Assembly: GCA_010405405.1 (NCBI GenBank)
Contig: MU004233.1
Location: 633,835 to 693,921 of the forward strand
DNA from: Microthyrium microscopicum
Lineage: Eukaryota
Reading direction: 5' to 3'
DNA: 60,087 bases
This document shows, piece by piece, positions 1 to 60,087 of this stretch. Each line of letters begins with the position of its first letter. Positions within the stretch are counted from its first letter, which is position 1. The translations under genes were made by a program, and so were the position numbers. The notes below the pieces were generated by a model. That model was given only the letters and a program-made list of their open reading frames with translations, ran no database searches and had not been told where the DNA came from.

Positions 1-228
1 CAAATTGTGGTCAACGATGCTGTTGTCGTGAATCCTCCATACGCTGTTGAGGATTGCCGTGCGCCAAAGGATAAGCAGGCGGCGGAAAGCCAGATTAAGC
101 GAGTGCTGGAGGGCTTCTATGCGAAGAAAAAGGGTGGTCATGTGGGCAGTAATGCGAATAGTGGTGCGAATACACCTGTGCCGGGCGGAAACCGACCGGT
201 TCCTGCGTTACCGCGTAAGGGAGGCTGA
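1..228 (+). CDS. 3' end of LSM12-like (anticodon-binding AD domain) protein, partial
   Basis: The frame from base 1 reads QIVVNDAVVVNPPYAVEDC...IKRVLEG, matching the LSM12 AD-domain C-terminus (IxPPYxxEDC). The 5' part lies outside the window. Confidence 0.65.
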   Translation, partial: QIVVNDAVVVNPPYAVEDCRAPKDKQAAESQIKRVLEGFYAKKKGGHVGSNANSGANTPVPGGNRPVPALPRKGG

Positions 229-1012
229 TGTTTTGACTGTACAAGCGATCGCATCGCATTATCTGAATGGGATAGCTCTCTGCTTACAGAGGGTGATTGA
301 GATACCAGGTACTTGCTGTTAGCCGTGGCAAAATCAAATTTGATACCCCTAATTATGCAGCGCCTGTTGCTTCTATGTGCGGCAATCTTTGAATGGCCCA
401 TACTAACTCTGGAGCGCAACTCATAAAGCTAATCACTAGCGACTTTCGGCACTAGCTTTTGGCAGACTGGAACTGAGCTCTGGTACTGTGGGCGACTATT
501 GGAGAGGGTCGGTAGCTGAATCCTGAATTTTGTGAGATTAATGTCGGACTCCAGCGAACTGGGCAACCCCTTTGGATTATTAGAAGCTTACTAGAGTAGC
601 TTATATTTCAAGACTTTACTTATAAAGGGATCGGGAACTAGCTATCAATACTGACTAAAATTGACTATAACTATATATTCCCACAAAAGGCGCTGTCGTA
701 GTACATTAGGCCAAATGTTAGATTTTTGTCAGAGTATAAAATACCTAATAATGGCAAGATCCGAGCCTGACGGAAACAGGACGAGCTGAATGCCGACCCT
801 CTCCATTGACCCAACAGAACTTCGAGTATGATTGAAACTATGGGTGCCTAGAAAAAGTCCTCCTTGCACTAAGGTACTTGTAAACAACAATTCCGATACC
901 TATCTGTGGTCGTGTCTGCGAGCAATTGTCTTCCACAAATTACAAGTACCTCAGGATCTACCACTCGGAATCTTACAACATATCCAGACGCTTACAATCT
1001 CCAACTGTGAGG

Positions 1013-2212
1013 ATGGCCACTACCGGAGATGCCTACTGCCATGCCCTCCACCGTCAACCGGTTCACCAAGATCAACCAGACAGCCTTCGGGTACTCACAG
1101 GTAACAGGACCGTCTGTTGTCTCAACGTATTACCACCGCATGTATGGCTTCGCCTACGAGATCTGGAATTGTGTTTCCATCATTGTGGAAACGATGCATG
1201 TCACTGTGACCAAATGCATCAATGGTGGTCTGAAATCTGCACGTTTCTCTCAGAAAAACTACATCATCATGAGAGATTGCAGTGTATTGAACTAAAGATA
1301 AACTTTGGAGAACACAATACACTGTGGGAAATTGAAAAGCTCCTTTCGTCACTGAAAACTTTCCCGCCCCTTGCCGGTGTTCGATTGGAGGGTGGGACTT
1401 CTCTCACAATGTCCCTGCAAAAGGCTGCTATTCATGGAACGCTTGAAGAGGTCATGAACATTTTCAAGGCATACGGACAGAGGCTCACTTCACCGAGAAA
1501 GCCATCTACGACATTCAGTAAAGGTGGCTCTTTCCCGTTCGAAAGATTGCCCACCGAGATTCAAACAGTGGTTCTATCACACTGCACATTGGTCTGCGCC
1601 CCGAAAAGTTATCCACTATATGCTCTGGCCGACAAATCCTATTCCTGCTGCGGATTTTGTTCGGCAGACCAATGCTTCTGTCGAAGCATAAATCTCGACC
1701 CGCAATGGGTCTCATACTCAACTGCCTGCCAGTGCAGTCCTCCTCGGACATCGCCTTTGTTTGCTGTCAATTCAACCGTACGACGACTAGCATCCGAGTT
1801 ATTCTATGGCCAAAACAAATTCGTATGTGAAGGCACAATGACGACAATATCAGAGCAGATTGACACTGTTAAACCTGTATATCTGGCGCTGATCAAATCG
1901 ATTTCCATTCGTTTAGCACCATCGGGGCACACACCTGACGATGTAAGCATCTACCATGCATCACAACGACAGAAACTACTGGAGCTGTTGCAAAAGATCA
2001 AGAGCAGGTTTTCCTCGACACGTCTTGCATTACACTTCGATGTGCTGCCTAGCTGGTGTCTGCGTAACAGTGGCTGCGATCTCGTGTACGCGCAGCATTT
2101 TAAGAACGTCAAGGTTACCACAGACCTGGGCGATAGAGTTGAAACAGTGCTGGATACATTCACAGGTTACGACAATCGTGCCAGATGGAATCTTCCACCT
2201 CGCACACGCTAG
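1013..2212 (+). CDS. Cys-rich fungal F-box-like protein; 5' end uncertain
   Basis: Long ORF with first ATG at 1013. It has an internal FPFERLPTEIQTVVLSHC F-box-like motif followed by LFAVNSTVRRLASELFYGQNKF, typical of fungal F-box-like orphans. Confidence 0.55.
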   Translation: MATTGDAYCHALHRQPVHQDQPDSLRVLTGNRTVCCLNVLPPHVWLRLRDLELCFHHCGNDACHCDQMHQWWSEICTFLSEKLHHHERLQCIELKINFGEHNTLWEIEKLLSSLKTFPPLAGVRLEGGTSLTMSLQKAAIHGTLEEVMNIFKAYGQRLTSPRKPSTTFSKGGSFPFERLPTEIQTVVLSHCTLVCAPKSYPLYALADKSYSCCGFCSADQCFCRSINLDPQWVSYSTACQCSPPRTSPLFAVNSTVRRLASELFYGQNKFVCEGTMTTISEQIDTVKPVYLALIKSISIRLAPSGHTPDDVSIYHASQRQKLLELLQKIKSRFSSTRLALHFDVLPSWCLRNSGCDLVYAQHFKNVKVTTDLGDRVETVLDTFTGYDNRARWNLPPRTR

Positions 2213-2418
2213 ATCTAACCAGAAATATTTCTCTAAATCCCGTCGAACGAGCAGATATCAACTACTTTGTTCTTTCAGGCCTCACAATTCACGGAAGAAC
2301 ATAAGTCTTGTGTGCCAGCATGGAGATTGAAGCTACTCTACCGGTTTCAGGATGGTCATCATTTCCAATTTTCATTCTAGCTGCACTCACAAGGGGAAGA
2401 AATCAACCCAGCTGCCAC

Positions 2419-3436
2419 TCAACAAGCAGTGCCGACCTTGCAACTCTGAATCGGTGTAACCTTTGGCAAAGATTCCATCGCAGCCATCTCGACCGTCCAT
2501 CCATCAGCCTTAGCACCGCCCTTGAGGAAGAAGTCACTACTCTCCTCATTTCCACGCAACTGCCAGTCAAGCCAGAGACGCATCGCCTTGCCAAACTTTC
2601 CGCTGTTGACTTGAGACCATGTCGCCATGTGGCCGACGGGAAGATTACCCTTCCAGCGAGGAGTTGTAGCTGGCAGTTGCTTGTAGTCACGCTCGCCCTG
2701 GTACAAGTTAGAAATCTACTCAATAAAAATACGGGGAAGTCTAACGTTTTTGTATGCAATGTCTGATTCACCACCGAGAAAATAGAAGACTGGCTTGGTG
2801 ATTTTGAGCGTTAGTTTGGAGACGTTGAGCTCGCCAGAGTTGAAGACGCCGATTAGCTTGACAAGTGGATGCTCCCATACGCGAATGCTGCCAATGAGTC
2901 AATAACAGATCACGTAGCGGATTTTTTAACCGTCGTTGCTTACGTTTCGAGACCACCACAAGACTGACCGGCGGCTGCGACCCGAGTCTTATCTAAGTTG
3001 GCGTACTTTCCAACACCAGCGTTCTTTTCAATCCATTCAAGCGCTTGTTCCTGGAGAGGCGATTTGTCGGAATTCATTCCAGAAGTAGAGCTACCTCCCT
3101 TGGGGGTTCCCATCGCAATAGAAAAGATGCCATACGATGCTGATTCGAGCAGAGTCTTTCCGAATAGTGTTCCTACATCTCCCGTCAGCAATGTATTCAG
3201 TGAGCAAGTTGACATATCTCACCATTTCCAGAGCATGCTCCATTTCCCCAGATCAAAATTGGGAGTTTAGTACCAGCGGGTGGGTCAATTGGCATGTACA
3301 CAGTGTGTTTGGGAAGACCTGGCTCCTCGAAATAGCCAACTTTGAGTGGCCCTGTTTGACCTTTGCCGATCACAGGGGCAGACTGGGCGACGACCGATGA
3401 GGCCGCACTCAGCAGTATACCTACGGAGTACTTCAT
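2419..3436 (-). CDS. Secreted alpha/beta-hydrolase (esterase-like), 4 exons
   Basis: Signal peptide MKYSVGILLSAASSVVA, IWGNGAC, nucleophile elbow GQSCGG, acid motif FLGGESDIA and His motif PVGHMATW. Three GT-AG introns with branch sites join ORFs 3197-3436, 2940-3215 and 2419-2706. Confidence 0.85.
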
Positions 3437-4213
3437 TGTTGCTTTTTAAACGAATGCGTTATTGAAATCAAGAAGGGCCGAAATCGAAACAAAAAGATAG
3501 AAGATTGCTTTATTTTGTTTAAATAAGTACTTCAGGAACCGGCGTTCTACATGGTCCTGTCCTATATAGATCGGAAGTCGGTGGCCATATAATTTGTATA
3601 TGAAAGAGAAGAGCATCCATGGTTAGTCCAAGGATAGTCCAAGGATCCAACCAGACATGGCCCGGGCCCTATGGTTCGGTCCATGATCGCCGAATCCCAG
3701 GTGTAATAATCAGCGTTCTGATTTGTAACTAGTCGACGTGCTTTCTGGAGGATAATCTGACCAAATATGTTATGTGGCAAGCACAAGGACGAGGCACGTC
3801 GCTCTGCGTTCTTGATACGATATAACCTTCTGTTCAGATTGCAGGATCTCTAAAAAATTCGACGTATCATTAAAAGCAAGGGCTTGCTGTTAGGTCTGTG
3901 CTTCATCGCATGCCATACTCCATTGGGTAGTTTTATGAGGCGTCTTGATCTTCCTGAGTCCGCAATCAGATGGATAGATTTCGAGAGAGAATGAATATTT
4001 GCTTCCTGGAGTCCTTACCACGATTTGCTGTTGTGCCCCAAATACGACGTAAGACAAGGGACGGCGGCCGACACGGGTAGCCAGATCTTGATCTGACTTG
4101 CCCTACCCGTCCCAATCTCAAGATCTGCATTTTCTCTTAGCATTCTCGCTGCATGGGATTTACTTGGATGGAGCTGTTCAATAGTTGATGGCGTCGCTGG
4201 CAGCATCTGATGT

Positions 4214-6718
4214 TCAAAGCCGTCCTTGTATTGCAGGGTCATGGCTCTCAGATAGGTCAACAGGATATTTATCCAGATTTTCAAGCCCCTCAAGGACATC
4301 GCTTTCTTTAAGCGTTGCTCTGTCGCTTATCATGGCAGACTTGATCTTTTCGGCATCTGGTGAGCTCCAGAACTCTGGATAGCTCTCCTGAATCCACCAG
4401 CCTAGTTTCAGTCGCGTCACGGCTGTGACCCCAGCATTGTAAGTAGCATGGAGACTGCGATGAAATTAGACTCTCTCAATTCATCGCTTGGAGTCATCTT
4501 ACCTTTCGCTCTCATCAATTCCATATGCAACACCATCTTTTAGAGCTTCTTGAGCCTCTTCAAACTGATCTGTCTGGACGAGACTACCGATATATGTCCC
4601 AAGGATGCGTTCAGTAACAGGCACAATGTTCTCTTGCACCGTTCTCCAAACCTCTTTTGTTTGCTCTTGACCAACACTGGACCTGCCGCAAGCTTGAAGA
4701 ACCGCCACCGCACTATCTTCATTTGGTCCTTCTTTCATCTCAAAAAGCTCGTCCCAGAATCGTACAGCACCCCTGGCTTCGTCCCAGCCAACCTTCGCAA
4801 AAACACGCATCATCGTGTTCCACAGTTTTGTAGATGGGTCAACTCGTGTATCAATCTTCAGTTGATTCCAAACCATGTTCACAGCGCTTGGGTTGGTATG
4901 AAGTCCTTCTAGTGCTATGAGATATGTCTCCTCCGTCGGCTTGACCTCGTCCATCCAGTGTTCCCTCATGGCATTGAAGACTTGAAGTGCTCGCTCCGGT
5001 GACTCGCGCCGGATAAATTCTTGCATTAGCTGCTCACGAGTGTGGCGTGAAGTTTCCACAAATAGAGCCCGGATTATAGTGTAAGCGGTCCAGCTGGTTT
5101 CCTTGGAAACCTCGGGATCTTTGGCAACATCAACCAGTCTATCCACAACTAGTCGCCTACCAGCAGCGGTGTAGTTGAGACTGTGCTTTTTGATTACAAG
5201 AATTGCAGATTCATAATCCTCGCCGCGTAGGTAATACTCAACTATTTCGACCAAAGTCTCAGGTTGGAAGCGTCGAGTATATCGACCGTGATTATCCATC
5301 AGCTCATCGAAAGCAACCGGGTTCGGATTTCCCGCACGAGATAGAGCGCGAAGAAATATTTCCATGGGCGCTGGCATGTCATTTACATCAAGCGGCTCTA
5401 GTTCGTAAAGAATATGATCCCACGTCTTCAATGCACCATCGAGATCGCCGGTTTGAAGCTGAAACTCCACTCGTGGAAGCAAGGTGTAACCATTTGGGCG
5501 AATGTCCAGACTCTCGGCAAGCTCCAGATAGTCGCTGGCCAAAGCCGGGCTTTTGGTCTTGTAGGCATTCTGCACCAAAATATTGATGGTCTCAATGTCT
5601 GGTTCATAACCTTGAGCTTGAAGTCGTTCAACAGTCGCTTTAGCTGCTGCTCGCAGTTTACCAGAGGTCTCGAAGAGAACGAGAGTGTCGAACCATGCCT
5701 TTCTGTCTCCAATTTCCGAGTTTTGAGTCTCCCTGTCCGACAAAAGTTTATCAACCTTTGAAATAACGCTTCTAGCGATCGTCTCGTCTTTCGTTTGACT
5801 ACAAGCTGACAGCACATCCGCGGCTGGCCTCAAAGAACAGTTTTCTGAAGTCAAGAACAAAGGGTGTTCAATTACTTGCTTAGCCAGCTCTGGGTTTCCA
5901 ATTGCAACAAATCCTTGCGTAAAGATAGCCAACAGCGAGTCATTTGGTGTGGTTTCTGTCGCCAGAAATGTAGCCCATGCCTCCGTTAGTCCCTCAGGAT
6001 GATTATACTGAGAACGAACGAATGCCTTCCAGCAGGCCAGATCCCGAACACCTGGCATAAGAGAATGTGCAATATTGCTATAACCAGATTGTACGTAGCA
6101 CAGCACTTCCTGTGCAGTGACCCGATCATGGTCAACTTTCCCGTCCACGTCAGTCTTTCGGATGAATTGTGAGAGTTGGTTGGCCAAAATCCAATAAGAA
6201 TCCTGAAAGACAGGGTTGTTACGCGTCAAACCACTATCTGACTTTCCATAGTCAAAATTCGACATTGCAGTCAATGCTAATTGAGCATCCTCAACCGTGA
6301 CAGCAACATCGCCTAATTCATCGCTTTTCAAGAACTGGAAGACCTTGAGTAATATGCCCGTGTGAAAGTCGGTGACCAGTTCTTGCGAGGCTTCGCACTC
6401 GCGTAGAAAAGTAACGAACGATTTGGCGAGGTCTTTTTTTGGGGCTGTTCGATAGTTGATTGTGAGGTACATCCTAGCTTCTTCCAAAGCTTTGATATGA
6501 CGCCGGAGGTTGATTTCTTCTCGGCTTAATGCTAGGGATGACGTTTTCGTTCGGAGGGATTCGAATAAGTATCTTCGCTGGCTGTGTTGCACTGAAGCGC
6601 TTCGTGATATCGATGCATAAAGTGGACGGTATCGATGGCGAATGCGGAGATCGCGATGGAGGATAGATTCATTGGCGAGAATGCGCCGGAAAACTTGGCG
6701 TGTCAGTGAGGTCTGCAT
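4214..6718 (-). CDS. cia84: Mitochondrial PPR/helical-repeat protein, complex I intermediate-associated protein 84-like, 2 exons
   Basis: Arg-rich presequence MQTSLTRQVFRRILAN and PPR-like repeats (PDIETINILV, PSTKLWNTMMRVFA). An intron (GTAAG at ~4502) joins to ORF 4214-4420. Confidence 0.75.
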
Positions 6719-7206
6719 GGTCACTAAGATGCGTCAGGCCAGGTAAATCTTTGTGTCAACTTATAGATGTTAAGGAAATTGACAATTGTATGATTTTCTT
6801 GAGCGCAGAATTGACGTTAGATTATTCAGTATTTGGACCGTGCACCTGGTTGAGCTTCATCCCTGCTTCTTTAAGCCAGCCAATGATATATCTCAGCCTT
6901 GTCTTGGCAGCCTTATGAGGCACAACTTCATCTCTTTTCAATGCAGCAAGACACAGCAAGCAATCCCAATATTAAAGTTTATTCTCTATATATAATATCT
7001 GCATCGCCGTATCATAGCTTCATGCCTCCCGTATTTTACAAAGGTTACCAACAATAAATGCATACAACAACTGCACACCGTCGCATGTCAGACATCATGA
7101 ACTAGCGGAGGCCTACTCTTCACCTTGAATCCGACACCGCCTGATGATAATGAGAACATCCATTGATAAATACAGACGTCAACTTATACCAAACATATTC
7201 GTGACC

Positions 7207-8655
7207 TCAGACATGTTTTCCTTTGTTTTTAAAGGCTGATATCAAGCGGGATGTCGCACGTGGCTTCAAGCTCGGCCGAAGGGTCGTTTTGGTGTTGCTC
7301 TCGGCTGACGGAGCGTTCTCTTTGAGGGCAGTATAGTTCGCATATAGAAGAGTCGTCTTGATTCCGTTGATAGTACGAGCCTTATCAATGCCCATGGGAC
7401 GCTTCTCCGCATTCTTCAGTTCTCGTAGGGGTAGAGCGGTGGTGTTGCGCATTGGCATCAGTATGTCGCCGGAAGCATACGAGCCCAGGGGTGCAATGTT
7501 TTCTTTGTTCGTTGATTGTATACCATCTTGCATCTGGCTCTGTTCAATTCGATGATGCTCCTTCGAATCATGCTCCCGCTTGGCCCGTTTCGTCTTCTGA
7601 ACTTTACGAAGTCGAATTTTTGCCGAGGCGATGCAGCTGACCTCAAGCAAAATAGTATCAAGTCGGCTTGAGTCATGTTGTAGCTGTGCAATAGGCTCCA
7701 TATCGGCGATATTGTGCCGAATCACCAAGGCAAGAAAGCACTCATACCAGAGAGTGATGTTTTCTGTTCGAACGTCTTGATTGCGCATTGCCGGAAGGGA
7801 GATGTTGAGCCATTCCAAGTCTTCTACCAGGCTCTCGGCGAGAGCAGAGGCAGTCACCAAGTGTCCAGGATGCAGCAGCATCATCATTTCTTCGGAGACT
7901 GCAGTGGGTTTATACCACGTATATGGGCTCGCTCGTTGATTGATCTTGAAGATTGCCTCTTGATACTCGCCCGACGCCAGTAGTATATCAATTTCTCGAC
8001 GATATCCAGTCGCAACGTCGATTCTCTCTTTTAAAGGTTGTAGATCGCGTTCCACGAGCTCTGGATTGGTCTCCTTACGCAACCGCGAAATCTCTTCCCG
8101 AATTCTCTGCAGTTCGTTTTTATGTGCTGCGTCTATACTCAATAGCGGTGCTTTTGGTACAATCACTGGATTTGCACGTTGATGGAGCAAGTCGACTTGA
8201 CGACTCACCACTGGTTGGATCCTAAAATCAGGTGGAAAAGGTGCGGTGGGCCATTTCTCATCTTCTTCTTCATCGCTTTCCTCCTCCGATTCCTCGTCAC
8301 CGTCCTCGTCGTAGTCGTATTCCTTGGCCATGCGAGTCTTGATGCGCATCATTTCTTCATGCTTAAGCCGAGTGACACCTTCAGGAGTCTTGTAAAATTC
8401 TTTCTCGCTCAAAACCACCCGCTCTGGGTCTGAGTATCGATCAACAATGTCGGGGAATATGAAAGAGCCATTTCCCGCGCGTTGAGCATCCCAAAAGATT
8501 TGATCGTTCACCCACTCTTGGACACGAATCTTCTGAAGGCCATGGGGAGGCGCGCGTATAGGGGCGTCGTCTGCGTCGTAACGATATATGTTGTTTTTAT
8601 ACGGCGGTATAGGTTGAGTGAGTAACATGGTCTGTTGGGACATAACCATGGGCAT
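7207..8655 (-). CDS. Hypothetical protein, 482 aa (orphan cluster gene 1)
   Basis: Intronless long ORF with an acidic tract and coiled coil. Shares a ~95-aa motif set with the two neighbouring genes. Confidence 0.7.
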   Translation of the reverse strand: MPMVMSQQTMLLTQPIPPYKNNIYRYDADDAPIRAPPHGLQKIRVQEWVNDQIFWDAQRAGNGSFIFPDIVDRYSDPERVVLSEKEFYKTPEGVTRLKHEEMMRIKTRMAKEYDYDEDGDEESEEESDEEEDEKWPTAPFPPDFRIQPVVSRQVDLLHQRANPVIVPKAPLLSIDAAHKNELQRIREEISRLRKETNPELVERDLQPLKERIDVATGYRREIDILLASGEYQEAIFKINQRASPYTWYKPTAVSEEMMMLLHPGHLVTASALAESLVEDLEWLNISLPAMRNQDVRTENITLWYECFLALVIRHNIADMEPIAQLQHDSSRLDTILLEVSCIASAKIRLRKVQKTKRAKREHDSKEHHRIEQSQMQDGIQSTNKENIAPLGSYASGDILMPMRNTTALPLRELKNAEKRPMGIDKARTINGIKTTLLYANYTALKENAPSAESNTKTTLRPSLKPRATSRLISAFKNKGKHV

Positions 8656-9349
8656 CCGGGGACTCCCCAGGATTCCGGTTAGGTCTTGGATGCCAGAAAT
8701 TGTGGACAGGTCGTGATATGGCTGAAAAGGTTGTGATATGACTTCAGTCGCAATCGAGAACTTTGAGAATAATGGAATTGATTCGTGGATATGGCGGTGC
8801 TAGCGCGGATTGTCAAAAGCTGGGAGTGAGAGAAAAGTAGAGGGAGAGCATGGAGTAGATTAGCAACCAGACGAAAGTAGGAGATATACTTGTCAACAAT
8901 AGTGCCGGCTTTTCACTGCGATTTGCTGCCTGGAGCCTGGATAACTTCACTCAGAGGTTTTTTCACCAAATTTTGAGGTGGTAATAATTTTAGGTTGCCA
9001 GTTGGTCTCCTGATTCAACCAACAGGTACCTGGAGCCGAATGACACTCGCAAGCTTAACAATAAGTTGAAAGTTCATGTCGTGACTATCTTTTTTCTCTG
9101 GCTCGCAAACCCTGGATCTTGGTTTAAGCTCATCGAATGTCTTGGACGGAATATAATCAAGGTACTTGGCATTTGAATTGACTAATAAGGATACACTTCG
9201 TGCAAATGCTATTTTAATTTGATATTCTCGACCATTGTTATAGCGGAAGTGACAACTTGATAGCTGGCCGGCTGACCTGGCTCTGGAAACGACCACCTTA
9301 CCGCGGGAGCAGCTCTAGGAGCCCACAACCCTACGCTCTCGATTGCTAT

Positions 9350-10258
9350 TCAAAATGGGGATGATGGTGCTCGCCGACGACGGTTCTCTCTCGCCAATCT
9401 ACCCCGAGTAGGGATGGGACGTGGGGGTGGAGGAATCCGGTTCGGTGGGGTAACGAACTGATCGGGACGCGGATTCAAAGCTATAGCTGATGCGTAGCTT
9501 GGAGGTGGATTACTTCCTACACTCGCCAGACCCATGCCAGGAGGACCCAGGCCGAGAGGACCCACACCAGGAAGACCCATACCAGGAGGACCCATACCAG
9601 GAGGAGGAGGAGCATGCTGCTGTTGACCAGCCTGGACATTTGTAATGGAAGCATCAGGCGAGTCCTGAAGATCGGTGAGTGACCATCCGCCTAGTCCGTG
9701 AGGTCGACCTTCACGAACTGCTTGACCAAGACGTTGTAGCATTTGGTCGTTACGGGATCGTATGCGGTCTTGGGCCCGTTGGTCTTCTCTAGCAATTCGA
9801 CGTTTCACAGCTGCAATTTCCGAACGGATCAGAATCGCAAGATATCGAGACACTCGTATATCTCGATCTGGCATGAGACCAGCAGCTGGATGAAGACGAA
9901 GATTATATCCTGCTGCTGCTTTGGCCATCGAGTATAACTCGGTAATGGTCTCTGGTGGTAAGATTTCTGAAGCGTTTTCCGCAAGCTCCGTACCCACGGG
10001 CCACTCGAAAGTCCTATCGCGTGCTTCGATATGCAAAATAGCTTTGTAGGGTGATTCTTCAGCGCCTTCTTTTAATAACGCATCAATGGCTTTAGAGTCC
10101 GGCGATCGAGAACGGTGTGATTCGTTCAAAGCCGATATCCGAGTCTCTGCAAGAGTTCGTAGTATTTGGCCAATGTCTTGGCTGGGAAGATCCTCTTCGG
10201 TCTTCGCAAAGCGCTGAAACCGAGTTTCTAGGTCTTTGACGTGGTCGTTGTTCAGCAT
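9350..10258 (-). CDS. Hypothetical protein with Pro/Gly-rich tail (orphan cluster gene 2)
   Basis: Long ORF with first ATG at 10258 (MLNNDHV). Has the shared domain and GMGPP repeats. Confidence 0.7.
   Translation of the reverse strand: MLNNDHVKDLETRFQRFAKTEEDLPSQDIGQILRTLAETRISALNESHRSRSPDSKAIDALLKEGAEESPYKAILHIEARDRTFEWPVGTELAENASEILPPETITELYSMAKAAAGYNLRLHPAAGLMPDRDIRVSRYLAILIRSEIAAVKRRIAREDQRAQDRIRSRNDQMLQRLGQAVREGRPHGLGGWSLTDLQDSPDASITNVQAGQQQHAPPPPGMGPPGMGLPGVGPLGLGPPGMGLASVGSNPPPSYASAIALNPRPDQFVTPPNRIPPPPRPIPTRGRLARENRRRRAPSSPF
9526..9612 (-). repeat. 15-bp coding tandem repeat (PPGMG/LPGVG)
   Basis: Encodes PPPPGMGPPGMGLPGVGPLGLGPPGMGL. Confidence 0.8.
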
Positions 10259-11432
10259 ATTGTTGAGAACTCCGATGGATGCTCTTTGATGGACGTGATT
10301 GACGTAAAAGAACAGTCGGAACTGCTGAGAAGAAGGCTTGGAAGTAGAGTGTAGCACAATGATTGTTTATTTGAAGAAGCTGGGAAGGATTTCGGTTGAA
10401 TGGGGTTGGTGTTGTTGTGTAAAGATTCAGGTGTGGTAAACGAATTTGGAGCAAGCAGGAAATTGTCAGTCACGAACTCCGGGAAAACTTGGTCTCTGGG
10501 CTAGTTTGTTTAGTTACTGCAGTGAGCAGAACTCTGGTTTGATGCTTGTCACTTTAAGGACATTGTACAAGACTTAAGCCTGAGTTGGAGGTGGCATAAA
10601 GCTGCCGCCGGTGTCACTCAGCTTTGAATTTATGAATGCGGAGCGTCTAGATTTGCTGTACACCTCCTTATCATCCAATCCACCTACTTTGGGTAGTCAC
10701 TGTTATGTTCCTGGCCTCAGACCTTGACTTCAGATTGTATTATGGTTAAGGTACCGAAATCTAAATTACGTTATATAACCAACTTGACCTACCTCGCCGG
10801 TACCATTACCTTCACTCGAGCACGTCAAATATTCATGTCTGTTGCATGTGAGCGAAGCTGGACGCACCAGGCTAAAGTGAATTGTTTGTGAAAGGTTTGT
10901 CACTTGCCCAATCTTCCCCAAAACAGTCAGTGACATCTTTGGTATGCAGCATAATACTGAACGCTACTATCTGTCACGAAACAACTGGAAGCAATGGCTG
11001 GGGGCTGTTGAGCAGACAACTTGTAAGCTTGCGTACGAAGGACTGATTAAGTACCTAGGTGAATAAAGTTATGTTAGGTGAGAAATACAAGGATATGAAA
11101 GCTGTCTGGCCAGTCCTGTTATTGATTGTTATGATAGTTGTCGAATGAATAAGGGGCTGGGAGTGAACCTGAACGATGGCCGTTCGTGGTGTAATTGAAT
11201 TGTACGGAGACTCAGATGACATAGTAATATTTGTTGGTGCCGATCATTTTTCATTCCCTGAGATCAGATATAGAAATTTTGATATCGCAAGCATATTCAG
11301 CACTTTCGTACATTAGAGAAACCCTGCAGGTACTTCTTATCATTAAAGGGTTCATTCATACCAAACAATTGAGGCAATCCATCACAATATAAAGCCCTCT
11401 ACAGTAGACATGCCAACCCGCATCCCCCCACT

Positions 11433-13004
11433 CTACTTCTTCGGAGAGACCCAACCTGCAGCGCGAGGCTGCTTCTTCTTGCCTGGCAATGCTGGCTTCC
11501 CACCAGCAGACTCCCCAACAGAAATACCATCATCGTGGCCGCTGTCCCCACTTTCTTCGGAGATATCGAACAGCCCCAACGCAGCAGCTCGACGTTGTTT
11601 CTGTGCTTTGGTCAGAGGACGCTTACCTCGACGAGCCTTTTTCTTGTGACCAGTTGGCAGTTCTTGATCATCCTTAACTGAGCCGTTTGTTTTTGGGCCC
11701 CCAAAATCTTCACGAGCAGGCATAGAAGCGGTCTCTGGTTCTTCTGAGCGCTCTGATGACTTGGTGCTGGGAGCAGTGGACTTTGTTGGGACTGCAGGTC
11801 GAAAGGGAAGAGCAGTCGACATCGAACCCAACAGCGGCAAGGAATCTCTAAACGATGGGAGAAAGACTGGTGCGGCGGGAACTACAGGCCCGGTGGGATC
11901 TGTAGATTCAGTTGGGAGACTTGGCCGCGTGAAAACAGCACGTCCAGTCGGATTAGTTGATCGCACAGGAATTGCAGCTCCAGTGGTTATAGTTGACCGC
12001 ATGGGACTTCCGGGTCCAGTCCGAATAGTTGCCCGATATGGTCTCACACGTGCAGGGCGCGAGTAAAGACTACCAGTAGGCCCAGCACGTCCAGTCGACC
12101 GAGCACCAGGAACCACATGCCGAACAGGAAACGCAGGACGGGCAAGACCAGGAGGCGCCATCGGCACAGAAGGCGCACGCGGGATGTTCTCGTTACCTGA
12201 ACCAGGCGAATTAGATCCCATCGCCTTCATCTGTAAGTCAACAAGCTGAAGCCAAAGCAGATAATCCTCAACAGTGGGCGCGCGTTTCTTCCCTTCGCGT
12301 ATCGTGCCATCCAGATTAACCAGCGGAATCATGTTCTGTGCCAACGGCTCCACCTCAAAGCGATGAGCTGGATCGTGCATTCCCTGCCCGATACGTGCGC
12401 CAACATGGTCATATTCTTCTCGCAGGCTGTCTATCAGCCGCTTATGTTCCTTGATAGAGGTAGCCTTGAGATCCTTCTCCTGGTTCTGCAGGCTCTTAAT
12501 GATATTCTGATGGAAAGAAAGCGCTTCAAAGCGCTGTCTAGCTTCTCCAAATAGATGATCCGGTACTTCGCCAATATCATAGATGGAACTATCAACCGCA
12601 ACTGGCTGTGGCGCGCCATATTCGTGGCGAACGAGAATGTCGAGGAAGGTGAGACATTGGAAGCGATGCTGGTCTTTCGTCTGGCGGTGCTGGAAGCGGT
12701 GGAAATAGGCGCGGTCAAAGTATTCAGCGAGAACTTCTACTTTGCGTTGAATAGCTTGGAGACGCTTCGGAGGCATCTTTTGGAGTCGAAGTTCGGTTGT
12801 TTCGATATTGGGTGGTGTCTGATACACTATGTCGTGTATTTGTAGGTGCATTATGGCGACTAGGACATTGTCGTCGGAGCCATTGTCTATGCAGGCGTTG
12901 ATGATAGCCCATTCTGGGTTTATGCCTGAGGGAGGGAGTTGTTCTGCCATTGTTCGGGGATGGGGATATGGGAAGTTGATGGTTGTGAATGGTCTCGAAA
13001 TCAT
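11433..13004 (-). CDS. Hypothetical protein, 523 aa, with Pro/Thr-rich tail and basic NLS-like segment (orphan cluster gene 3)
   Basis: Intronless long ORF (alternative ATG at 12950) with the shared N-terminal domain and KKKARRGKRP. Confidence 0.7.
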   Translation of the reverse strand: MISRPFTTINFPYPHPRTMAEQLPPSGINPEWAIINACIDNGSDDNVLVAIMHLQIHDIVYQTPPNIETTELRLQKMPPKRLQAIQRKVEVLAEYFDRAYFHRFQHRQTKDQHRFQCLTFLDILVRHEYGAPQPVAVDSSIYDIGEVPDHLFGEARQRFEALSFHQNIIKSLQNQEKDLKATSIKEHKRLIDSLREEYDHVGARIGQGMHDPAHRFEVEPLAQNMIPLVNLDGTIREGKKRAPTVEDYLLWLQLVDLQMKAMGSNSPGSGNENIPRAPSVPMAPPGLARPAFPVRHVVPGARSTGRAGPTGSLYSRPARVRPYRATIRTGPGSPMRSTITTGAAIPVRSTNPTGRAVFTRPSLPTESTDPTGPVVPAAPVFLPSFRDSLPLLGSMSTALPFRPAVPTKSTAPSTKSSERSEEPETASMPAREDFGGPKTNGSVKDDQELPTGHKKKARRGKRPLTKAQKQRRAAALGLFDISEESGDSGHDDGISVGESAGGKPALPGKKKQPRAAGWVSPKK

Positions 13005-14010
13005 TTTTATGGGAGAAAATTTGTATCAAGCTGTTGAATTACTTCACTTCGGCGACTTTAGGATATGAGCTCAACAATCTTTCCTTTTCTAGATAGAGGA
13101 ACTGTGCTTCTAGGTCGCGTTTGTGGTGTTGAGGTAGTCTACTAGTCACTGCATCATAACCAACTAGGACCTCGAAATACCAAGTAATAGGGGATCTATG
13201 TCAGTAGCTCTAGATACTAGGTGCTTCGAGGTGCAGTATCAGAAAGCACGTCAAACAAACGACGTTGGGGACCTGCAGTGACTTTCCTGCCAAATACGAT
13301 CCCGCTTGGCTGCCACGACGTATGGCAAGTCATCTAGAATGATACGAGATGCTTTAAAGTCCATTACGGGCATTCTGGGTTAGCAATCGCCAACATCACA
13401 TTACTATATCATTTAACCATTACAGGCAGATCTAGGGTGGCGAAGTTATGGTCAGACAATGGGCGTGCATTCAGCTGCTTGTACACCATTAACACTATTA
13501 CAAAATATTTCTTGCGCGCTTTGATACTATTTATCTGAAGATGATAGGTGCAGAAAACGGTCTATGGAATAATAAAATCAGGTGCACATCTGATATGTTT
13601 TGCTAAACCATGGATTCAAAGGCCGGAAGTTGTAGTGTTTATGCCGTAGACCACAAGTGAAATAACGGCTTGATTTTTCAAAGTCAAGCACTTGTAGCTA
13701 TGAATTGAAAGTAAATAGTTCAGATCACAACGCGTATGCAAAACAGCTCAAACATCATGAAAATGGTTGATTATTGACAAAGATTAAGTATAGTCTACTA
13801 CACTAGTAGTTCTAGCACTTATGTCACAGCTATTTTTTCCTTGCAAGATAGGCCTAGCAAGAAGTGGAGCCAACCGTAATTGATGACTGGCTCTCGAGGA
13901 AACCCAGCAATGTGGTTGCCTCGAGCGCAGTCTCCATGGTCTGAAACCAGAGCTCTTCACTAAGGCAGTATTGGCCAATACGGCCAATGATTGACCCATT
14001 GGCCGCCCGT

Positions 14011-16724
14011 CTATGCCAAATACTCGTACATAGTCGAGTCCCGCTCATCACGCTGCAGATACTCGCGCTCAATGAGCGTCTCAATCCGCGCCTTGATCAT
14101 CGCCACATCCGGCTTGAAGTGCGTCAACTGCGCCAAAGTCTCAGATAGTAACTGTTGGTGGCTAAGCCGTTTCCGCTGCTTCATGATGCGCACAATCGCC
14201 GCCTCGCACATAAAGCTTCTACTCTCATCGTTCTTCTGTTCCGTTTTGAGGCGCTCACGGTCTGTCTCGACGCGATTGCCAGATGCCACAACATTGACCT
14301 TGATGCGCGTGTAGTTGCTCTTGAAACCGACGTTGAAGGTGAACTTGTCGGTTGGATTCACGTCTTTCGAGGCGGGAGATTTGAGCAGGATGCGAGTGCG
14401 TGAGGCACAGGCGAGAGATTGTAGATTGCGGACGAGATCGCCCTCGGGGATGTTGGTGCGGGATTGGATGTCTTCGAAGCTGAGGGATTCGCCCGCTGGG
14501 AGCTCATTGAAGAGGTAGAGAATTATCATGGCGTAAGTCGATACGTTGAGGTCGTGGACGCGGTCTTTCGATGCGTCTTTGGTAGGAAAGCGGGCCTTGA
14601 TGTCGGCGGTGCCCATGGCTGGTTGCCAGGTAAGCTTACGTCCATTGTGTTTACCAGCATAGAAAAGTGTAAAATATTCGGTGAGCTTCCGAATATCGTA
14701 CGGATAGATGATTGTACGATGCTCATAGTCCTCATTCGAGTTGTTGGCTAGTTCTTGCGGCCAGACTTGTGATGTGAGAATATTGACGGTCAAATCGATT
14801 GGTCGAGCGGACATTTCCGGATCGTTGGCGCGTATTTCTGACATATGATGGCGGAAAGAACTTGTGAGTTCGGTCGAGGTTGTCATGTCTCTGAACATGG
14901 CCTCAATCTTGGTCGTGAAAGTGTTTCCAAGCTCAATTTTCATCTTACCAATCATCTGTTTCTCGACATCAAGGCTTATGGATCTACCGAGAAGTAGACG
15001 TTTCGAGAGATGTCGTTTATAATATCTCTCAAACATATCTTTGTCAAGTATGAACCGCAGTAATGTGATGGCCTTGTCCAAGACACTGTCGACCTCTGCG
15101 TCCGACTTGTCCTTCATATCCTTCTTCATGTTTTGATCTATGAACAAGGAGATGTATTCGGATCCTCGGTTGAAGTTGATCATATTGATGAACTCGGTGA
15201 ATGACTTGGTCATTTCTGTTTGCATTCGAGGATCCTTGTTGAAAGCCTGGGCCCAGATGTTGTCGAATTTGTCCTTCAAAGATAGAACGTCCTCGACCCA
15301 TCGAATAGCTGCAGCAGTTTGCTGTACGAGGGTATTGCCGTCGGTATTTGCGTTGGGCGACATGGCGGTTTGATTGATTTCTTTGCCGAGCTCAACAATG
15401 CGCGATTGGACAGCTTTGACTAGCTCCTTCTTGTCGTCATCTACCTTACCACTAAGTTCGTAGATAAGACCGAGCTCTTCTAGTCTATCGTTGTCGATCA
15501 TATAGACCACTCCAGTATCCATGAGAATGAGTTCCGGGAGCTTTTGCTCAATGAGTTCTCCTAGAACAACACGTTCTATGCGTCCCATAGTGGCCTCCGA
15601 GAGCGTAGACTTGCAACGATCTATTTCTTCGACTAGTCTCTTTTTGGCTTGACGGCAGTATGCTCCAGCATCTGAATCGCGAAGCATTCGTTCGCTCTCG
15701 GCTGCATAGAAATCTCGACTCGCCTGAAGGAAGTGTGGCTCAAACCGATAGTTGTAAAGCCTATATTCATCAGTTTCGATGTTGTCGATATGCATGCCTT
15801 CAAGCATATGTGTGCAAGATTTGAGTAACGTTTTATCGATAACATCTCCTTCTCGTTCCATCTTGATATGATCTAACATGGTTTGTATAACCAATGTCAA
15901 AATGGTCTGATCTGTTCCGTCGTTCGCAGCAGCCGATGCAACTGGACATTTCAGTATTTCATCTCGAAACAGGCGCATTCCTATGGAGTAGACGGTGGGT
16001 ATTGACTTGTCGATACAATATACGCGATCCTAGGAAGCATGTTAGTCAGGACACGGAGACAGAGAGAATGAAGGCAGGCTAAAACATCGTGCGATCATTC
16101 GCGCATGACTCCAACGGCTGGAGACGAGAAAATATCAGCAGCACACGGTGAGGTCCCAGATGTTGTCCGTTCGTTCTCGATGTGATAAAATAGCGCAGAA
16201 ACATGATCGTGGCCCACTTACCAAGTATAATAACACATCCGACAGCATAACCATACATGCTTCATGATTCGACCATTGCTGCTTGACGCCTTTCAGAAAG
16301 CGCTCGCCTGCAAAGCGTCGCTCCACAATGGAAGTAGAATTGCTGGCAGCTACCAGTTCCGGAGACACCAACGTGACCACTTGGGCGCGAACGTCCAAAC
16401 TCAGCCACTTCTCCTCAAATTTCACCACCCGATGATAGAGTTCTTCGCCTTTCTTCCGAAGCACTAATCTATAGGCCCCACGGTAAAGTTCTTCGAAACT
16501 TATCTCGGATGTTTCTTTGGTGTGTATCTGACGAAAACTGGATTCCAGGGATGACCAGGTCTTTGCAAAGTCCATATCGTCGGAAACGGGATTGAGCTGC
16601 GCAAGTAGTTAGTACATGGTATTTTTTCAGAAGACAGCTCTGGGAATATCAATGCTATTTGGAGAGAACTTACTCTACGAGGTGCACGGATTCGCGCACC
16701 TCCACGTTGGCGGCCACCTATCAT
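14011..16724 (-). CDS. cul3: Cullin-3, 3 exons
   Basis: N-terminal RIRAPRR, SFEELYR, YL|DRVY, DKDMFERYYKRHLSKRLL and neddylation motif AAIVRIMKQRK, ending IEREYLQRD...YEYLA. Introns lie after 16674 and at 16030-16221. Confidence 0.95.
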
Positions 16725-17335
16725 CTTCGCCTGGGGATAGAAGGGTAGCTAAGAGGGAGCTATGCGGCAGGGTGTTGCGGAAGCGCGAATGTGTAAAGTA
16801 TAAGGAATAGACGAATATATGGTTAGACAGTGACTGAGGTCGCGACTATAGAGCCATGGATGCTATACCGGCTCGAGTGGGTAGAGGCAGGGGCTTAAAG
16901 TTCCTGAAAGCAGCAGTGTCAAAGAGGATGGAATGTCAGGGTCAAGAGAACAAAGGAACCTTGGAAGGAATGGAGGCGCTGGTGGCGGGAACAAAGAGGG
17001 GAGTGAATGGGATTGTAGAAGTGAGGATTTCAGCCCACTTGGGCACCGGCGCAGATTTTAAGACTCTTGGCGCATATGGGTTACCAGATATGAGGGTGAA
17101 GTGACTTGGCGGGTGGTGATGGATAATTGATGGTGGTTGAGTTCACAAGTTCAACATTGGAGCTCCATGGCAAGAGGGGCTAGCGGGGCTCCAGGGGCTA
17201 CGAACTGCGCTAGTCTGTATTAGGCCTAGCTCCGGATCAGAGCTTCCAACTCGTATCCGACCTGCTTAACTTTTGATCTGAGTGTCTGACGTGGTGGGAA
17301 TTAACATCATTCTTTCATCCTTCTCAACGTCTACG

Positions 17336-17986
17336 ATGGCACTACGAGCTGCGTGTCGAGCTCCGCTCTGGAGATTAGGTAGTCTCCACTAAGTTTATCA
17401 AAATCTCATGCTAACTGTGCATGTAGGACAAGCTCCACTCATACCCAAAGTTTCCTATCCCCTTCGATCATACCAACAGCTCGCCGCTTTCAAATCCCGA
17501 CTACTCCCCAGAAGTTCCACCAGATCCCTTTCATCATCTATATCACGTCTAAACGATGGATTACGAAACAATCGCGATCATAGCGGACATCAGTCTTTTA
17601 TGGCTGAAGTCGATGTAGAGCTACTCCGCAAATTGCCGCCAGAGCCAGAAGGTCGAGAAAGAGTACCCTCATATGCACTGGTGTTTACCTGCAAAAAGTG
17701 TAGCACACGCTCAGCTCATCGCATAACGAAACAAGGATACAAGCATGGAACGGTGCTCATAAAATGCCCTGGCTGCAAGAACCGACATCTCATCGCAGAC
17801 AATCTCAAGATCTTCAGCGACACCACGGTCAACCTCGAAACCATTATGAAAGAGAAGGGAGAAATGATACAGAAGCTCAGCTTGACAAAAGAAGGCGACC
17901 TAGAATTTTGGGACCCACAAGACACTAAGAAACTAGAAGCATGGCAGGAAACTCAAGATGGAAAAGATATCAAAGATTCTGTTTAG
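17336..17986 (+). CDS. zim17: Mitochondrial DNL zinc-finger Hsp70 escort protein (Zim17/Tim15/Hep1), 2 exons
   Basis: FTCKKC...HGTVLIKCPGCKNRHLIADNL motif, an Arg-rich presequence, and one GT-AG intron with a CTAAC branch site. Confidence 0.92.
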
Positions 17987-18944
17987 ACAGCTGCTGCAGC
18001 CATCTTTTTCAACTCTGCAATCGCCTGTGTGGCCGGACTGCCTATATATGCCAAATGCGAGCCCGCGAGCTCAAAGTTACCCGTACATACGCCATCCCCA
18101 GCATTGCAATATGTCACAATAGGTCCACTATATCCCTTGATCTTTGCTCCCTGGAACGGGTCGCCGAACGTAACAACACCCTACCAATATCATTAGCATG
18201 CGTCAACAATCTCCTCTCAACATCTCAACTTACAGTAACATGCCCCTTGGCATCATTGGTCGCATACGCAACCGCATTGTGCGCCACCATCGCACCCTGC
18301 GAATACCCCGACACAAAGATCTTTGAACTCGGACACTTTGCCGCCGCACTCTCCAACATATCCCTCCCCACCATTCCGCCCGGCAAACCCAGACAGAAGT
18401 CCCCATTTATACTCGCCTCATAGGGGATCCCTACGACCGTCCAGTCGCGCGGCATACTCGCATACAGCACCGGGCCCACCGTGATTCCCAACTCGCCAAT
18501 CTCCGTCGTCCCCTTTGCAAACAGCAGAATATTCTTCGCACACTCCCCATTGTACGCCACCTGTGCCGCCGCGCTACCCCAACTCGGCAATAAACCTGTG
18601 ATTGTGTTTGCAGCGCTCAGTAGCGTTGTGGAAAGGCCGGTGGATTGTTTGGCTACTTTCTTGGCTGCTTGGGAAGCTTTGACGCCGGCGGGGTTGTATT
18701 TGGATATGCAGGCAATGTCGTTTTTTCCGCCGCCTTCCGGTTGGCGGGTTGGGAGCTTGCCAGTGGAGCCGGAGAGCGCGGCGATGTCGCAGCTCTGGCC
18801 CGAGCAGCTGGTTGTGGGGAGTTGAGTGTTATCGTACACACGGACGGCGGCGGCGATGTCGCTGGGGGTGGTGCCGTAGGGCCCGATGGGGTCAAGGGGC
18901 ATGGCGCAAGCTACCGCTATGGTTGCGAGGAGCCGGAGAATCAT
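17983..18944 (-). CDS. Cutinase (CE5), secreted, 2 exons
   Basis: Signal peptide, LFAKGTTE.G.LG and GYSQGA. Exon 2 (18180-17983) reads GVVTFGDP...CNAGDGVC...SHLAY. Intron at 18181-18233. Confidence 0.93.
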
Positions 18945-21021
18945 GGTGGATATGTGTTGGTTAACTGGCGTGTGAATGAGAGACCAGTCCTTGAATAATG
19001 AATACGATGATAGGGTAGCTGGTCTTTGAATGAGTGTCTGGTCTCTTAAGAAAGGAGTGTGATGGTGGAACGAATGGATTACAGAAGGGATGGGTTCATA
19101 ACTTATAGAAAGCTATTAAAGAGAATCGTAAGTTCATAGTACGACTCCCCACAACATTGTGGATCTGACAGCCAGGTACACGATCAATTTCTACTCCACG
19201 CAATAAACCGCTCTCGTGATGGCCAGGGGCTGGTATAGTCCCATCACATGGCACCAGATACAACCAAAGTAGTCAAGAGGGCCACGCATCAGGATGCGTT
19301 CATATCCAAGCAGATCATAACCCTAGCGTAGGTCAAGGAATGGATTTAGCCATGCCCGAGCACTTCTTTTGTCAGTGTTCATATAAGAAGAGCATCTGAA
19401 TCTTAAAGGCCTCTGGATTGGTAAAGTTTATACGACATCCTAGCGAACGACCTGGAAGGGGAGCTCATTAGAGAACAAAGTATCAGAAGTAATTAGCTAT
19501 CAGACATGTCATCGTCAGATCGTGAAGTGGTTTGTGCTGGTTGCCTGAACTTGCGGTGCGGCTCAAAGTCTAAATGATTGTCCCGGATCCGCACCCCAGG
19601 TTTTTGTAATTAGCTGGGTGTCATACCACCATGTAGCCAGGTACCACCATACGAGCTAACGTTCCAAATCTGGGGGAAGCGTTTGCGGAGACATTTTTAT
19701 ATTGAAAGTCGATAATCATCACGCGCACGCCAATTTCTACAGTCATCTCCGGACAAAATCTGCTTAGCAGTGTAACACCATAATTTTAACTCCTTCGCTG
19801 AGAGGGGATGAAGGAGTGGGCTATGAGCAAAATACGAGTGGAAATGAGGGGAGATGGTTGTTGAGTTTCCTGTTCGAGGGAGACCGTGGTCTGCGTGTAC
19901 ACACTCCTTCTTGTTAAAGATGAAGTTGGATGGGTGAACGGCCCCGTGAGATATAGCAAGGGCATATCATAATCTTAAGTGCTAGACAGGAAGCGTTCCT
20001 GGTGTCGATCTGGAAGACTGGAGTAAATCCGCGCGAATTCGAGCGAATTTGAACGGGGTATTCTTCGGCTGGTTTATTTAGCTACACGGCCTGAAGAAGT
20101 GTTTTTAGACAACTTGGATGCTTTAGTGTCCAGCAGATGTTGTGGCAATCTGACACTTAGCTTCGTGAAGTGAGAGTTCAAGCGTCGAGAGGATATCATG
20201 TAGGCCATTATCACCATTCATGACAAAGTAGTGAGGAGTTTAGGACATGATCACGTTGACCTGGTGGTAACAGAGGAAGAAATTTGAAAGGAGTTTGAAA
20301 AAGACGAGGAGGCTGATGTCGGCTGACTTTTTTCAAGATGAGGGCTAGAAAGCTGCTCAAGGAATCAAGGATCTCGAGGCTTCGAGATAGAAGGACACTC
20401 ATTTCTCTACCATGACCTACTCCATCAATACTGGGTGGTGAAAACAGTGGTTGTAATGGAGAAGAGTCATCAACTCAAATGCTACCATCCCCTGCGTTCA
20501 GCCACAATGCATCATGATCAAAAAGAGATAAACTCCCAGTTGACGACCAATCAGGCTCTTTGAGCGCTTTGGGGTTAGAGTTGAGCTGGCAGTCGTATGA
20601 CTGTGATGAAGGCATAAAGGCTCCTCTCGCTTGCGTTTTCAGGAGGGTTCTAACAGTTTTTAGATATTGTCAGAAAAGATGAAGTTGAGAACTGAAAGAA
20701 GAGAAGTAAAGAGGTATTGGCGGCTAAGGTAGCGGCATTTTAAGCGCGCAAGGCAGAAACCAGGGGTAAGTCAGGCAAAATCATCAGGCAGCCGGTGGGT
20801 TGTTGCTGCCACATTGAACATTGTGGATTTGAATACAACACCAAGAACACCGTGACAGTGCCACCATATCTTTCTCACCAATCTGTACTTAGGCTCCAGC
20901 TTTCGTCTTGAGTTCCTGCTCTGCTCCGAGTCCTCAATGGGCTTTTCCACCTACTAAACTCCCTCCATTCCCTCTTTTCGTGCTATCCTCCATCGTGCGC
21001 TGATCAACAGCTCCCGCCAAA

Positions 21022-24000
21022 ATGTCGGCTCCAACTATGTTGACCAAGGTAAGTATCGTTACAACATATACTTTACCAATGATTTCAATTCTCACGTAAT
21101 GTAGTTCGAATCGAAGTCCTCGCGAGCCAAGGGAATCGCATTCCATCCTAAACGACCATGGATTCTCGTTGCATTACACTCCTCTACAATCCAGCTTTGG
21201 GACTATCGCATGGGCACATTGATTGATCGATTCGAAGAACACGATGGTCCTGTTCGAGGCGTCGACTTTCACAAATCACAGCCTATGTTTGTTTCCGGTG
21301 GAGACGACTACAAGATCAAGGTCTGGAACTATAATACCAAGCGATGCATTTTCACCCTTACCGGCCATTTGGACTATGTCCGAACCGTCTTTTTCCATCA
21401 TGAATTACCTTGGATCCTCTCAAGTTCTGATGATCAGACTATCCGCATCTGGAATTGGCAGAACCGAACTTTGAGTATGCTTATGCGAGACTCAACTTTG
21501 CGTCGTGTATACTGACGGATCTAGTCTGTACCATGACCGGCCACAACCACTATGTCATGTGCGCCCAATTCCATCCAAAAGACGATCTTGTTGTGTCCGC
21601 CTCCTTAGATCAGTCAGTTCGTGTTTGGGATATTTCTGGTCTTCGCAAGAAACATTCGGCTCCAACCTCAATGTCCTTCGAGGATCAAATGGCCCGCGCA
21701 AACTCGTCGCAAGCTGACGTCTTTGGTAATACGGATGCTATAGTCAAGTTCGTACTCGAGGGTCACGATCGCGCAGTCAATTGGGTTGCATTCCATCCCA
21801 CTTTGCCTTTAATTGTTTCCGCTGGAGATGATCGCCTGGTGAAGCTCTGGAGAATGAGCGGTAAGCCAGTACATGCCAAGCACTCTTATGTTGTTCTAAT
21901 GTCTTTCAGAAACCAAAGCCTGGGAAGTTGATACTTGCCGTGGTCACTTTCAAAATGTCGATGCATGCTTATTCCATCCTCATCAAGATCTCATCATCTC
22001 AGTCGGCGAGGACAAAACCATCCGTGTCTGGGACTTGAACAAGCGAACCTCTGTACAATCCTTCAAAGAGAACGATAGATTCTGGGTAATTGCCGCTCAT
22101 CCAGAGATCAATCTTTTCGCTGCAGGTCACGACAATGGTGTGATGGTCTTTAAGTTGGAACGTGAGCGACCCGCTTCAGCCATATCACAAAATGGCAAGC
22201 TTTATTATATTACCAAGGAAAAACATGTACGAAGCTACGATTTCACAGCCAACTCAGAGTCGCCATCTATGGTGTCTTTAAAGAAGCTCGGTAGCCCGTG
22301 GGTCCCGCCGAGAACGATCTCTCATAATCCTTCCGAGAACGCCATCCTAGTCACATCTCCCGCCGATGGTGGCTCATACGAATTGGTCCATCTACCAAAG
22401 GATGCAAGTGGTGCTGTTGAGCCAACAGACACCAAGCGAGGACCGGGTACTTCTGCTGTCTTTGTTCAGCGCAACCGTTTTGCTGTTTTCAACTCAGGAC
22501 ACCTACAGATCGACATTCGGGATCTCCAAAACTCTGTAACGAAAACCATCTCCTGTCCCAGTGGTACCACCGATATATCGTTTGCTGGACATGGTACACT
22601 TCTTCTCATCACAGCCAGCTCCGTCATTCTCTATGATATTCAACAAAAGAAGCGCCTAGCTGAACTGGCCGTCAATGGAGTCAAATACGTTGTTTGGACC
22701 TCTGACTTCTCCCATGCCGCCCTCTTGAGCAAACATAATGTCACCATTGTCACCCGCCATCTTCAACAAATCAGCACTCTCCATGAAACCATCCGGATCA
22801 AGAGCGCCACTTGGGATGATACGGGTGTACTTCTCTATTCGACCCTAAATCACATCAAATATACCCTCATGAATGGCGACAATGGTATAATATGTACCCA
22901 GGAGCAAACATCATATCTGGTGAAGGTCAAAGGCTGGAACGTGTATTGCCTAGATCGTCACGCCAAACCTAAAGTCCTCAGGATTGATCCCACGGAATAT
23001 CGTTTCAAGCTCGCTCTGGTCAAACGCAATTACGAGGAAATGCTCAACATCATCAAAACATCCAAGCTGGTCGGGCAGTCGATTATCTCGTATGTGCAGA
23101 AGAAGGGTTACCCAGAAATTGCTCTACAGTTTGTCCAAGATCCACAAACACGCTTCGAGCTAGCCCTAGAATGTGGAAATCTCGAAGTCGCGGTGGAAAT
23201 GGCCAAAACCCTCGACCGTCAACAACTCTGGGAACGTCTAGGGGCTGAGGCTCTTGCGCAAGGCAATCATCAAATCGTCGAGATGGCCTACCAAAAACAG
23301 CGAAGCTTTGATAAGCTTTCGTTTCTCTACCTTGCGACTGGTGACCGTGACAAGCTCAATCGCATGACTAAAATCGCCGAACACCGTGGTGATATGCAGT
23401 CCCTGTTCCAAAATACGATCTACCTAGGAGATGTCGAGAAGAGGATTGAGATGCTGAAAGAGGCTGATCAATGTAAGTTTTGAATACCCTGATCCATAAC
23501 CATTTGCTAACGTGATTCAGATGCGCTTGCATACCTAGCAGCCAAGTCCAATGGTTTGGATGAAGAAGCCGCCTCCATTCTAGAAGCTGCTGGAATAGAA
23601 GAAGATCAAGTCAAGCTACCAACTCTCGGCGAACCCATAGTTGCACCAAAAGCAGTTGTTCCAGTCTTCAGGATCAATTGGCCTACCAAAGGTACTGGTA
23701 CATCAGCATTCGAGAAAGTCCTCATGGGCGAAGCGGGGGATGAAGACTTCGCACCAGCTGAGACATATGGTGAAGACAATGTTGATGAGCCTGAACGAGT
23801 TGGAGGTCTTGACGACGAGGATGATGAGGGTGATGTCGAAGGCTGGGACATGGGTGAAGATGTTGATGCCGAAGCAGAGAGCGATTTTGTCAACGTCGAA
23901 GCCTCGGAAGCCGGAGCTGGTAGTAGCGAAGCGGACTTATGGGCACGCAATTCGCCCATCGCTGCAGATCACGTTGCCGCCGGATCACTAGAGACTGCGA

Positions 24001-24969
24001 TGCAATTGCTCAACCGACAGGTTGGTGCAGTCAACTTCAAGCCCATACAATGGCGTTTCGAGGAAATTTATACCGCCTCAAGAACCTTCCTTCCGGCCAC
24101 CCCAGGATTGCCACCACTCGTCAACTATGTCCGCCGGACAGTTGATGAGACTAATACCCGCAAGGTTCTTCCTCTCATCCCTCGCGACCTAGAGTCGATT
24201 ATCGCCACTGAAGTCACGGCCGGAAAGACTCAGATGCGTACTAATAAACTCGATGAGGGTCTCAAATCTTACCGACGGGTATTGCAGCTCCTAATGGTCA
24301 ACGCCGTAGCTACAGCCAACGAGCTCGATGATGTGAGTCTTAACATAGCCTAAAACAATACATACTAATCATGAGATAGGCCAAAAAGCTCATCCATAGC
24401 GCTGGACAATACACCCTCGCAATATCAATTGAACTTGAGCGACGTAAGCTTGTCAGCAACCAAGCAGATATTTCATCTTTATCGGAAGATACTCGAAAGC
24501 GTGCCTTGGAACTCTCGGCCTATTTCACTATGCCAGAGATGGAAGCACCTCACGTAACTCTTGCTTTGTACGCTGCTATGAATTTTGCCTACAAGAGCAA
24601 GCAATTGTCATCCGCTTTGAGTTTTGCCAACAGCCTCATTGAGCGTGGTACTAATGCCAAATTCAAGGAAAACGTAAGCCCGGGCACCTCTCGATCTCCA
24701 TTGTCATCTACTAACATCTTTGTCAGGCTAAGAAGATTAAGACAACCTGTGAACGTAACCCAAGCGATGCGCTCGAGGTAGAGTTTGATCAATTTGCAGA
24801 GTTTGAAGTATGTGCTGCTTCATACACTCCCATATATAGTGGCTCTCCAAGCGCAACTTGTCCATTTGACGGAACCAAGTATCAGGCCAAGTATAAAGGA
24901 ACGGTCTGCAAAATCTGTGAGGTTGCGGAGATTGGAGCTCCAGCAAGCGGCATTCGGTTGTTAGGTTAG
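21022..24969 (+). CDS. cop1: Coatomer subunit alpha (COPI), multi-exon
   Basis: [21 protein letters not shown]40 repeats ([13 protein letters not shown]), coatomer WDAD region and C-terminal [16 protein letters not shown]. Confidence 0.97.
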
Positions 24970-25468
24970 AAAAAGCCATTTTGAAGGTATTGCCATAGCA
25001 TAATGATATGAATTACGTGTATATCTTTCTCCAAGGTTCATCGACATGACAGATACGCACCTTGATCCTTTCTTGGCATACTAACCGGGCATGTTCATCT
25101 TTAAGGATGAAATGGCCCCCAAAATTCAACCTGGCTCCTATGCGAGACACCTAACAGGTACTTCAAAGTCCACACTGTACGACCGAGTTAAACGATTATT
25201 GCTCCAACCCGTTTTCAGGGTGCTTTTCTGTCAATAGAATGTGATACATCTTTCCAAGGCAGGGCACACAAAACGATATGCTACCAGAAACGCGACAAAT
25301 ATAGTGACCTAACACAGATTGATCCAAAACGGGAATAATAGCCGTGTCTTACAAAATCTGCCACCATCCGTAAGCTGAAGCTAACAACAACTCAATGAAC
25401 GGCTAAAGACCAATTGTAAACTCAAGCTTCTCAATATCCTCTCTTATCACTGTTCTTTCGTCGTCGCT

Positions 25469-26744
25469 ATGAATATATCTCTACCATGGCAAAACATACG
25501 GCTCTTCGGCTATCCCATGCATGATCTACCCGAAATCCAACTAGATATAGCAGGATTTCTCGCGATCCTTGGCGAAGGTTCAGTTCTAGCGAATTCCCAA
25601 GTCGCTTCTTTATCACGCATCGTTTTTCTGCCCCGATTACTTCCTGCGCCGCAGGCGCTTATGGTACCGTCCAGGCCGTCAAAGCTAGAATCTGCAGAGG
25701 GATATACTACTGGCGTCGAGTCTGGGAACCACCGCGATTATATTAACCATGTAGGACATGTATTAGTGTAAGTGATTGTTACAAGTTGTGTGGCACGAAA
25801 GAAACTGACTTGCCAGAGATGCGGAGGAAGAGCCAGATTATTCAGTAAAATGTGTCGAAATCCGACGCAAGCAGAACCGTGATGTGGCTGCCAAAGTTCT
25901 AGGACCACTCTGGCTCGTAGCAATTCTAGGCTTTGTAGAATCGCTGCTCCTGTTTGGATTCTCAGTGATGCACGATGATACAGCATCAATTATAGCCACC
26001 GTCTCGATGTCACTGCTGTCCAGCCTTATCGGAGTCAGCAACAAATGGAAACTGAACCTGCCGAAGCGCCGTCAAACCGGACTCGTCACTCCGCCTGGAA
26101 ATGTAGTCATCCGGTATTCGAATGGGAACTTTCTGGTTGTCCAGTGTACGGAAGACATAGCTCGGGAGCTTTATTTCGCGCCAGAGAACATCAAATATTT
26201 AGTCTCTCAGTCTTCAGAGTATAGGATGATATCGCTCGTTGGCACGTTTCTGCTCATGGTGGGGATTATTGCTTTGAGTAATGCTTCTTTGCCTTTGCAG
26301 GTTGGGTTTGCGGCGGCGTATATGATTCTCAACATTGCGTACTGGGTCGTTGCAGCTTTGCCGCCAGACGTGCATTGGGATATGTCATGTTTTGAGGTTC
26401 GCGAGCAATGCTTTGATAGCCTAGGTGCAACTAAAGAGGTGGCTTTCGAGGCAAAGTCCGTGGAACATAACGTCACGTTTACACAGGCTCTGTGGAAAGT
26501 TATCGTAGTCACCAAGAGCATTAAATGGATTCGAAAAAGTGATGCGGCCCCAGCAACTCCAGCTTGGGATGAATGGCTGCGTGAAGCTAGGACGTACTCC
26601 AGGAAGGCTGGATCTCGAATGGAAGTTGTTGATGATAAGATCGTAAAGGTATGGGAAATACCAGAATGGGATCCTCAGAAACGATTGAGTGAATTGGTCA
26701 AGAAACATATGAGCGATCCTGACTCAGATTATTATTCAGGCTGA
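25469..26744 (+). CDS. Fungal multi-pass membrane protein of unknown function, 2 exons
   Basis: LDIAGFLAILGEGSV...LPRLLPAPQAL in exon 1. An intron at ~25768-25816 joins in frame to ORF 25884-26744, which has about 4 hydrophobic segments. Confidence 0.75.
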
Positions 26745-27881
26745 GTTGTCTGTCCAATTTGAATGCCCTTCTCTTACAATCATGGCAGAACACTTCTTCA
26801 AATACATCAGTCTATATCGCCCAACTAAGACGAATACCATTCTGAATACATGTATAATTCTTTGTCTATTAAATGAGATCGAGATTGGGTTCCCTCGGTG
26901 CCATTCGTAACATCTCATGGCCTCCCGCGACGCCTTCCTTCTTGTCATCACTGCAAGGTTCCTCGTCCACCTTCAACTTTTGCCCAAGTATTAGTGATTG
27001 ATGACTTTGGCCACTTTTTAAAGAATATTTGATGCTCACTCCATGAGCAAGTGCTACCAAAAGTGTGCTATGCTGAATCTTTTTCTTTGTTGGGTGTTTC
27101 ACAAGCTTTTGGAGCAGGGCCTGATGAGTTACGTGCCAGAAGTGCTGCAATTCTACTGAAATGGTCTAATATCTATGTGATCAGTACGTGCCATGCTCCT
27201 GAGATAGAATATATGTTATTATCACCGGCCGCATCTCGAGGCTGCAACGCGGACCTCCCGCTACGGACTAGGAAGCTCGAAGGTCCATATGGAAATATCT
27301 TTCCCGTTCTATGTGGATGGAATAGGGAGTAGCTATCTGTTACATGATCTATAAAACGTGACTTATGTAAGACCAAGGCGTAGAGTCTTTATGAAAACCT
27401 TCAAAAGAGCTGTCACTATTTCCCATCTATTACACAGTTCGACACTGTCATCCGAGAGCTCCTATTATGCATTTCGTCTACTCGTTTCGTGTTCATCATG
27501 ATGTGCACGGATGCAAAGCAATAGTATAAGACCGCCACGGTAATTCGTTAGCCCTTATATGAAGAACAATTCGAACAAATTGTTCCAGAATATATAAGGA
27601 CCCTTGCTATTTTCTCCGTTCGGTTAATGACATGACCATGCTCCGAGTTCCAGGAAAGAGTACTTCCAATTGCTTCGACGGCTAGAGCTCAAGAAAGTAC
27701 CCCCGTAATAATCTCGCTATGTGCTATTCTACCTAGATCTTAATTCACTTCATTTGCAACGACGGCCCGGTGAAATAGATGCTTACCGATTTGCCCGTTG
27801 GCAATGGAGAGTAGATAAAGTTTCTGTGCTCATCGTGCTTTTGTGATTTGCGGCAAACTTCTTTACACTCCTTTTTTAATC

Positions 27882-29144
27882 ATGAAGTCTACTTTGGTAT
27901 CGGCAGCTTTGCTGTCTGTGGCGAGTGCCGCACCTGCTGAACAGTCAACTCAGAATGCCACCGCGTTTCTCGCGGGCGGAAATCCCTTTGCTGGAGCATC
28001 TGTGTATGCCAACACTTTTTACTCCAAGCGAGTAGAGGCTGCTATTCCAAAGCTTGCTTCAGGTCTTTCTGCCGACAAGGCCAAAGCAGTCGCCAAAATT
28101 CCATCTTTCTTCTGGATGTTCGTATTTCTGCAGCTGATTGCATTCCATGACTAACTTTGCAAAGGGATAAGCTTGAGCGAGTTCCAGAAATCGCCAACTT
28201 CGTTGCCGATGCCAAAAAGATGGGCGGAAACGTCGTCATTCCTCTCGTCGTTTACGATCTCCCCAACCGTGACTGCGCCGCTCTTGCGTCCAACGGAGAG
28301 TACTCTGTCAAAGATGGAGGTGCTGAGAAATACAAGGGATATATCAAGGCTGTCAAGGACCAGATTGTTGCTGCCGGAAGCCAGAAATTTGTTCTTGTTT
28401 GGGAGCCCGATAGTCTTGCAAACTTGGTCACCAACATGAACGAGCAAAAGTGTCAAGAAGCTGCCTCCGCCTACAAGGAACTCACCGCTTGGGGTCTCAA
28501 GGAAATGAATCTTCCCAATGTCGCAATCTACCTCGATGCTGGCCACGCTGGCTGGCTCGGCTGGGACGCCAATCTTGGTCCAGCTGCCAACCTTTTCGCC
28601 CAGATCTACCAGAGCGCTGGTAAACCCGCTGCCGTTCGTGGTCTTGCCACCAACGTGGCCAACTACAATGCTTTCAAGTTCCCAGGTGGTGCATGCCCAA
28701 GCTATGCGGAGTCCAACAAGGTCTGCGACGAGTCTCGCTACGTGAACAAGCTTGGCCCTATGCTCAAGCAAAAAGGATTCCCAGTAAGTTTCACACTACC
28801 ACATTGGCTCTGAATCTACAACTGACACATAATAGGCCAACTTCATTGTCGATACCGGCCGAAGTGGTGTTCAGCCCACCAAGCAACAGAAATGGGGCAA
28901 CTGGTGCAATGTCATCGGAACTGGCTTTGGACCTCGCCCGACTGCCAACACTGGTGACGCTTTGGTTGATGCCTTTGTCTGGGTTAAGCCAGGTGGAGAA
29001 TGTGATGGAACAAGCGACCGCAGTGCTCCACGATTCGATGCTCATTGTGATTCTCCTGATGCTCTCAAGCCAGCTCCTCAAGCTGGAGAGTGGTATCAAG
29101 CTTACTTTGAGCAACTTCTTCAGAACGCTAACCCACCAATTTAA
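27882..29144 (+). CDS. Glycoside hydrolase family 6 (cellobiohydrolase II-like, no CBM1), 3 exons
   Basis: Signal peptide, GNPFAG, VYDLPNRDC, EPDSLANLVTN, YLDAGHAGWLGW and DAFVWVKPGGECDG. Confidence 0.95.
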
Positions 29145-29595
29145 ATGTAAAATTATCTAGTCTTATGCGAGAACGAAGACCGAAAAGCAAGTCAAATGAT
29201 GCACACAATCTTATTCCCATGCGTATTGTGTCTTTTCAGTGTGCCTAGTCTTGATTGCCTGATTGATATTCTCCTACTACCTTCTCAGAAGGCTTTATAA
29301 ATGTAGTATGCTATCCATACACAAGGTCCAAGGCATAGTTTTCCCGGATGTCAGCTTGAACATTCGCACAGGTTCAAATATACACATCACAAGACCAATG
29401 TTATGCCAGACTATAAGTAATTACTCCGGTCCTGTTAAGGTCAATTGTGTCAGAGCCCATGTCAAGAAATGTCCGTACAAGGGCTGTCTATATTAGCTAA
29501 AATTTAGTACCAATGCTCCAGCTATGCCAAACAAATTGTTTTCCAAGCGTCTGATATACACTGCAATTTCATCTTGCAATCACATCACAAACACA

Positions 29596-30613
29596 ATGAA
29601 GTCAATCGTTCTCGCCTTGGCTGGCACAGCCACTGCCGGCTCAGTCCTTTGGGATGGCCGCTTCAATGACATGGCATCCAGCAAGGACCTAGAGAAATGT
29701 AAATACGCGCTCGAAATATTCCCTCTGCCAATACTAAGCATCGCTCAGGGTCCTGGGGTAACCAAGTTGGTGCATACCAATACTACATCCATGGTAAAAG
29801 CGATGTCACCAAGTACGCAAACCTCTCGCCTGATTTCAAGAATCCTGCGGACAAGACTTCAAAAGCGGGTGTGAAGATTACCATCGACGGTTCGGCGAAA
29901 TGGAACTCGGATATGTGGAGGACGGAGTTGATCCCACAGACCAAGGCAGCTATCAATAAGGGGAAAGTGTTCTATCATTTCAGTATGAAGAAGACTGCAA
30001 AGAATGCTCCTAGCACGGCGCATGAGCATCAGGTGAACTTTTTGTAAGTGGGAAGGTGGTATGTGAGGGATTTAGGCTAATTGTTGAGGTAGCGAGAGCC
30101 ATTTTACTGAGATGAAGTATGGAACCATCAGTATGTATAGTGTCAAGACTGATATCTCAAGATACTGACTAAAGGAATAGATGGTCAACAGAATGGCAAT
30201 CCAACCCATTTGCAGTGGATGGTTGGTGGTCAAAAGCAGTGGAGCGCTCAGTGGGAGCCAGAAGTTTGGCACAACATTGCTTACGAAATTGTAAGCTTGG
30301 AAGAAAATGTAGAAAAGCTCCATACTGACATGAGTACAGGATTTTGATGGGAAAAGTGTGACATACTGGCACTCGACTGGCGCAGATGCGCTGAACAAGA
30401 CAGCCGGGCCTGTTAAGGCTTCTGCCAATTCTGTAAGCTGAATCTCCTCAAAAAGATGACCAAGCTAACATATGACAGGATGGAAAAGATTGGCACTTGG
30501 GAGTACTTCGACTACCAAAAGGTAACGATGCCAGCCCAGAAGATTGGTATTTTAGTGGTGTCTACGTAGAGTCGGGCCCGATTACTACATCAGTATCCGG
30601 GCCAAGCGCATAA
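29596..30613 (+). CDS. Glycoside hydrolase family 131 beta-glucanase, many short introns
   Basis: Signal peptide, VLWDGRFND, YQYYIHG, MWRTELIPQT, HEHQVNF|ESHFTE and DWHLGVLRLP across the exons. Confidence 0.9.
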
Positions 30614-30670
30614 AAACAGGCCATCTTAGAATGAACATGATATCTGCACTGATTACAGCCGAGTTTCTAA

Positions 30671-31649
30671 TCAACCAGTGTGTCTTCCTTGAAACTCAGC
30701 CTTAGAGCCGACCGTCTTGACCGACTCTCGCTCCAACAATGATCCAAGCCATTTGGCGAAAGCAGGAAGCTCTGTCTTGAAGTCCCATTCAAAGCCAAAA
30801 GGTGGACCAGTGGCCACGAGCTTGAACCAAGGTACGAAAGCAAGGTCCGCGTAGCTGAGTTTGTCACTGACAAGGTACGCCTTCTTGGTTTTCTTGAGGT
30901 GTGCATCAATGACACCGGAGACTCGCTTAATCTCATTTTTGTAACGCTCGATGGCGGATGGGATTTTCTAGAAGAATTGTCAGTCTGGATGCAATCAACC
31001 TCTCCAACATCAAGACAATCGAGCCATATGGGTGATGTTTTTAACTGTGATGTCTGCCGGGACACCGTGTGGGAAGAAAAATCTTCAATCTCGAGTTCGA
31101 TGACTCGTATATCGCGTGATAACAGCCATACTTGAAGGGATGCTATGGCAGATATCGTAGTTGATGAGTGCATCGCCCAGATGGCTCAACCATACAGACA
31201 CTAAAGGGTTCTATCTAGGGTCGGTTTCAAACCTCGCCATGGAAATTGCTGAACCAAGCAAATTGGCCAAAGTACGGGCCCTGGCCACTCATCTGGAAAT
31301 GTAGGAAGGACTTTTCGGTCCAGTGGTCTTGTCCGGAAGGATGGTTCAACTTGTTCTCCTTGTCATAGGTGGCAATGAGATATTCAAGAATAGCGCCGGA
31401 CTAGGCAGGTTAGTGATTGGACTTGTCACAGACACAGATGCTTCCTACCTCGAAGATGGTGACTCCAGTGTTAGGGTCTTCGAGGGCTGGAACACGCCCA
31501 TTGGGGTTGAGAGAGATGAACGGCTCTTCTTTGACTTCGGGAACTTTCAGTCCCTCGTATGGAATACCAAGCTCTTCAAGGAGGATGCCGACTTTGACGG
31601 GATTGGGGCTCTGGCTAGCGCCGTGGAGCTTGAGTGGCTTGATGGACAT
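30671..31649 (-). CDS. Glutathione S-transferase, Ure2p-like class, 3 exons
   Basis: SPNPVKV, LNPNGRVPALED, IFE|SGAILEYL, FQMSGQGPYFGQ and |KIPSAIERYKNEIKRV...SYADLAFVPW. The long second intron spans ~30968-31232. Confidence 0.9.
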
Positions 31650-31740
31650 GTTGGGCGAGACAATTGCGATGGGGTACTGTTAATTGAATTGAGAAAACCG
31701 GAGGCTTGATACGAAAGGTTTGTAGAGAGACTTGGGGATC

Positions 31741-31787
31741 TTTATACCTGTCCGCAAGTGAGGAGCTGAAGTTGAGTCCCTGACTCA
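31741..31787 (-). promoter_or_regulatory. GST promoter: TATA box and AP-1/Gcn4-type site
   Basis: TATAAA on the minus strand at 31741-31746, ~90 bp upstream of the ATG. TGACTCA at 31781-31787. Confidence 0.45.
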
Positions 31788-31964
31788 AAGAGGAAAGGCT
31801 CGTCCAGGAGCATACCTTCCTCTCAGGTCAAAGACAAGTTCTCAGTCACATAATTCCAGTCGTAATTGCTTAAAAATCACATAGCCGTGCATATGGCTCC
31901 TGGTCAAACTTGAAGCCTCAAAACGGTAGTAACGAGTCTAACGACGATTGGGGGCCTGCATATC

Positions 31965-32175
31965 TCGGATAACTTGCTTAGATCCGAGTGGACGAATGTC
32001 AATTGACATTAGTTGGCGCACAAAATGGCCCATAACATTGATCCGACACTATGTGGCATGGTAGTCTTCAAAGACTTGCTTGATAATCAGAGGAATGCGA
32101 CCCCAAACAAACATCAAAATGCCCAAGGCTGGCGTGTAAACTTTCGGATGTATTGCATACATCCGAGTGGACGAA
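31965..32175. repeat. Two copies of a 32-bp palindromic element TCGGAT-N11-ATCCGAGTGGACGAA
   Basis: Copies at 31965-31996 and 32144-32175, 27/32 identical. Confidence 0.8.
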
Positions 32176-32468
32176 AGATGTGCTGACTGATGCGCTTAGC
32201 CTAATATGGAGCCCAATTAGACGAGGCTGGCCTTGGCACGCCCTTTTCGTTATGTCCAGAACTCCGCATCACAGACTTCAGCTTAAATTCGGAGCCGAAA
32301 AGGTCTCAGACTGAGAAAATTGATCAGCTTGGAAGCTGTTTGATGCATTGGGTCCAAGGGGGGTTGTTGAGCCTCTGCATTTCTAGTTCAAATAACTCAA
32401 ACGGGTTGCGTTGACTCTGTAGCTGACGGGTAAGGTGAAGTCAGTATATAATGTCCGTGATTGCATAA

Positions 32469-34207
32469 TCAGCGTCTCAAAAGTGGCTTCATGAACGGTA
32501 ACAAGAACGATCTTTCAGAGTACAGTCTATTTTGTGTTAGTCACAATCAACATGGGGTCGTGAAACCTACAATGACAACCCAAAAACGCCCGTTATAACA
32601 GATGTGAAAACAATGTCTTGTAAATGACCCTGAAGTGGAACTGAAGAGTTCAGACCTGAATGAAGTATTGACCATGCCCCTATGGCAGATGCAATACTCA
32701 TTGAATTGGGCATGATTGATGCCCATTGAAAGTCCTAAAACCTGTGAGCCGGGAAGCCTGACATGCCAATAATTACACAGACCTGTTTGTTCTCGCGAAA
32801 GAAGCTAGTGAAGAACCAGCCATTGAAGCAGATCCTCAATACCATGTTGACACAATTTGCAAGCACGAGACCCCGGGCTCCAAGGTCCAAGACTCTCATA
32901 AAGAACCATGTTGCCGCAGAAAAGAGCAGAAACCAAAGTCCCATGAGGCCGGATTGGATATGAAGGATCGGATTGGGAGCAACTGCAGCAACAAAAGCCT
33001 CGGTTACTCCATTGATGGCCAATAGAGGTATGTAGTAGCAGTATGTTACCAGAACTGGACTGGCTTGTGTATCTGCCCATTGAGCACCAGCTACAATGCG
33101 TAGTAGAATTGGTGCAACACTAGGCCCAATAGTACAAGCGACAAGACCTATAATGCTGTAAAGCTTGAGGACGTTTTGCAGTAGTTCACGGGCACTTTGA
33201 ACTTTGTTGTCTGGTTGTGTCTTTGGAGCGATTTCTTTGCCAGACATTTCTTTTTCTTTGAGAGGATTTACGTCCTCGGTCGAGCAAAGCTGAGCGAAAA
33301 TAGTGCGACTGGTCTCCTCTATTGGCTGGAATAGCATACGAGCTATTAATCCACCATAGTTGGAGGCCAAAGCGTAAGCACCTTGATCACTGAGACTCGC
33401 AAGGGTTGCTATCAAGATACCATCGCCTTGAGTTAATACATATTTGAACAAGTTTTGAAAGAGCAGACTCGCGCTTAGTCTACAAAGAGATTTGGAGAAG
33501 AAGCCTCGTATGTATTCAGACCTACAGATTTTAGATGACTTGAATGTATCAAAAATTACCACGACTTACCCCTGAATATATGTTGGGAAAAGAGAGAACT
33601 TCTCAGCCTTGGACACGGGCCATATCTTGACAGCATAAACGACCAGAGTCATAGTCGCAAAAGCGAATTGGCCCGCCGCAAAAGGGAGAACACCAGGTGC
33701 AGAACCAAGCCTCGTGGCGACAACAGCAACCGCGCATGTGAGAAGACATCGACTAATTGTTGCTATAGTCTCAGCCGATGCTCTTACTCTGAACAGCAGT
33801 CTCTGTTGGGCTGCCACGAACGCAGGCTCGGCGAGTAACTCAACAACACAGCTGATGGCGTACACCCATAGGGCTTGACTGAAATAGGGGACATGAGGGA
33901 TTTCGGTTCTCAGGTACAAAGCCGCAAGGACATATGCTAATGGCCCGCCAAATACGATAGACAGATATGCCAGATTGACAACAGCTTGAGCGTTTTTGGG
34001 CTGCCGTTGAGCAGCAACTTCAATGCTATCCTTGGAAAAGGATAAAACGGTCCGAGAATATAGGTCCAGTTGAGCAGATAGTCCCAATATTTCAGGGGAC
34101 ATGTAACGAAGGAGGATCTGGTTGATCAGAAAAGTAAAACCCCTGGATGCCAGCTGGAAGATGATCAGGAAGCTCGTGCCTTTGGCGGAGGTGGAAAGAA
34201 CGGACAT
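32469..34207 (-). CDS. rft1: Oligosaccharide translocation protein RFT1, 4 exons
   Basis: GTSFLIIFQLASRGFTFLINQILLR, KYVLTQGD, QGAYALASNYGGLIARMLFQPIEE, YIPLLAINGVTEAF and GLVLANCVNM. Confidence 0.93.
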
Positions 34208-34661
34208 GGTTATCTGATAGCAAACGAATGAAGGTTGTGGAAGATGATGTTTGGCATTTTCATGATGGCGGTATATCACCAAAGTCAACACCAAATAAAC
34301 ACATCACAACTCCAAGAAAAGATGGAGATATAGCTCCCTAGACGCGCGCTTGTGTACACACTAAGGGCGCTTATCGAGCTCGGGTCACTCGTGGACGTCA
34401 AGGGCGGGCGGCCTCATGATCTCCAGCCTCATTCCCCCTCCTCTCGCGCTGTCTCTCATGTCTTTCACTTGGTACGCTGATAAATACACTCCTCGTGACA
34501 TTGTGATCCAGTCATACTGCCAGTGAGCTGACTGTTTCACTACCAACTTCATACGTCTACCTATACCGTCCCTCTAGTCTCCCTCAAACGCCTCCGGAAG
34601 CCCCGCCCATTCCTGCCTATATACTCACCAATTCCTACCATAGTTGGAGCTTCAAAGCGTC

Positions 34662-36942
34662 ATGTCGGCCGTTCAGTATGCTCCATGGTCTTCAGACATT
34701 GAGCTGTCCTTCTATGCCGCCTTGGCCTCCCTCAAGATTGACAAGGACCGCCTAGATGACTCGGCTCGTAAAGTTCTTGGCTTGTATGAGATCCGAGCCT
34801 CCGATGCGCCAGATCGGTCAGCTCGGATGCAGATCCATGGAAACGCTCTGACGACTGATGAGTATGTAACTATACACGCGTTCCTTCGAAGGCGAGCTGA
34901 CGTTATTCAGTGTACCCGCTGGATTCTATCGCGCTGAGGGATCTATCAAAAACTTCAACACGCTCGAGGAATATAAGAACGCAGATCGCTCACAGATTCA
35001 AGATCAAGCAGGTCGAACAGTATGGGAAATCTTTCAAATTTTCAAGAAACCGAACTAACGATCTTCAAGATATGGGAAGCCATCAAAGACGAAACAATAT
35101 ATTCATGTCCCTCCCTCCTCGCGTCGTTTTATGCCGTCTCATTTGCGAATCTGAAGAAATACAAGTTCACATACCACTACACCTTTCCAGCACTACACTC
35201 GGACCCTGCCTGGAAGATGGCTCCGGACAGCGAGATTGGCAAATTAACGCCTAAAGAAACGACCCTCTTGGTGGACACTGTACAGACATGGCGGTACGCC
35301 GTAGATACTCGACAGCATGGGTTTTTCTTAGCAAAGAAAGTGCGCATAACTTTTCGTCATAACAGATCGTACTCCACCAATAGCAAGCAATCAGATCATG
35401 AAGATAATCGACCGCAAACACCCAAAACTCCTACAGTCGAAGAGCTTGGGTTCTCATGGAGTGTAGGCACCATATCCAGTTTCAAACAAGGCTTTTTTGA
35501 CAGAGTCGCCAAAGAAGACCAATATATATGCTTCGCAGATCCATCTACGTTTCCTTCGAATCCAGGATGGATGCTACGGAACTACCTCGTTCTCATTCGA
35601 CAGCTATGGGGCTTAAGTAATGTCCAAATTTTGTGTTATCGAGATACACCACCCAGAAGGGACCAACCTAACAGCATCATTCTTCGACTTATGACCGCTT
35701 CTGATCAGCCAGCACTTACAGACATGCCCAAAACCACAGGATGGGAGCGGATGCAAAACCGTCTTGCTTCAAGAACTGTTGATCTGGGTGCCTACATGGA
35801 TCCTACCAAACTAGCCGACCAAGCAGTGGACCTCAATCTAAAGCTCATTAAGTGGAGAATTGCTCCGGCAATCGACCTGGACGTCATAAAGAACACTTCC
35901 TGTCTCCTTCTCGGTGCTGGCACGCTTGGTAGTTATGTTTCACGAAATCTCATGGGTTGGGGCGTGCGCAAGATCACATTTGTCGACAGTGCTACAGTGA
36001 GCTTTTCAAATCCAGTTCGTCAACCACTCTTTGGGTTTCAGGATTGTCTTGATGGCGGCGCAAGGAAAGCAACGCGCGCTGCTGCTGCACTCAAAGAAAT
36101 ATATCCAGGAGTGGAATCACGCGGAGAGGTCATGAATGTTCCCATGGTCGGGCATCCGGTGCTCGATGAATCAAAAACAAAGGAAGAGTTTGAGAAACTC
36201 AAGGCGCTGATTGATGAGCACGATGTCATATTCCTCTTACTTGATTCAAGAGAGAGTCGTTGGCTTCCTACGCTCATGGGCAAGGCAGCTGGCAAAATAG
36301 TTCTCAATGCCGCACTCGGATTTGAAAGCTACGTCGTAATGCGGCAAGGTCTTAAGCCAACAAAAGACGGCGAAGTCGAGCTTGGCTGCTATTTCTGCAA
36401 CGACGTAGTTGCTCCTGCCAACGTAAGTTCACATAATTTTGCTGTCTAATTATCCTAACATTTCTACTCAGTCTCTCAAAGATGCCACCCTGGACCAACA
36501 ATGCACAGTTACCCGTCCGGGTATTGCCCCTATCGCCTCAGCACTCCTCGTAGAACTCCTAGTTTCCATCCTCCAACATCCACTACGCAGTCGCGCCCCA
36601 GCACCAGTCTCACCTCACTCATCCGTCACACCCGCCGTTCCGGATCCCTTTGAGCATCCACTAGGCTCCGTGCCGCACACTATGCGCGGCTTCCTTAGCA
36701 ACTGGAGCACAATGCAAATCGTAGGCGCCCCTTACTCGAGTTGTAGCGCGTGCAGCGATACTATCGTTCAAGCGTACGAGTCGCAGGGCTGGGAATTCAT
36801 CCGACGAGCACTAAGTGAGAAAGGCTGGGTGGAGGAGGTCAGTGGATTGGCAGAAGTACAGCGGAGAGCAGAGGAGATGGAGGCGGATGTCGATTGGGAT
36901 GAAGAGTCAGGAGAGGAAGAAGGTGACGGCGAACTACTTTGA
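34662..36942 (+). CDS. atg7: Autophagy E1-like enzyme Atg7, 4 exons
   Basis: [46 protein letters not shown] and [11 protein letters not shown]. Transcribed divergently from rft1. Confidence 0.97.
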
Positions 36943-37544
36943 GCCAGAAATGATTCCATAGTTTTCTAGGATGATGGGAGGCAATACCCTGTGTTGAAGA
37001 GTATAGTTTTATAATGTTTTATGATAGCGAATCTAACTTAATTTTAGTTGACGACCGGGACTTTTGTTAGACTCACACTAGTATATCTCATATCATTCTT
37101 CCAAGGACGAAGGCTTGATGAGCCTCGTGTCGTCGTTCGAGGCGTTGCCAATATCAAGCGCAAAAGATTGAAAAGAAGGATATCGTGATAACATGCAATA
37201 CCGCCCAGCAAGGTCAGTATGAGCGTATATGAAATCGATAGTCAAGTAAGGTCTCTTATGCTTTAATTATTATTCGTAGCAGACCGGGTGATCATCAATG
37301 TGCCTTATTCGGTTGGCAATAGTACAGTACGTTATCTTACGACTGCTGCGAACAGGACCTGAATAAAGCCATGGCTCCCATCTGGCACTCTCTGTTATCG
37401 AATGCTTCATTTTCCCAAAAACGGTGCTCAACTCCTCATCATTCTTCCAGTTCGTATGGAACAGAAGATCTTTTACTTAGCAGAATTGGTAAGAGCCATC
37501 ATAAGTCATGGGACCGAGTCTTGTAACTTACCATTTTGCTTTGA

Positions 37545-38337
37545 CTATTTGATCGTCACTTGAGTCTTTTTCCTCAGACCGTTCTTGTACTCATCAATGG
37601 CCTCCCCGTTCATGTAACCGTCGATATAACACTCTCCAACTAGTTTATACCTGAAGTTTGTTAGTAGAAGATTATGACCAAAAGCTGACATCCTCCTAGA
37701 GGAGCACCTCCAGAGATATACGGAAACCATCGCATGTAGTATCAGCCGATCACTCGATCAAATAATTGTTCCCTGACAGTCGCCCAACACATCGAACAAG
37801 CGATGTTTTAAAGAGCACAGAAGATGGCTGAGGAGTGGGCACTATAAGATAAACTCACCAGTTTTCGAGTGGACGCAGGACTACGGGCACCCTACATCCG
37901 AACAAAATCCAGACCTGATCTTCAAGTGAGGCAGTGTGCGGCCCCATCCCCAAAGCACCCTCTCGCGTGGTCATCAGACGTAGCTGATAGCGGTATATTT
38001 TTTCGCAAGCATGAATGGCGTATAGATGGGCGTCAGGACTCATCGCATTGAGATCAATTGGCGAATTAAGACTGGACGTCCAATCTAGTTGCCACTCCTC
38101 CAAGCTGCGACCTTGAATTACTACAGACTTGTTCATCGTCCACCATTCAAAGAAATCATAATTTGGATCCTTCGAGTCGTTGATGGCTCGAAGTAGAAGC
38201 TCATCAAAGCCCCCAATGGAGATATCCGGCTTCAACGGCATCTCTTGGAGTCTGTCGCACAAAATCGTTCTTCCAAGCGCGATCTTGAGATTTTCTCCGG
38301 CGCTGCACTGTCCAGACTCTTCAGTAAAGAGGGAGCA
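37545..38337 (-). pseudogene. 3' fragment of a HET-6-like heterokaryon-incompatibility gene, cut by a retrotransposon LTR
   Basis: LGRTILCD, RLMTTREGALGMGP...DQVWILFGCRVPVVLRP and W|YKLVGECYIDGYMNGEA (intron 37651-37858) are HET-6 C-terminal hallmarks. No 5' part is present before the LTR at 38338. Confidence 0.8.
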
Positions 38338-38483
38338 TGTAGTGAGACGAAGTCGTAGTAAGTAAGATGATAGAATAAGGAAGCTATCTAGCTTCTGATC
38401 CCTGAAGGGGATGGAATATCTATCTAACCCTAGCCCTACCTCTTTAGGAATAGGTAAGAGCTATAATTTAATGTTACGTATTA
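38338..38483 (-). repeat. Putative 3' LTR (~146 bp) of the Gypsy element
   Basis: On the minus strand it follows a polypurine tract (AGGGGGCAC), starts TAAT (read as RIP-mutated TGAT) and ends ...CACTACA at 38338. Confidence 0.6.
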
Positions 38484-40820
38484 GTGCCCCCTATAAAAGA
38501 AAGGATAAAGTCCGTTAAGACGTTCTTATTAGTTATAAAGCTAGAGAATATATAATAGAATTATATTAAAAGTTTATCTTATCTTAAGATACTTAACCTA
38601 TTTATTTTAAATTATAGAATCTATAATATTTTATAGTATACTCTTATTATTCTATATAATACTATTCTCTACTTTATATTTCTTAATAAGCTAAGCTTAT
38701 AGCTTATTTTATAGAATCTACTTAGAGTCTAAGTATAGTACGCCTTTAAGTAGTATAAAGTAACTCTAAATCTTCTTCTAGTATTTACTATATTCTATAA
38801 GTTTAGCTTTTTTATTAAGTAATTTAGTAATCTTAAAATAGTAATTATCTTACTTATACTAAGCTAGCTTAGGTTAAGAAGGAATCTTATAATTATAAGA
38901 ATTAATTTCTTTAGAAGCGAGTTTAATTTATTTAATAAAAATAATAAAGTAAATTACTAACTAGGATAGTAACTTTAATTCTACTATATTATTATAACTA
39001 TATATACTAATAATTTTATATAGGCCTTTATATAGTAATTTCTATTTAGTATTATTCTTATTAAGATTATAACCTTTTATTTTATAACCTTTTCCTTAGA
39101 TAAGATATACTTATATTCCTATATAGAGCTAAAGCTTTAGTAGTCTCTAGTTATTAGTAGTTTTTATTTAGAGGTTTATATAAGTAATTAAGTCTATAGC
39201 TTTATATTAATAAATAAGTCTTTACTAAATAAGATCTAGAACCTTATTTAGTATTAGACTTTAACTAGCTAATTCTAAGCCTATACCTAGGTTAAACCTA
39301 AAAAGAAGTTTATATAAGGTCTATTTAGTAGCTTATAATATTAAGGAGTTTAATTAGTAATATAGAGATAGAAAATATAAGACTTAATCTTTATATTCTT
39401 ATATAAGCTAGTATTATATAGTAATTTTAATAACTTAATTAGTTCTTTCTAACTATTTATCTAATTATAAGTAATATACTATTATAACTATAAGAGCTAT
39501 ACTAAGTATTATATATATTATAGTCTAGAACTAGCCTATAAACTTTTTATCTCTATTATAAATAATAGCTTAGGGAATTCCTTAAAGTAGCTACTAGTTT
39601 AGTAAAGTCTTTACCTACTAATTACTACTCTATATAATCTTTTTAGAAACTATATAAGTTATTTTTAAATATTTATATATATCTATAAGTATAGCATTAT
39701 ATTTTTAATACTTTAGCATAGCTATAATAAAATTAATATACTATATATAAAATAGAATTAAAGAATATTAAATTAGTTTTATATCTCTATATAGCTTATA
39801 TCTTACTATTCTTACTTTCTAGTAAATTAAGTAGTATATAAGATACTAACGTAAGTACTATACTAAGCTATAAATATAATAACTTTAAGTTATATAATAG
39901 TAAGCATAATAAAATTTATTATAATATTCTTAATTATATAAGAGTTTAAAAATATAAACTTAGGTAAACTTAGGAATTATAAGCCTTTTATACTTATTAT
40001 ATATATTAATATATTAAAGTAGCTTATCTATATCTCTAAAGAATTATATACTATATAAATCTTTTATAGATACTAAGTTATATAAGTTTTTTTAATAGTT
40101 ATCTTAGTAATAGCCTATAATTAGTACTTATTTAAAGTTATACTTTATAACTATAGTAGTTATATTATATATATACTTTTAGATCTTTTTAAGATTCTTC
40201 TTATTTTCTATATTTTTACTAGTAAGTAGTAAGTAAAAGAGAGCGTTAAGAATTATATTAAGCTTTTCTTTAATATAATAAATATCTAAGTTATATAACT
40301 ATAAATAGAATAAAGCTTACTATAAATATAAGTTCTATCTATCTATAGATATACTTTTAAGTATAGTCTATTTTAATATCTATATATTAGCTATATAGTC
40401 TATATAAATAATAGTTTATAAGGTTAGATAAATATATTCTTTAAGTTTAGAGATAGCTTAAATTAGTACTAAAATTTCTAGCTTTATTATCTAGTAATTT
40501 ACTTTAGCTTTTATAAGTATCCTTAATAAGAAGTAAAGAGTTTAAATCTTAAATTTCTTAATTTTATTATTTTTATCTAAATTACTTTATATATAGTATA
40601 TATAAACTCTAATACTTTTATAGCTTACGTTAACCTAAATATATAGTCTTTTCTTAGTATCTAAGAACGCTAATATTTTAGAGGCTTTTTTTTTAATAAT
40701 TAATTTAACTTTCTTAAAAGCTATAAGTATATCTTTATTAGGTATAATAGTTATTTTCCTAGTAAAGTTTAATTTACTAGTCTTTATCTTTAGATTATTA
40801 TAAAATAGATAAGTCTCCTC
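38338..40820 (-). mobile_element. RIP-inactivated Ty3/Gypsy (chromovirus-like) LTR retrotransposon, 3' half
   Basis: Minus-strand relic translation gives RNase H at ~40390-40680 (LYI*VNVS, YFLLRIL.KAKVNY*IIKLE, IIYIDY = VDAS/ELE/TDH) and an HHCC zinc finger at ~39790-39990. The integrase core at ~39280-39720 reads GIP*AIIYNRDKKF..F* and YYL*LDK*LERTN* (= YHPQSDGQSERTNQ). A chromodomain-like segment lies at ~38680-38800. Confidence 0.88.
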
Positions 40821-41161
40821 TATCGTGAAAAAATTATTATTGATTTGAGTTATTTAATAACACTATAACTACTTATTACTATAATACGTAGTTCTATATC
40901 TAAGTACTTAACTTAATATTTAATTCGTTTAAAATATATAGAATAATTAGAATAAATTTACTAATTTGAGATATATTAAATAGAAATGAGAACTAAAACT
41001 ACTTATAGCGTTTAAATTAATAAAATAAGATAAACTATTAAAGTACTTCTATAAAGCTAATAAAGAATATTCTTTAAATAAGATAAATAATTAGAATTCT
41101 TAAATAAGTCTAATATACTCTATTACTTAAGTAATATTAATAGCTAGAACTAGTATATATT

Positions 41162-42071
41162 NNNNNNNNNNNNNNNNNNNNNNNNNNNNNNNNNNNNNNN
41201 NNNNNNNNNNNNNNNNNNNNNNNNNNNNNNNNNNNNNNNNNNNNNNNNNNNNNNNNNNNNNNNNNNNNNNNNNNNNNNNNNNNNNNNNNNNNNNNNNNNN
41301 NNNNNNNNNNNNNNNNNNNNNNNNNNNNNNNNNNNNNNNNNNNNNNNNNNNNNNNNNNNNNNNNNNNNNNNNNNNNNNNNNNNNNNNNNNNNNNNNNNNN
41401 NNNNNNNNNNNNNNNNNNNNNNNNNNNNNNNNNNNNNNNNNNNNNNNNNNNNNNNNNNNNNNNNNNNNNNNNNNNNNNNNNNNNNNNNNNNNNNNNNNNN
41501 NNNNNNNNNNNNNNNNNNNNNNNNNNNNNNNNNNNNNNNNNNNNNNNNNNNNNNNNNNNNNNNNNNNNNNNNNNNNNNNNNNNNNNNNNNNNNNNNNNNN
41601 NNNNNNNNNNNNNNNNNNNNNNNNNNNNNNNNNNNNNNNNNNNNNNNNNNNNNNNNNNNNNNNNNNNNNNNNNNNNNNNNNNNNNNNNNNNNNNNNNNNN
41701 NNNNNNNNNNNNNNNNNNNNNNNNNNNNNNNNNNNNNNNNNNNNNNNNNNNNNNNNNNNNNNNNNNNNNNNNNNNNNNNNNNNNNNNNNNNNNNNNNNNN
41801 NNNNNNNNNNNNNNNNNNNNNNNNNNNNNNNNNNNNNNNNNNNNNNNNNNNNNNNNNNNNNNNNNNNNNNNNNNNNNNNNNNNNNNNNNNNNNNNNNNNN
41901 NNNNNNNNNNNNNNNNNNNNNNNNNNNNNNNNNNNNNNNNNNNNNNNNNNNNNNNNNNNNNNNNNNNNNNNNNNNNNNNNNNNNNNNNNNNNNNNNNNNN
42001 NNNNNNNNNNNNNNNNNNNNNNNNNNNNNNNNNNNNNNNNNNNNNNNNNNNNNNNNNNNNNNNNNNNNNNN
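41162..42071. other. Assembly gap (Ns)
   Basis: Run of N bases. Confidence 1.
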
Positions 42072-45000
42072 TTTAATATTTAAAATATTAAGAATATCTT
42101 TAATAACTTTAATGTCTAAAATATCTATCGTGTTTCTTATATCTACTATATTTATAATATTCTAGATACTAATATAGATATAATATAGTAGATAGCTCTA
42201 ATTACTATATATAGAGCTACTCTAGAAACTAGCCTTACTAGAATAATTACCTAAATATCTAGAATTATCTAGAATTATCTAGAATTATCTAAAAGAATTA
42301 AAAGCTCTTACTTATCCCTATTAGGATTAAATACTTTATTATATTATAGTATTAGATCTTAACTTTATAGACTATCTTATTATAGGCGTATTAAGATTAA
42401 GTTCTATAATGCTATACCCTTCTTATTATTATCTATAATCTATATCTCCTTCTTCTAGCTTAAGTCCTTACTTATAAGATAGAATAATAGGGCATAATTT
42501 AGATCTTTCTTATTATTAATAGCATCTATAATATCCTAAAGAGTTAGAAGGCTCTTAAGGTTTAGTAGCTTAGTTTCTATCTATCCTAGTTTAGTAAACT
42601 AAATATATATCCTCTCTAGCTAGTTCTTATTACTAGGTTCTATTTATATAATTTATTAGTAATTAGAGCCTATATATTTACTTAAATATATAAGACTTAC
42701 TTATTAGGTCTATATAATTAGGATTATTCTACTTATTATTTACTTTATACTTATTATTAGCTAAGAACTTACTATATAATACTACTTTCTTAGGCTATAG
42801 AGTATATCTTTTATATCTATATTGCTTATTAAACCTAGCTTTAGAACTACTTTACTTACGCCCTAAATATTATAGTAGCTTAAAGAAGTCTTAGTTCTTA
42901 TTATCTTCTTAAGTAGGTAGATTATAATTATCTTCCTATATAGGCTAAAATTTTGCCTAAATAATAATATTAGTAAGATTATTACTAGTTTTTTAAAGAA
43001 CGTACTTTATAAAGCTTATTAATATTATTATAGTTAGAAGTATATATATCTAATATTAGCTTTTATTACTCTTTATATTATACCCTAGTTTTATATAATA
43101 TAAGATCTTTAATAGTTTTTTAAATAAGTAAGCTCGTTTTTTATTTTAAATAAAGTAGTTATAAGTTCTATTATTTAAGCTATTTTTAATAACTTACTAT
43201 AGTTACTAGTTAGTATTATATTATTTATTTAATAACCTAAATTACCTTAACACGTAGGTAGGTTATACTAAAAATTATTAACTCTTTAAATAATAGTCTC
43301 TATATATAGCTTAATAAGTATATAGATATATATAATAAGTTTACCTAAAAATAGCAATTCTATAGTCTTTATAGCCTAGTAGTCTCTAGAATATTTCCTA
43401 CCCTAGCTAAGTATAAAGGTTTTACGCTTATAACTAATACGTAAATAAAATAGTAAGTTATTAATAAGAAAGGAGATTATCTTACTAGTAAATAATATAT
43501 ATTCTTAGAGGTATTATTAATATATAGTTATAATTTAGTCTTATTTAAAAATATAAACTTATATAAGGTTTACTCTCTTTATTTTTACTATACTTATATA
43601 ATTTAGTAAAGTTACTATCTTTTCTTAGCTACTTAGTAAACTTCTATACGTCTAGTTTCTTAATTTTAAGTAATCTTAAGAATATAGAGTTAAATAATAC
43701 TAATTAATATATATCTTACTTAGTCTAGATATTTAGTAATAATACTTTTAACTATTTAGATATAGTAATTCTATACTAACTAATATAGTACTATATCTAA
43801 GTAGTTTTTAAAATTAGCTAAATCCTATATATACTATATCTAAGAAGATATAAGAATAAACTTATATTCCTATAGAATTAGTTATACTTAAATATAGTTA
43901 GTACCTCTAAGATATTAATTACTATAGTTAGGAACTTAGGTAGCACCTCTTTTAAATATACCTTATAGTAATAGTTTTAAAGCTTATTACCTATTATACT
44001 TTACTTACTAGTACTATTTTAATAATTTAGCTAAGGATCTAAGTTATACTTACTATTAAGAGTAGCTAAGGTTAATTTATTTATAGTTAACCTAATAACT
44101 CTATTATTATATAAACCTTAGCTTAGTATAGGTTCTTATTTACTTTTCCTTATAGGTAAATATAAACTTTATAATAGACTAGATTTATTAATAAGATTAT
44201 TAGTATTATAATAATAAGCTTAGAGAGAAATAGTCATTTAAAGGCTATATATAGTTACTAAGGTATAGAAACTAGTAAACTAGATTATATAAATTATAAA
44301 GAGAGCTTATCTATATTTATACTATATATAAAGCAATTACTAAGAAGATAATTACCTAAGCTAGGAATAGATATTTAGTCTATATTAAAAGATAGTAAGT
44401 TATATATTTACGCTTATCTTAGTTTTTATAAATAGAAATAACTTAGCGTAGCGTCTTTATTACTTATAGCTTAAAAAGGGCTATAGTTAGAAAAATCTAC
44501 TTTAATACTATTATATTAGCTTATATATATAATAAAGTAGAAGCAAAATAGAATAAAAGAGATAGATACTAGTATATTATATAATACTACGTTATCTATT
44601 AAGCTTTTCTAAGTAATTACATTACTATAACTAATAAAATAAAGAGAAGAGGTTTCTAGAATAGTCTAAGACTTATATATCTATTAGTATTTATTAGCTT
44701 TTTAGATAAATCTAGATAAATAAATAATAGAAATACTTAGCTACTACTAAAAGACTTATCTAAAGTATTTATAGGTCCTATATCTTAGGTAGCTTTTAGA
44801 GCTTCGTTAAAAGTAGCGTTTAATACTATATAAGAATTACGACTTAGTTAATATTTAATAGGAATTATTCTTTTAGAAATTATTAAGCTAGTTTTTAGAT
44901 AGTTAAGTAAGCCTAACTTAGAGTTTAGGGCCTAGAGTTTATTAATACTTTTAGATTTATAAGTACTATTTCGCTTAATAATAGTACTTTTAACTTATAT

Positions 45001-47399
45001 TTATCTAGTTAGGTCTAAAAACTCTATTTATTTATCTAGCTAGTAAGTAATTATTATATTAGCTAATATTTAGTTTAGTAAGTATATTTAAAGTATATTA
45101 TATTAGTATTAGACATTTACTTTATAAAGTCTATTTTATTTTATTTATTATAGCTTAAAAGGTCTTAAGCTATAAGGTCTTATAATAGAGGTCTACTATC
45201 CCTAGTAAAGAAGAATATATAAATTAGAATCTAATAAAAGTAAATTATAAGTTAGAAAAATATACGTAGTAGTTTACTTAGCTTTATCTCTTTTTATACC
45301 TTAACCTTTATAAGCTTTTATAAGTTTATTCCTTATCTTACTTTTTATAATATTACTTTACCCTACTAAATTTATTATAATTTTATTAACTTAGTATAGG
45401 CTTATTTAAGAGGTTATATTATATATAAAACATATTATTAAGATTTAAATATTAAAGTAAAGTAGTAGTAAAAATCTAATAAGTATAATATTATAATAAA
45501 GATTACTAGGTATATAGGTATTTTAATAAAAATATATAATTAGTAGAACTTTAAATAAGTATAGTAGAGAATAAGAAGTAGATTATATAGAATAATAAAA
45601 AAAGAAAATAATATTTTAAAAGTTATACTATATAATGCATAAAAGATATTAATACTAGAACTAATTTTAGTAGCGTTTTTTATTACTTTTTAACTCTTAA
45701 CTAATATAATATATATTAAGTATATACGAAGGTTATATTCTTAAAACTCATTTAGCTATTATTATTAGTTCTTATTAAATAAGCTATTCTAAGGATTATA
45801 TAAAAGGGATAAGAGGAAGTAAGTTATATTAAGTCGTTTCTACGTTACGCTATATTAATATAAGAGGTTAAATTAAAGCAAATCGTAGGATTCTATTTAG
45901 CTATTACTTTCTATTATTATTAAATCTATTAATTTTAAGGCTACGTAAAAAGGGCTAAAGATTATTAAGTTGTACTAAGTAATTTCTATACTATGCTATA
46001 TTAAAGTAGAGGCTAGGTAGTAATTTTATATTATAAAATTAGGTTTAGCCTACTATTATATTTAATTATTATCTAATACGCTAATTATTATATATACTAA
46101 TTCTTAGGCTATATAAAAGGAGCCTAAGATTATAAGCTTATACTAAGCTATTTCTATATCTCTTTATATTAAAGTAAAGGCTAAGCATTAATTTATATTA
46201 TAAAGTTACGTTTAGCTATATTAATCTATATTATAAAGTCACGTTTAGCTATTACGTTAATATATTATTAAATATATAAGTAAACTTAAGTATTATATAA
46301 GATAAATAGAAGATTTATAGTTCGTAGTTAGTAATAATAAGATAAGCTAAATCTAAATAATTAGATAGAAGTTAGTATTAAACTTACGCTATTTCTTATA
46401 AGAACGTCTTAATCGTTACTCTATTAAGCTACTAAAAGTTTATATCCTTTTTTATTACTACTATACTACTATAATAAGTAAAATACTAACTATTATTATT
46501 ACTTCTTCTACGTAAGATAAGTTAATTATTTACTAAATTATTTTAAGAATACGTAAATATATTTAGCTATTAACCTTTACTAGCTAGAGTAAGCTTATCT
46601 AATTTATATAAAGAGATACTTTTAATAAAGAGGCTAGTATTAAACTTTTTAATTACTTTATTTAGATAACTAGTTTATTAGTAATTACTATTACGTTATT
46701 TTATAATAACTAGTTTATCTCTCTTAATTATAAGTAAGCTATAGAAGCTACCTTTATTACTAATTAAGTTAATATAGAGTTTAAACTTATAGAGTCTATA
46801 AGTCCTAAAGTACTATATTAGTTACTATCTTTATATATATTAATAAATAATAGTTAGATATTAGGTATTACTATACTTATAGTCTACGCTTACTTAATAA
46901 GTTTAGACTCTTTTATTATTATATAATAGTTTAATTTTAATTTCATATATTAAACTTAGTAAAATATTAGTTAACTATTATAGTACTAATTATAAGTACT
47001 ATTCTAACCTTCTATAGATAATTACTTAATCTATATATTATATAACTATCTACTTTTCTATAAATATAGTAGTAAATACGTTAACTATATATAGACTAGC
47101 TATACTTTAATAAGTTATATTAATTCTATAAAAACTTACTATAAGGTATATAAAAAGATACTAGAGAATAGTATTTTAATAATCTTATAATATATAAATA
47201 ATTCTCTATACGTACGAGCCTATTAGCTAGTTAATATTATTAGATAGAACCTAATATTTATAGTACTATAGAATACTATTTCTTAGTTAAATCCTACTAG
47301 TATATAAAGAATAAGTAATACTTTTTAGTTTTATTAAATAGGACTACTAAACTTAGCTAATATATGCTAAAAGTTTAATTAAGATACTTCTTTAATATT

Positions 47400-49620
47400 A
47401 GAATTACTAATAATTATTAACTCTAACTTATTAGATATTACTCTAGAGTTAGAGTTATAGACTTCTTTTATTATAAAGCTTAAGACTTCTATTAAATAAT
47501 TACTAGACTAGAAGTTATAATAAGCACCTTATTTTATAACCTTTATTAAATAACCTCTAGAACTAGAGTTATAAGCTTTATCTATTATAAAGCTTAAGAT
47601 CCTTATTAAATAAGCTCTAGACCTAGAGTTATAGGCTCCTTCCCTTATAAAGCTTAAGGCCCCTATTAAATAAGCTCTAGACCTAGAGTTATAGACTCCT
47701 TCTATTATAAAGCTTAAGGCTCTTATTAAATAAGCTCTAGGCCTAAAGTTATAGGCTATTTCTATTATAAAGCTTAAAGACTTTATTAAATAAGCTCTAA
47801 AGTATTTTATTAAAACTAAGTTATAATTATTTCTTTAACCTAAGATAAAAGCTAGCTCTTAAGTTTTATTAGAAGCTTCTATTAAGCCTAACATAGAGCT
47901 ACTTTTTAATACTAAGCTTAAAGTATTTTTTAAAGCTAAAATAAATACTACTATATTAGGAACTAAAATATAGCTTAATCCTTAGATATCTAACGAACCT
48001 ATACTTAATTAACCTATAGTATTATCTACTATTTATACTAAGTAGCTAATAGACTTTAAACGCTATTAACTTAATAAATATATATAAACGTATTAAGAAG
48101 GTAACTAGTTTATTATATAAAAGTAATAAAATAAATAACGCGCCTTAAAAAGTAAGAAAGTACCTAAACTAAAGCTAGGGTTTAGATTAATATATATAAG
48201 GATTTAATATCTAAAGCTAACCTATTCTACTAGGCTATTAAGATCTAATACTAATTTATTTTACCTAAAGAACGTTTACTTTATTAACTATAAAGTTATA
48301 AAGCTAAGTTTTAATTTAGGAATTAAGTATTCTAATATACCTTAGTATCTTATTTATAATAATTAACGTTATACTTCATTCTAATTATTAATATATTTCT
48401 TAGATTAAAGAGAGAAGAAGAACTTATAATAGTCTAAAGATTACGTAGTAATAAATTATATTTTATCTCTTAATTTATTTTATTACTTTAAATTTAGTAG
48501 TCTATTGCTTAATTAATATAGCACTATTAATTACTTTATAAAATAAGACCTTACTATTAATAGGAGTTCTTTTTATTTAATTAAATTTATAAAAAAGTAA
48601 GAGCTCTTTATATTACTTATACTTAAAGAACTCTTTAAAAAACTTAATTATAGTATTATAATTTAGAGTATTAGCATTTTTTCTAGAACTATTATAGCTA
48701 CTATTTATAAACTTTCTATAGTCTAGAGCATAAATATAGTTACTTACTATCTTATAAATATATATTTATATATCTATAACTACTAAGAAGGAGTTAGAGT
48801 CTAGAAGTATATATAGCTATACCTTAGGTTATATATTACTATAATCTTAGGATTATTTTAATTCTCTTAGCCTTAAGCTTTAAGAAGATACTAGTAGAGT
48901 TTTATTAGTAATAAACCCTATCTATTATTAATAGATAATTAAAGTTAGAATAAAAGTTTACTTATATATATTCTAAATTTAGGCTTTTATTTATTTCTAT
49001 TAGCGTATATTTTATTAGTAATAGTAAACTAATATAAGAAGCAATCTTTATTATTTATCCTTATATATAGCTTTATTATATCTTATACTTAGCTAACATA
49101 ATCTTCTAATATATAAATGGCCTTATTTAGCTAGTAGTTATATACTTAGATATTATATAATATTAGTAATTATCTCTTACTTTTCCTTATATATATTATA
49201 GTTATTAAGACTATAGTATAAGTCTTAAAGTTACTTCTTTATAGCTATAGCTAATTAGATATATTTATTTAAGTTTATATTAAGTCGTTATATTAGCTCC
49301 TCCTTAGTTATATTTAAATACTTTTTTAAGCTATCCTACTATCTAGCTATATTATCTTTTAAAAGTCTAATTGTAATATAGAGGAGTTATTAAGTAAAGA
49401 GAATAGTATAAAATTAAAGTTAGAATAGGGAGAATATACTAAAGATTAATAATAAGTATATTATAAAAATTAAGAGTTATAAATTTATTATAATATAGAA
49501 AGGAGAATATAAAGAAAATATACTATAGTAGTACTTAAATAGTTAGAAATACGTTATTATTTAGAACTACGCGCTACTTATAACTAAATTTATTAGTTTT
49601 AAAAGCTTATATATTAAGCT
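47400..49620 (+). pseudogene. RIP-destroyed long ORF of unknown product (contains the 60-bp repeat)
   Basis: One plus frame reads as plausible protein when TAA/TAG are treated as former CAA/CAG/TGG/CGA. Boundaries are approximate. Confidence 0.4.
47450..47800 (+). repeat. 60-bp tandem repeat, ~5-6 copies, probably a former coding repeat
   Basis: Unit TATTAAATAAGCTCTAGACCTAGAGTTATAGGCTCCTTCCCTTATAAAGCTTAAGGCCC recurs every 60 nt. Reverse-RIP reading is approximately PIEQAPDPESQAPSLVELEA. Confidence 0.85.
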
Positions 49621-51349
49621 TATAAATATCTTTATGCTATTAGAAAAAGACTTATAGACTTATATCTAGGTTAGTAGTTATAGTTAGATTATATTTACGT
49701 ATAAGATATAAAGTAAGTAGTAGTATTTAGCATTAATAATATAATAAAGTAAATATTCTTTAAGATTATATAAGATATTTCTAGAAATTTCTAGACTTAT
49801 CTAGATTTTCTAGACTTTTCTAGATATACTATTATTTAAGATTTATATGCTTTTAGGAAAGGTTACTTTATAAATATATCTATAGCTTAGAATTACTACC
49901 TTTATATTCTTTATATTATAATATATAGTACTATAGATTTTATTCTCTAATATAATAAATTAGCTAATAATTATAATTATTTTAATATTATAGGGTTATA
50001 ACCTCTACGTTACTATAGTTTTACTTTATAACTTATTATTTAATATATTTACTATACTTAGATAGTAACTAAGTCTAGTATATGAATTCTAAGAAGTAAT
50101 ATTTATTTTAGATATAGTTAAAATATTCTATACTCTATTATAATAGAGGTCTAAATAATAGATCGTTTCTAACCCTTTCTAGTAACTAGCCTCTTATATA
50201 TTAATATCTTATAAACTTTTATTATTAACGTAAGATTTCTAGTAATAACTTACTTACTAGTTTTATAATTTAAGGAATTATATATTTATAAAATAAACTA
50301 TACTTATTAAGATAAAGAGAGTTATATAGGTAATAGTTTAGATATTCTAGCTTGTTTATTATTAGCTCTCTATATTTAAAATAATTAATAGCTATATAGT
50401 TTTACTTATAGGATTACTATCCTTATTCTTATTAAGTTAAGGAATATTAGTACTAAAAGATATATCGTAGTAATAAAGCCTTTAATTATAATCTTCTACT
50501 TCTAAAAGTAAATCTATAGTAATAGCTTTAGGTTTAATAACTCTAATAAATTAATAAAAGGATTAGTAATTATTATTATTATTTTATTCTTATTTAAAAG
50601 TAAGGTAAGTAAATTAAGAGTACGCTATAAAGCTTAAGAACTATCTATAGCTACCTATACATAGTTACTACTATATAATAAGTTTATCTTAAATAGGTAT
50701 TATTATAGACTTTAATATAGCTAGTTTACTTATAATTAGTATTAATTAAATAATAAAAAGTAGTATAAATAAAATAGAAGTCTAATAGCTATTTTATATA
50801 AAGTAGACTTATAATAAGATTACGTTTTTTCTTTACTATAGTAGTTAAAAGCCTTAGTATATTACCTAAGATACTACGTTACGTTCTAAATTCTATATTA
50901 TATAATCTATTATAAACCTTATAGCCTCTTATAAACGTAATTCTACTAAATACTTTATTTATAAAGTGCTAGAAATAAGTACCTAAGTATATATAATTTT
51001 TAATATTTTTTAAGTTATTCCTACTAAGGTAAATAAGAGGTATACCTACTTAGAAATAAATAGAAATAATATAAAAAGAAAATATAATATACTTAAATAT
51101 TTTAGATTTAATAACTCTAGTTAATATTATACCCTCTTAATAAGAATTAAAAGCTTTTCTATTTTTAATAAATAATAATATTTCATAATATAGACTAGGT
51201 TATACTAATTAATCTATAAAGCGTACTAATAAAACTAAATAGTAATAATTACTATTTAGTTCTTTACTTAAAGCGTTAACCTCTTCTATTTTAATTTTTA
51301 GCCTAAATATAATTAATAGTAATAATTTAGACTTTTATTACTCTTAAAT

Positions 51350-52400
51350 TATTATATTAGCTTAGTTTTATAGCTAATTATAATAGTTTAGTTATTCTTT
51401 ATATTTACTTACTATATCTCTTCTTCTTTTATCTTTTATTCTACTTATTCTTTTTTCTCTTCTTTCTTCTTTTCTTATTCTTTATTCTTTTTACTTATAA
51501 TCTTTTTCTTCTCTTCTTTCTTTTTATTTACTATTTTAAGATATAGATAGAGAAGGTAGTAGTAATAGTCTTAATATAGTAAATAGTTTTATAGCTAAGA
51601 TTTATTTTATCTTAATAGACTCTACTCTTCCTTCCTTAAGGATAATATCTTAATCTTTATATTAACTAATATATATTTAATATAAAGGTATAGTTACTAT
51701 AGATAAGAAAAAATAAGTAGTAGAAAAAAAGATAAGAAGCCTTAAAGCTTAGTAGTAATTTTAAGTTTAAAACCTTATATAACTTTTTTAATAGTTAATT
51801 AGATTCTTAGATTTTAAAAGTAATAAAGTAATCCCTTCTATTAAATATATCTATAGCTTAAGATTCTATTTTCCTTAATTACTACTTTTAATTACTATCT
51901 CTCTTATAACTTATCCTATTATTTACTATATATTTCTTATAAATAAGTATATTTAGAATATTTAAGGTTATATTAGAGAGCTCCCTAATATAGAGATTAG
52001 AACCTTTAAAATAAGAAAGTATAGATAAAGAAAATTATTTAAGCTTTTAAAGCTAATATTATTAATTAACTTTAATATAGTAACTATAGATTCTATATAA
52101 TAACTTTTAGTTTCTACCTAATAAAGAGTATTTTATATCTTAAACTCTAGGCTTTCTTAGCCTCTTTAGCTACTACCTTAACCTTATTTTTAAGTATAGT
52201 CTTCTCTAATAAGTTAGTAACTTCTTTTACCTTAGCTTTCTCCTTTAACTAAGCCTTCTTTATAGCTTTCTTTATAATCTTCTTTATATACTTCTTTATC
52301 TTCTTTACGTTCTTTAGTTTCTTTATATTCTTAGCTTTTAAGTAGAAATATAAAATATAGTAAACCTACTCTTAGTAGAATAGATAATTACGCAACTATA
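51350..52400 (-). pseudogene. RIP-destroyed Lys/Glu-rich coiled-coil ORF(s)
   Basis: CT-rich plus-strand tracts at 51400-51540 and 52150-52340 read as AAG/GAA-rich codons (KKAIKKA*LKEKAKVKEV) on the minus strand. Confidence 0.4.
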
Positions 52401-53899
52401 ACTTTATATTTATAGAATAATTAGTCTATACTTAATTATTCTAGAGAATTATAGTTCTTACTCTTAATTTTATTTATATCTTAAATATTACTTTACTCTT
52501 CCTTAAACTTCTTAAAAATTAGCCTAAGGTGCTTTAAGTAGGTCTAATTAAAGCATAGTAGTACCTATTTAAGTAAATCCTAATAAGAGATATAAGAGGG
52601 ATAAGTTGCTATAATTAGAATAGGTATATATTAAAGTATATATCTAAATAAAGCCTATTATAGAGAAGTATAATTATAGTTAATGCATTAGGATTAAACG
52701 CTATTTAAATTTAGATACTATATTAGGTTTTTTAAGATTTATATATTTATATAAGCCTATTAGATTTATAAAAGCTTAACTAAGTTTATAGATTATCTTA
52801 GTATAAAAGATAATATAATATTTATAGTTATTAGTAGTAGACATAATACTAAAATAAATAAAGATATTAAGTATAAAGATAAAGTTAAATAAGCAAGCTA
52901 AGAATTAAAACTAGTAATAATTATTATAAGTAAGTCCTAGATTTAGATAGTAAAGTTACTTAGACTAGTAGTTTATTATTAAAGTTATAAAAAGATATAG
53001 CCTTTCCTATCTAATTAAATAGAACTTAATACCTTAAGTTTAAGCCTTCTTAACCTTTAGTTCCTTATTTTTATCTTTTTCTATCTTTCTCTCCTTTATT
53101 ACCTTTTTCTTAGCCTTTAAATATAAATAAAGTAGATAATAGAATTAATCCTAATAAAGAAAGTAGTTACGTAGCTAAATCTTTTCTAATTTATCTAAGT
53201 ATATTAATAATGCTAGTATTATAATATAGTATAATTTACTAATCTTCTACTAATAGAGATAATAAATTTACTTATAGAAAAGCTAAAATTAAAGGATTAA
53301 ACTATTAATTTTCATTTTTAAGGAAGTTCTAATATTATAAATAAATAGAAGGAAAATTAGTAGAATACTCTATTAGAATATTAGCTTAGATTATTAATTA
53401 CTTAATAATATAAATAATATAGCTTTATAATTCTTCCTAAGCTCTTTACCTAAGATTCTAGTAAGAGCTATAAAAACTAATAGTACTATATTATTTACTT
53501 TATAAGTTAATATTACTAAGAAAAAAAAATATAAATAAAATAATATTTATAAATAGATATAGCTAGGTTATATCTTATAAATATACGCTAGAAAATATTT
53601 AGCTAAATAAATACTCTATAAGCTATAAGGCGTTATTATTTATTCTTATTATTCTTCTATCTCTCTCTAGATTCTTTTAGCTATTAGATATATCTATTAG
53701 TCTAGTTAAGATATTTAAATTTACTATAAAAGCGCATTTTATATATTAATAATAATAATATTAACTTTAAGTATATTTTCTAATATCTTATATTATTAAT
53801 AATTTAATAGTAGTACTTTAACCCTTACTATAAACTAAACTAATTATATATAAAGTTATTTATTAAATTTATTATCTCTAGGCTTTATCTTAATTATAA

Positions 53900-56800
53900 C
53901 TAAACTCTTTTTAATATTTTAGTATATATTATTTTTAATATTCTTTAGGTATTTCTATATCTCTTCTATAAATAGAAAAGCTAGGGCTTCCTTAGGTTAG
54001 GACACTAATTTAGTTAACTTAGGCTAAGTTAGTCTTAATTTAAGATATATCTATAAATCCTTAAGTCTTATTAGTTATACTACTTAATTTTTAGAATAAG
54101 CCTTTATAAAACCTATAGTATTTAATTAAAGCTTATTAATATTCTATAATAGTATATTAATTAGATTATTATTTAAGTATAATACGTTAATTAAGATATA
54201 CTTTACTATATTACCTACTTAAAGAACTCTTCTAATACCCTAAGTCTAATTACTTAGTAATATTAGAATAGATATTATAATTAGATACTTTACTTACTAT
54301 TAGTTACTTTTAGTACTATAACTACTATACATTCTAACTAAAACCTAAATATTCTTATTAAAGAGGTATTTACCTACTCTTAATAGCATTTAACTACTTA
54401 TAGTAGACTTTAGAATATTTTAGAAAAAGTAATAGATATTAGCTTTATTACGTAAAGATAAGCTAGTTCTTAAATAGCCTACTTTAATTAAAAATAACTT
54501 TTTACTTAATATACTAATTTTAGTAAAATAAAGTACTTAGAGATTAAATTTCTTAATTATATATTAAAGCGCTATTATAATTATACTAGCAAAAGTAAAA
54601 TACTTTATAATAATTAAGACCTTACCTTATTATAAGCTTTATTCCTTTTACTTTTTATTAAGAAAGTACGTTTCTAGGTTAGTATAGACTTTTTTAATAA
54701 TCTTTATTACGTACTATATTTAAGCGCTTATCTTTAAAAACTAAAAGGCTTTTTTAATAAAAAGATTATCTTTAAACTTAGCTAGTTTCTTAGAGTTAAG
54801 CTTTAGAAATAGGCTACTATTAATTCTTACTAGTATATAATAAAGATTATCTTTAGTTTATCCTTTAATTTTCTTTACTTATTTTAATATTAATAGATAA
54901 GGCACCTTAATAATAAGTTTATAATATATAATCTTAGTAGAGGTTTAGTAGACTATATAGTTAGCTAGCTTAGCTTATATCTATTTAGCTTAATATAGTT
55001 TACTTTTATACTAAGTACTAGAGTTATTAATAATAGTTATCTTTAGTTTATTTATTTACGCCACTATATATTTATTAAGCTTATTTATAAGCTATATTAC
55101 TTCTAAGTCTATTATATTAATAATAATAAGCCTTATTTTATTTAAAGGTAGCATAATACACTTTTAATTAAAAAGCTCTATATCTATTATATAGCAGAGT
55201 TTAAATAAGGTATATATATTAGCTAAAGTAGTACTTACTTAAACTTATTCTCTTATAAGCTATTTCTCTTCTCTTTTATTAAAATACTTACGTAATCTTA
55301 TATCTTTCGTAATAAGTATAGTAATCTAACTAGAAATAATATTAAGTAATAAAAAGGTAAATAATATATAGTTATTAATAAAGATTACCTAATCTTTCTT
55401 TAATTCCTATTTAAGAAACTCCTTAATATCTTTATTAGTATTAAAGAAGTAAATATATTATATATTCGCTAAGTAAGTAATTAGGTTTAGTTAGCTTACT
55501 ATAGTATTATAATATATCTTAAATTAACCTAATATAGTAGCTCTAGACTATATACTATAATAGTACTTTAATAATATATAACTAAGTATATAGGTTTCTT
55601 TATTAATATTAGAATAAGTTAGGTTATTTAGTATTTAATATCTATAAAACTTATTTAAAACTAAGACTTTAACTATAAAGTATTTTTAACTACGTAGGTA
55701 TTTATCTCTATTTACTACTAATTCTATATTAGTATAGAGGTAGTTCTTAGGTTTTAGAGTTCTATAATATTTAGTTTTCTATTTTTCTAACTACGCTTAT
55801 AAAAGTCTTATAATTAGTTATAAAACTTAAGATATATATAAACCTAATATTATTAGTATAATAATACTAGTCTGCTTAAGTATTCTAAAATTAGTTTTAA
55901 AATTAGTAAAAAGTCTATACGCATAGGAGACTTTATTTAGAAATATAAACTTAGGTTTTATGCTTAAATAGTTAATATAGAGGGTAAATACCTAGTTAGG
56001 CTTACTTTTATATTTTAAGGTATTAATTACTTTTTCTTATTCGTTTAACTAAACTAAGATTATAGATATAATTATTTATATATAGTTTATATTAATAGTA
56101 AGAGTACTATACTAGTAGTTTTTAGAATTAATATAAGTTATAGTAGATTTTAATTATACTAGTAATTTCTTAAAGTAATAATATATTATAAGTTAGTTAA
56201 GACTTTTTAACTACGTATAAGGACCTTTCTCTTTATTTTTAAAGCCTTAATAATTAAGAACCTAAATATCTAATAGATATCTCTTAAGAAGCTTAGGTTT
56301 CTTTTCCTTTATAAGGCGCTACTTCTTTATATATATTACTATACTTTTAATTTATTAACTATTTATCTAAATAGTAACTAGTATTTAGATAGTCTTCCCT
56401 AAGCCTAGAACGTTTATAATATAAAGGCTTTATATAAGAATAATATACTTATATATAATTATTACTCTAATAGCTTAATAAATTTAAATATTAACTTTAA
56501 ATTTAGGAATAATAAAGTTTAATATATTATTCTTATCTTTATAGTTAAAGAATACGTATATTTCTCTTTAGTCTTTAAGTATTAAGTATTTATAAGTTTT
56601 ACTTTATAATAATCTTATATAGAAGCTTATAGTAAAGAAAGCTTTTAAATCCTTATCTTTAACTATTTTAGACTCTCTATATTCTATATATATATTATAA
56701 AATAGTTTAGCTTATAAAGCTTTAGTATATAGAGCTTTACCTATTATAGAAGACTTAAGTATAATAGATTTACGTTTAGTATAGTTAAAGTAGTTAATAA

Positions 56801-58800
56801 GAAAACTAGTTTATTCTTAAATATATTTATTTTTAGAAGTCTTTAGCATATAAAAGCTAATAGTATTAAGTATTAGTTTATATATATTAGATAAATAAGA
56901 TTTAATTTATTTCTTATAAGCTTATTATATATTAATTCTTACGTTACTATCTTTACTATTATAGTTATACTATTACTTATTCTTATAAAGTTATAACTCC
57001 TAGAAATATTTTATTTCTATACTACGTAATATATTTACTTTATTCTATAAAGAAGATAGTAAGTCTAATAATTAAGATTTAGATAGTATAGTAACCTTTT
57101 TTATAATTAAATTAATTACTTTAGTAGCTATAGAGTTATCTAGTATAGTAATATCTTTCTTAGTTAAGTCTTTAGTATTTATAGAAATATTTACTATAAG
57201 TAGTAATAATTCTAAGTTATTAATAGTAAAATTAATAATATTTATAGCGCTAGTAAGATTAATAACGCGCTTAGAAGAACTTAAAGGTTTAGTATAGCTA
57301 GAAGAAAATAGCTTATTTTAAAAAGATAGCATAGTTAGAAAAGCTAGCATATTTAGAGAGCTATAGCGTTTTCTTAAGTAATTAAGAAGGAGTTTAGCTA
57401 TTATTAGATAACTTAATTTTTATAAGGTAAAAGGTAATATAATATAATCTAGAGTAGTAGAATTAGGTCTCTATAAATAACACATTTTAGATAGATAATT
57501 AATATTTATAGAAATTAACACTTATACTTTGCTATTTCTTATCTATATATTACTAGTAGGAGGCTTAAAGCTTTAAGGTTACGTAAGTCTATTACTATCT
57601 AGAGGTAGTACTTAATCTTATTATATACTCTCTATCTCTAGCTTAATAACGCGCTCTTTAAGTCCTTAAAAAGATATAGTAGTAGTATTTATAGGTCTAG
57701 CGCTATCTAGAAGTAATACTTAATCTTATTATATACTCCTTATCTCTAGCTTAATAATACACTCTTTAAGTCCTTAAGAAGATATAGTAGTAGTATTTAT
57801 AGGTCTAGCGCTATCTAGAAGTAATACTTAATTTTATTATATACCCTTTATCTTTAGCTTAACGACGTACTCTTTAAGTCCTTAAGAAGATATAGTAGTA
57901 ATATTTATAGGTCTAGCGCTATCTAGAAGTAGTACTTAATCTTATTACATGCCTCCTATTTCTAGCTTAATAATAGGCTCTTTAAGTCCTTAAGAAGATA
58001 TAATAGTAGTATTTATAGGTCTAGCACTATCTAGAAGTAGTACTTAATCTTATTATATACTCTCTATTTCTAGCTTAATAATACGCTCTTTAAGTCCTTA
58101 AGAAAATATAGTAGTAGTATCTATAAATTTAGTACTATCTAGAAGTAATACTTAATCTTATTATATACTTCCTATCTTTATATTAGTAGTAGTATTCTAA
58201 GGCTATAATATTTAGATTAATAAGCTTAAAGGAGTATAATATTCTTAGCTACTATTCTTATTAATTGCTTCTAAGATTAGAATTAATTTTGTCTTTACCT
58301 TCTTACGTTTAGACTTACCTCTATTTTTTCTACTAGATAGGCTTATTTATACTAAAGTTTATTATTCTTTATAATTATAAGAACTAGATTTATTCTTAAA
58401 TTTCTTTCTATTTATAGATACTAAAAGATTATAACTACTACTAACTTTTTCTATATTATTCTTATTATTATTATACTTTTACTTTATTCTACTAGATAGT
58501 ACTAATAGAAATTCTAAGTTTTTCTCTTTAGAATTATCTAGATTATTATTTAACTCTATTTTAGAATCTTTAACTAAGCTATCTTTAGAATCCTTATTTA
58601 AGCTATCTTTATTATCTTTAGTAACCTTACTATCTTTATTATTTTTAATAACTTTACTATTTTTATTATCTTTAGTAACCTTATTATCTTTATTAAATTA
58701 GTTAAGAATAAAATCTTTATATATATTATATTTATACGTTAATAGTTTAGTAATAAAGGTAGATTAAGTAGTTAGCTAAGAATCTATATAAGGTTAAGTA
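53900..58800 (-). pseudogene. RIP-destroyed SNF2-family (SF2) helicase/ATPase with long repetitive N-terminus
   Basis: All motifs lie in one minus frame. Motif I is NVLGLGKTI* (GLGKT at 56391-56405) and motif II is VLVLNKFY = LDEFH (~55645). Motif III is SRAT = SGAT (~55540) and motif IV is GKVLII (~54615). Motif V is VLVRMYSSYSTKSN (~54320) and motif VI is *GIRRVL*VGN = QGIGRVLRVGN (54210-54242). Ends are approximate. Confidence 0.8.
57595..58175 (-). repeat. 108-bp (36-codon) tandem repeat, ~5.3 copies, in frame with the SNF2 relic
   Basis: CTATCTAGARGTARTACTTAAT recurs at 57595, 57703, 57811, 57919, 58027 and 58135. Confidence 0.92.
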
Positions 58801-59344
58801 TAAGGTTTCTTATTACGTCTATTTTAAAATAAAGAAGAAGAGCTTAAAGTAAAAGTAACTAAGGTTTTATACTTTTATTTATTAGTATAAGTTTTCTTTA
58901 AAAAAGATTTAACCTAAATAACTTTAAAAACAATTTTTCTTAACCTATAGAGATTATTATAAATAACTCTAGTAAAATTATATATATCTAAACTTATTAA
59001 AATAGTTTAATTATCCTATACTTAACTTATATTATGAATTATATTTAGATTTTTAGATAGGTCTAACTTTAAGCTTATTATATCTTTAAAGTACTTTATA
59101 TTAATTTTAACTATATATTTATAGATATTTATATTTATTTTAGATAAGTTAAAGGAGCCTAGTTTATATATATCTTTTAAGTCTAGTATAACCTATTTTT
59201 ATAAAGAGTCCTTAGTAAATACTAGTATAATTATATTAAAGTCTTTACTATCTTAAGCATTAGTTTCTTAAAAAATAGATAAGGACTATTAGGTTTTATA
59301 GTATTTCTTTAAAGTAGGCTTTTTTTTTTTAATTATATACGTAT

Positions 59345-59512
59345 AGAAGGGTCTAGTAAAGCTAAAGAAGGTAGCTAAGTAAATCTAGATAGTATATAGC
59401 TATTACTAGAGGTATATATATAAAATTAGAAAGGGTCTAGTAGAGCTAAAGAAAGTAGTTAGATAAATCTAAGTAGTATATAGCTATTACTAGAGATATA
59501 TACATAAGATTA
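59345..59512. repeat. 84-bp direct repeat, 2 copies
   Basis: GGGTCTAGTARAGCTAAAGAA at 59349 and 59433. Confidence 0.8.
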
Positions 59513-60087
59513 GCTATATTATAGTATATTACTATAATAATTTTCTAAGGTACCTTAAAAAAAGTTATTATTACCTTTATTAGTATAGCTTAGTACTATA
59601 TTTTTATTAGTATTAAATTACTATAAAGTTTAATATAAGCTATAGCTATTAGGACTTAGCTAAGGTAGAATTATACCTCTAAATCTAAATATTATAAAGT
59701 TATACTAAGTTAGGTTACGCTATATAGATAGTAAAAGTTATATTTTATAATAGCTAGGCTACTACTATAGTTAATAGTAGATATTACTATTTTAAAAGCC
59801 TAGTAGTAGCATTATATAGCCTTAGTATCTATATTAGTTAAATAAAAGATAAGACGTAGCTAAACTTAGGCTATTACTCTATAGTTATAGTACGTTTAGT
59901 AATATGCTATTAATAGAGTTTAAATAGTAAGTATAATTTCCTTATAGTCTATTTATAGTTTTATAAGGCTAGTTAGGAAGCTAGGAATAGTATAGCTAAT
60001 ATCCTCTAAAAGTAGAATTACTATATATATCTTTATTATTAAATATTATAAACGCTTAGGTTATTTATAGAATAATTAGAATTATAT

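Follow-up and report, generated by a model that had tools for sequence, protein, structure and literature searches.

The last 21.7 kb of the window (the whole stretch of 60,087 nt analyzed here) form a RIP-saturated, AT-rich block, which we interpret, with moderate confidence, as an ordinary RIP-degraded repeat island next to housekeeping genes in a filamentous ascomycete. On this reading, the island is a composite of two or more unrelated fossils, and the two recognized, a Ty3/gypsy LTR retrotransposon and the relic of a large SNF2 gene, both lie on the minus strand (Table 1). Every 1.5-kb bin between 39 and 60 kb had a GC content of 0.18–0.24, a TpA/ApT ratio of 1.5–1.8 and a (CpA+TpG)/(ApC+GpT) ratio of 0.02–0.12, compared with 0.45–0.52, 0.54–0.84 and 1.15–1.47, respectively, in the flank at 1–37.5 kb. 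TpA made up 22.8% of the dinucleotides in the block (GC content, ~0.2), and between 42,072 and 60,087 there were 58 CpA and 29 TpG left versus 4,099 TpA. The high TpA/ApT and low CpA+TpG ratios, together with the transition-type differences among the 108-nt units described below, are those of a RIP-mutated repeat. The flanking gene region contains PPR, cullin, zf-DNL, cutinase, COPA, Rft1 and ATG7 genes. The left edge of the block is sharp, about 100 bp wide and located within ~38,350–38,490; the final CpA or TpG before the block lies at 38,485 and none occurs within 38,486–39,500. On the right, the block is open at the window end.

Table 1. Features of the RIP-saturated block, in window coordinates.
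Feature	Position	Strand	Evidence or remark
RIP-saturated AT-rich block	38420..60087	.	GC content, near-elimination of CpA/TpG, TpA share
Ty3/gypsy pol relic (RT, RNase H, integrase)	39297..41161	-	RIP-aware alignment at 41,147–39,297, colinear with reference residues 126–727
Run of 910 N	41162..42071	.	Where the Gypsy relic would have its RT N-terminus and protease
RIP-degraded DNA without assignment, 11.7 kb	42072..53771	.	First 1.5–2.5 kb would be Gypsy gag and 5′ end
Tandem array, 60-nt unit (20 codons), ~6 copies	47441..47799	-	Contains the one genuine ORF of ≥100 aa
Two purine-rich, K/E-reading low-complexity tracts (~51,422–51,540 and 52,252–52,337)	51422..52337	-
Putative relic of a large ancestral ORF (~1,860 codons), C-terminal half SNF2-family ATPase core	53772..59370	-	Low stop density, RIP-aware profile scores, colinear traceback
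Candidate motifs IV–VI, GKVLIIIKYF ... XGIRRVLXVGN (compatible with Q..xR..R.G)	54168..54635	-	Strict-gap score 43.5
Candidate motif II, FLNKVSY (RIP could turn D and E into N and K), and candidate motif III, RTL (RIP-compatible with GTP)	55755..55973	-	Weak alone
SNF2 Q motif YXAIRV and motif I IINVLGLGKTIX (X = TAA)	56352..56480	-	Frame reading, N-lobe score
Tandem array, 108-nt unit (36 codons), 5.4 copies, in frame inside the relic ORF	57595..58177	-	Locally denser stops
Short repeats (9, 18 and 27 nt), rich in D/N and K when read in the relic frame	58594..58710	-

An earlier note on this DNA had described ~18 kb of heavily and uniformly RIP-mutated sequence, from 42,072 to 60,087, as part of a candidate giant mobile element. 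The heavy and uniform RIP is confirmed by the three indices; the extent is not, since the block starts at ~38,420–38,490. Position 42,072 had been taken as the start because it is the first base after the N run, which is not a biological boundary, and 60,087 as the end because the window stops there. With both ends artefactual and a Ty3/gypsy relic beginning the same RIP block, the 18 kb are not supported as one element; a single large element may nevertheless have spanned 42.1–53.8 kb plus the SNF2 gene. The note had itself held that resolution into known nested TE families would speak against its proposal, and since the favored reading is a composite with a Gypsy relic, this has in part come about.

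RIP acts before meiosis on duplications that exceed a few hundred bases, which are recognized by homology, and converts cytosines to thymines, mainly in CpA. Repeated sexual cycles would have stripped the locus of nearly all its CpA and TpG, converting Gln, Trp and Arg codons of the relic into TAA or TAG and leaving DNA that would be non-coding and probably heterochromatic. The view that RIP implies a formerly multi-copy gene set stands, because saturation over more than 20 kb and the sharp ~100-bp edge argue, from established knowledge of RIP, for repeats and not for leakage. The SNF2 gene is saturated by RIP, which implies at least two former copies of its segment; the repeat that carried it may have been a multigene repeat resembling X3X3R8 (see below), a giant element with the gene as cargo, or simply a duplicated segment.

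The 3′ end of the Gypsy element would form the island's sharp left edge, with pol running from 41,147 to 39,297 and continuing 5′ into the N run. Using one natural pol as the reference (L244:2132–4681, in which Pfam confirmed RVT_1, RT_RNaseH, Integrase_H2C2 and rve), we obtained 17 colinear blocks from RT through integrase, with RT, RNase H and integrase in the order that characterizes Ty3/gypsy LTR retrotransposons. The score at 38.4–41.16 kb was 101.5, versus a mean of 42.4 (sd 4.8, maximum 51.9) in 30 shuffles, and reached 116.5 with the context model. The earlier statement that no RT or integrase was recognized holds for 42,072–60,087, where the same Gypsy reference gave a best score of 45.2, within shuffles; the RT–RNase H–integrase relic lies in the RIP block to which that segment belongs. 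Judging from lengths, the 5′ part of the relic probably extends across the N run and reaches the first kilobases past 42,072; a search for gag-PR past the N run scored 42.6, within shuffles. The integrase C-terminus and 3′ end would be expected from 39,296 down to ~38,430. No LTR pair was detected, in that 38.4–39.3 kb had no direct repeat anywhere up to 60 kb in either the ACGT or the R/Y alphabet, which may reflect truncation of the element or a 5′ LTR that is lost or hidden.

The second fossil would be a gene of ~1,860 codons, read from 59,370 to 53,770, in which a repeat-rich N-terminal region precedes a SNF2-family ATPase. Stops occurred at a mean of 12.3 per 100 codons over all frames and fell every 8–10 codons. 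In a single minus frame, at ~59,370–53,790, we counted 139 stops in 1,800 codons (101 TAA, 38 TAG and no TGA), versus ~12 per 100 averaged over the six frames. Seven stop-to-stop ORFs of at least 100 aa were listed, six of which were artefacts of the N run; the sole real one (47,529–47,834, minus, 101 aa) and this one long low-stop frame are what the "several long relic ORFs" of the earlier note come down to. Within the N-terminal region, the 108-nt units were 87–89% alike in ACGT and 99% alike with C=T and G=A merged, and 24 of the 26 variable columns were transition-only, with a transversion in the other two.

The SNF2 signature of ..YQ..G.. followed by ..GLGKT.Q was found in the low-stop frame: YQ..G-compatible residues lie 20 codons upstream of LGLGKTI, which is followed by a Gln-compatible stop. 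Further downstream, candidate motif II has one residue extra (NKVSY), so that its spacing is not DEAH-like, and candidate motif III consists of RTL only. The traceback was colinear from the Q motif to motif VI, in order and in one frame, with weak alignment between motifs and with I–II and III–IV gaps that exceed the canonical spacing.

To score this frame, we used a home-made RIP-aware method and a profile built from 79 natural proteins, viral only, whose sources are SNF2 by Pfam in all three records searched and in all 12 randomly chosen ORFs among the 79. With strict gaps, the relic frame scored 54.4, versus 27.8–37.5 in the other five frames, and none of 500 codon shuffles reached this value. 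The context model gave 124.5 versus a shuffle mean of 78.7 and maximum of 110.9 (0/300). When the Q and I motifs were left out the score was 70.7, versus 51.7 in shuffles, with 9 of 500 reaching it, while motifs IV–VI alone, with strict gaps, scored above all of 500 shuffles (mean 25.1, sd 3.8, maximum 42.1). Against block-wide null maxima, the N-lobe score of 56.3 was not reached in 60 trials (mean 40.0, maximum 47.9), and the C-lobe score lay merely at the 95% quantile. All standard searches with X-at-stop translations were blank: Pfam, run on 12 frame pieces and three sub-pieces, returned no families and hence neither SNF2-rel_dom nor Helicase_C, and a word-indexed protein search, phmmer against the PDB and tblastn against phages returned nothing. 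A blank Pfam result is expected because roughly a third of the bases have changed, and it lowers certainty without excluding the family. The SNF2 helicase of the earlier note is therefore borne out, as a SNF2-family ATPase relic, by RIP-aware scoring and motifs only, and these sequence data support assigning the minus frame at ~59,370–53,770 to this family.

That the SNF2 likeness arose by chance from translating AT-rich DNA, with the block being nothing more than unrecognizable transposon debris, is in our estimation very unlikely. The blank standard tools would fit such an explanation, as would the relaxed-gap scores, where codon shuffles overlap widely and one of 500 reached the observed 98.0. 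The RIP-aware method moreover produced matches attributable to composition at the K/E tracts and one probable false positive: a UBC-like match (49.8, 0/200; 42.8 with the context model) that lies antisense inside the SNF2 core and has a His position that is not RIP-compatible. By contrast, LGLGKTI with its Gln-compatible stop and upstream YQ..G-compatible residues falls in the only long low-stop frame, the N-lobe score beats all 60 block-wide nulls, and an independent C-lobe signal follows in the same frame (0/500), with motifs I–VI ordered in spite of the long I–II and III–IV gaps. In the remaining five frames, moreover, scores were only 27.8–52.2.

In the 11.7 kb between 42,072 and 53,771, we found only short low-stop runs, and RIP-aware scoring gave no significant match with Gypsy pol, Gypsy gag-PR or pogo DDE_1. 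The sole SNF2-profile signal there was an orphan helicase-C-like match at 45,717–45,842 (+), which is borderline: its score of 52.1 was reached by 2 of 500 local shuffles and falls between the block-wide 95% quantile (48.3) and the null maximum (60.6). With a DDE_1 profile from 41 natural ORFs (Pfam DDE_1 in all five checked), no pogo/Fot1 core was found in 42–60 kb, the top score being 51.4 versus a shuffle maximum of 63.3. A DDE_1 match of 61.5 with the context model falls at the last profile columns and on a K/E tract. Several unrelated profiles match at these tracts, indicating a composition effect. The tracts are probably what had been called K/E coiled-coil proteins, and K/E-reading sequence does exist, merely as short purine-rich low-complexity stretches at ~51.4–51.54 and 52.25–52.36 kb. 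The Pro/Glu-repeat protein was not found, with at most 7 Pro per 40 residues. Finally, comparison of the window with itself, in ACGT and in the RIP-collapsed purine/pyrimidine alphabet, revealed no dispersed repeat, LTR, TIR or second copy.

These observations bear on whether 42–60 kb, and what lies beyond, could be part of one giant, once multi-copy cargo element of the Starship or X3X3R8 type with a SNF2-type ATPase, the Gypsy relic lying beside it or inserted at its edge. We consider this unlikely. Earlier repetition is implied by the RIP saturation, the SNF2 relic has an unusual size and repeat content, RT, integrase and a pogo core went undetected in 42–60 kb with the references used, and the orphan helicase-C-like match would parallel X3X3R8, a published precedent of 26 kb with several helicase genes (PMC3017866). 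Nevertheless, we saw no end, TIR, direct repeat or second copy within the window, the boundaries first proposed are artefacts, the UBC-like match is antisense with an incompatible His, and just one long relic frame is convincing. No captain or recombinase was seen either, although Pfam on X-at-stop frames is blank even for the Gypsy and SNF2 relics and hence blind here.

Alternatively, the SNF2 relic could be a paralogue, now dead, of a host gene for chromatin remodelling or repair, produced by segmental or tandem duplication, destroyed by RIP and surrounded by accumulating transposons without ever having been carried by a mobile element. SNF2 genes are ordinary host genes, and no transposition machinery was detected beside the relic. 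RIP destroys gene duplicates, and Hane and Oliver call X3X3R8 an "endogenous gene cluster" (PMC3017866). We nonetheless find this origin quite unlikely, given that the island adjoins single-copy housekeeping genes at a sharp edge, that no second copy lies nearby in the 60 kb, and that in-frame N-terminal tandem repeats of 36 codons and of 3/9 codons are, in our judgement, unusual for conserved host remodellers.

The favored reading, a composite repeat island, can be compared with several known systems. AT-rich isochores of Leptosphaeria maculans and centromeres of Neurospora consist of RIP-degraded, AT-rich DNA of nested retrotransposons. The block resembles such isochores in its sharp switch from gene-rich DNA of ~47% GC to AT-rich DNA, in its extreme RIP indices and in its Ty3/gypsy relic, and differs from them in that about half of it has no retroelement signal with the one Gypsy reference and that it contains a SNF2 relic that is not of transposon type. 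Starship giant transposons of the Pezizomycotina move tens of kb of cargo as a unit and can become RIP targets when multi-copy; their hallmarks are a captain (a DUF3435 tyrosine recombinase) at the 5′ end, defined termini and insertion sites that are polymorphic. Here, unlike in a Starship, the sole visible island edge is a Gypsy element, and among the matches listed in our literature search we found no paper tying SNF2 to Starship structure.

A published precedent is X3X3R8 of Parastagonospora (Stagonospora) nodorum SN15, a family of RIP-affected repeats with a 26-kb unit that carries Rad5/SNF2-like helicases (Hane and Oliver 2010, PMC3017866). It has nine gene-bearing copies, several of them intact, with three helicase genes and a Rad6/UBC gene. 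Both cases would present a multi-kilobase RIP-affected repeat, recognized only when RIP is allowed for, with no recognizable transposon and with Rad5/SNF2-like helicase genes and uncharacterized ORFs, and a giant element with a SNF2 gene would be less novel than the earlier note had it. By contrast, our block has one convincing SNF2 relic and a single orphan helicase-C-like match of borderline score, a credible UBC is missing, and RIP is total here (GC content, ~20%), whereas several of the X3X3R8 copies are intact. AcademH, KolobokH and Helitrons are fungal mobile elements with their own SF2 or SF1 helicase, sometimes within very long ORFs, and the helicase domains named for them are DEAD, Helicase_C, PIF1 and Helitron_like_N, not SNF2_N (PMC10799480). 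Unlike these elements, as described there, the present relic was found without a transposase relic and has a motif I (LGLGKT) and a Q motif that are both of SNF2 type.

From position 1 to about 38,400 the GC content is 45–52% and dinucleotide ratios are normal, and the long ORFs match the PPR, cullin, zf-DNL, cutinase, coatomer alpha, Rft1 and ATG7 families, indicating that this flank is housekeeping fungal DNA. Beyond about 38,420, and right up to the window end, every 1.5-kb bin has 18–24% GC, a TpA/ApT ratio of 1.5–1.8 and a (CpA+TpG)/(ApC+GpT) ratio of 0.02–0.12, and the dinucleotide counts for 42,072–60,087 are 4,099 TpA versus 58 CpA and 29 TpG. The heavy uniform repeat-induced point mutation (RIP) described in the earlier note is thus borne out by GC content and dinucleotide ratios, and RIP is saturated from about 38,420 to the window end. 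The edge of this island is sharp, CpA and TpG keeping their normal density to about 38,340, thinning out to 38,485 and being absent from 38,486–39,500. The limits given in that note for the block, 42,072 and 60,087, are not biological: the first is the base following a run of 910 Ns (41,162–42,071) and the second is where the window stops. No telomere repeats were found within the window.

The same note had listed several long relic ORFs. Taken literally there are none, since six of the seven stop-to-stop ORFs that reach 100 aa in 40,000–60,087 arise from the N run, leaving a single real one (Table). Over the six frames, stop codons average 12.3 per 100 codons. In the minus-strand frame in phase with base 60,086, stop density falls to 1–9 per 60 codons between about 59,370 and 53,790; these stops (139 in 1,800 codons) are all TAA or TAG, and their frequency is close to the yield expected from Gln, Trp and CGA-Arg codons. 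Because RIP produces transitions only, the ancestral reading frame is preserved. The plus strand of this stretch also has a stop-poor frame, which is the antisense shadow of the minus-strand one. A Pro/Glu-repeat protein, also proposed for this DNA, could not be found, the highest Pro content being 7 per 40 residues, and the supposed K/E coiled-coil proteins reduce to K/E tracts that do exist but are merely two short purine-rich low-complexity tracts, at about 51.45 and 52.3 kb.

Judged from its translated motifs and from profile scores that allow for RIP, the minus-strand frame with few stops is very probably the relic of an SNF2-type ATPase, as the earlier note had proposed, although standard searches with it came back blank. 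Its translation contains IINVLGLGKTI with a TAA directly after it, and about 20 codons upstream of this lies YXAIRV (X, stop codon), where the stop is compatible with Gln and AGA with an ancestral GGA; under RIP, a Gln codon becomes TAA. The traceback of an SNF2 profile was colinear along the frame (Table). Long gaps separate the motifs, with about 155 codons lying between I and II and about 380 between III and IV, a spacing that presumably fits the Rad5/16, Ino80 or SHPRH types. A RING finger between motifs III and IV was considered by eye as a pointer to the Rad5/16 type, but the pattern was discarded as meaningless in a translation so rich in Tyr, the product of Cys under RIP.

Table. Positions of motif matches, the open reading frame and the tandem array in the RIP island.
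Feature	Position	Strand	Remarks
Q motif and motif I	56,480–56,352	−	SNF2 profile traceback
FLNKVSY	~55,943	−	SNF2 profile traceback; Asn and Lys are RIP products of Asp and Glu
RTL	55,763	−	SNF2 profile traceback; compatible with GTP
GKVLIIIKYF	~54,620	−	SNF2 profile traceback
XGIRRVLXVGN	54,242	−	SNF2 profile traceback; compatible with Q...R..R.G
Only genuine ORF of ≥100 aa within the block	47,529–47,834	−	101 aa; inside the 60-nt tandem array
Tandem array, 60-nt unit (20 codons), ~6 copies	47,441–47,799	−	inside a 246-codon low-stop run, 47,328–48,065
Orphan helicase motif V–VI match	45,717–45,842	+	C-lobe of SNF2 profile; VIFLKLIX ... KXAILRIIXKGX

The profile was built from 79 natural ORFs of at least 400 aa from viral contigs, gathered by a motif-I pattern and confirmed as SNF2 by Pfam in all three records searched and in all 12 ORFs drawn at random. 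For each profile column we scored the log-odds of the window codon under C-to-T and G-to-A decay. With strict gap costs the relic frame scored 54.4, compared with 27.8–37.5 for the other five frames, and none of 500 codon shuffles reached this value (maximum, 53.6). With cheap long gaps it scored 98.0, a value reached by one shuffle in 500, and when the decay model was also weighted for CpA the score was 124.5, against a mean of 78.7 for shuffles (sd, 10.4; maximum, 110.9; 0/300) and 37.0–52.2 for the other frames. After removal of the Q and I motifs the remainder scored 70.7 versus 51.7, with 9 of 500 shuffles getting there, and motifs IV–VI alone scored 43.5 versus 25.1 (0/500). Against a block-wide null, for which each run took the highest value from six shuffled 18-kb frames, the N-lobe match was above every one of 60 runs. 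The C-lobe match was just level with the 95% quantile of this null, and its weight therefore lies in its position, downstream of the N-lobe match and in frame with it. When the 79 SNF2 references were compared pairwise, the log-odds shifted modestly (mean of 43.5 versus 33.7–35.3, with one shuffle run at 63.4). An earlier RIP-aware score, which took the maximum over all possible ancestors, was dropped because it did not discriminate, all six frames scoring about 770–830. The weaknesses of the SNF2 assignment are that motif II has one residue in excess, that the alignment between motifs is poor and that the profile is viral.

Among the standard searches, Pfam returned no family for 12 pieces of about 3,000 aa translated with X at stops, and for three shorter pieces treated likewise only POX at an E value of 5.2, which we took as noise. 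A word-indexed protein search with the helicase piece scored 7,999 candidates, none at E ≤ 10; phmmer against PDB gave no match for the 1,000-aa helicase piece or for 76 aa around motif I, nor did tblastn of the helicase piece against phages.

The left part of the island has a different origin. A Ty3/gypsy reverse transcriptase (RT) motif pattern matched 12 viral-contig loci, from which we took the ORF L244:2132-4681 (RVT_1, RT_RNaseH, Integrase_H2C2 and rve) as a reference. In pairwise RIP-aware scoring this pol ORF reached 101.5 on the minus strand of 38,400–41,161, or 116.5 with the CpA-weighted model, compared with a best score of 45.2 in 42,072–60,087 and a mean of 42.4 for 30 shuffles (sd, 4.8; maximum, 51.9). 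The alignment was colinear between 41,147 (residue 126 of the reference) and 39,297 (residue 727), and contained the integrase stretch ...YNRDKKFIGXFX.... The score and the colinear alignment together mark the left part of the island as the relic of a Gypsy element. The statement that no RT or integrase is recognizable thus holds for 42,072–60,087, as far as one Gypsy reference can tell, but not for the island as a whole, which contains this pol relic. Judging from lengths, the rest of the integrase and the 3′ end would take up 39,296 to about 38,430, exactly at the sharp edge of the island; the RT N-terminus and protease would fall within the N run; and gag and the 5′ end would occupy roughly the first 1.5–2.5 kb to the right of it. 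With the reference gag-protease ORF no signal appeared to the right of the N run, as expected from the poor conservation of gag, and self-comparison within the window found no LTR pair for the Gypsy relic. Six viral contigs (L248 and L250–L254) match the Gypsy RT pattern through a 562-aa ORF of identical length; a scan of L248 found no Pfam family at E ≤ 1e-5, showing that the pattern also catches sequences without a recognizable RT.

Self-comparison of the block revealed tandem arrays only (108 nt × 5.4, 60 nt × 6, 84 nt × 2 and units of 9–36 nt), with no dispersed repeat, LTR or TIR in either the ACGT alphabet or one in which C=T and G=A are collapsed. In the collapsed alphabet, the shuffle maximum of 33 was exceeded solely by tandem arrays and purine-rich low-complexity tracts. 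The 108-nt units are 87–89% identical, rising to 99% after the collapse, and 24 of their 26 variable columns differ by transitions only. The SNF2 relic, of about 1,860 codons, contains in-frame repeats of 36 codons and of 3/9 codons. Tandem periods in 38,300–60,087 are mostly multiples of three (9, 12, 18, 21, 24, 27, 33, 36, 54, 60, 84, 108 and 120). This bias hints at a larger coding portion in the past than the block now reveals.

The orphan match to motifs V–VI is compatible with ...W ... Q A..R..R.GQ. It scored 52.1, which was reached by 2 of 500 local shuffles and lies above the block-wide 95% quantile (48.3) and below the maximum of that null (60.6). No N-lobe or motif I partner and no low-stop frame accompany it, and as a possible second helicase it is suggestive only. 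A pogo/Fot1 profile (41 natural ORFs, with DDE_1 in 5/5 checked) detected no transposase core in the block, and two Copia motif patterns, sought for reference ORFs, had no loci in the viral contigs. With a UBC profile of 118 viral E2 ORFs we obtained an E2-like match at 55,756–55,953 (+), IYKPNIISIIILVCLSILK against HPN...G.ICLDIL, scoring 49.8 (0/200 shuffles). We judged it to be due to chance: it lies antisense inside the SNF2 core, falls to 42.8 under the better model, has a Lys at the catalytic-site His that RIP could not have produced, and is not RIP-compatible at the Asp position either. Several unrelated profiles also matched at 51.2–51.5 kb, where the K/E tract lies, and these matches look like an effect of composition.

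The available text of Hane and Oliver (PMC3017866), the only literature on it that we found, describes X3X3R8 of Parastagonospora nodorum as a 26-kb RIP-affected pattern that was recognized through in-silico RIP reversal and has nine gene-bearing copies, which carry Rad5/SNF2-like helicases, a Rad6/UBC gene and unknown ORFs; Table 4 of that paper names SNOG_09186, SNOG_01370 and SNOG_02344 among its gene products. Here too, a large SNF2-type helicase gene would have existed in repeated form before RIP destroyed it. For AcademH, KolobokH and Helitron elements, the available text of PMC10799480 gives helicases of the DEAD, Helicase_C and PIF1 types and not SNF2_N, and in a literature search on Starships and SNF2 in fungi none of the matches listed concerned an element combining the two.

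We conclude that the island is a composite of at least two components, the Gypsy relic and a repeat in which a large SNF2-type gene once lay, with an unread stretch of about 11.7 kb between them. Given the known behavior of RIP, its saturation implies that each part was once duplicated. The carrier of the SNF2 gene may have been a giant element, a multigene repeat like X3X3R8 or a plain duplication. That 42–60 kb represents a single giant element is unlikely. Still more doubtful is the reading of the SNF2 relic as the signature gene of an undescribed family of giant repeats that were not retroviral, formerly existed in multiple copies, and either resembled X3X3R8 or were borne on a Starship-like element, bringing along an ATPase of the chromatin-remodeller type and perhaps another helicase, at 45.7 kb. 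What stands of the original observation is the RIP and the SNF2 relic, but not the long ORFs, the Pro/Glu protein or the boundaries, and the finding is best seen as a further case of an already known kind.

As it stands, this is routine fungal genome architecture, a repeat island killed by RIP beside core genes, and the SNF2 relic adds another case, after X3X3R8, of a repeated large SNF2-type helicase gene meeting this fate. Should a whole-genome family with shared ends exist, it would bear on helicase-carrying giant repeats as a recurrent mobile or amplifying class in ascomycetes. Pfam, phmmer and tblastn were blank on the block, yet simple modelling of C-to-T and G-to-A decay at the codon level, with one natural reference, yielded a full RT-RNaseH-integrase relic; its recovery suggests that RIP islands are more readable than standard annotation implies. 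The stretch is covered by contigs of four sequencing runs, from one sample in one study. Adjoining the RIP edge at 37,858–38,460 (−) is a 201-codon open frame without a Pfam match, whose first codons lie inside the zone where CpA and TpG thin out; slight leakage of RIP into a host gene or promoter is possible there.

Follow-up and report, generated by a model that had tools for sequence, protein, structure and literature searches.

The carrier element and its contents

The window, by which we mean the whole analysed stretch of 60,087 nucleotides, contains on its minus strand a RIP-destroyed open reading frame (ORF) of ~1,840 codons. It runs from ~59,370 to ~53,850, both ends being approximate, and joins a long N-terminal region to a predicted SF2/SNF2-like ATPase. 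The ORF lies in a Plavaka-type element bounded by terminal inverted repeats (TIRs), whose left 19.3 kb (40,821-60,087) fall within the window and whose full length is 43,247 bp (positions 674,655-717,901 of contig C4, genome G000). The left TIR (40,821-40,840, plus strand) starts with CATCG in the least mutated copies, the first C being a T here, and is preceded by a 2-bp target-site duplication (TSD), TC, at 40,819-40,820 on the plus strand. A second TC follows the right end, and contig C9 has an empty site with a single TC, which confirms insertion together with the 2-bp duplication. Eight two-ended copies of 42.7-49.4 kb carry the 20-bp TIRs at both ends, and the same TIRs are also found on short derivatives. 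The TSDs are identical in seven of these eight large copies (TA in five, TC in two), and the eighth has GC/GT with one C/T difference; TA duplications are weak evidence in RIPped DNA, and the weight is carried by the TC, TT and AA cases.

Of the copies, which number at least 11, we analysed five over the whole element and nine over the core of the ORF. The Plavaka transposase domain PF18759 was detected in 5/5 copies with a best E of 1.4e-6. In the element of the window, the match scores 28.3 bits (cut-off 26.3) and covers profile positions 36-195 of 325; the transposase region lies beyond the window, at ~67.8-71.5 kb counted from its start. A second coding segment was seen alongside the PF18759 match in this region. 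A PF18759 search over the element's own genome gave no match, because RIP defeats the first look of the search. The ORF is present in 8/8 two-ended copies, and all 11 places holding it are within copies of one element. The ORF almost certainly belongs to the mobile unit.

Several other segments accompany the ORF. The minus-strand segment at 51,091-53,740 matches un-RIPped host DNA (C6:1,998,741-2,001,387) at 70% identity, with ~85% of the differences being C>T/G>A, and consists of short Cys-rich ORFs arranged in tandem. On the plus strand, 46,300-48,000 is a less extensive coding-like region that contains tandem repeats of 60 bp, and about half of the element has no clear coding signal. Beyond the window, at ~62-67 kb from its start, a long, putatively Upf1-like frame is oriented divergently to the SNF2-like ORF. 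Its motif I-Ia block scored 34.2 (E 0.003) with off-frame controls at or below 19.7, and its stop-tolerant reading had no match in Pfam or PDB. To the left, the element interrupts an older RIPped retroelement, the left part of which (38,325-40,820) has 157-bp direct repeats and looks pol-like by eye.

The long minus-strand frame

The ORF block bears the marks of RIP, with a GC content of ~20% and a composite RIP index of ~1.6, and the differences between copies comprise 12,449 transitions vs 248 transversions. These values show that the decay is due to RIP, as the earlier note had proposed. Every copy of the 43-kb element that we observed has been destroyed by RIP. Because transversions separate the copies at only 0.18%, the transposition burst was recent. 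Among sequencing runs, the element was listed in four DNA runs of a single study, perhaps the source sample itself, and in no RNA run; we give these data no weight. Contigs from the sequencing runs differed from the element by RIP-type changes only, in both directions, at a threshold of 80% that would miss an un-RIPped copy.

The frame, whose phase is set by base 60,086, contains 137 stops per 1,795 codons, compared with 225 ± 18 per frame in dinucleotide shuffles, and the lowest-stop frame among 200 such shuffles had 167. The antisense frame of the same phase also has 137 stops. A RIP-aware codon likelihood favours the minus-strand frame over the antisense one in 19/19 windows between 53.7 and 59.4 kb. 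This analysis extends the gene beyond the ~1600 codons estimated previously to the ~1,840 codons given above. Two further claims of the earlier note hold in the interval 53,802-57,560: the stops in the window copy are TAA (61) and TAG (33) with no TGA, and none of the nine full copies has a net indel, so that the frame stays in register through motifs I to VI. In the N-terminal part, 5.4 in-frame tandem units of 108 nt (36 codons) occupy 57,595-58,177 on the minus strand, and their number apparently varies among copies, as split matches indicate. The minus-strand frame is a real but mutation-wrecked gene, and the absence of a phase change over ~5.5 kb suggests few or no introns.

Helicase motifs and alternative readings

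Helicase motifs I to VI had been reported in their correct order along this frame. With host-derived motif matrices, motifs I and II were top-scoring sites and motif IV the second best; for motifs Ia, III and VI, the matrices did not point to the positions proposed. The block comprising the Q-motif and motif I (56,367-56,522, minus strand) reads D-x-x-G-L-G-K-T with SNF2 spacing, GLGKT being located at 56,405-56,391, and aligns nearly without gaps on SNF2 profiles (HHalign 37-40, E 4e-4 to 2e-3), with all controls at or below 22.8. Its score of 37.1 is ~10 standard deviations above that of shuffles (16.6 ± 1.9, maximum 19.8, n = 10). Motif II follows ~250 codons after motif I (55,644-55,667, minus strand; top matrix site 55,658-55,644, 9.0 bits). 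The earlier reading of this motif as DEFH is a RIP artefact: the pre-RIP form is DESH, with TCT for the Ser in 4/9 copies and D also observed in copies, and we infer the E and H from invariant AAG and TAT. A possible degenerate motif III (55,533-55,553, minus strand) has codons that allow no TGTP/SATP reading, and a possible motif IV lies at 54,603-54,626 on the minus strand (3.6 bits).

The block of motifs V-VI (54,207-54,353, minus strand) aligns with SNF2 C-lobe profiles over 48-50 columns without a gap and is the best C-lobe match, but its score of 16-22 is at the level of an off-frame control (up to 21.9). Against shuffles, this C block, which lies downstream of the N block, reached 22.0 vs 15.0 ± 2.5 (maximum 18.6). 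Motif VI, previously given as QGIGRVLRVGN, has A or T in place of its 'I', encoded by ACT or GCT in 5/9 copies, and reads Q-G-A/T-(G/R)-R-V-L-x-V/A-G-N with no preceding WNP. The ordered-motif score is 32.9, where the null distribution gives 18.1 ± 6.6 and reaches 45.1 at most. Used one at a time, the 22 host SNF2 ORFs mostly aligned best around motif I, with two Rad5/16-like ORFs aligning best at V-VI. A RIP-aware reading of the ORF was the best of 37 sequences against a host profile (E 3e-4), and against an Upf1 template the ORF scored 24.2, below its SNF2 N-block score. These motif comparisons suggest that the ORF probably encodes an SF2/SNF2-type ATPase; that it does so as part of a mobile unit is, as a joint statement, slightly less probable but still likely. 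The SNF2 label is moderately supported, at the motif level: the SNF2-like assignment of the earlier note draws on a Q-motif/motif I block far above controls, without a whole-domain profile match.

The profile search that had been proposed as a check, run against Pfam with SNF2 and Helicase_C included, gave no match for the stop-tolerant translation. The same translation was unmatched in PHROGs, PDB sequences, a word-indexed protein set and 1.84 billion representatives, and NCBIfam returned a single irrelevant match (E 0.47). RIP-aware HMMs detected nothing significant among 254 host ORFs, and the highest score of the RIP-aware consensus was -1.7 bits in a comparison with 22 host SNF2 ORFs, a set that omitted nine weak PF00176 matches and 11 ORFs shorter than 560 aa. 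As controls, host SNF2 genes subjected to simulated RIP found themselves in 22/22 cases at 840-1,980 bits, and 20/22 still matched a paralogue, at no less than 37.8 bits. On this sequence comparison, none of the 22 tested host remodellers is the source of the ORF. Together with its confinement to one element, this result bears out the earlier suggestion of an element-specific, repeat-borne gene without host-remodeller orthology. No intact relative was found for the TIR 20-mer in viral or metagenome contigs, for the transposase alignment among proteins or metagenome contigs, or when a divergent host SNF2 was searched against longer proteins. Weak DNA matches of 72% on contig C3 were set aside: they lie within a ~10.2-kb tandem repeat, where the comparison gave compositional noise only.

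We considered whether the motifs might be chance readings in AT-rich RIP debris. Because stops can be read as Q, W or R and A/T as G/C, the eye finds motifs readily; the antisense frame is equally stop-poor, and the database searches were all blank. Real SNF2 genes, however, also lose their raw profile match after simulated RIP, which is harsher than natural RIP, and chance does not account for a stop depletion beyond all 200 shuffles, for a single frame being best in every likelihood window, or for the height of the N block above its shuffles. This explanation is largely refuted and hardly credible. Nearly as improbable is the duplication of a host remodeller (Snf2, Rad5, Rad16, Rad54 and others) with a chromosome segment that was then RIPped, with no transposon involved, although X3X3R8, a 26-kb repeat in Stagonospora nodorum, has been interpreted in this way in the available description (PMC3017866). 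The present element has TIRs and TSDs, a transposase and an empty site, and the ORF matches none of the host genes that recognise themselves after simulated RIP; the duplication reading is already contradicted.

Two other explanations leave the gene in place and change its identity or its role. The ORF might belong to another P-loop SF2 family (restriction-type, XPB/UvsW-like or viral-type) or be a decayed pseudo-ATPase resembling SNF2 at motif I only, which we regard as unlikely. The Q-motif/motif I block alone clearly exceeds its controls, and motif VI of the form seen here, lacking WNP, occurs in non-SNF2 SF2 helicases. On the other hand, the spacing from the Q-motif to GLGKT and a 49-column V-VI block are gapless on SNF2 profiles, the only SF2 templates compared. 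Alternatively, a helicase-like gene captured once could have been carried as passive cargo without serving the transposon, an explanation to which we give a somewhat larger but still low probability. The element does hold DNA in common with an un-RIPped host locus (the Cys-rich segment), and about half of it shows no clear coding signal, yet the DNA search that detected the C6 match finds no host source for the ORF, the 22 host SNF2 ORFs are ruled out as such, and the frame keeps one phase over its length.

Possible role and related elements

We favour the explanation that an SF2/SNF2-like ATPase gene, strongly diverged and killed by RIP, survives in the ORF as a relic, and that this gene was a constant component of a cut-and-paste transposon of ~43 kb belonging to Plavaka (CACTA/EnSpm-related). 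The carrier is an unusually large Plavaka/CACTA-type transposon with a predicted element-specific SNF2-like ATPase. By analogy with the family, the DDE transposase would bind the CATCG-type inverted ends, excise the whole unit and reinsert it at 2-bp staggered cuts, and would also move the ~870-bp non-autonomous elements sharing these ends. The ATPase could act as an accessory factor that moves or strips nucleosomes or bound proteins on the element by ATP hydrolysis, so that the element can be expressed and its far-apart ends reached, and the divergently oriented Upf1-like helicase might act on the RNA-silencing side. That the ATPase served the element's own mobility or anti-silencing is a tentative proposal. 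Elsewhere, Plavaka elements are described with chromatin- or DNA-modifying accessory genes in the available texts (bioRxiv 10.1101/2025.02.11.637652; PMC12730594). If real, an SNF2-like motor carried by a transposon would add a novel type of accessory factor, and it would offer a way, open to testing, for elements to withstand heterochromatin.

As far as the accessible description goes, PlavakaB of the CMCT clade (PMC12730594) has PF18759, short TIRs, a 2-bp TSD and CATC termini in common with our element. Its accessory gene, TET/JBP, likewise acts on chromatin or DNA, where we find an SNF2-like candidate. Its ends read 5'-CATCA..TGATG-3'; the least mutated copies here have CATCG, agreeing in 4/5 bases, and we therefore file the element, on its terminal sequence, as PlavakaB-like and not as PlavakaB itself. 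One consensus of that lineage measures ~10 kb as against 43 kb here, and the Plavaka families of that report are from Agaricomycotina, whereas the host here looks like a RIP-competent ascomycete. The text and supplement of PMC12730594, as available, do not mention SNF2 and mention a helicase once, for Helitron. The giant Plavaka elements of the red alga Bostrychia moritziana similarly have several accessory genes, proposed to act on chromatin, and internal tandem repeats, but are 17.4-19.1 kb long and carry PAG1-3 (adenine methylase/SET, ParB/2OG oxygenase); a helicase is unmentioned in the available text (bioRxiv 10.1101/2025.02.11.637652). The largest Plavaka/EnSpm elements that we found described measure 16-20 kb, in a search outside which lay bioRxiv supplements, Repbase and subscription papers, so that the 43-kb element is about twice the size of its largest described relatives found there.

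With SNF2-family ATPases (PF00176 and PF00271), the ORF shares the Q-motif, the GLGKT spacing and a DExH motif II, and possibly the V-VI register. Unlike them, it has no whole-domain match, a non-canonical motif III, no canonical WNP before motif VI, motifs I and II set apart by a long insert, 36-aa repeats, and no host orthologue among the 22 tested. Like Starships, the element is a giant multi-gene fungal mobile element. Starships, however, use a tyrosine recombinase (the captain, at one end), while TIRs, variable 2-bp TSDs and a Plavaka transposase characterise the present element. Having moved as a whole on at least eight occasions, the 43-kb unit shows that, in fungi, cargo of Starship size can be moved by a DDE transposase. 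It is conceivable, though we hold it more loosely than the proposed role of the ATPase, that the element represents a so far undescribed lineage of ascomycete Plavaka of giant size (20-45 kb) with a conserved counter-silencing kit, the SNF2-like motor and the Upf1-like RNA helicase, that also acquires host genes. Such a lineage would stand next to Starships as a second class of giant elements that carry cargo in fungi, this one DDE-driven, and its erasure by RIP would explain why it has stayed hidden.

The element also gives reason to look again at large repeats read as a 'duplicated gene cluster', X3X3R8 among them. As described in PMC3017866, with which we compared by description, X3X3R8 is also large (26 kb), multi-copy and RIPped, and holds Rad5/SNF2-like helicase genes found by deRIP; it was read as a duplicated endogenous gene cluster, with no transposase, TIR or TSD in the available description. 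Sly1-1 of Neurospora crassa, an ascomycete CMC-superfamily transposon with TIRs and TSDs, also has RIPped copies; it is 11.5 kb long with two genes and no helicase in the available description, and its second gene is divergently transcribed, as here (PMC4592977).

A repeated transposon with inverted ends

The window is gene-rich fungal DNA (GC ~47%) up to ~38.3 kb, and positions 1-38460 carry what we take, by eye, to be housekeeping-type genes (cullin, coatomer alpha, Atg7-like, Rft1-like, cutinase-like, GH6-like). The block after ~38.3 kb is RIP-mutated, with GC ~20%, a TpA/ApT ratio of ~1.6 and CpA and TpG nearly missing. The SNF2-like frame of this block occurs at 11 genomic places with 87-92% identity, and its copies are collinear over ~43 kb outward from the ORF, after which they end abruptly. 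A 20-bp inverted repeat starting with CATCG lies at both ends. Eight copies are two-ended (42,722-49,401 bp), and the window's copy, starting at 40,821, measures 43,247 bp. In seven of the eight, the flanking dinucleotides agree (five TA, two TC); the last has GC/GT. The window's copy sits inside an older retroelement, whose uninterrupted counterpart on contig C9 (~1,072,000-1,079,750) has the dinucleotide once. The ends of the giant element recur on six short elements (872-874 bp) with matching TSDs; two further short elements, of 2.8 kb and 714 bp, are with and without a matching TSD, respectively. A bounded unit was thus inserted repeatedly with 2-bp duplications, and RIP then destroyed the copies. 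A host segmental duplication is extremely improbable in view of these ends and duplications. Only 248 transversions separate the copies (0.18% over 36 pairs of 3,759 bases), and therefore the amplification was recent and RIP came afterwards. The element is an exceptionally large dead Plavaka-type transposon carrying an element-specific SNF2-like gene.

The interrupted retroelement (window 38325-40820 and L023:5902-10000) is RIPped, has 157-bp direct repeats and pol-like motifs by eye, and gave no Pfam match. A run of N at 41162-42071 lies ~340 bp inside the left end of the transposon, and N runs occupy the same place in the four other copies examined. Close to the right end lie 110-bp subterminal repeats, and the right 5 kb (L023:1-5500, at ~78-83.5 kb when numbered from the first base of the window) holds several dispersed direct repeats of 170-430 bp and a 360-bp tandem duplication. 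The 49.4-kb copy has an additional ~7.3-kb insert at C2:341135-348477. Some members of the ~872-bp non-autonomous family (L072, L074, L075, L076, L077, L116 and L117; contigs C2, C3, C5, C7 and C14) are less RIPped than the giant copies.

The degraded coding frame

An earlier note had read a minus-strand SNF2-like ORF of ~1600 codons, with the stops seen being TAA or TAG and no frameshift noticed between motifs I and VI. Of the 1,795 codons of the frame, which is in the phase of base 60,086, 137 are stops, versus 225±18 per frame in shuffles (minimum 167 over 200 trials); the antisense frame of the same phase is just as poor in stops. Between ~59.4 and ~53.7 kb, RIP-aware codon likelihood favoured the minus frame in every one of 19 windows. 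The coding frame is therefore real, and its signal, from ~59,370 to ~53,850, extends it to about 1,840 codons. A 1,253-codon core of the window's copy contains 61 TAA, 33 TAG and no TGA, and its register is kept in all nine full copies, as the note had held for stops and frameshifts. The original observation is real, with corrections, and a chance reading of motifs where no gene existed can practically be dismissed. The N-terminal part comprises 5.4 repeats of 36 codons each. Directly upstream, between divergent long ORFs, are two 84-bp direct repeats (59347-59513).

Probable affinity to SNF2 proteins

The stop-tolerant translation (stops as X) drew blanks in Pfam, word-indexed proteins, PDB sequences, 1.84 billion representatives and PHROGs, and NCBIfam gave no relevant match (a single hit, E 0.47). 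These blanks are weak evidence, because the raw reading of three real host SNF2 genes also lost its profile match after simulated, harsher RIP. We therefore calibrated RIP on an element segment with an un-RIPped host counterpart, counting sites mutated in all five copies as fixed (CpA 251/292, CpG 131/170, CpC 22/231, CpT 15/347), and used this calibration to sample plausible pre-RIP readings. The RIP-aware reading reached E 3e-4 with a host SNF2 profile and ranked first among 37 sequences. In HHalign comparisons, 44-52 columns fell on the Q-motif/motif I block with scores of 37-40, compared with at most 22.8 for off-frame and shuffled controls. The best C-lobe match put motifs V-VI where they had been read, over 48-50 columns without gaps, at 16-22, with one off-frame control at 21.9; two Rad5/16-like host proteins, used singly, also align there. 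The ordered-motif score of 32.9 lies ~2 standard deviations over the null, of which the maximum is 45.1.

Motif codons were taken directly from nine copies. Motif I, GLGKT, is undamaged in some; a canonical motif III is not readable from the codons of the nine copies, and the 'I' position of motif VI is Thr or Ala in 5/9. Motif II has D in 6/9 copies and TCT (Ser) in 4/9, so the 'DEFH' taken for divergence is RIP damage to DESH, where E and H are presumed.

RIP-aware HMMs found no significant protein among 254 host ORFs. The genome has 39 PF00176 matches, from which 30 loci were retrieved and 22 ORFs of at least 560 aa were compared with the RIP-aware consensus; the best reached -1.7 bits. After simulated RIP, 20 of these 22 host genes matched a paralogue at ≥37.8 bits and all matched themselves at ≥840 bits. 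The frame therefore did not arise from any of the 22 host remodellers compared, which agrees with the separateness proposed earlier. SNF2 profiles from viruses and prokaryotes gave no higher scores than those from the host. Judged from sequence, the distance of the frame from canonical SNF2 subfamilies equals that of two host outliers. These SNF2-like ORFs, L155:493-3033 and L153, are strong outliers among remodellers, and no relatives of L155 were found among longer proteins.

Companion genes, relatives and possible role

Beyond the window lies a plus-strand frame of ~1,680 codons, the motif I-Ia block of which aligns with host Upf1/Sen1-type proteins (34.2 versus ≤19.7 for controls); it had no Pfam or PDB match. 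A Plavaka transposase follows it, matching PF18759 in 5/5 copies despite RIP. The two helicase-like frames, both backed in part by the RIP-aware comparisons, are divergent and separated by a ~2.6-kb gap. The segment directly downstream of the SNF2-like frame (51,091-53,740) has an un-RIPped host match on contig C6, and C>T or G>A accounts for ~85% of the differences. In the host locus of this shared ~2.6 kb (L109:8741-10000, L110:1-2209), four or more short ORFs lie in tandem; they carry a C-x2-C-x4-C-H-x2-C motif and a tail rich in Lys and Glu, and Pfam gave no hit over the cut-off. This host copy was spared by RIP despite about eleven repeats of it.

PlavakaB families have TSDs of 2-3 bp and CATCA termini, unlike the CATCG found here, and SNF2 is absent from the article text and the one supplement searched (PMC12730594). 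Red-algal Plavaka elements, whose accessory genes are of methylase/SET and oxygenase type, reach 17.4-19.1 kb (bioRxiv 10.1101/2025.02.11.637652), enlarged algal En/Spm elements 16-20 kb (PMC6431247), and the ascomycete CMC element Sly1-1 11.5 kb (PMC4592977). X3X3R8, a RIPped 26-kb repeat with Rad5/SNF2-like helicases, was interpreted as an endogenous cluster (PMC3017866). In the open-licence PMC and bioRxiv literature, we found no SNF2 or Upf1-like cargo described for a Plavaka/CACTA element.

By analogy with the Plavaka/CMCT family, the DDE transposase would act on the inverted ends by cut-and-paste. The putative ATPase could conceivably serve as an accessory factor, remodelling chromatin or stripping proteins on the element, a role we propose tentatively; passive cargo is a rather unlikely alternative. 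The motif I block suggests that the ORF is probably SNF2-like, which we keep short of SNF2 family assignment. An SF2 protein of non-SNF2 type is conceivable but rather improbable. The cargo and non-SNF2 readings concern different steps and are compatible with each other. It is somewhat doubtful that intact relatives would show a conserved counter-silencing kit.

Elsewhere, L122-L123 is a tandem repeat of ~10.2 kb that has been RIPped; its units are 97% alike, and at a guess it is degenerate rDNA. On the plus strand, window 46300-48000 looks coding and contains six repeats of 60 bp.
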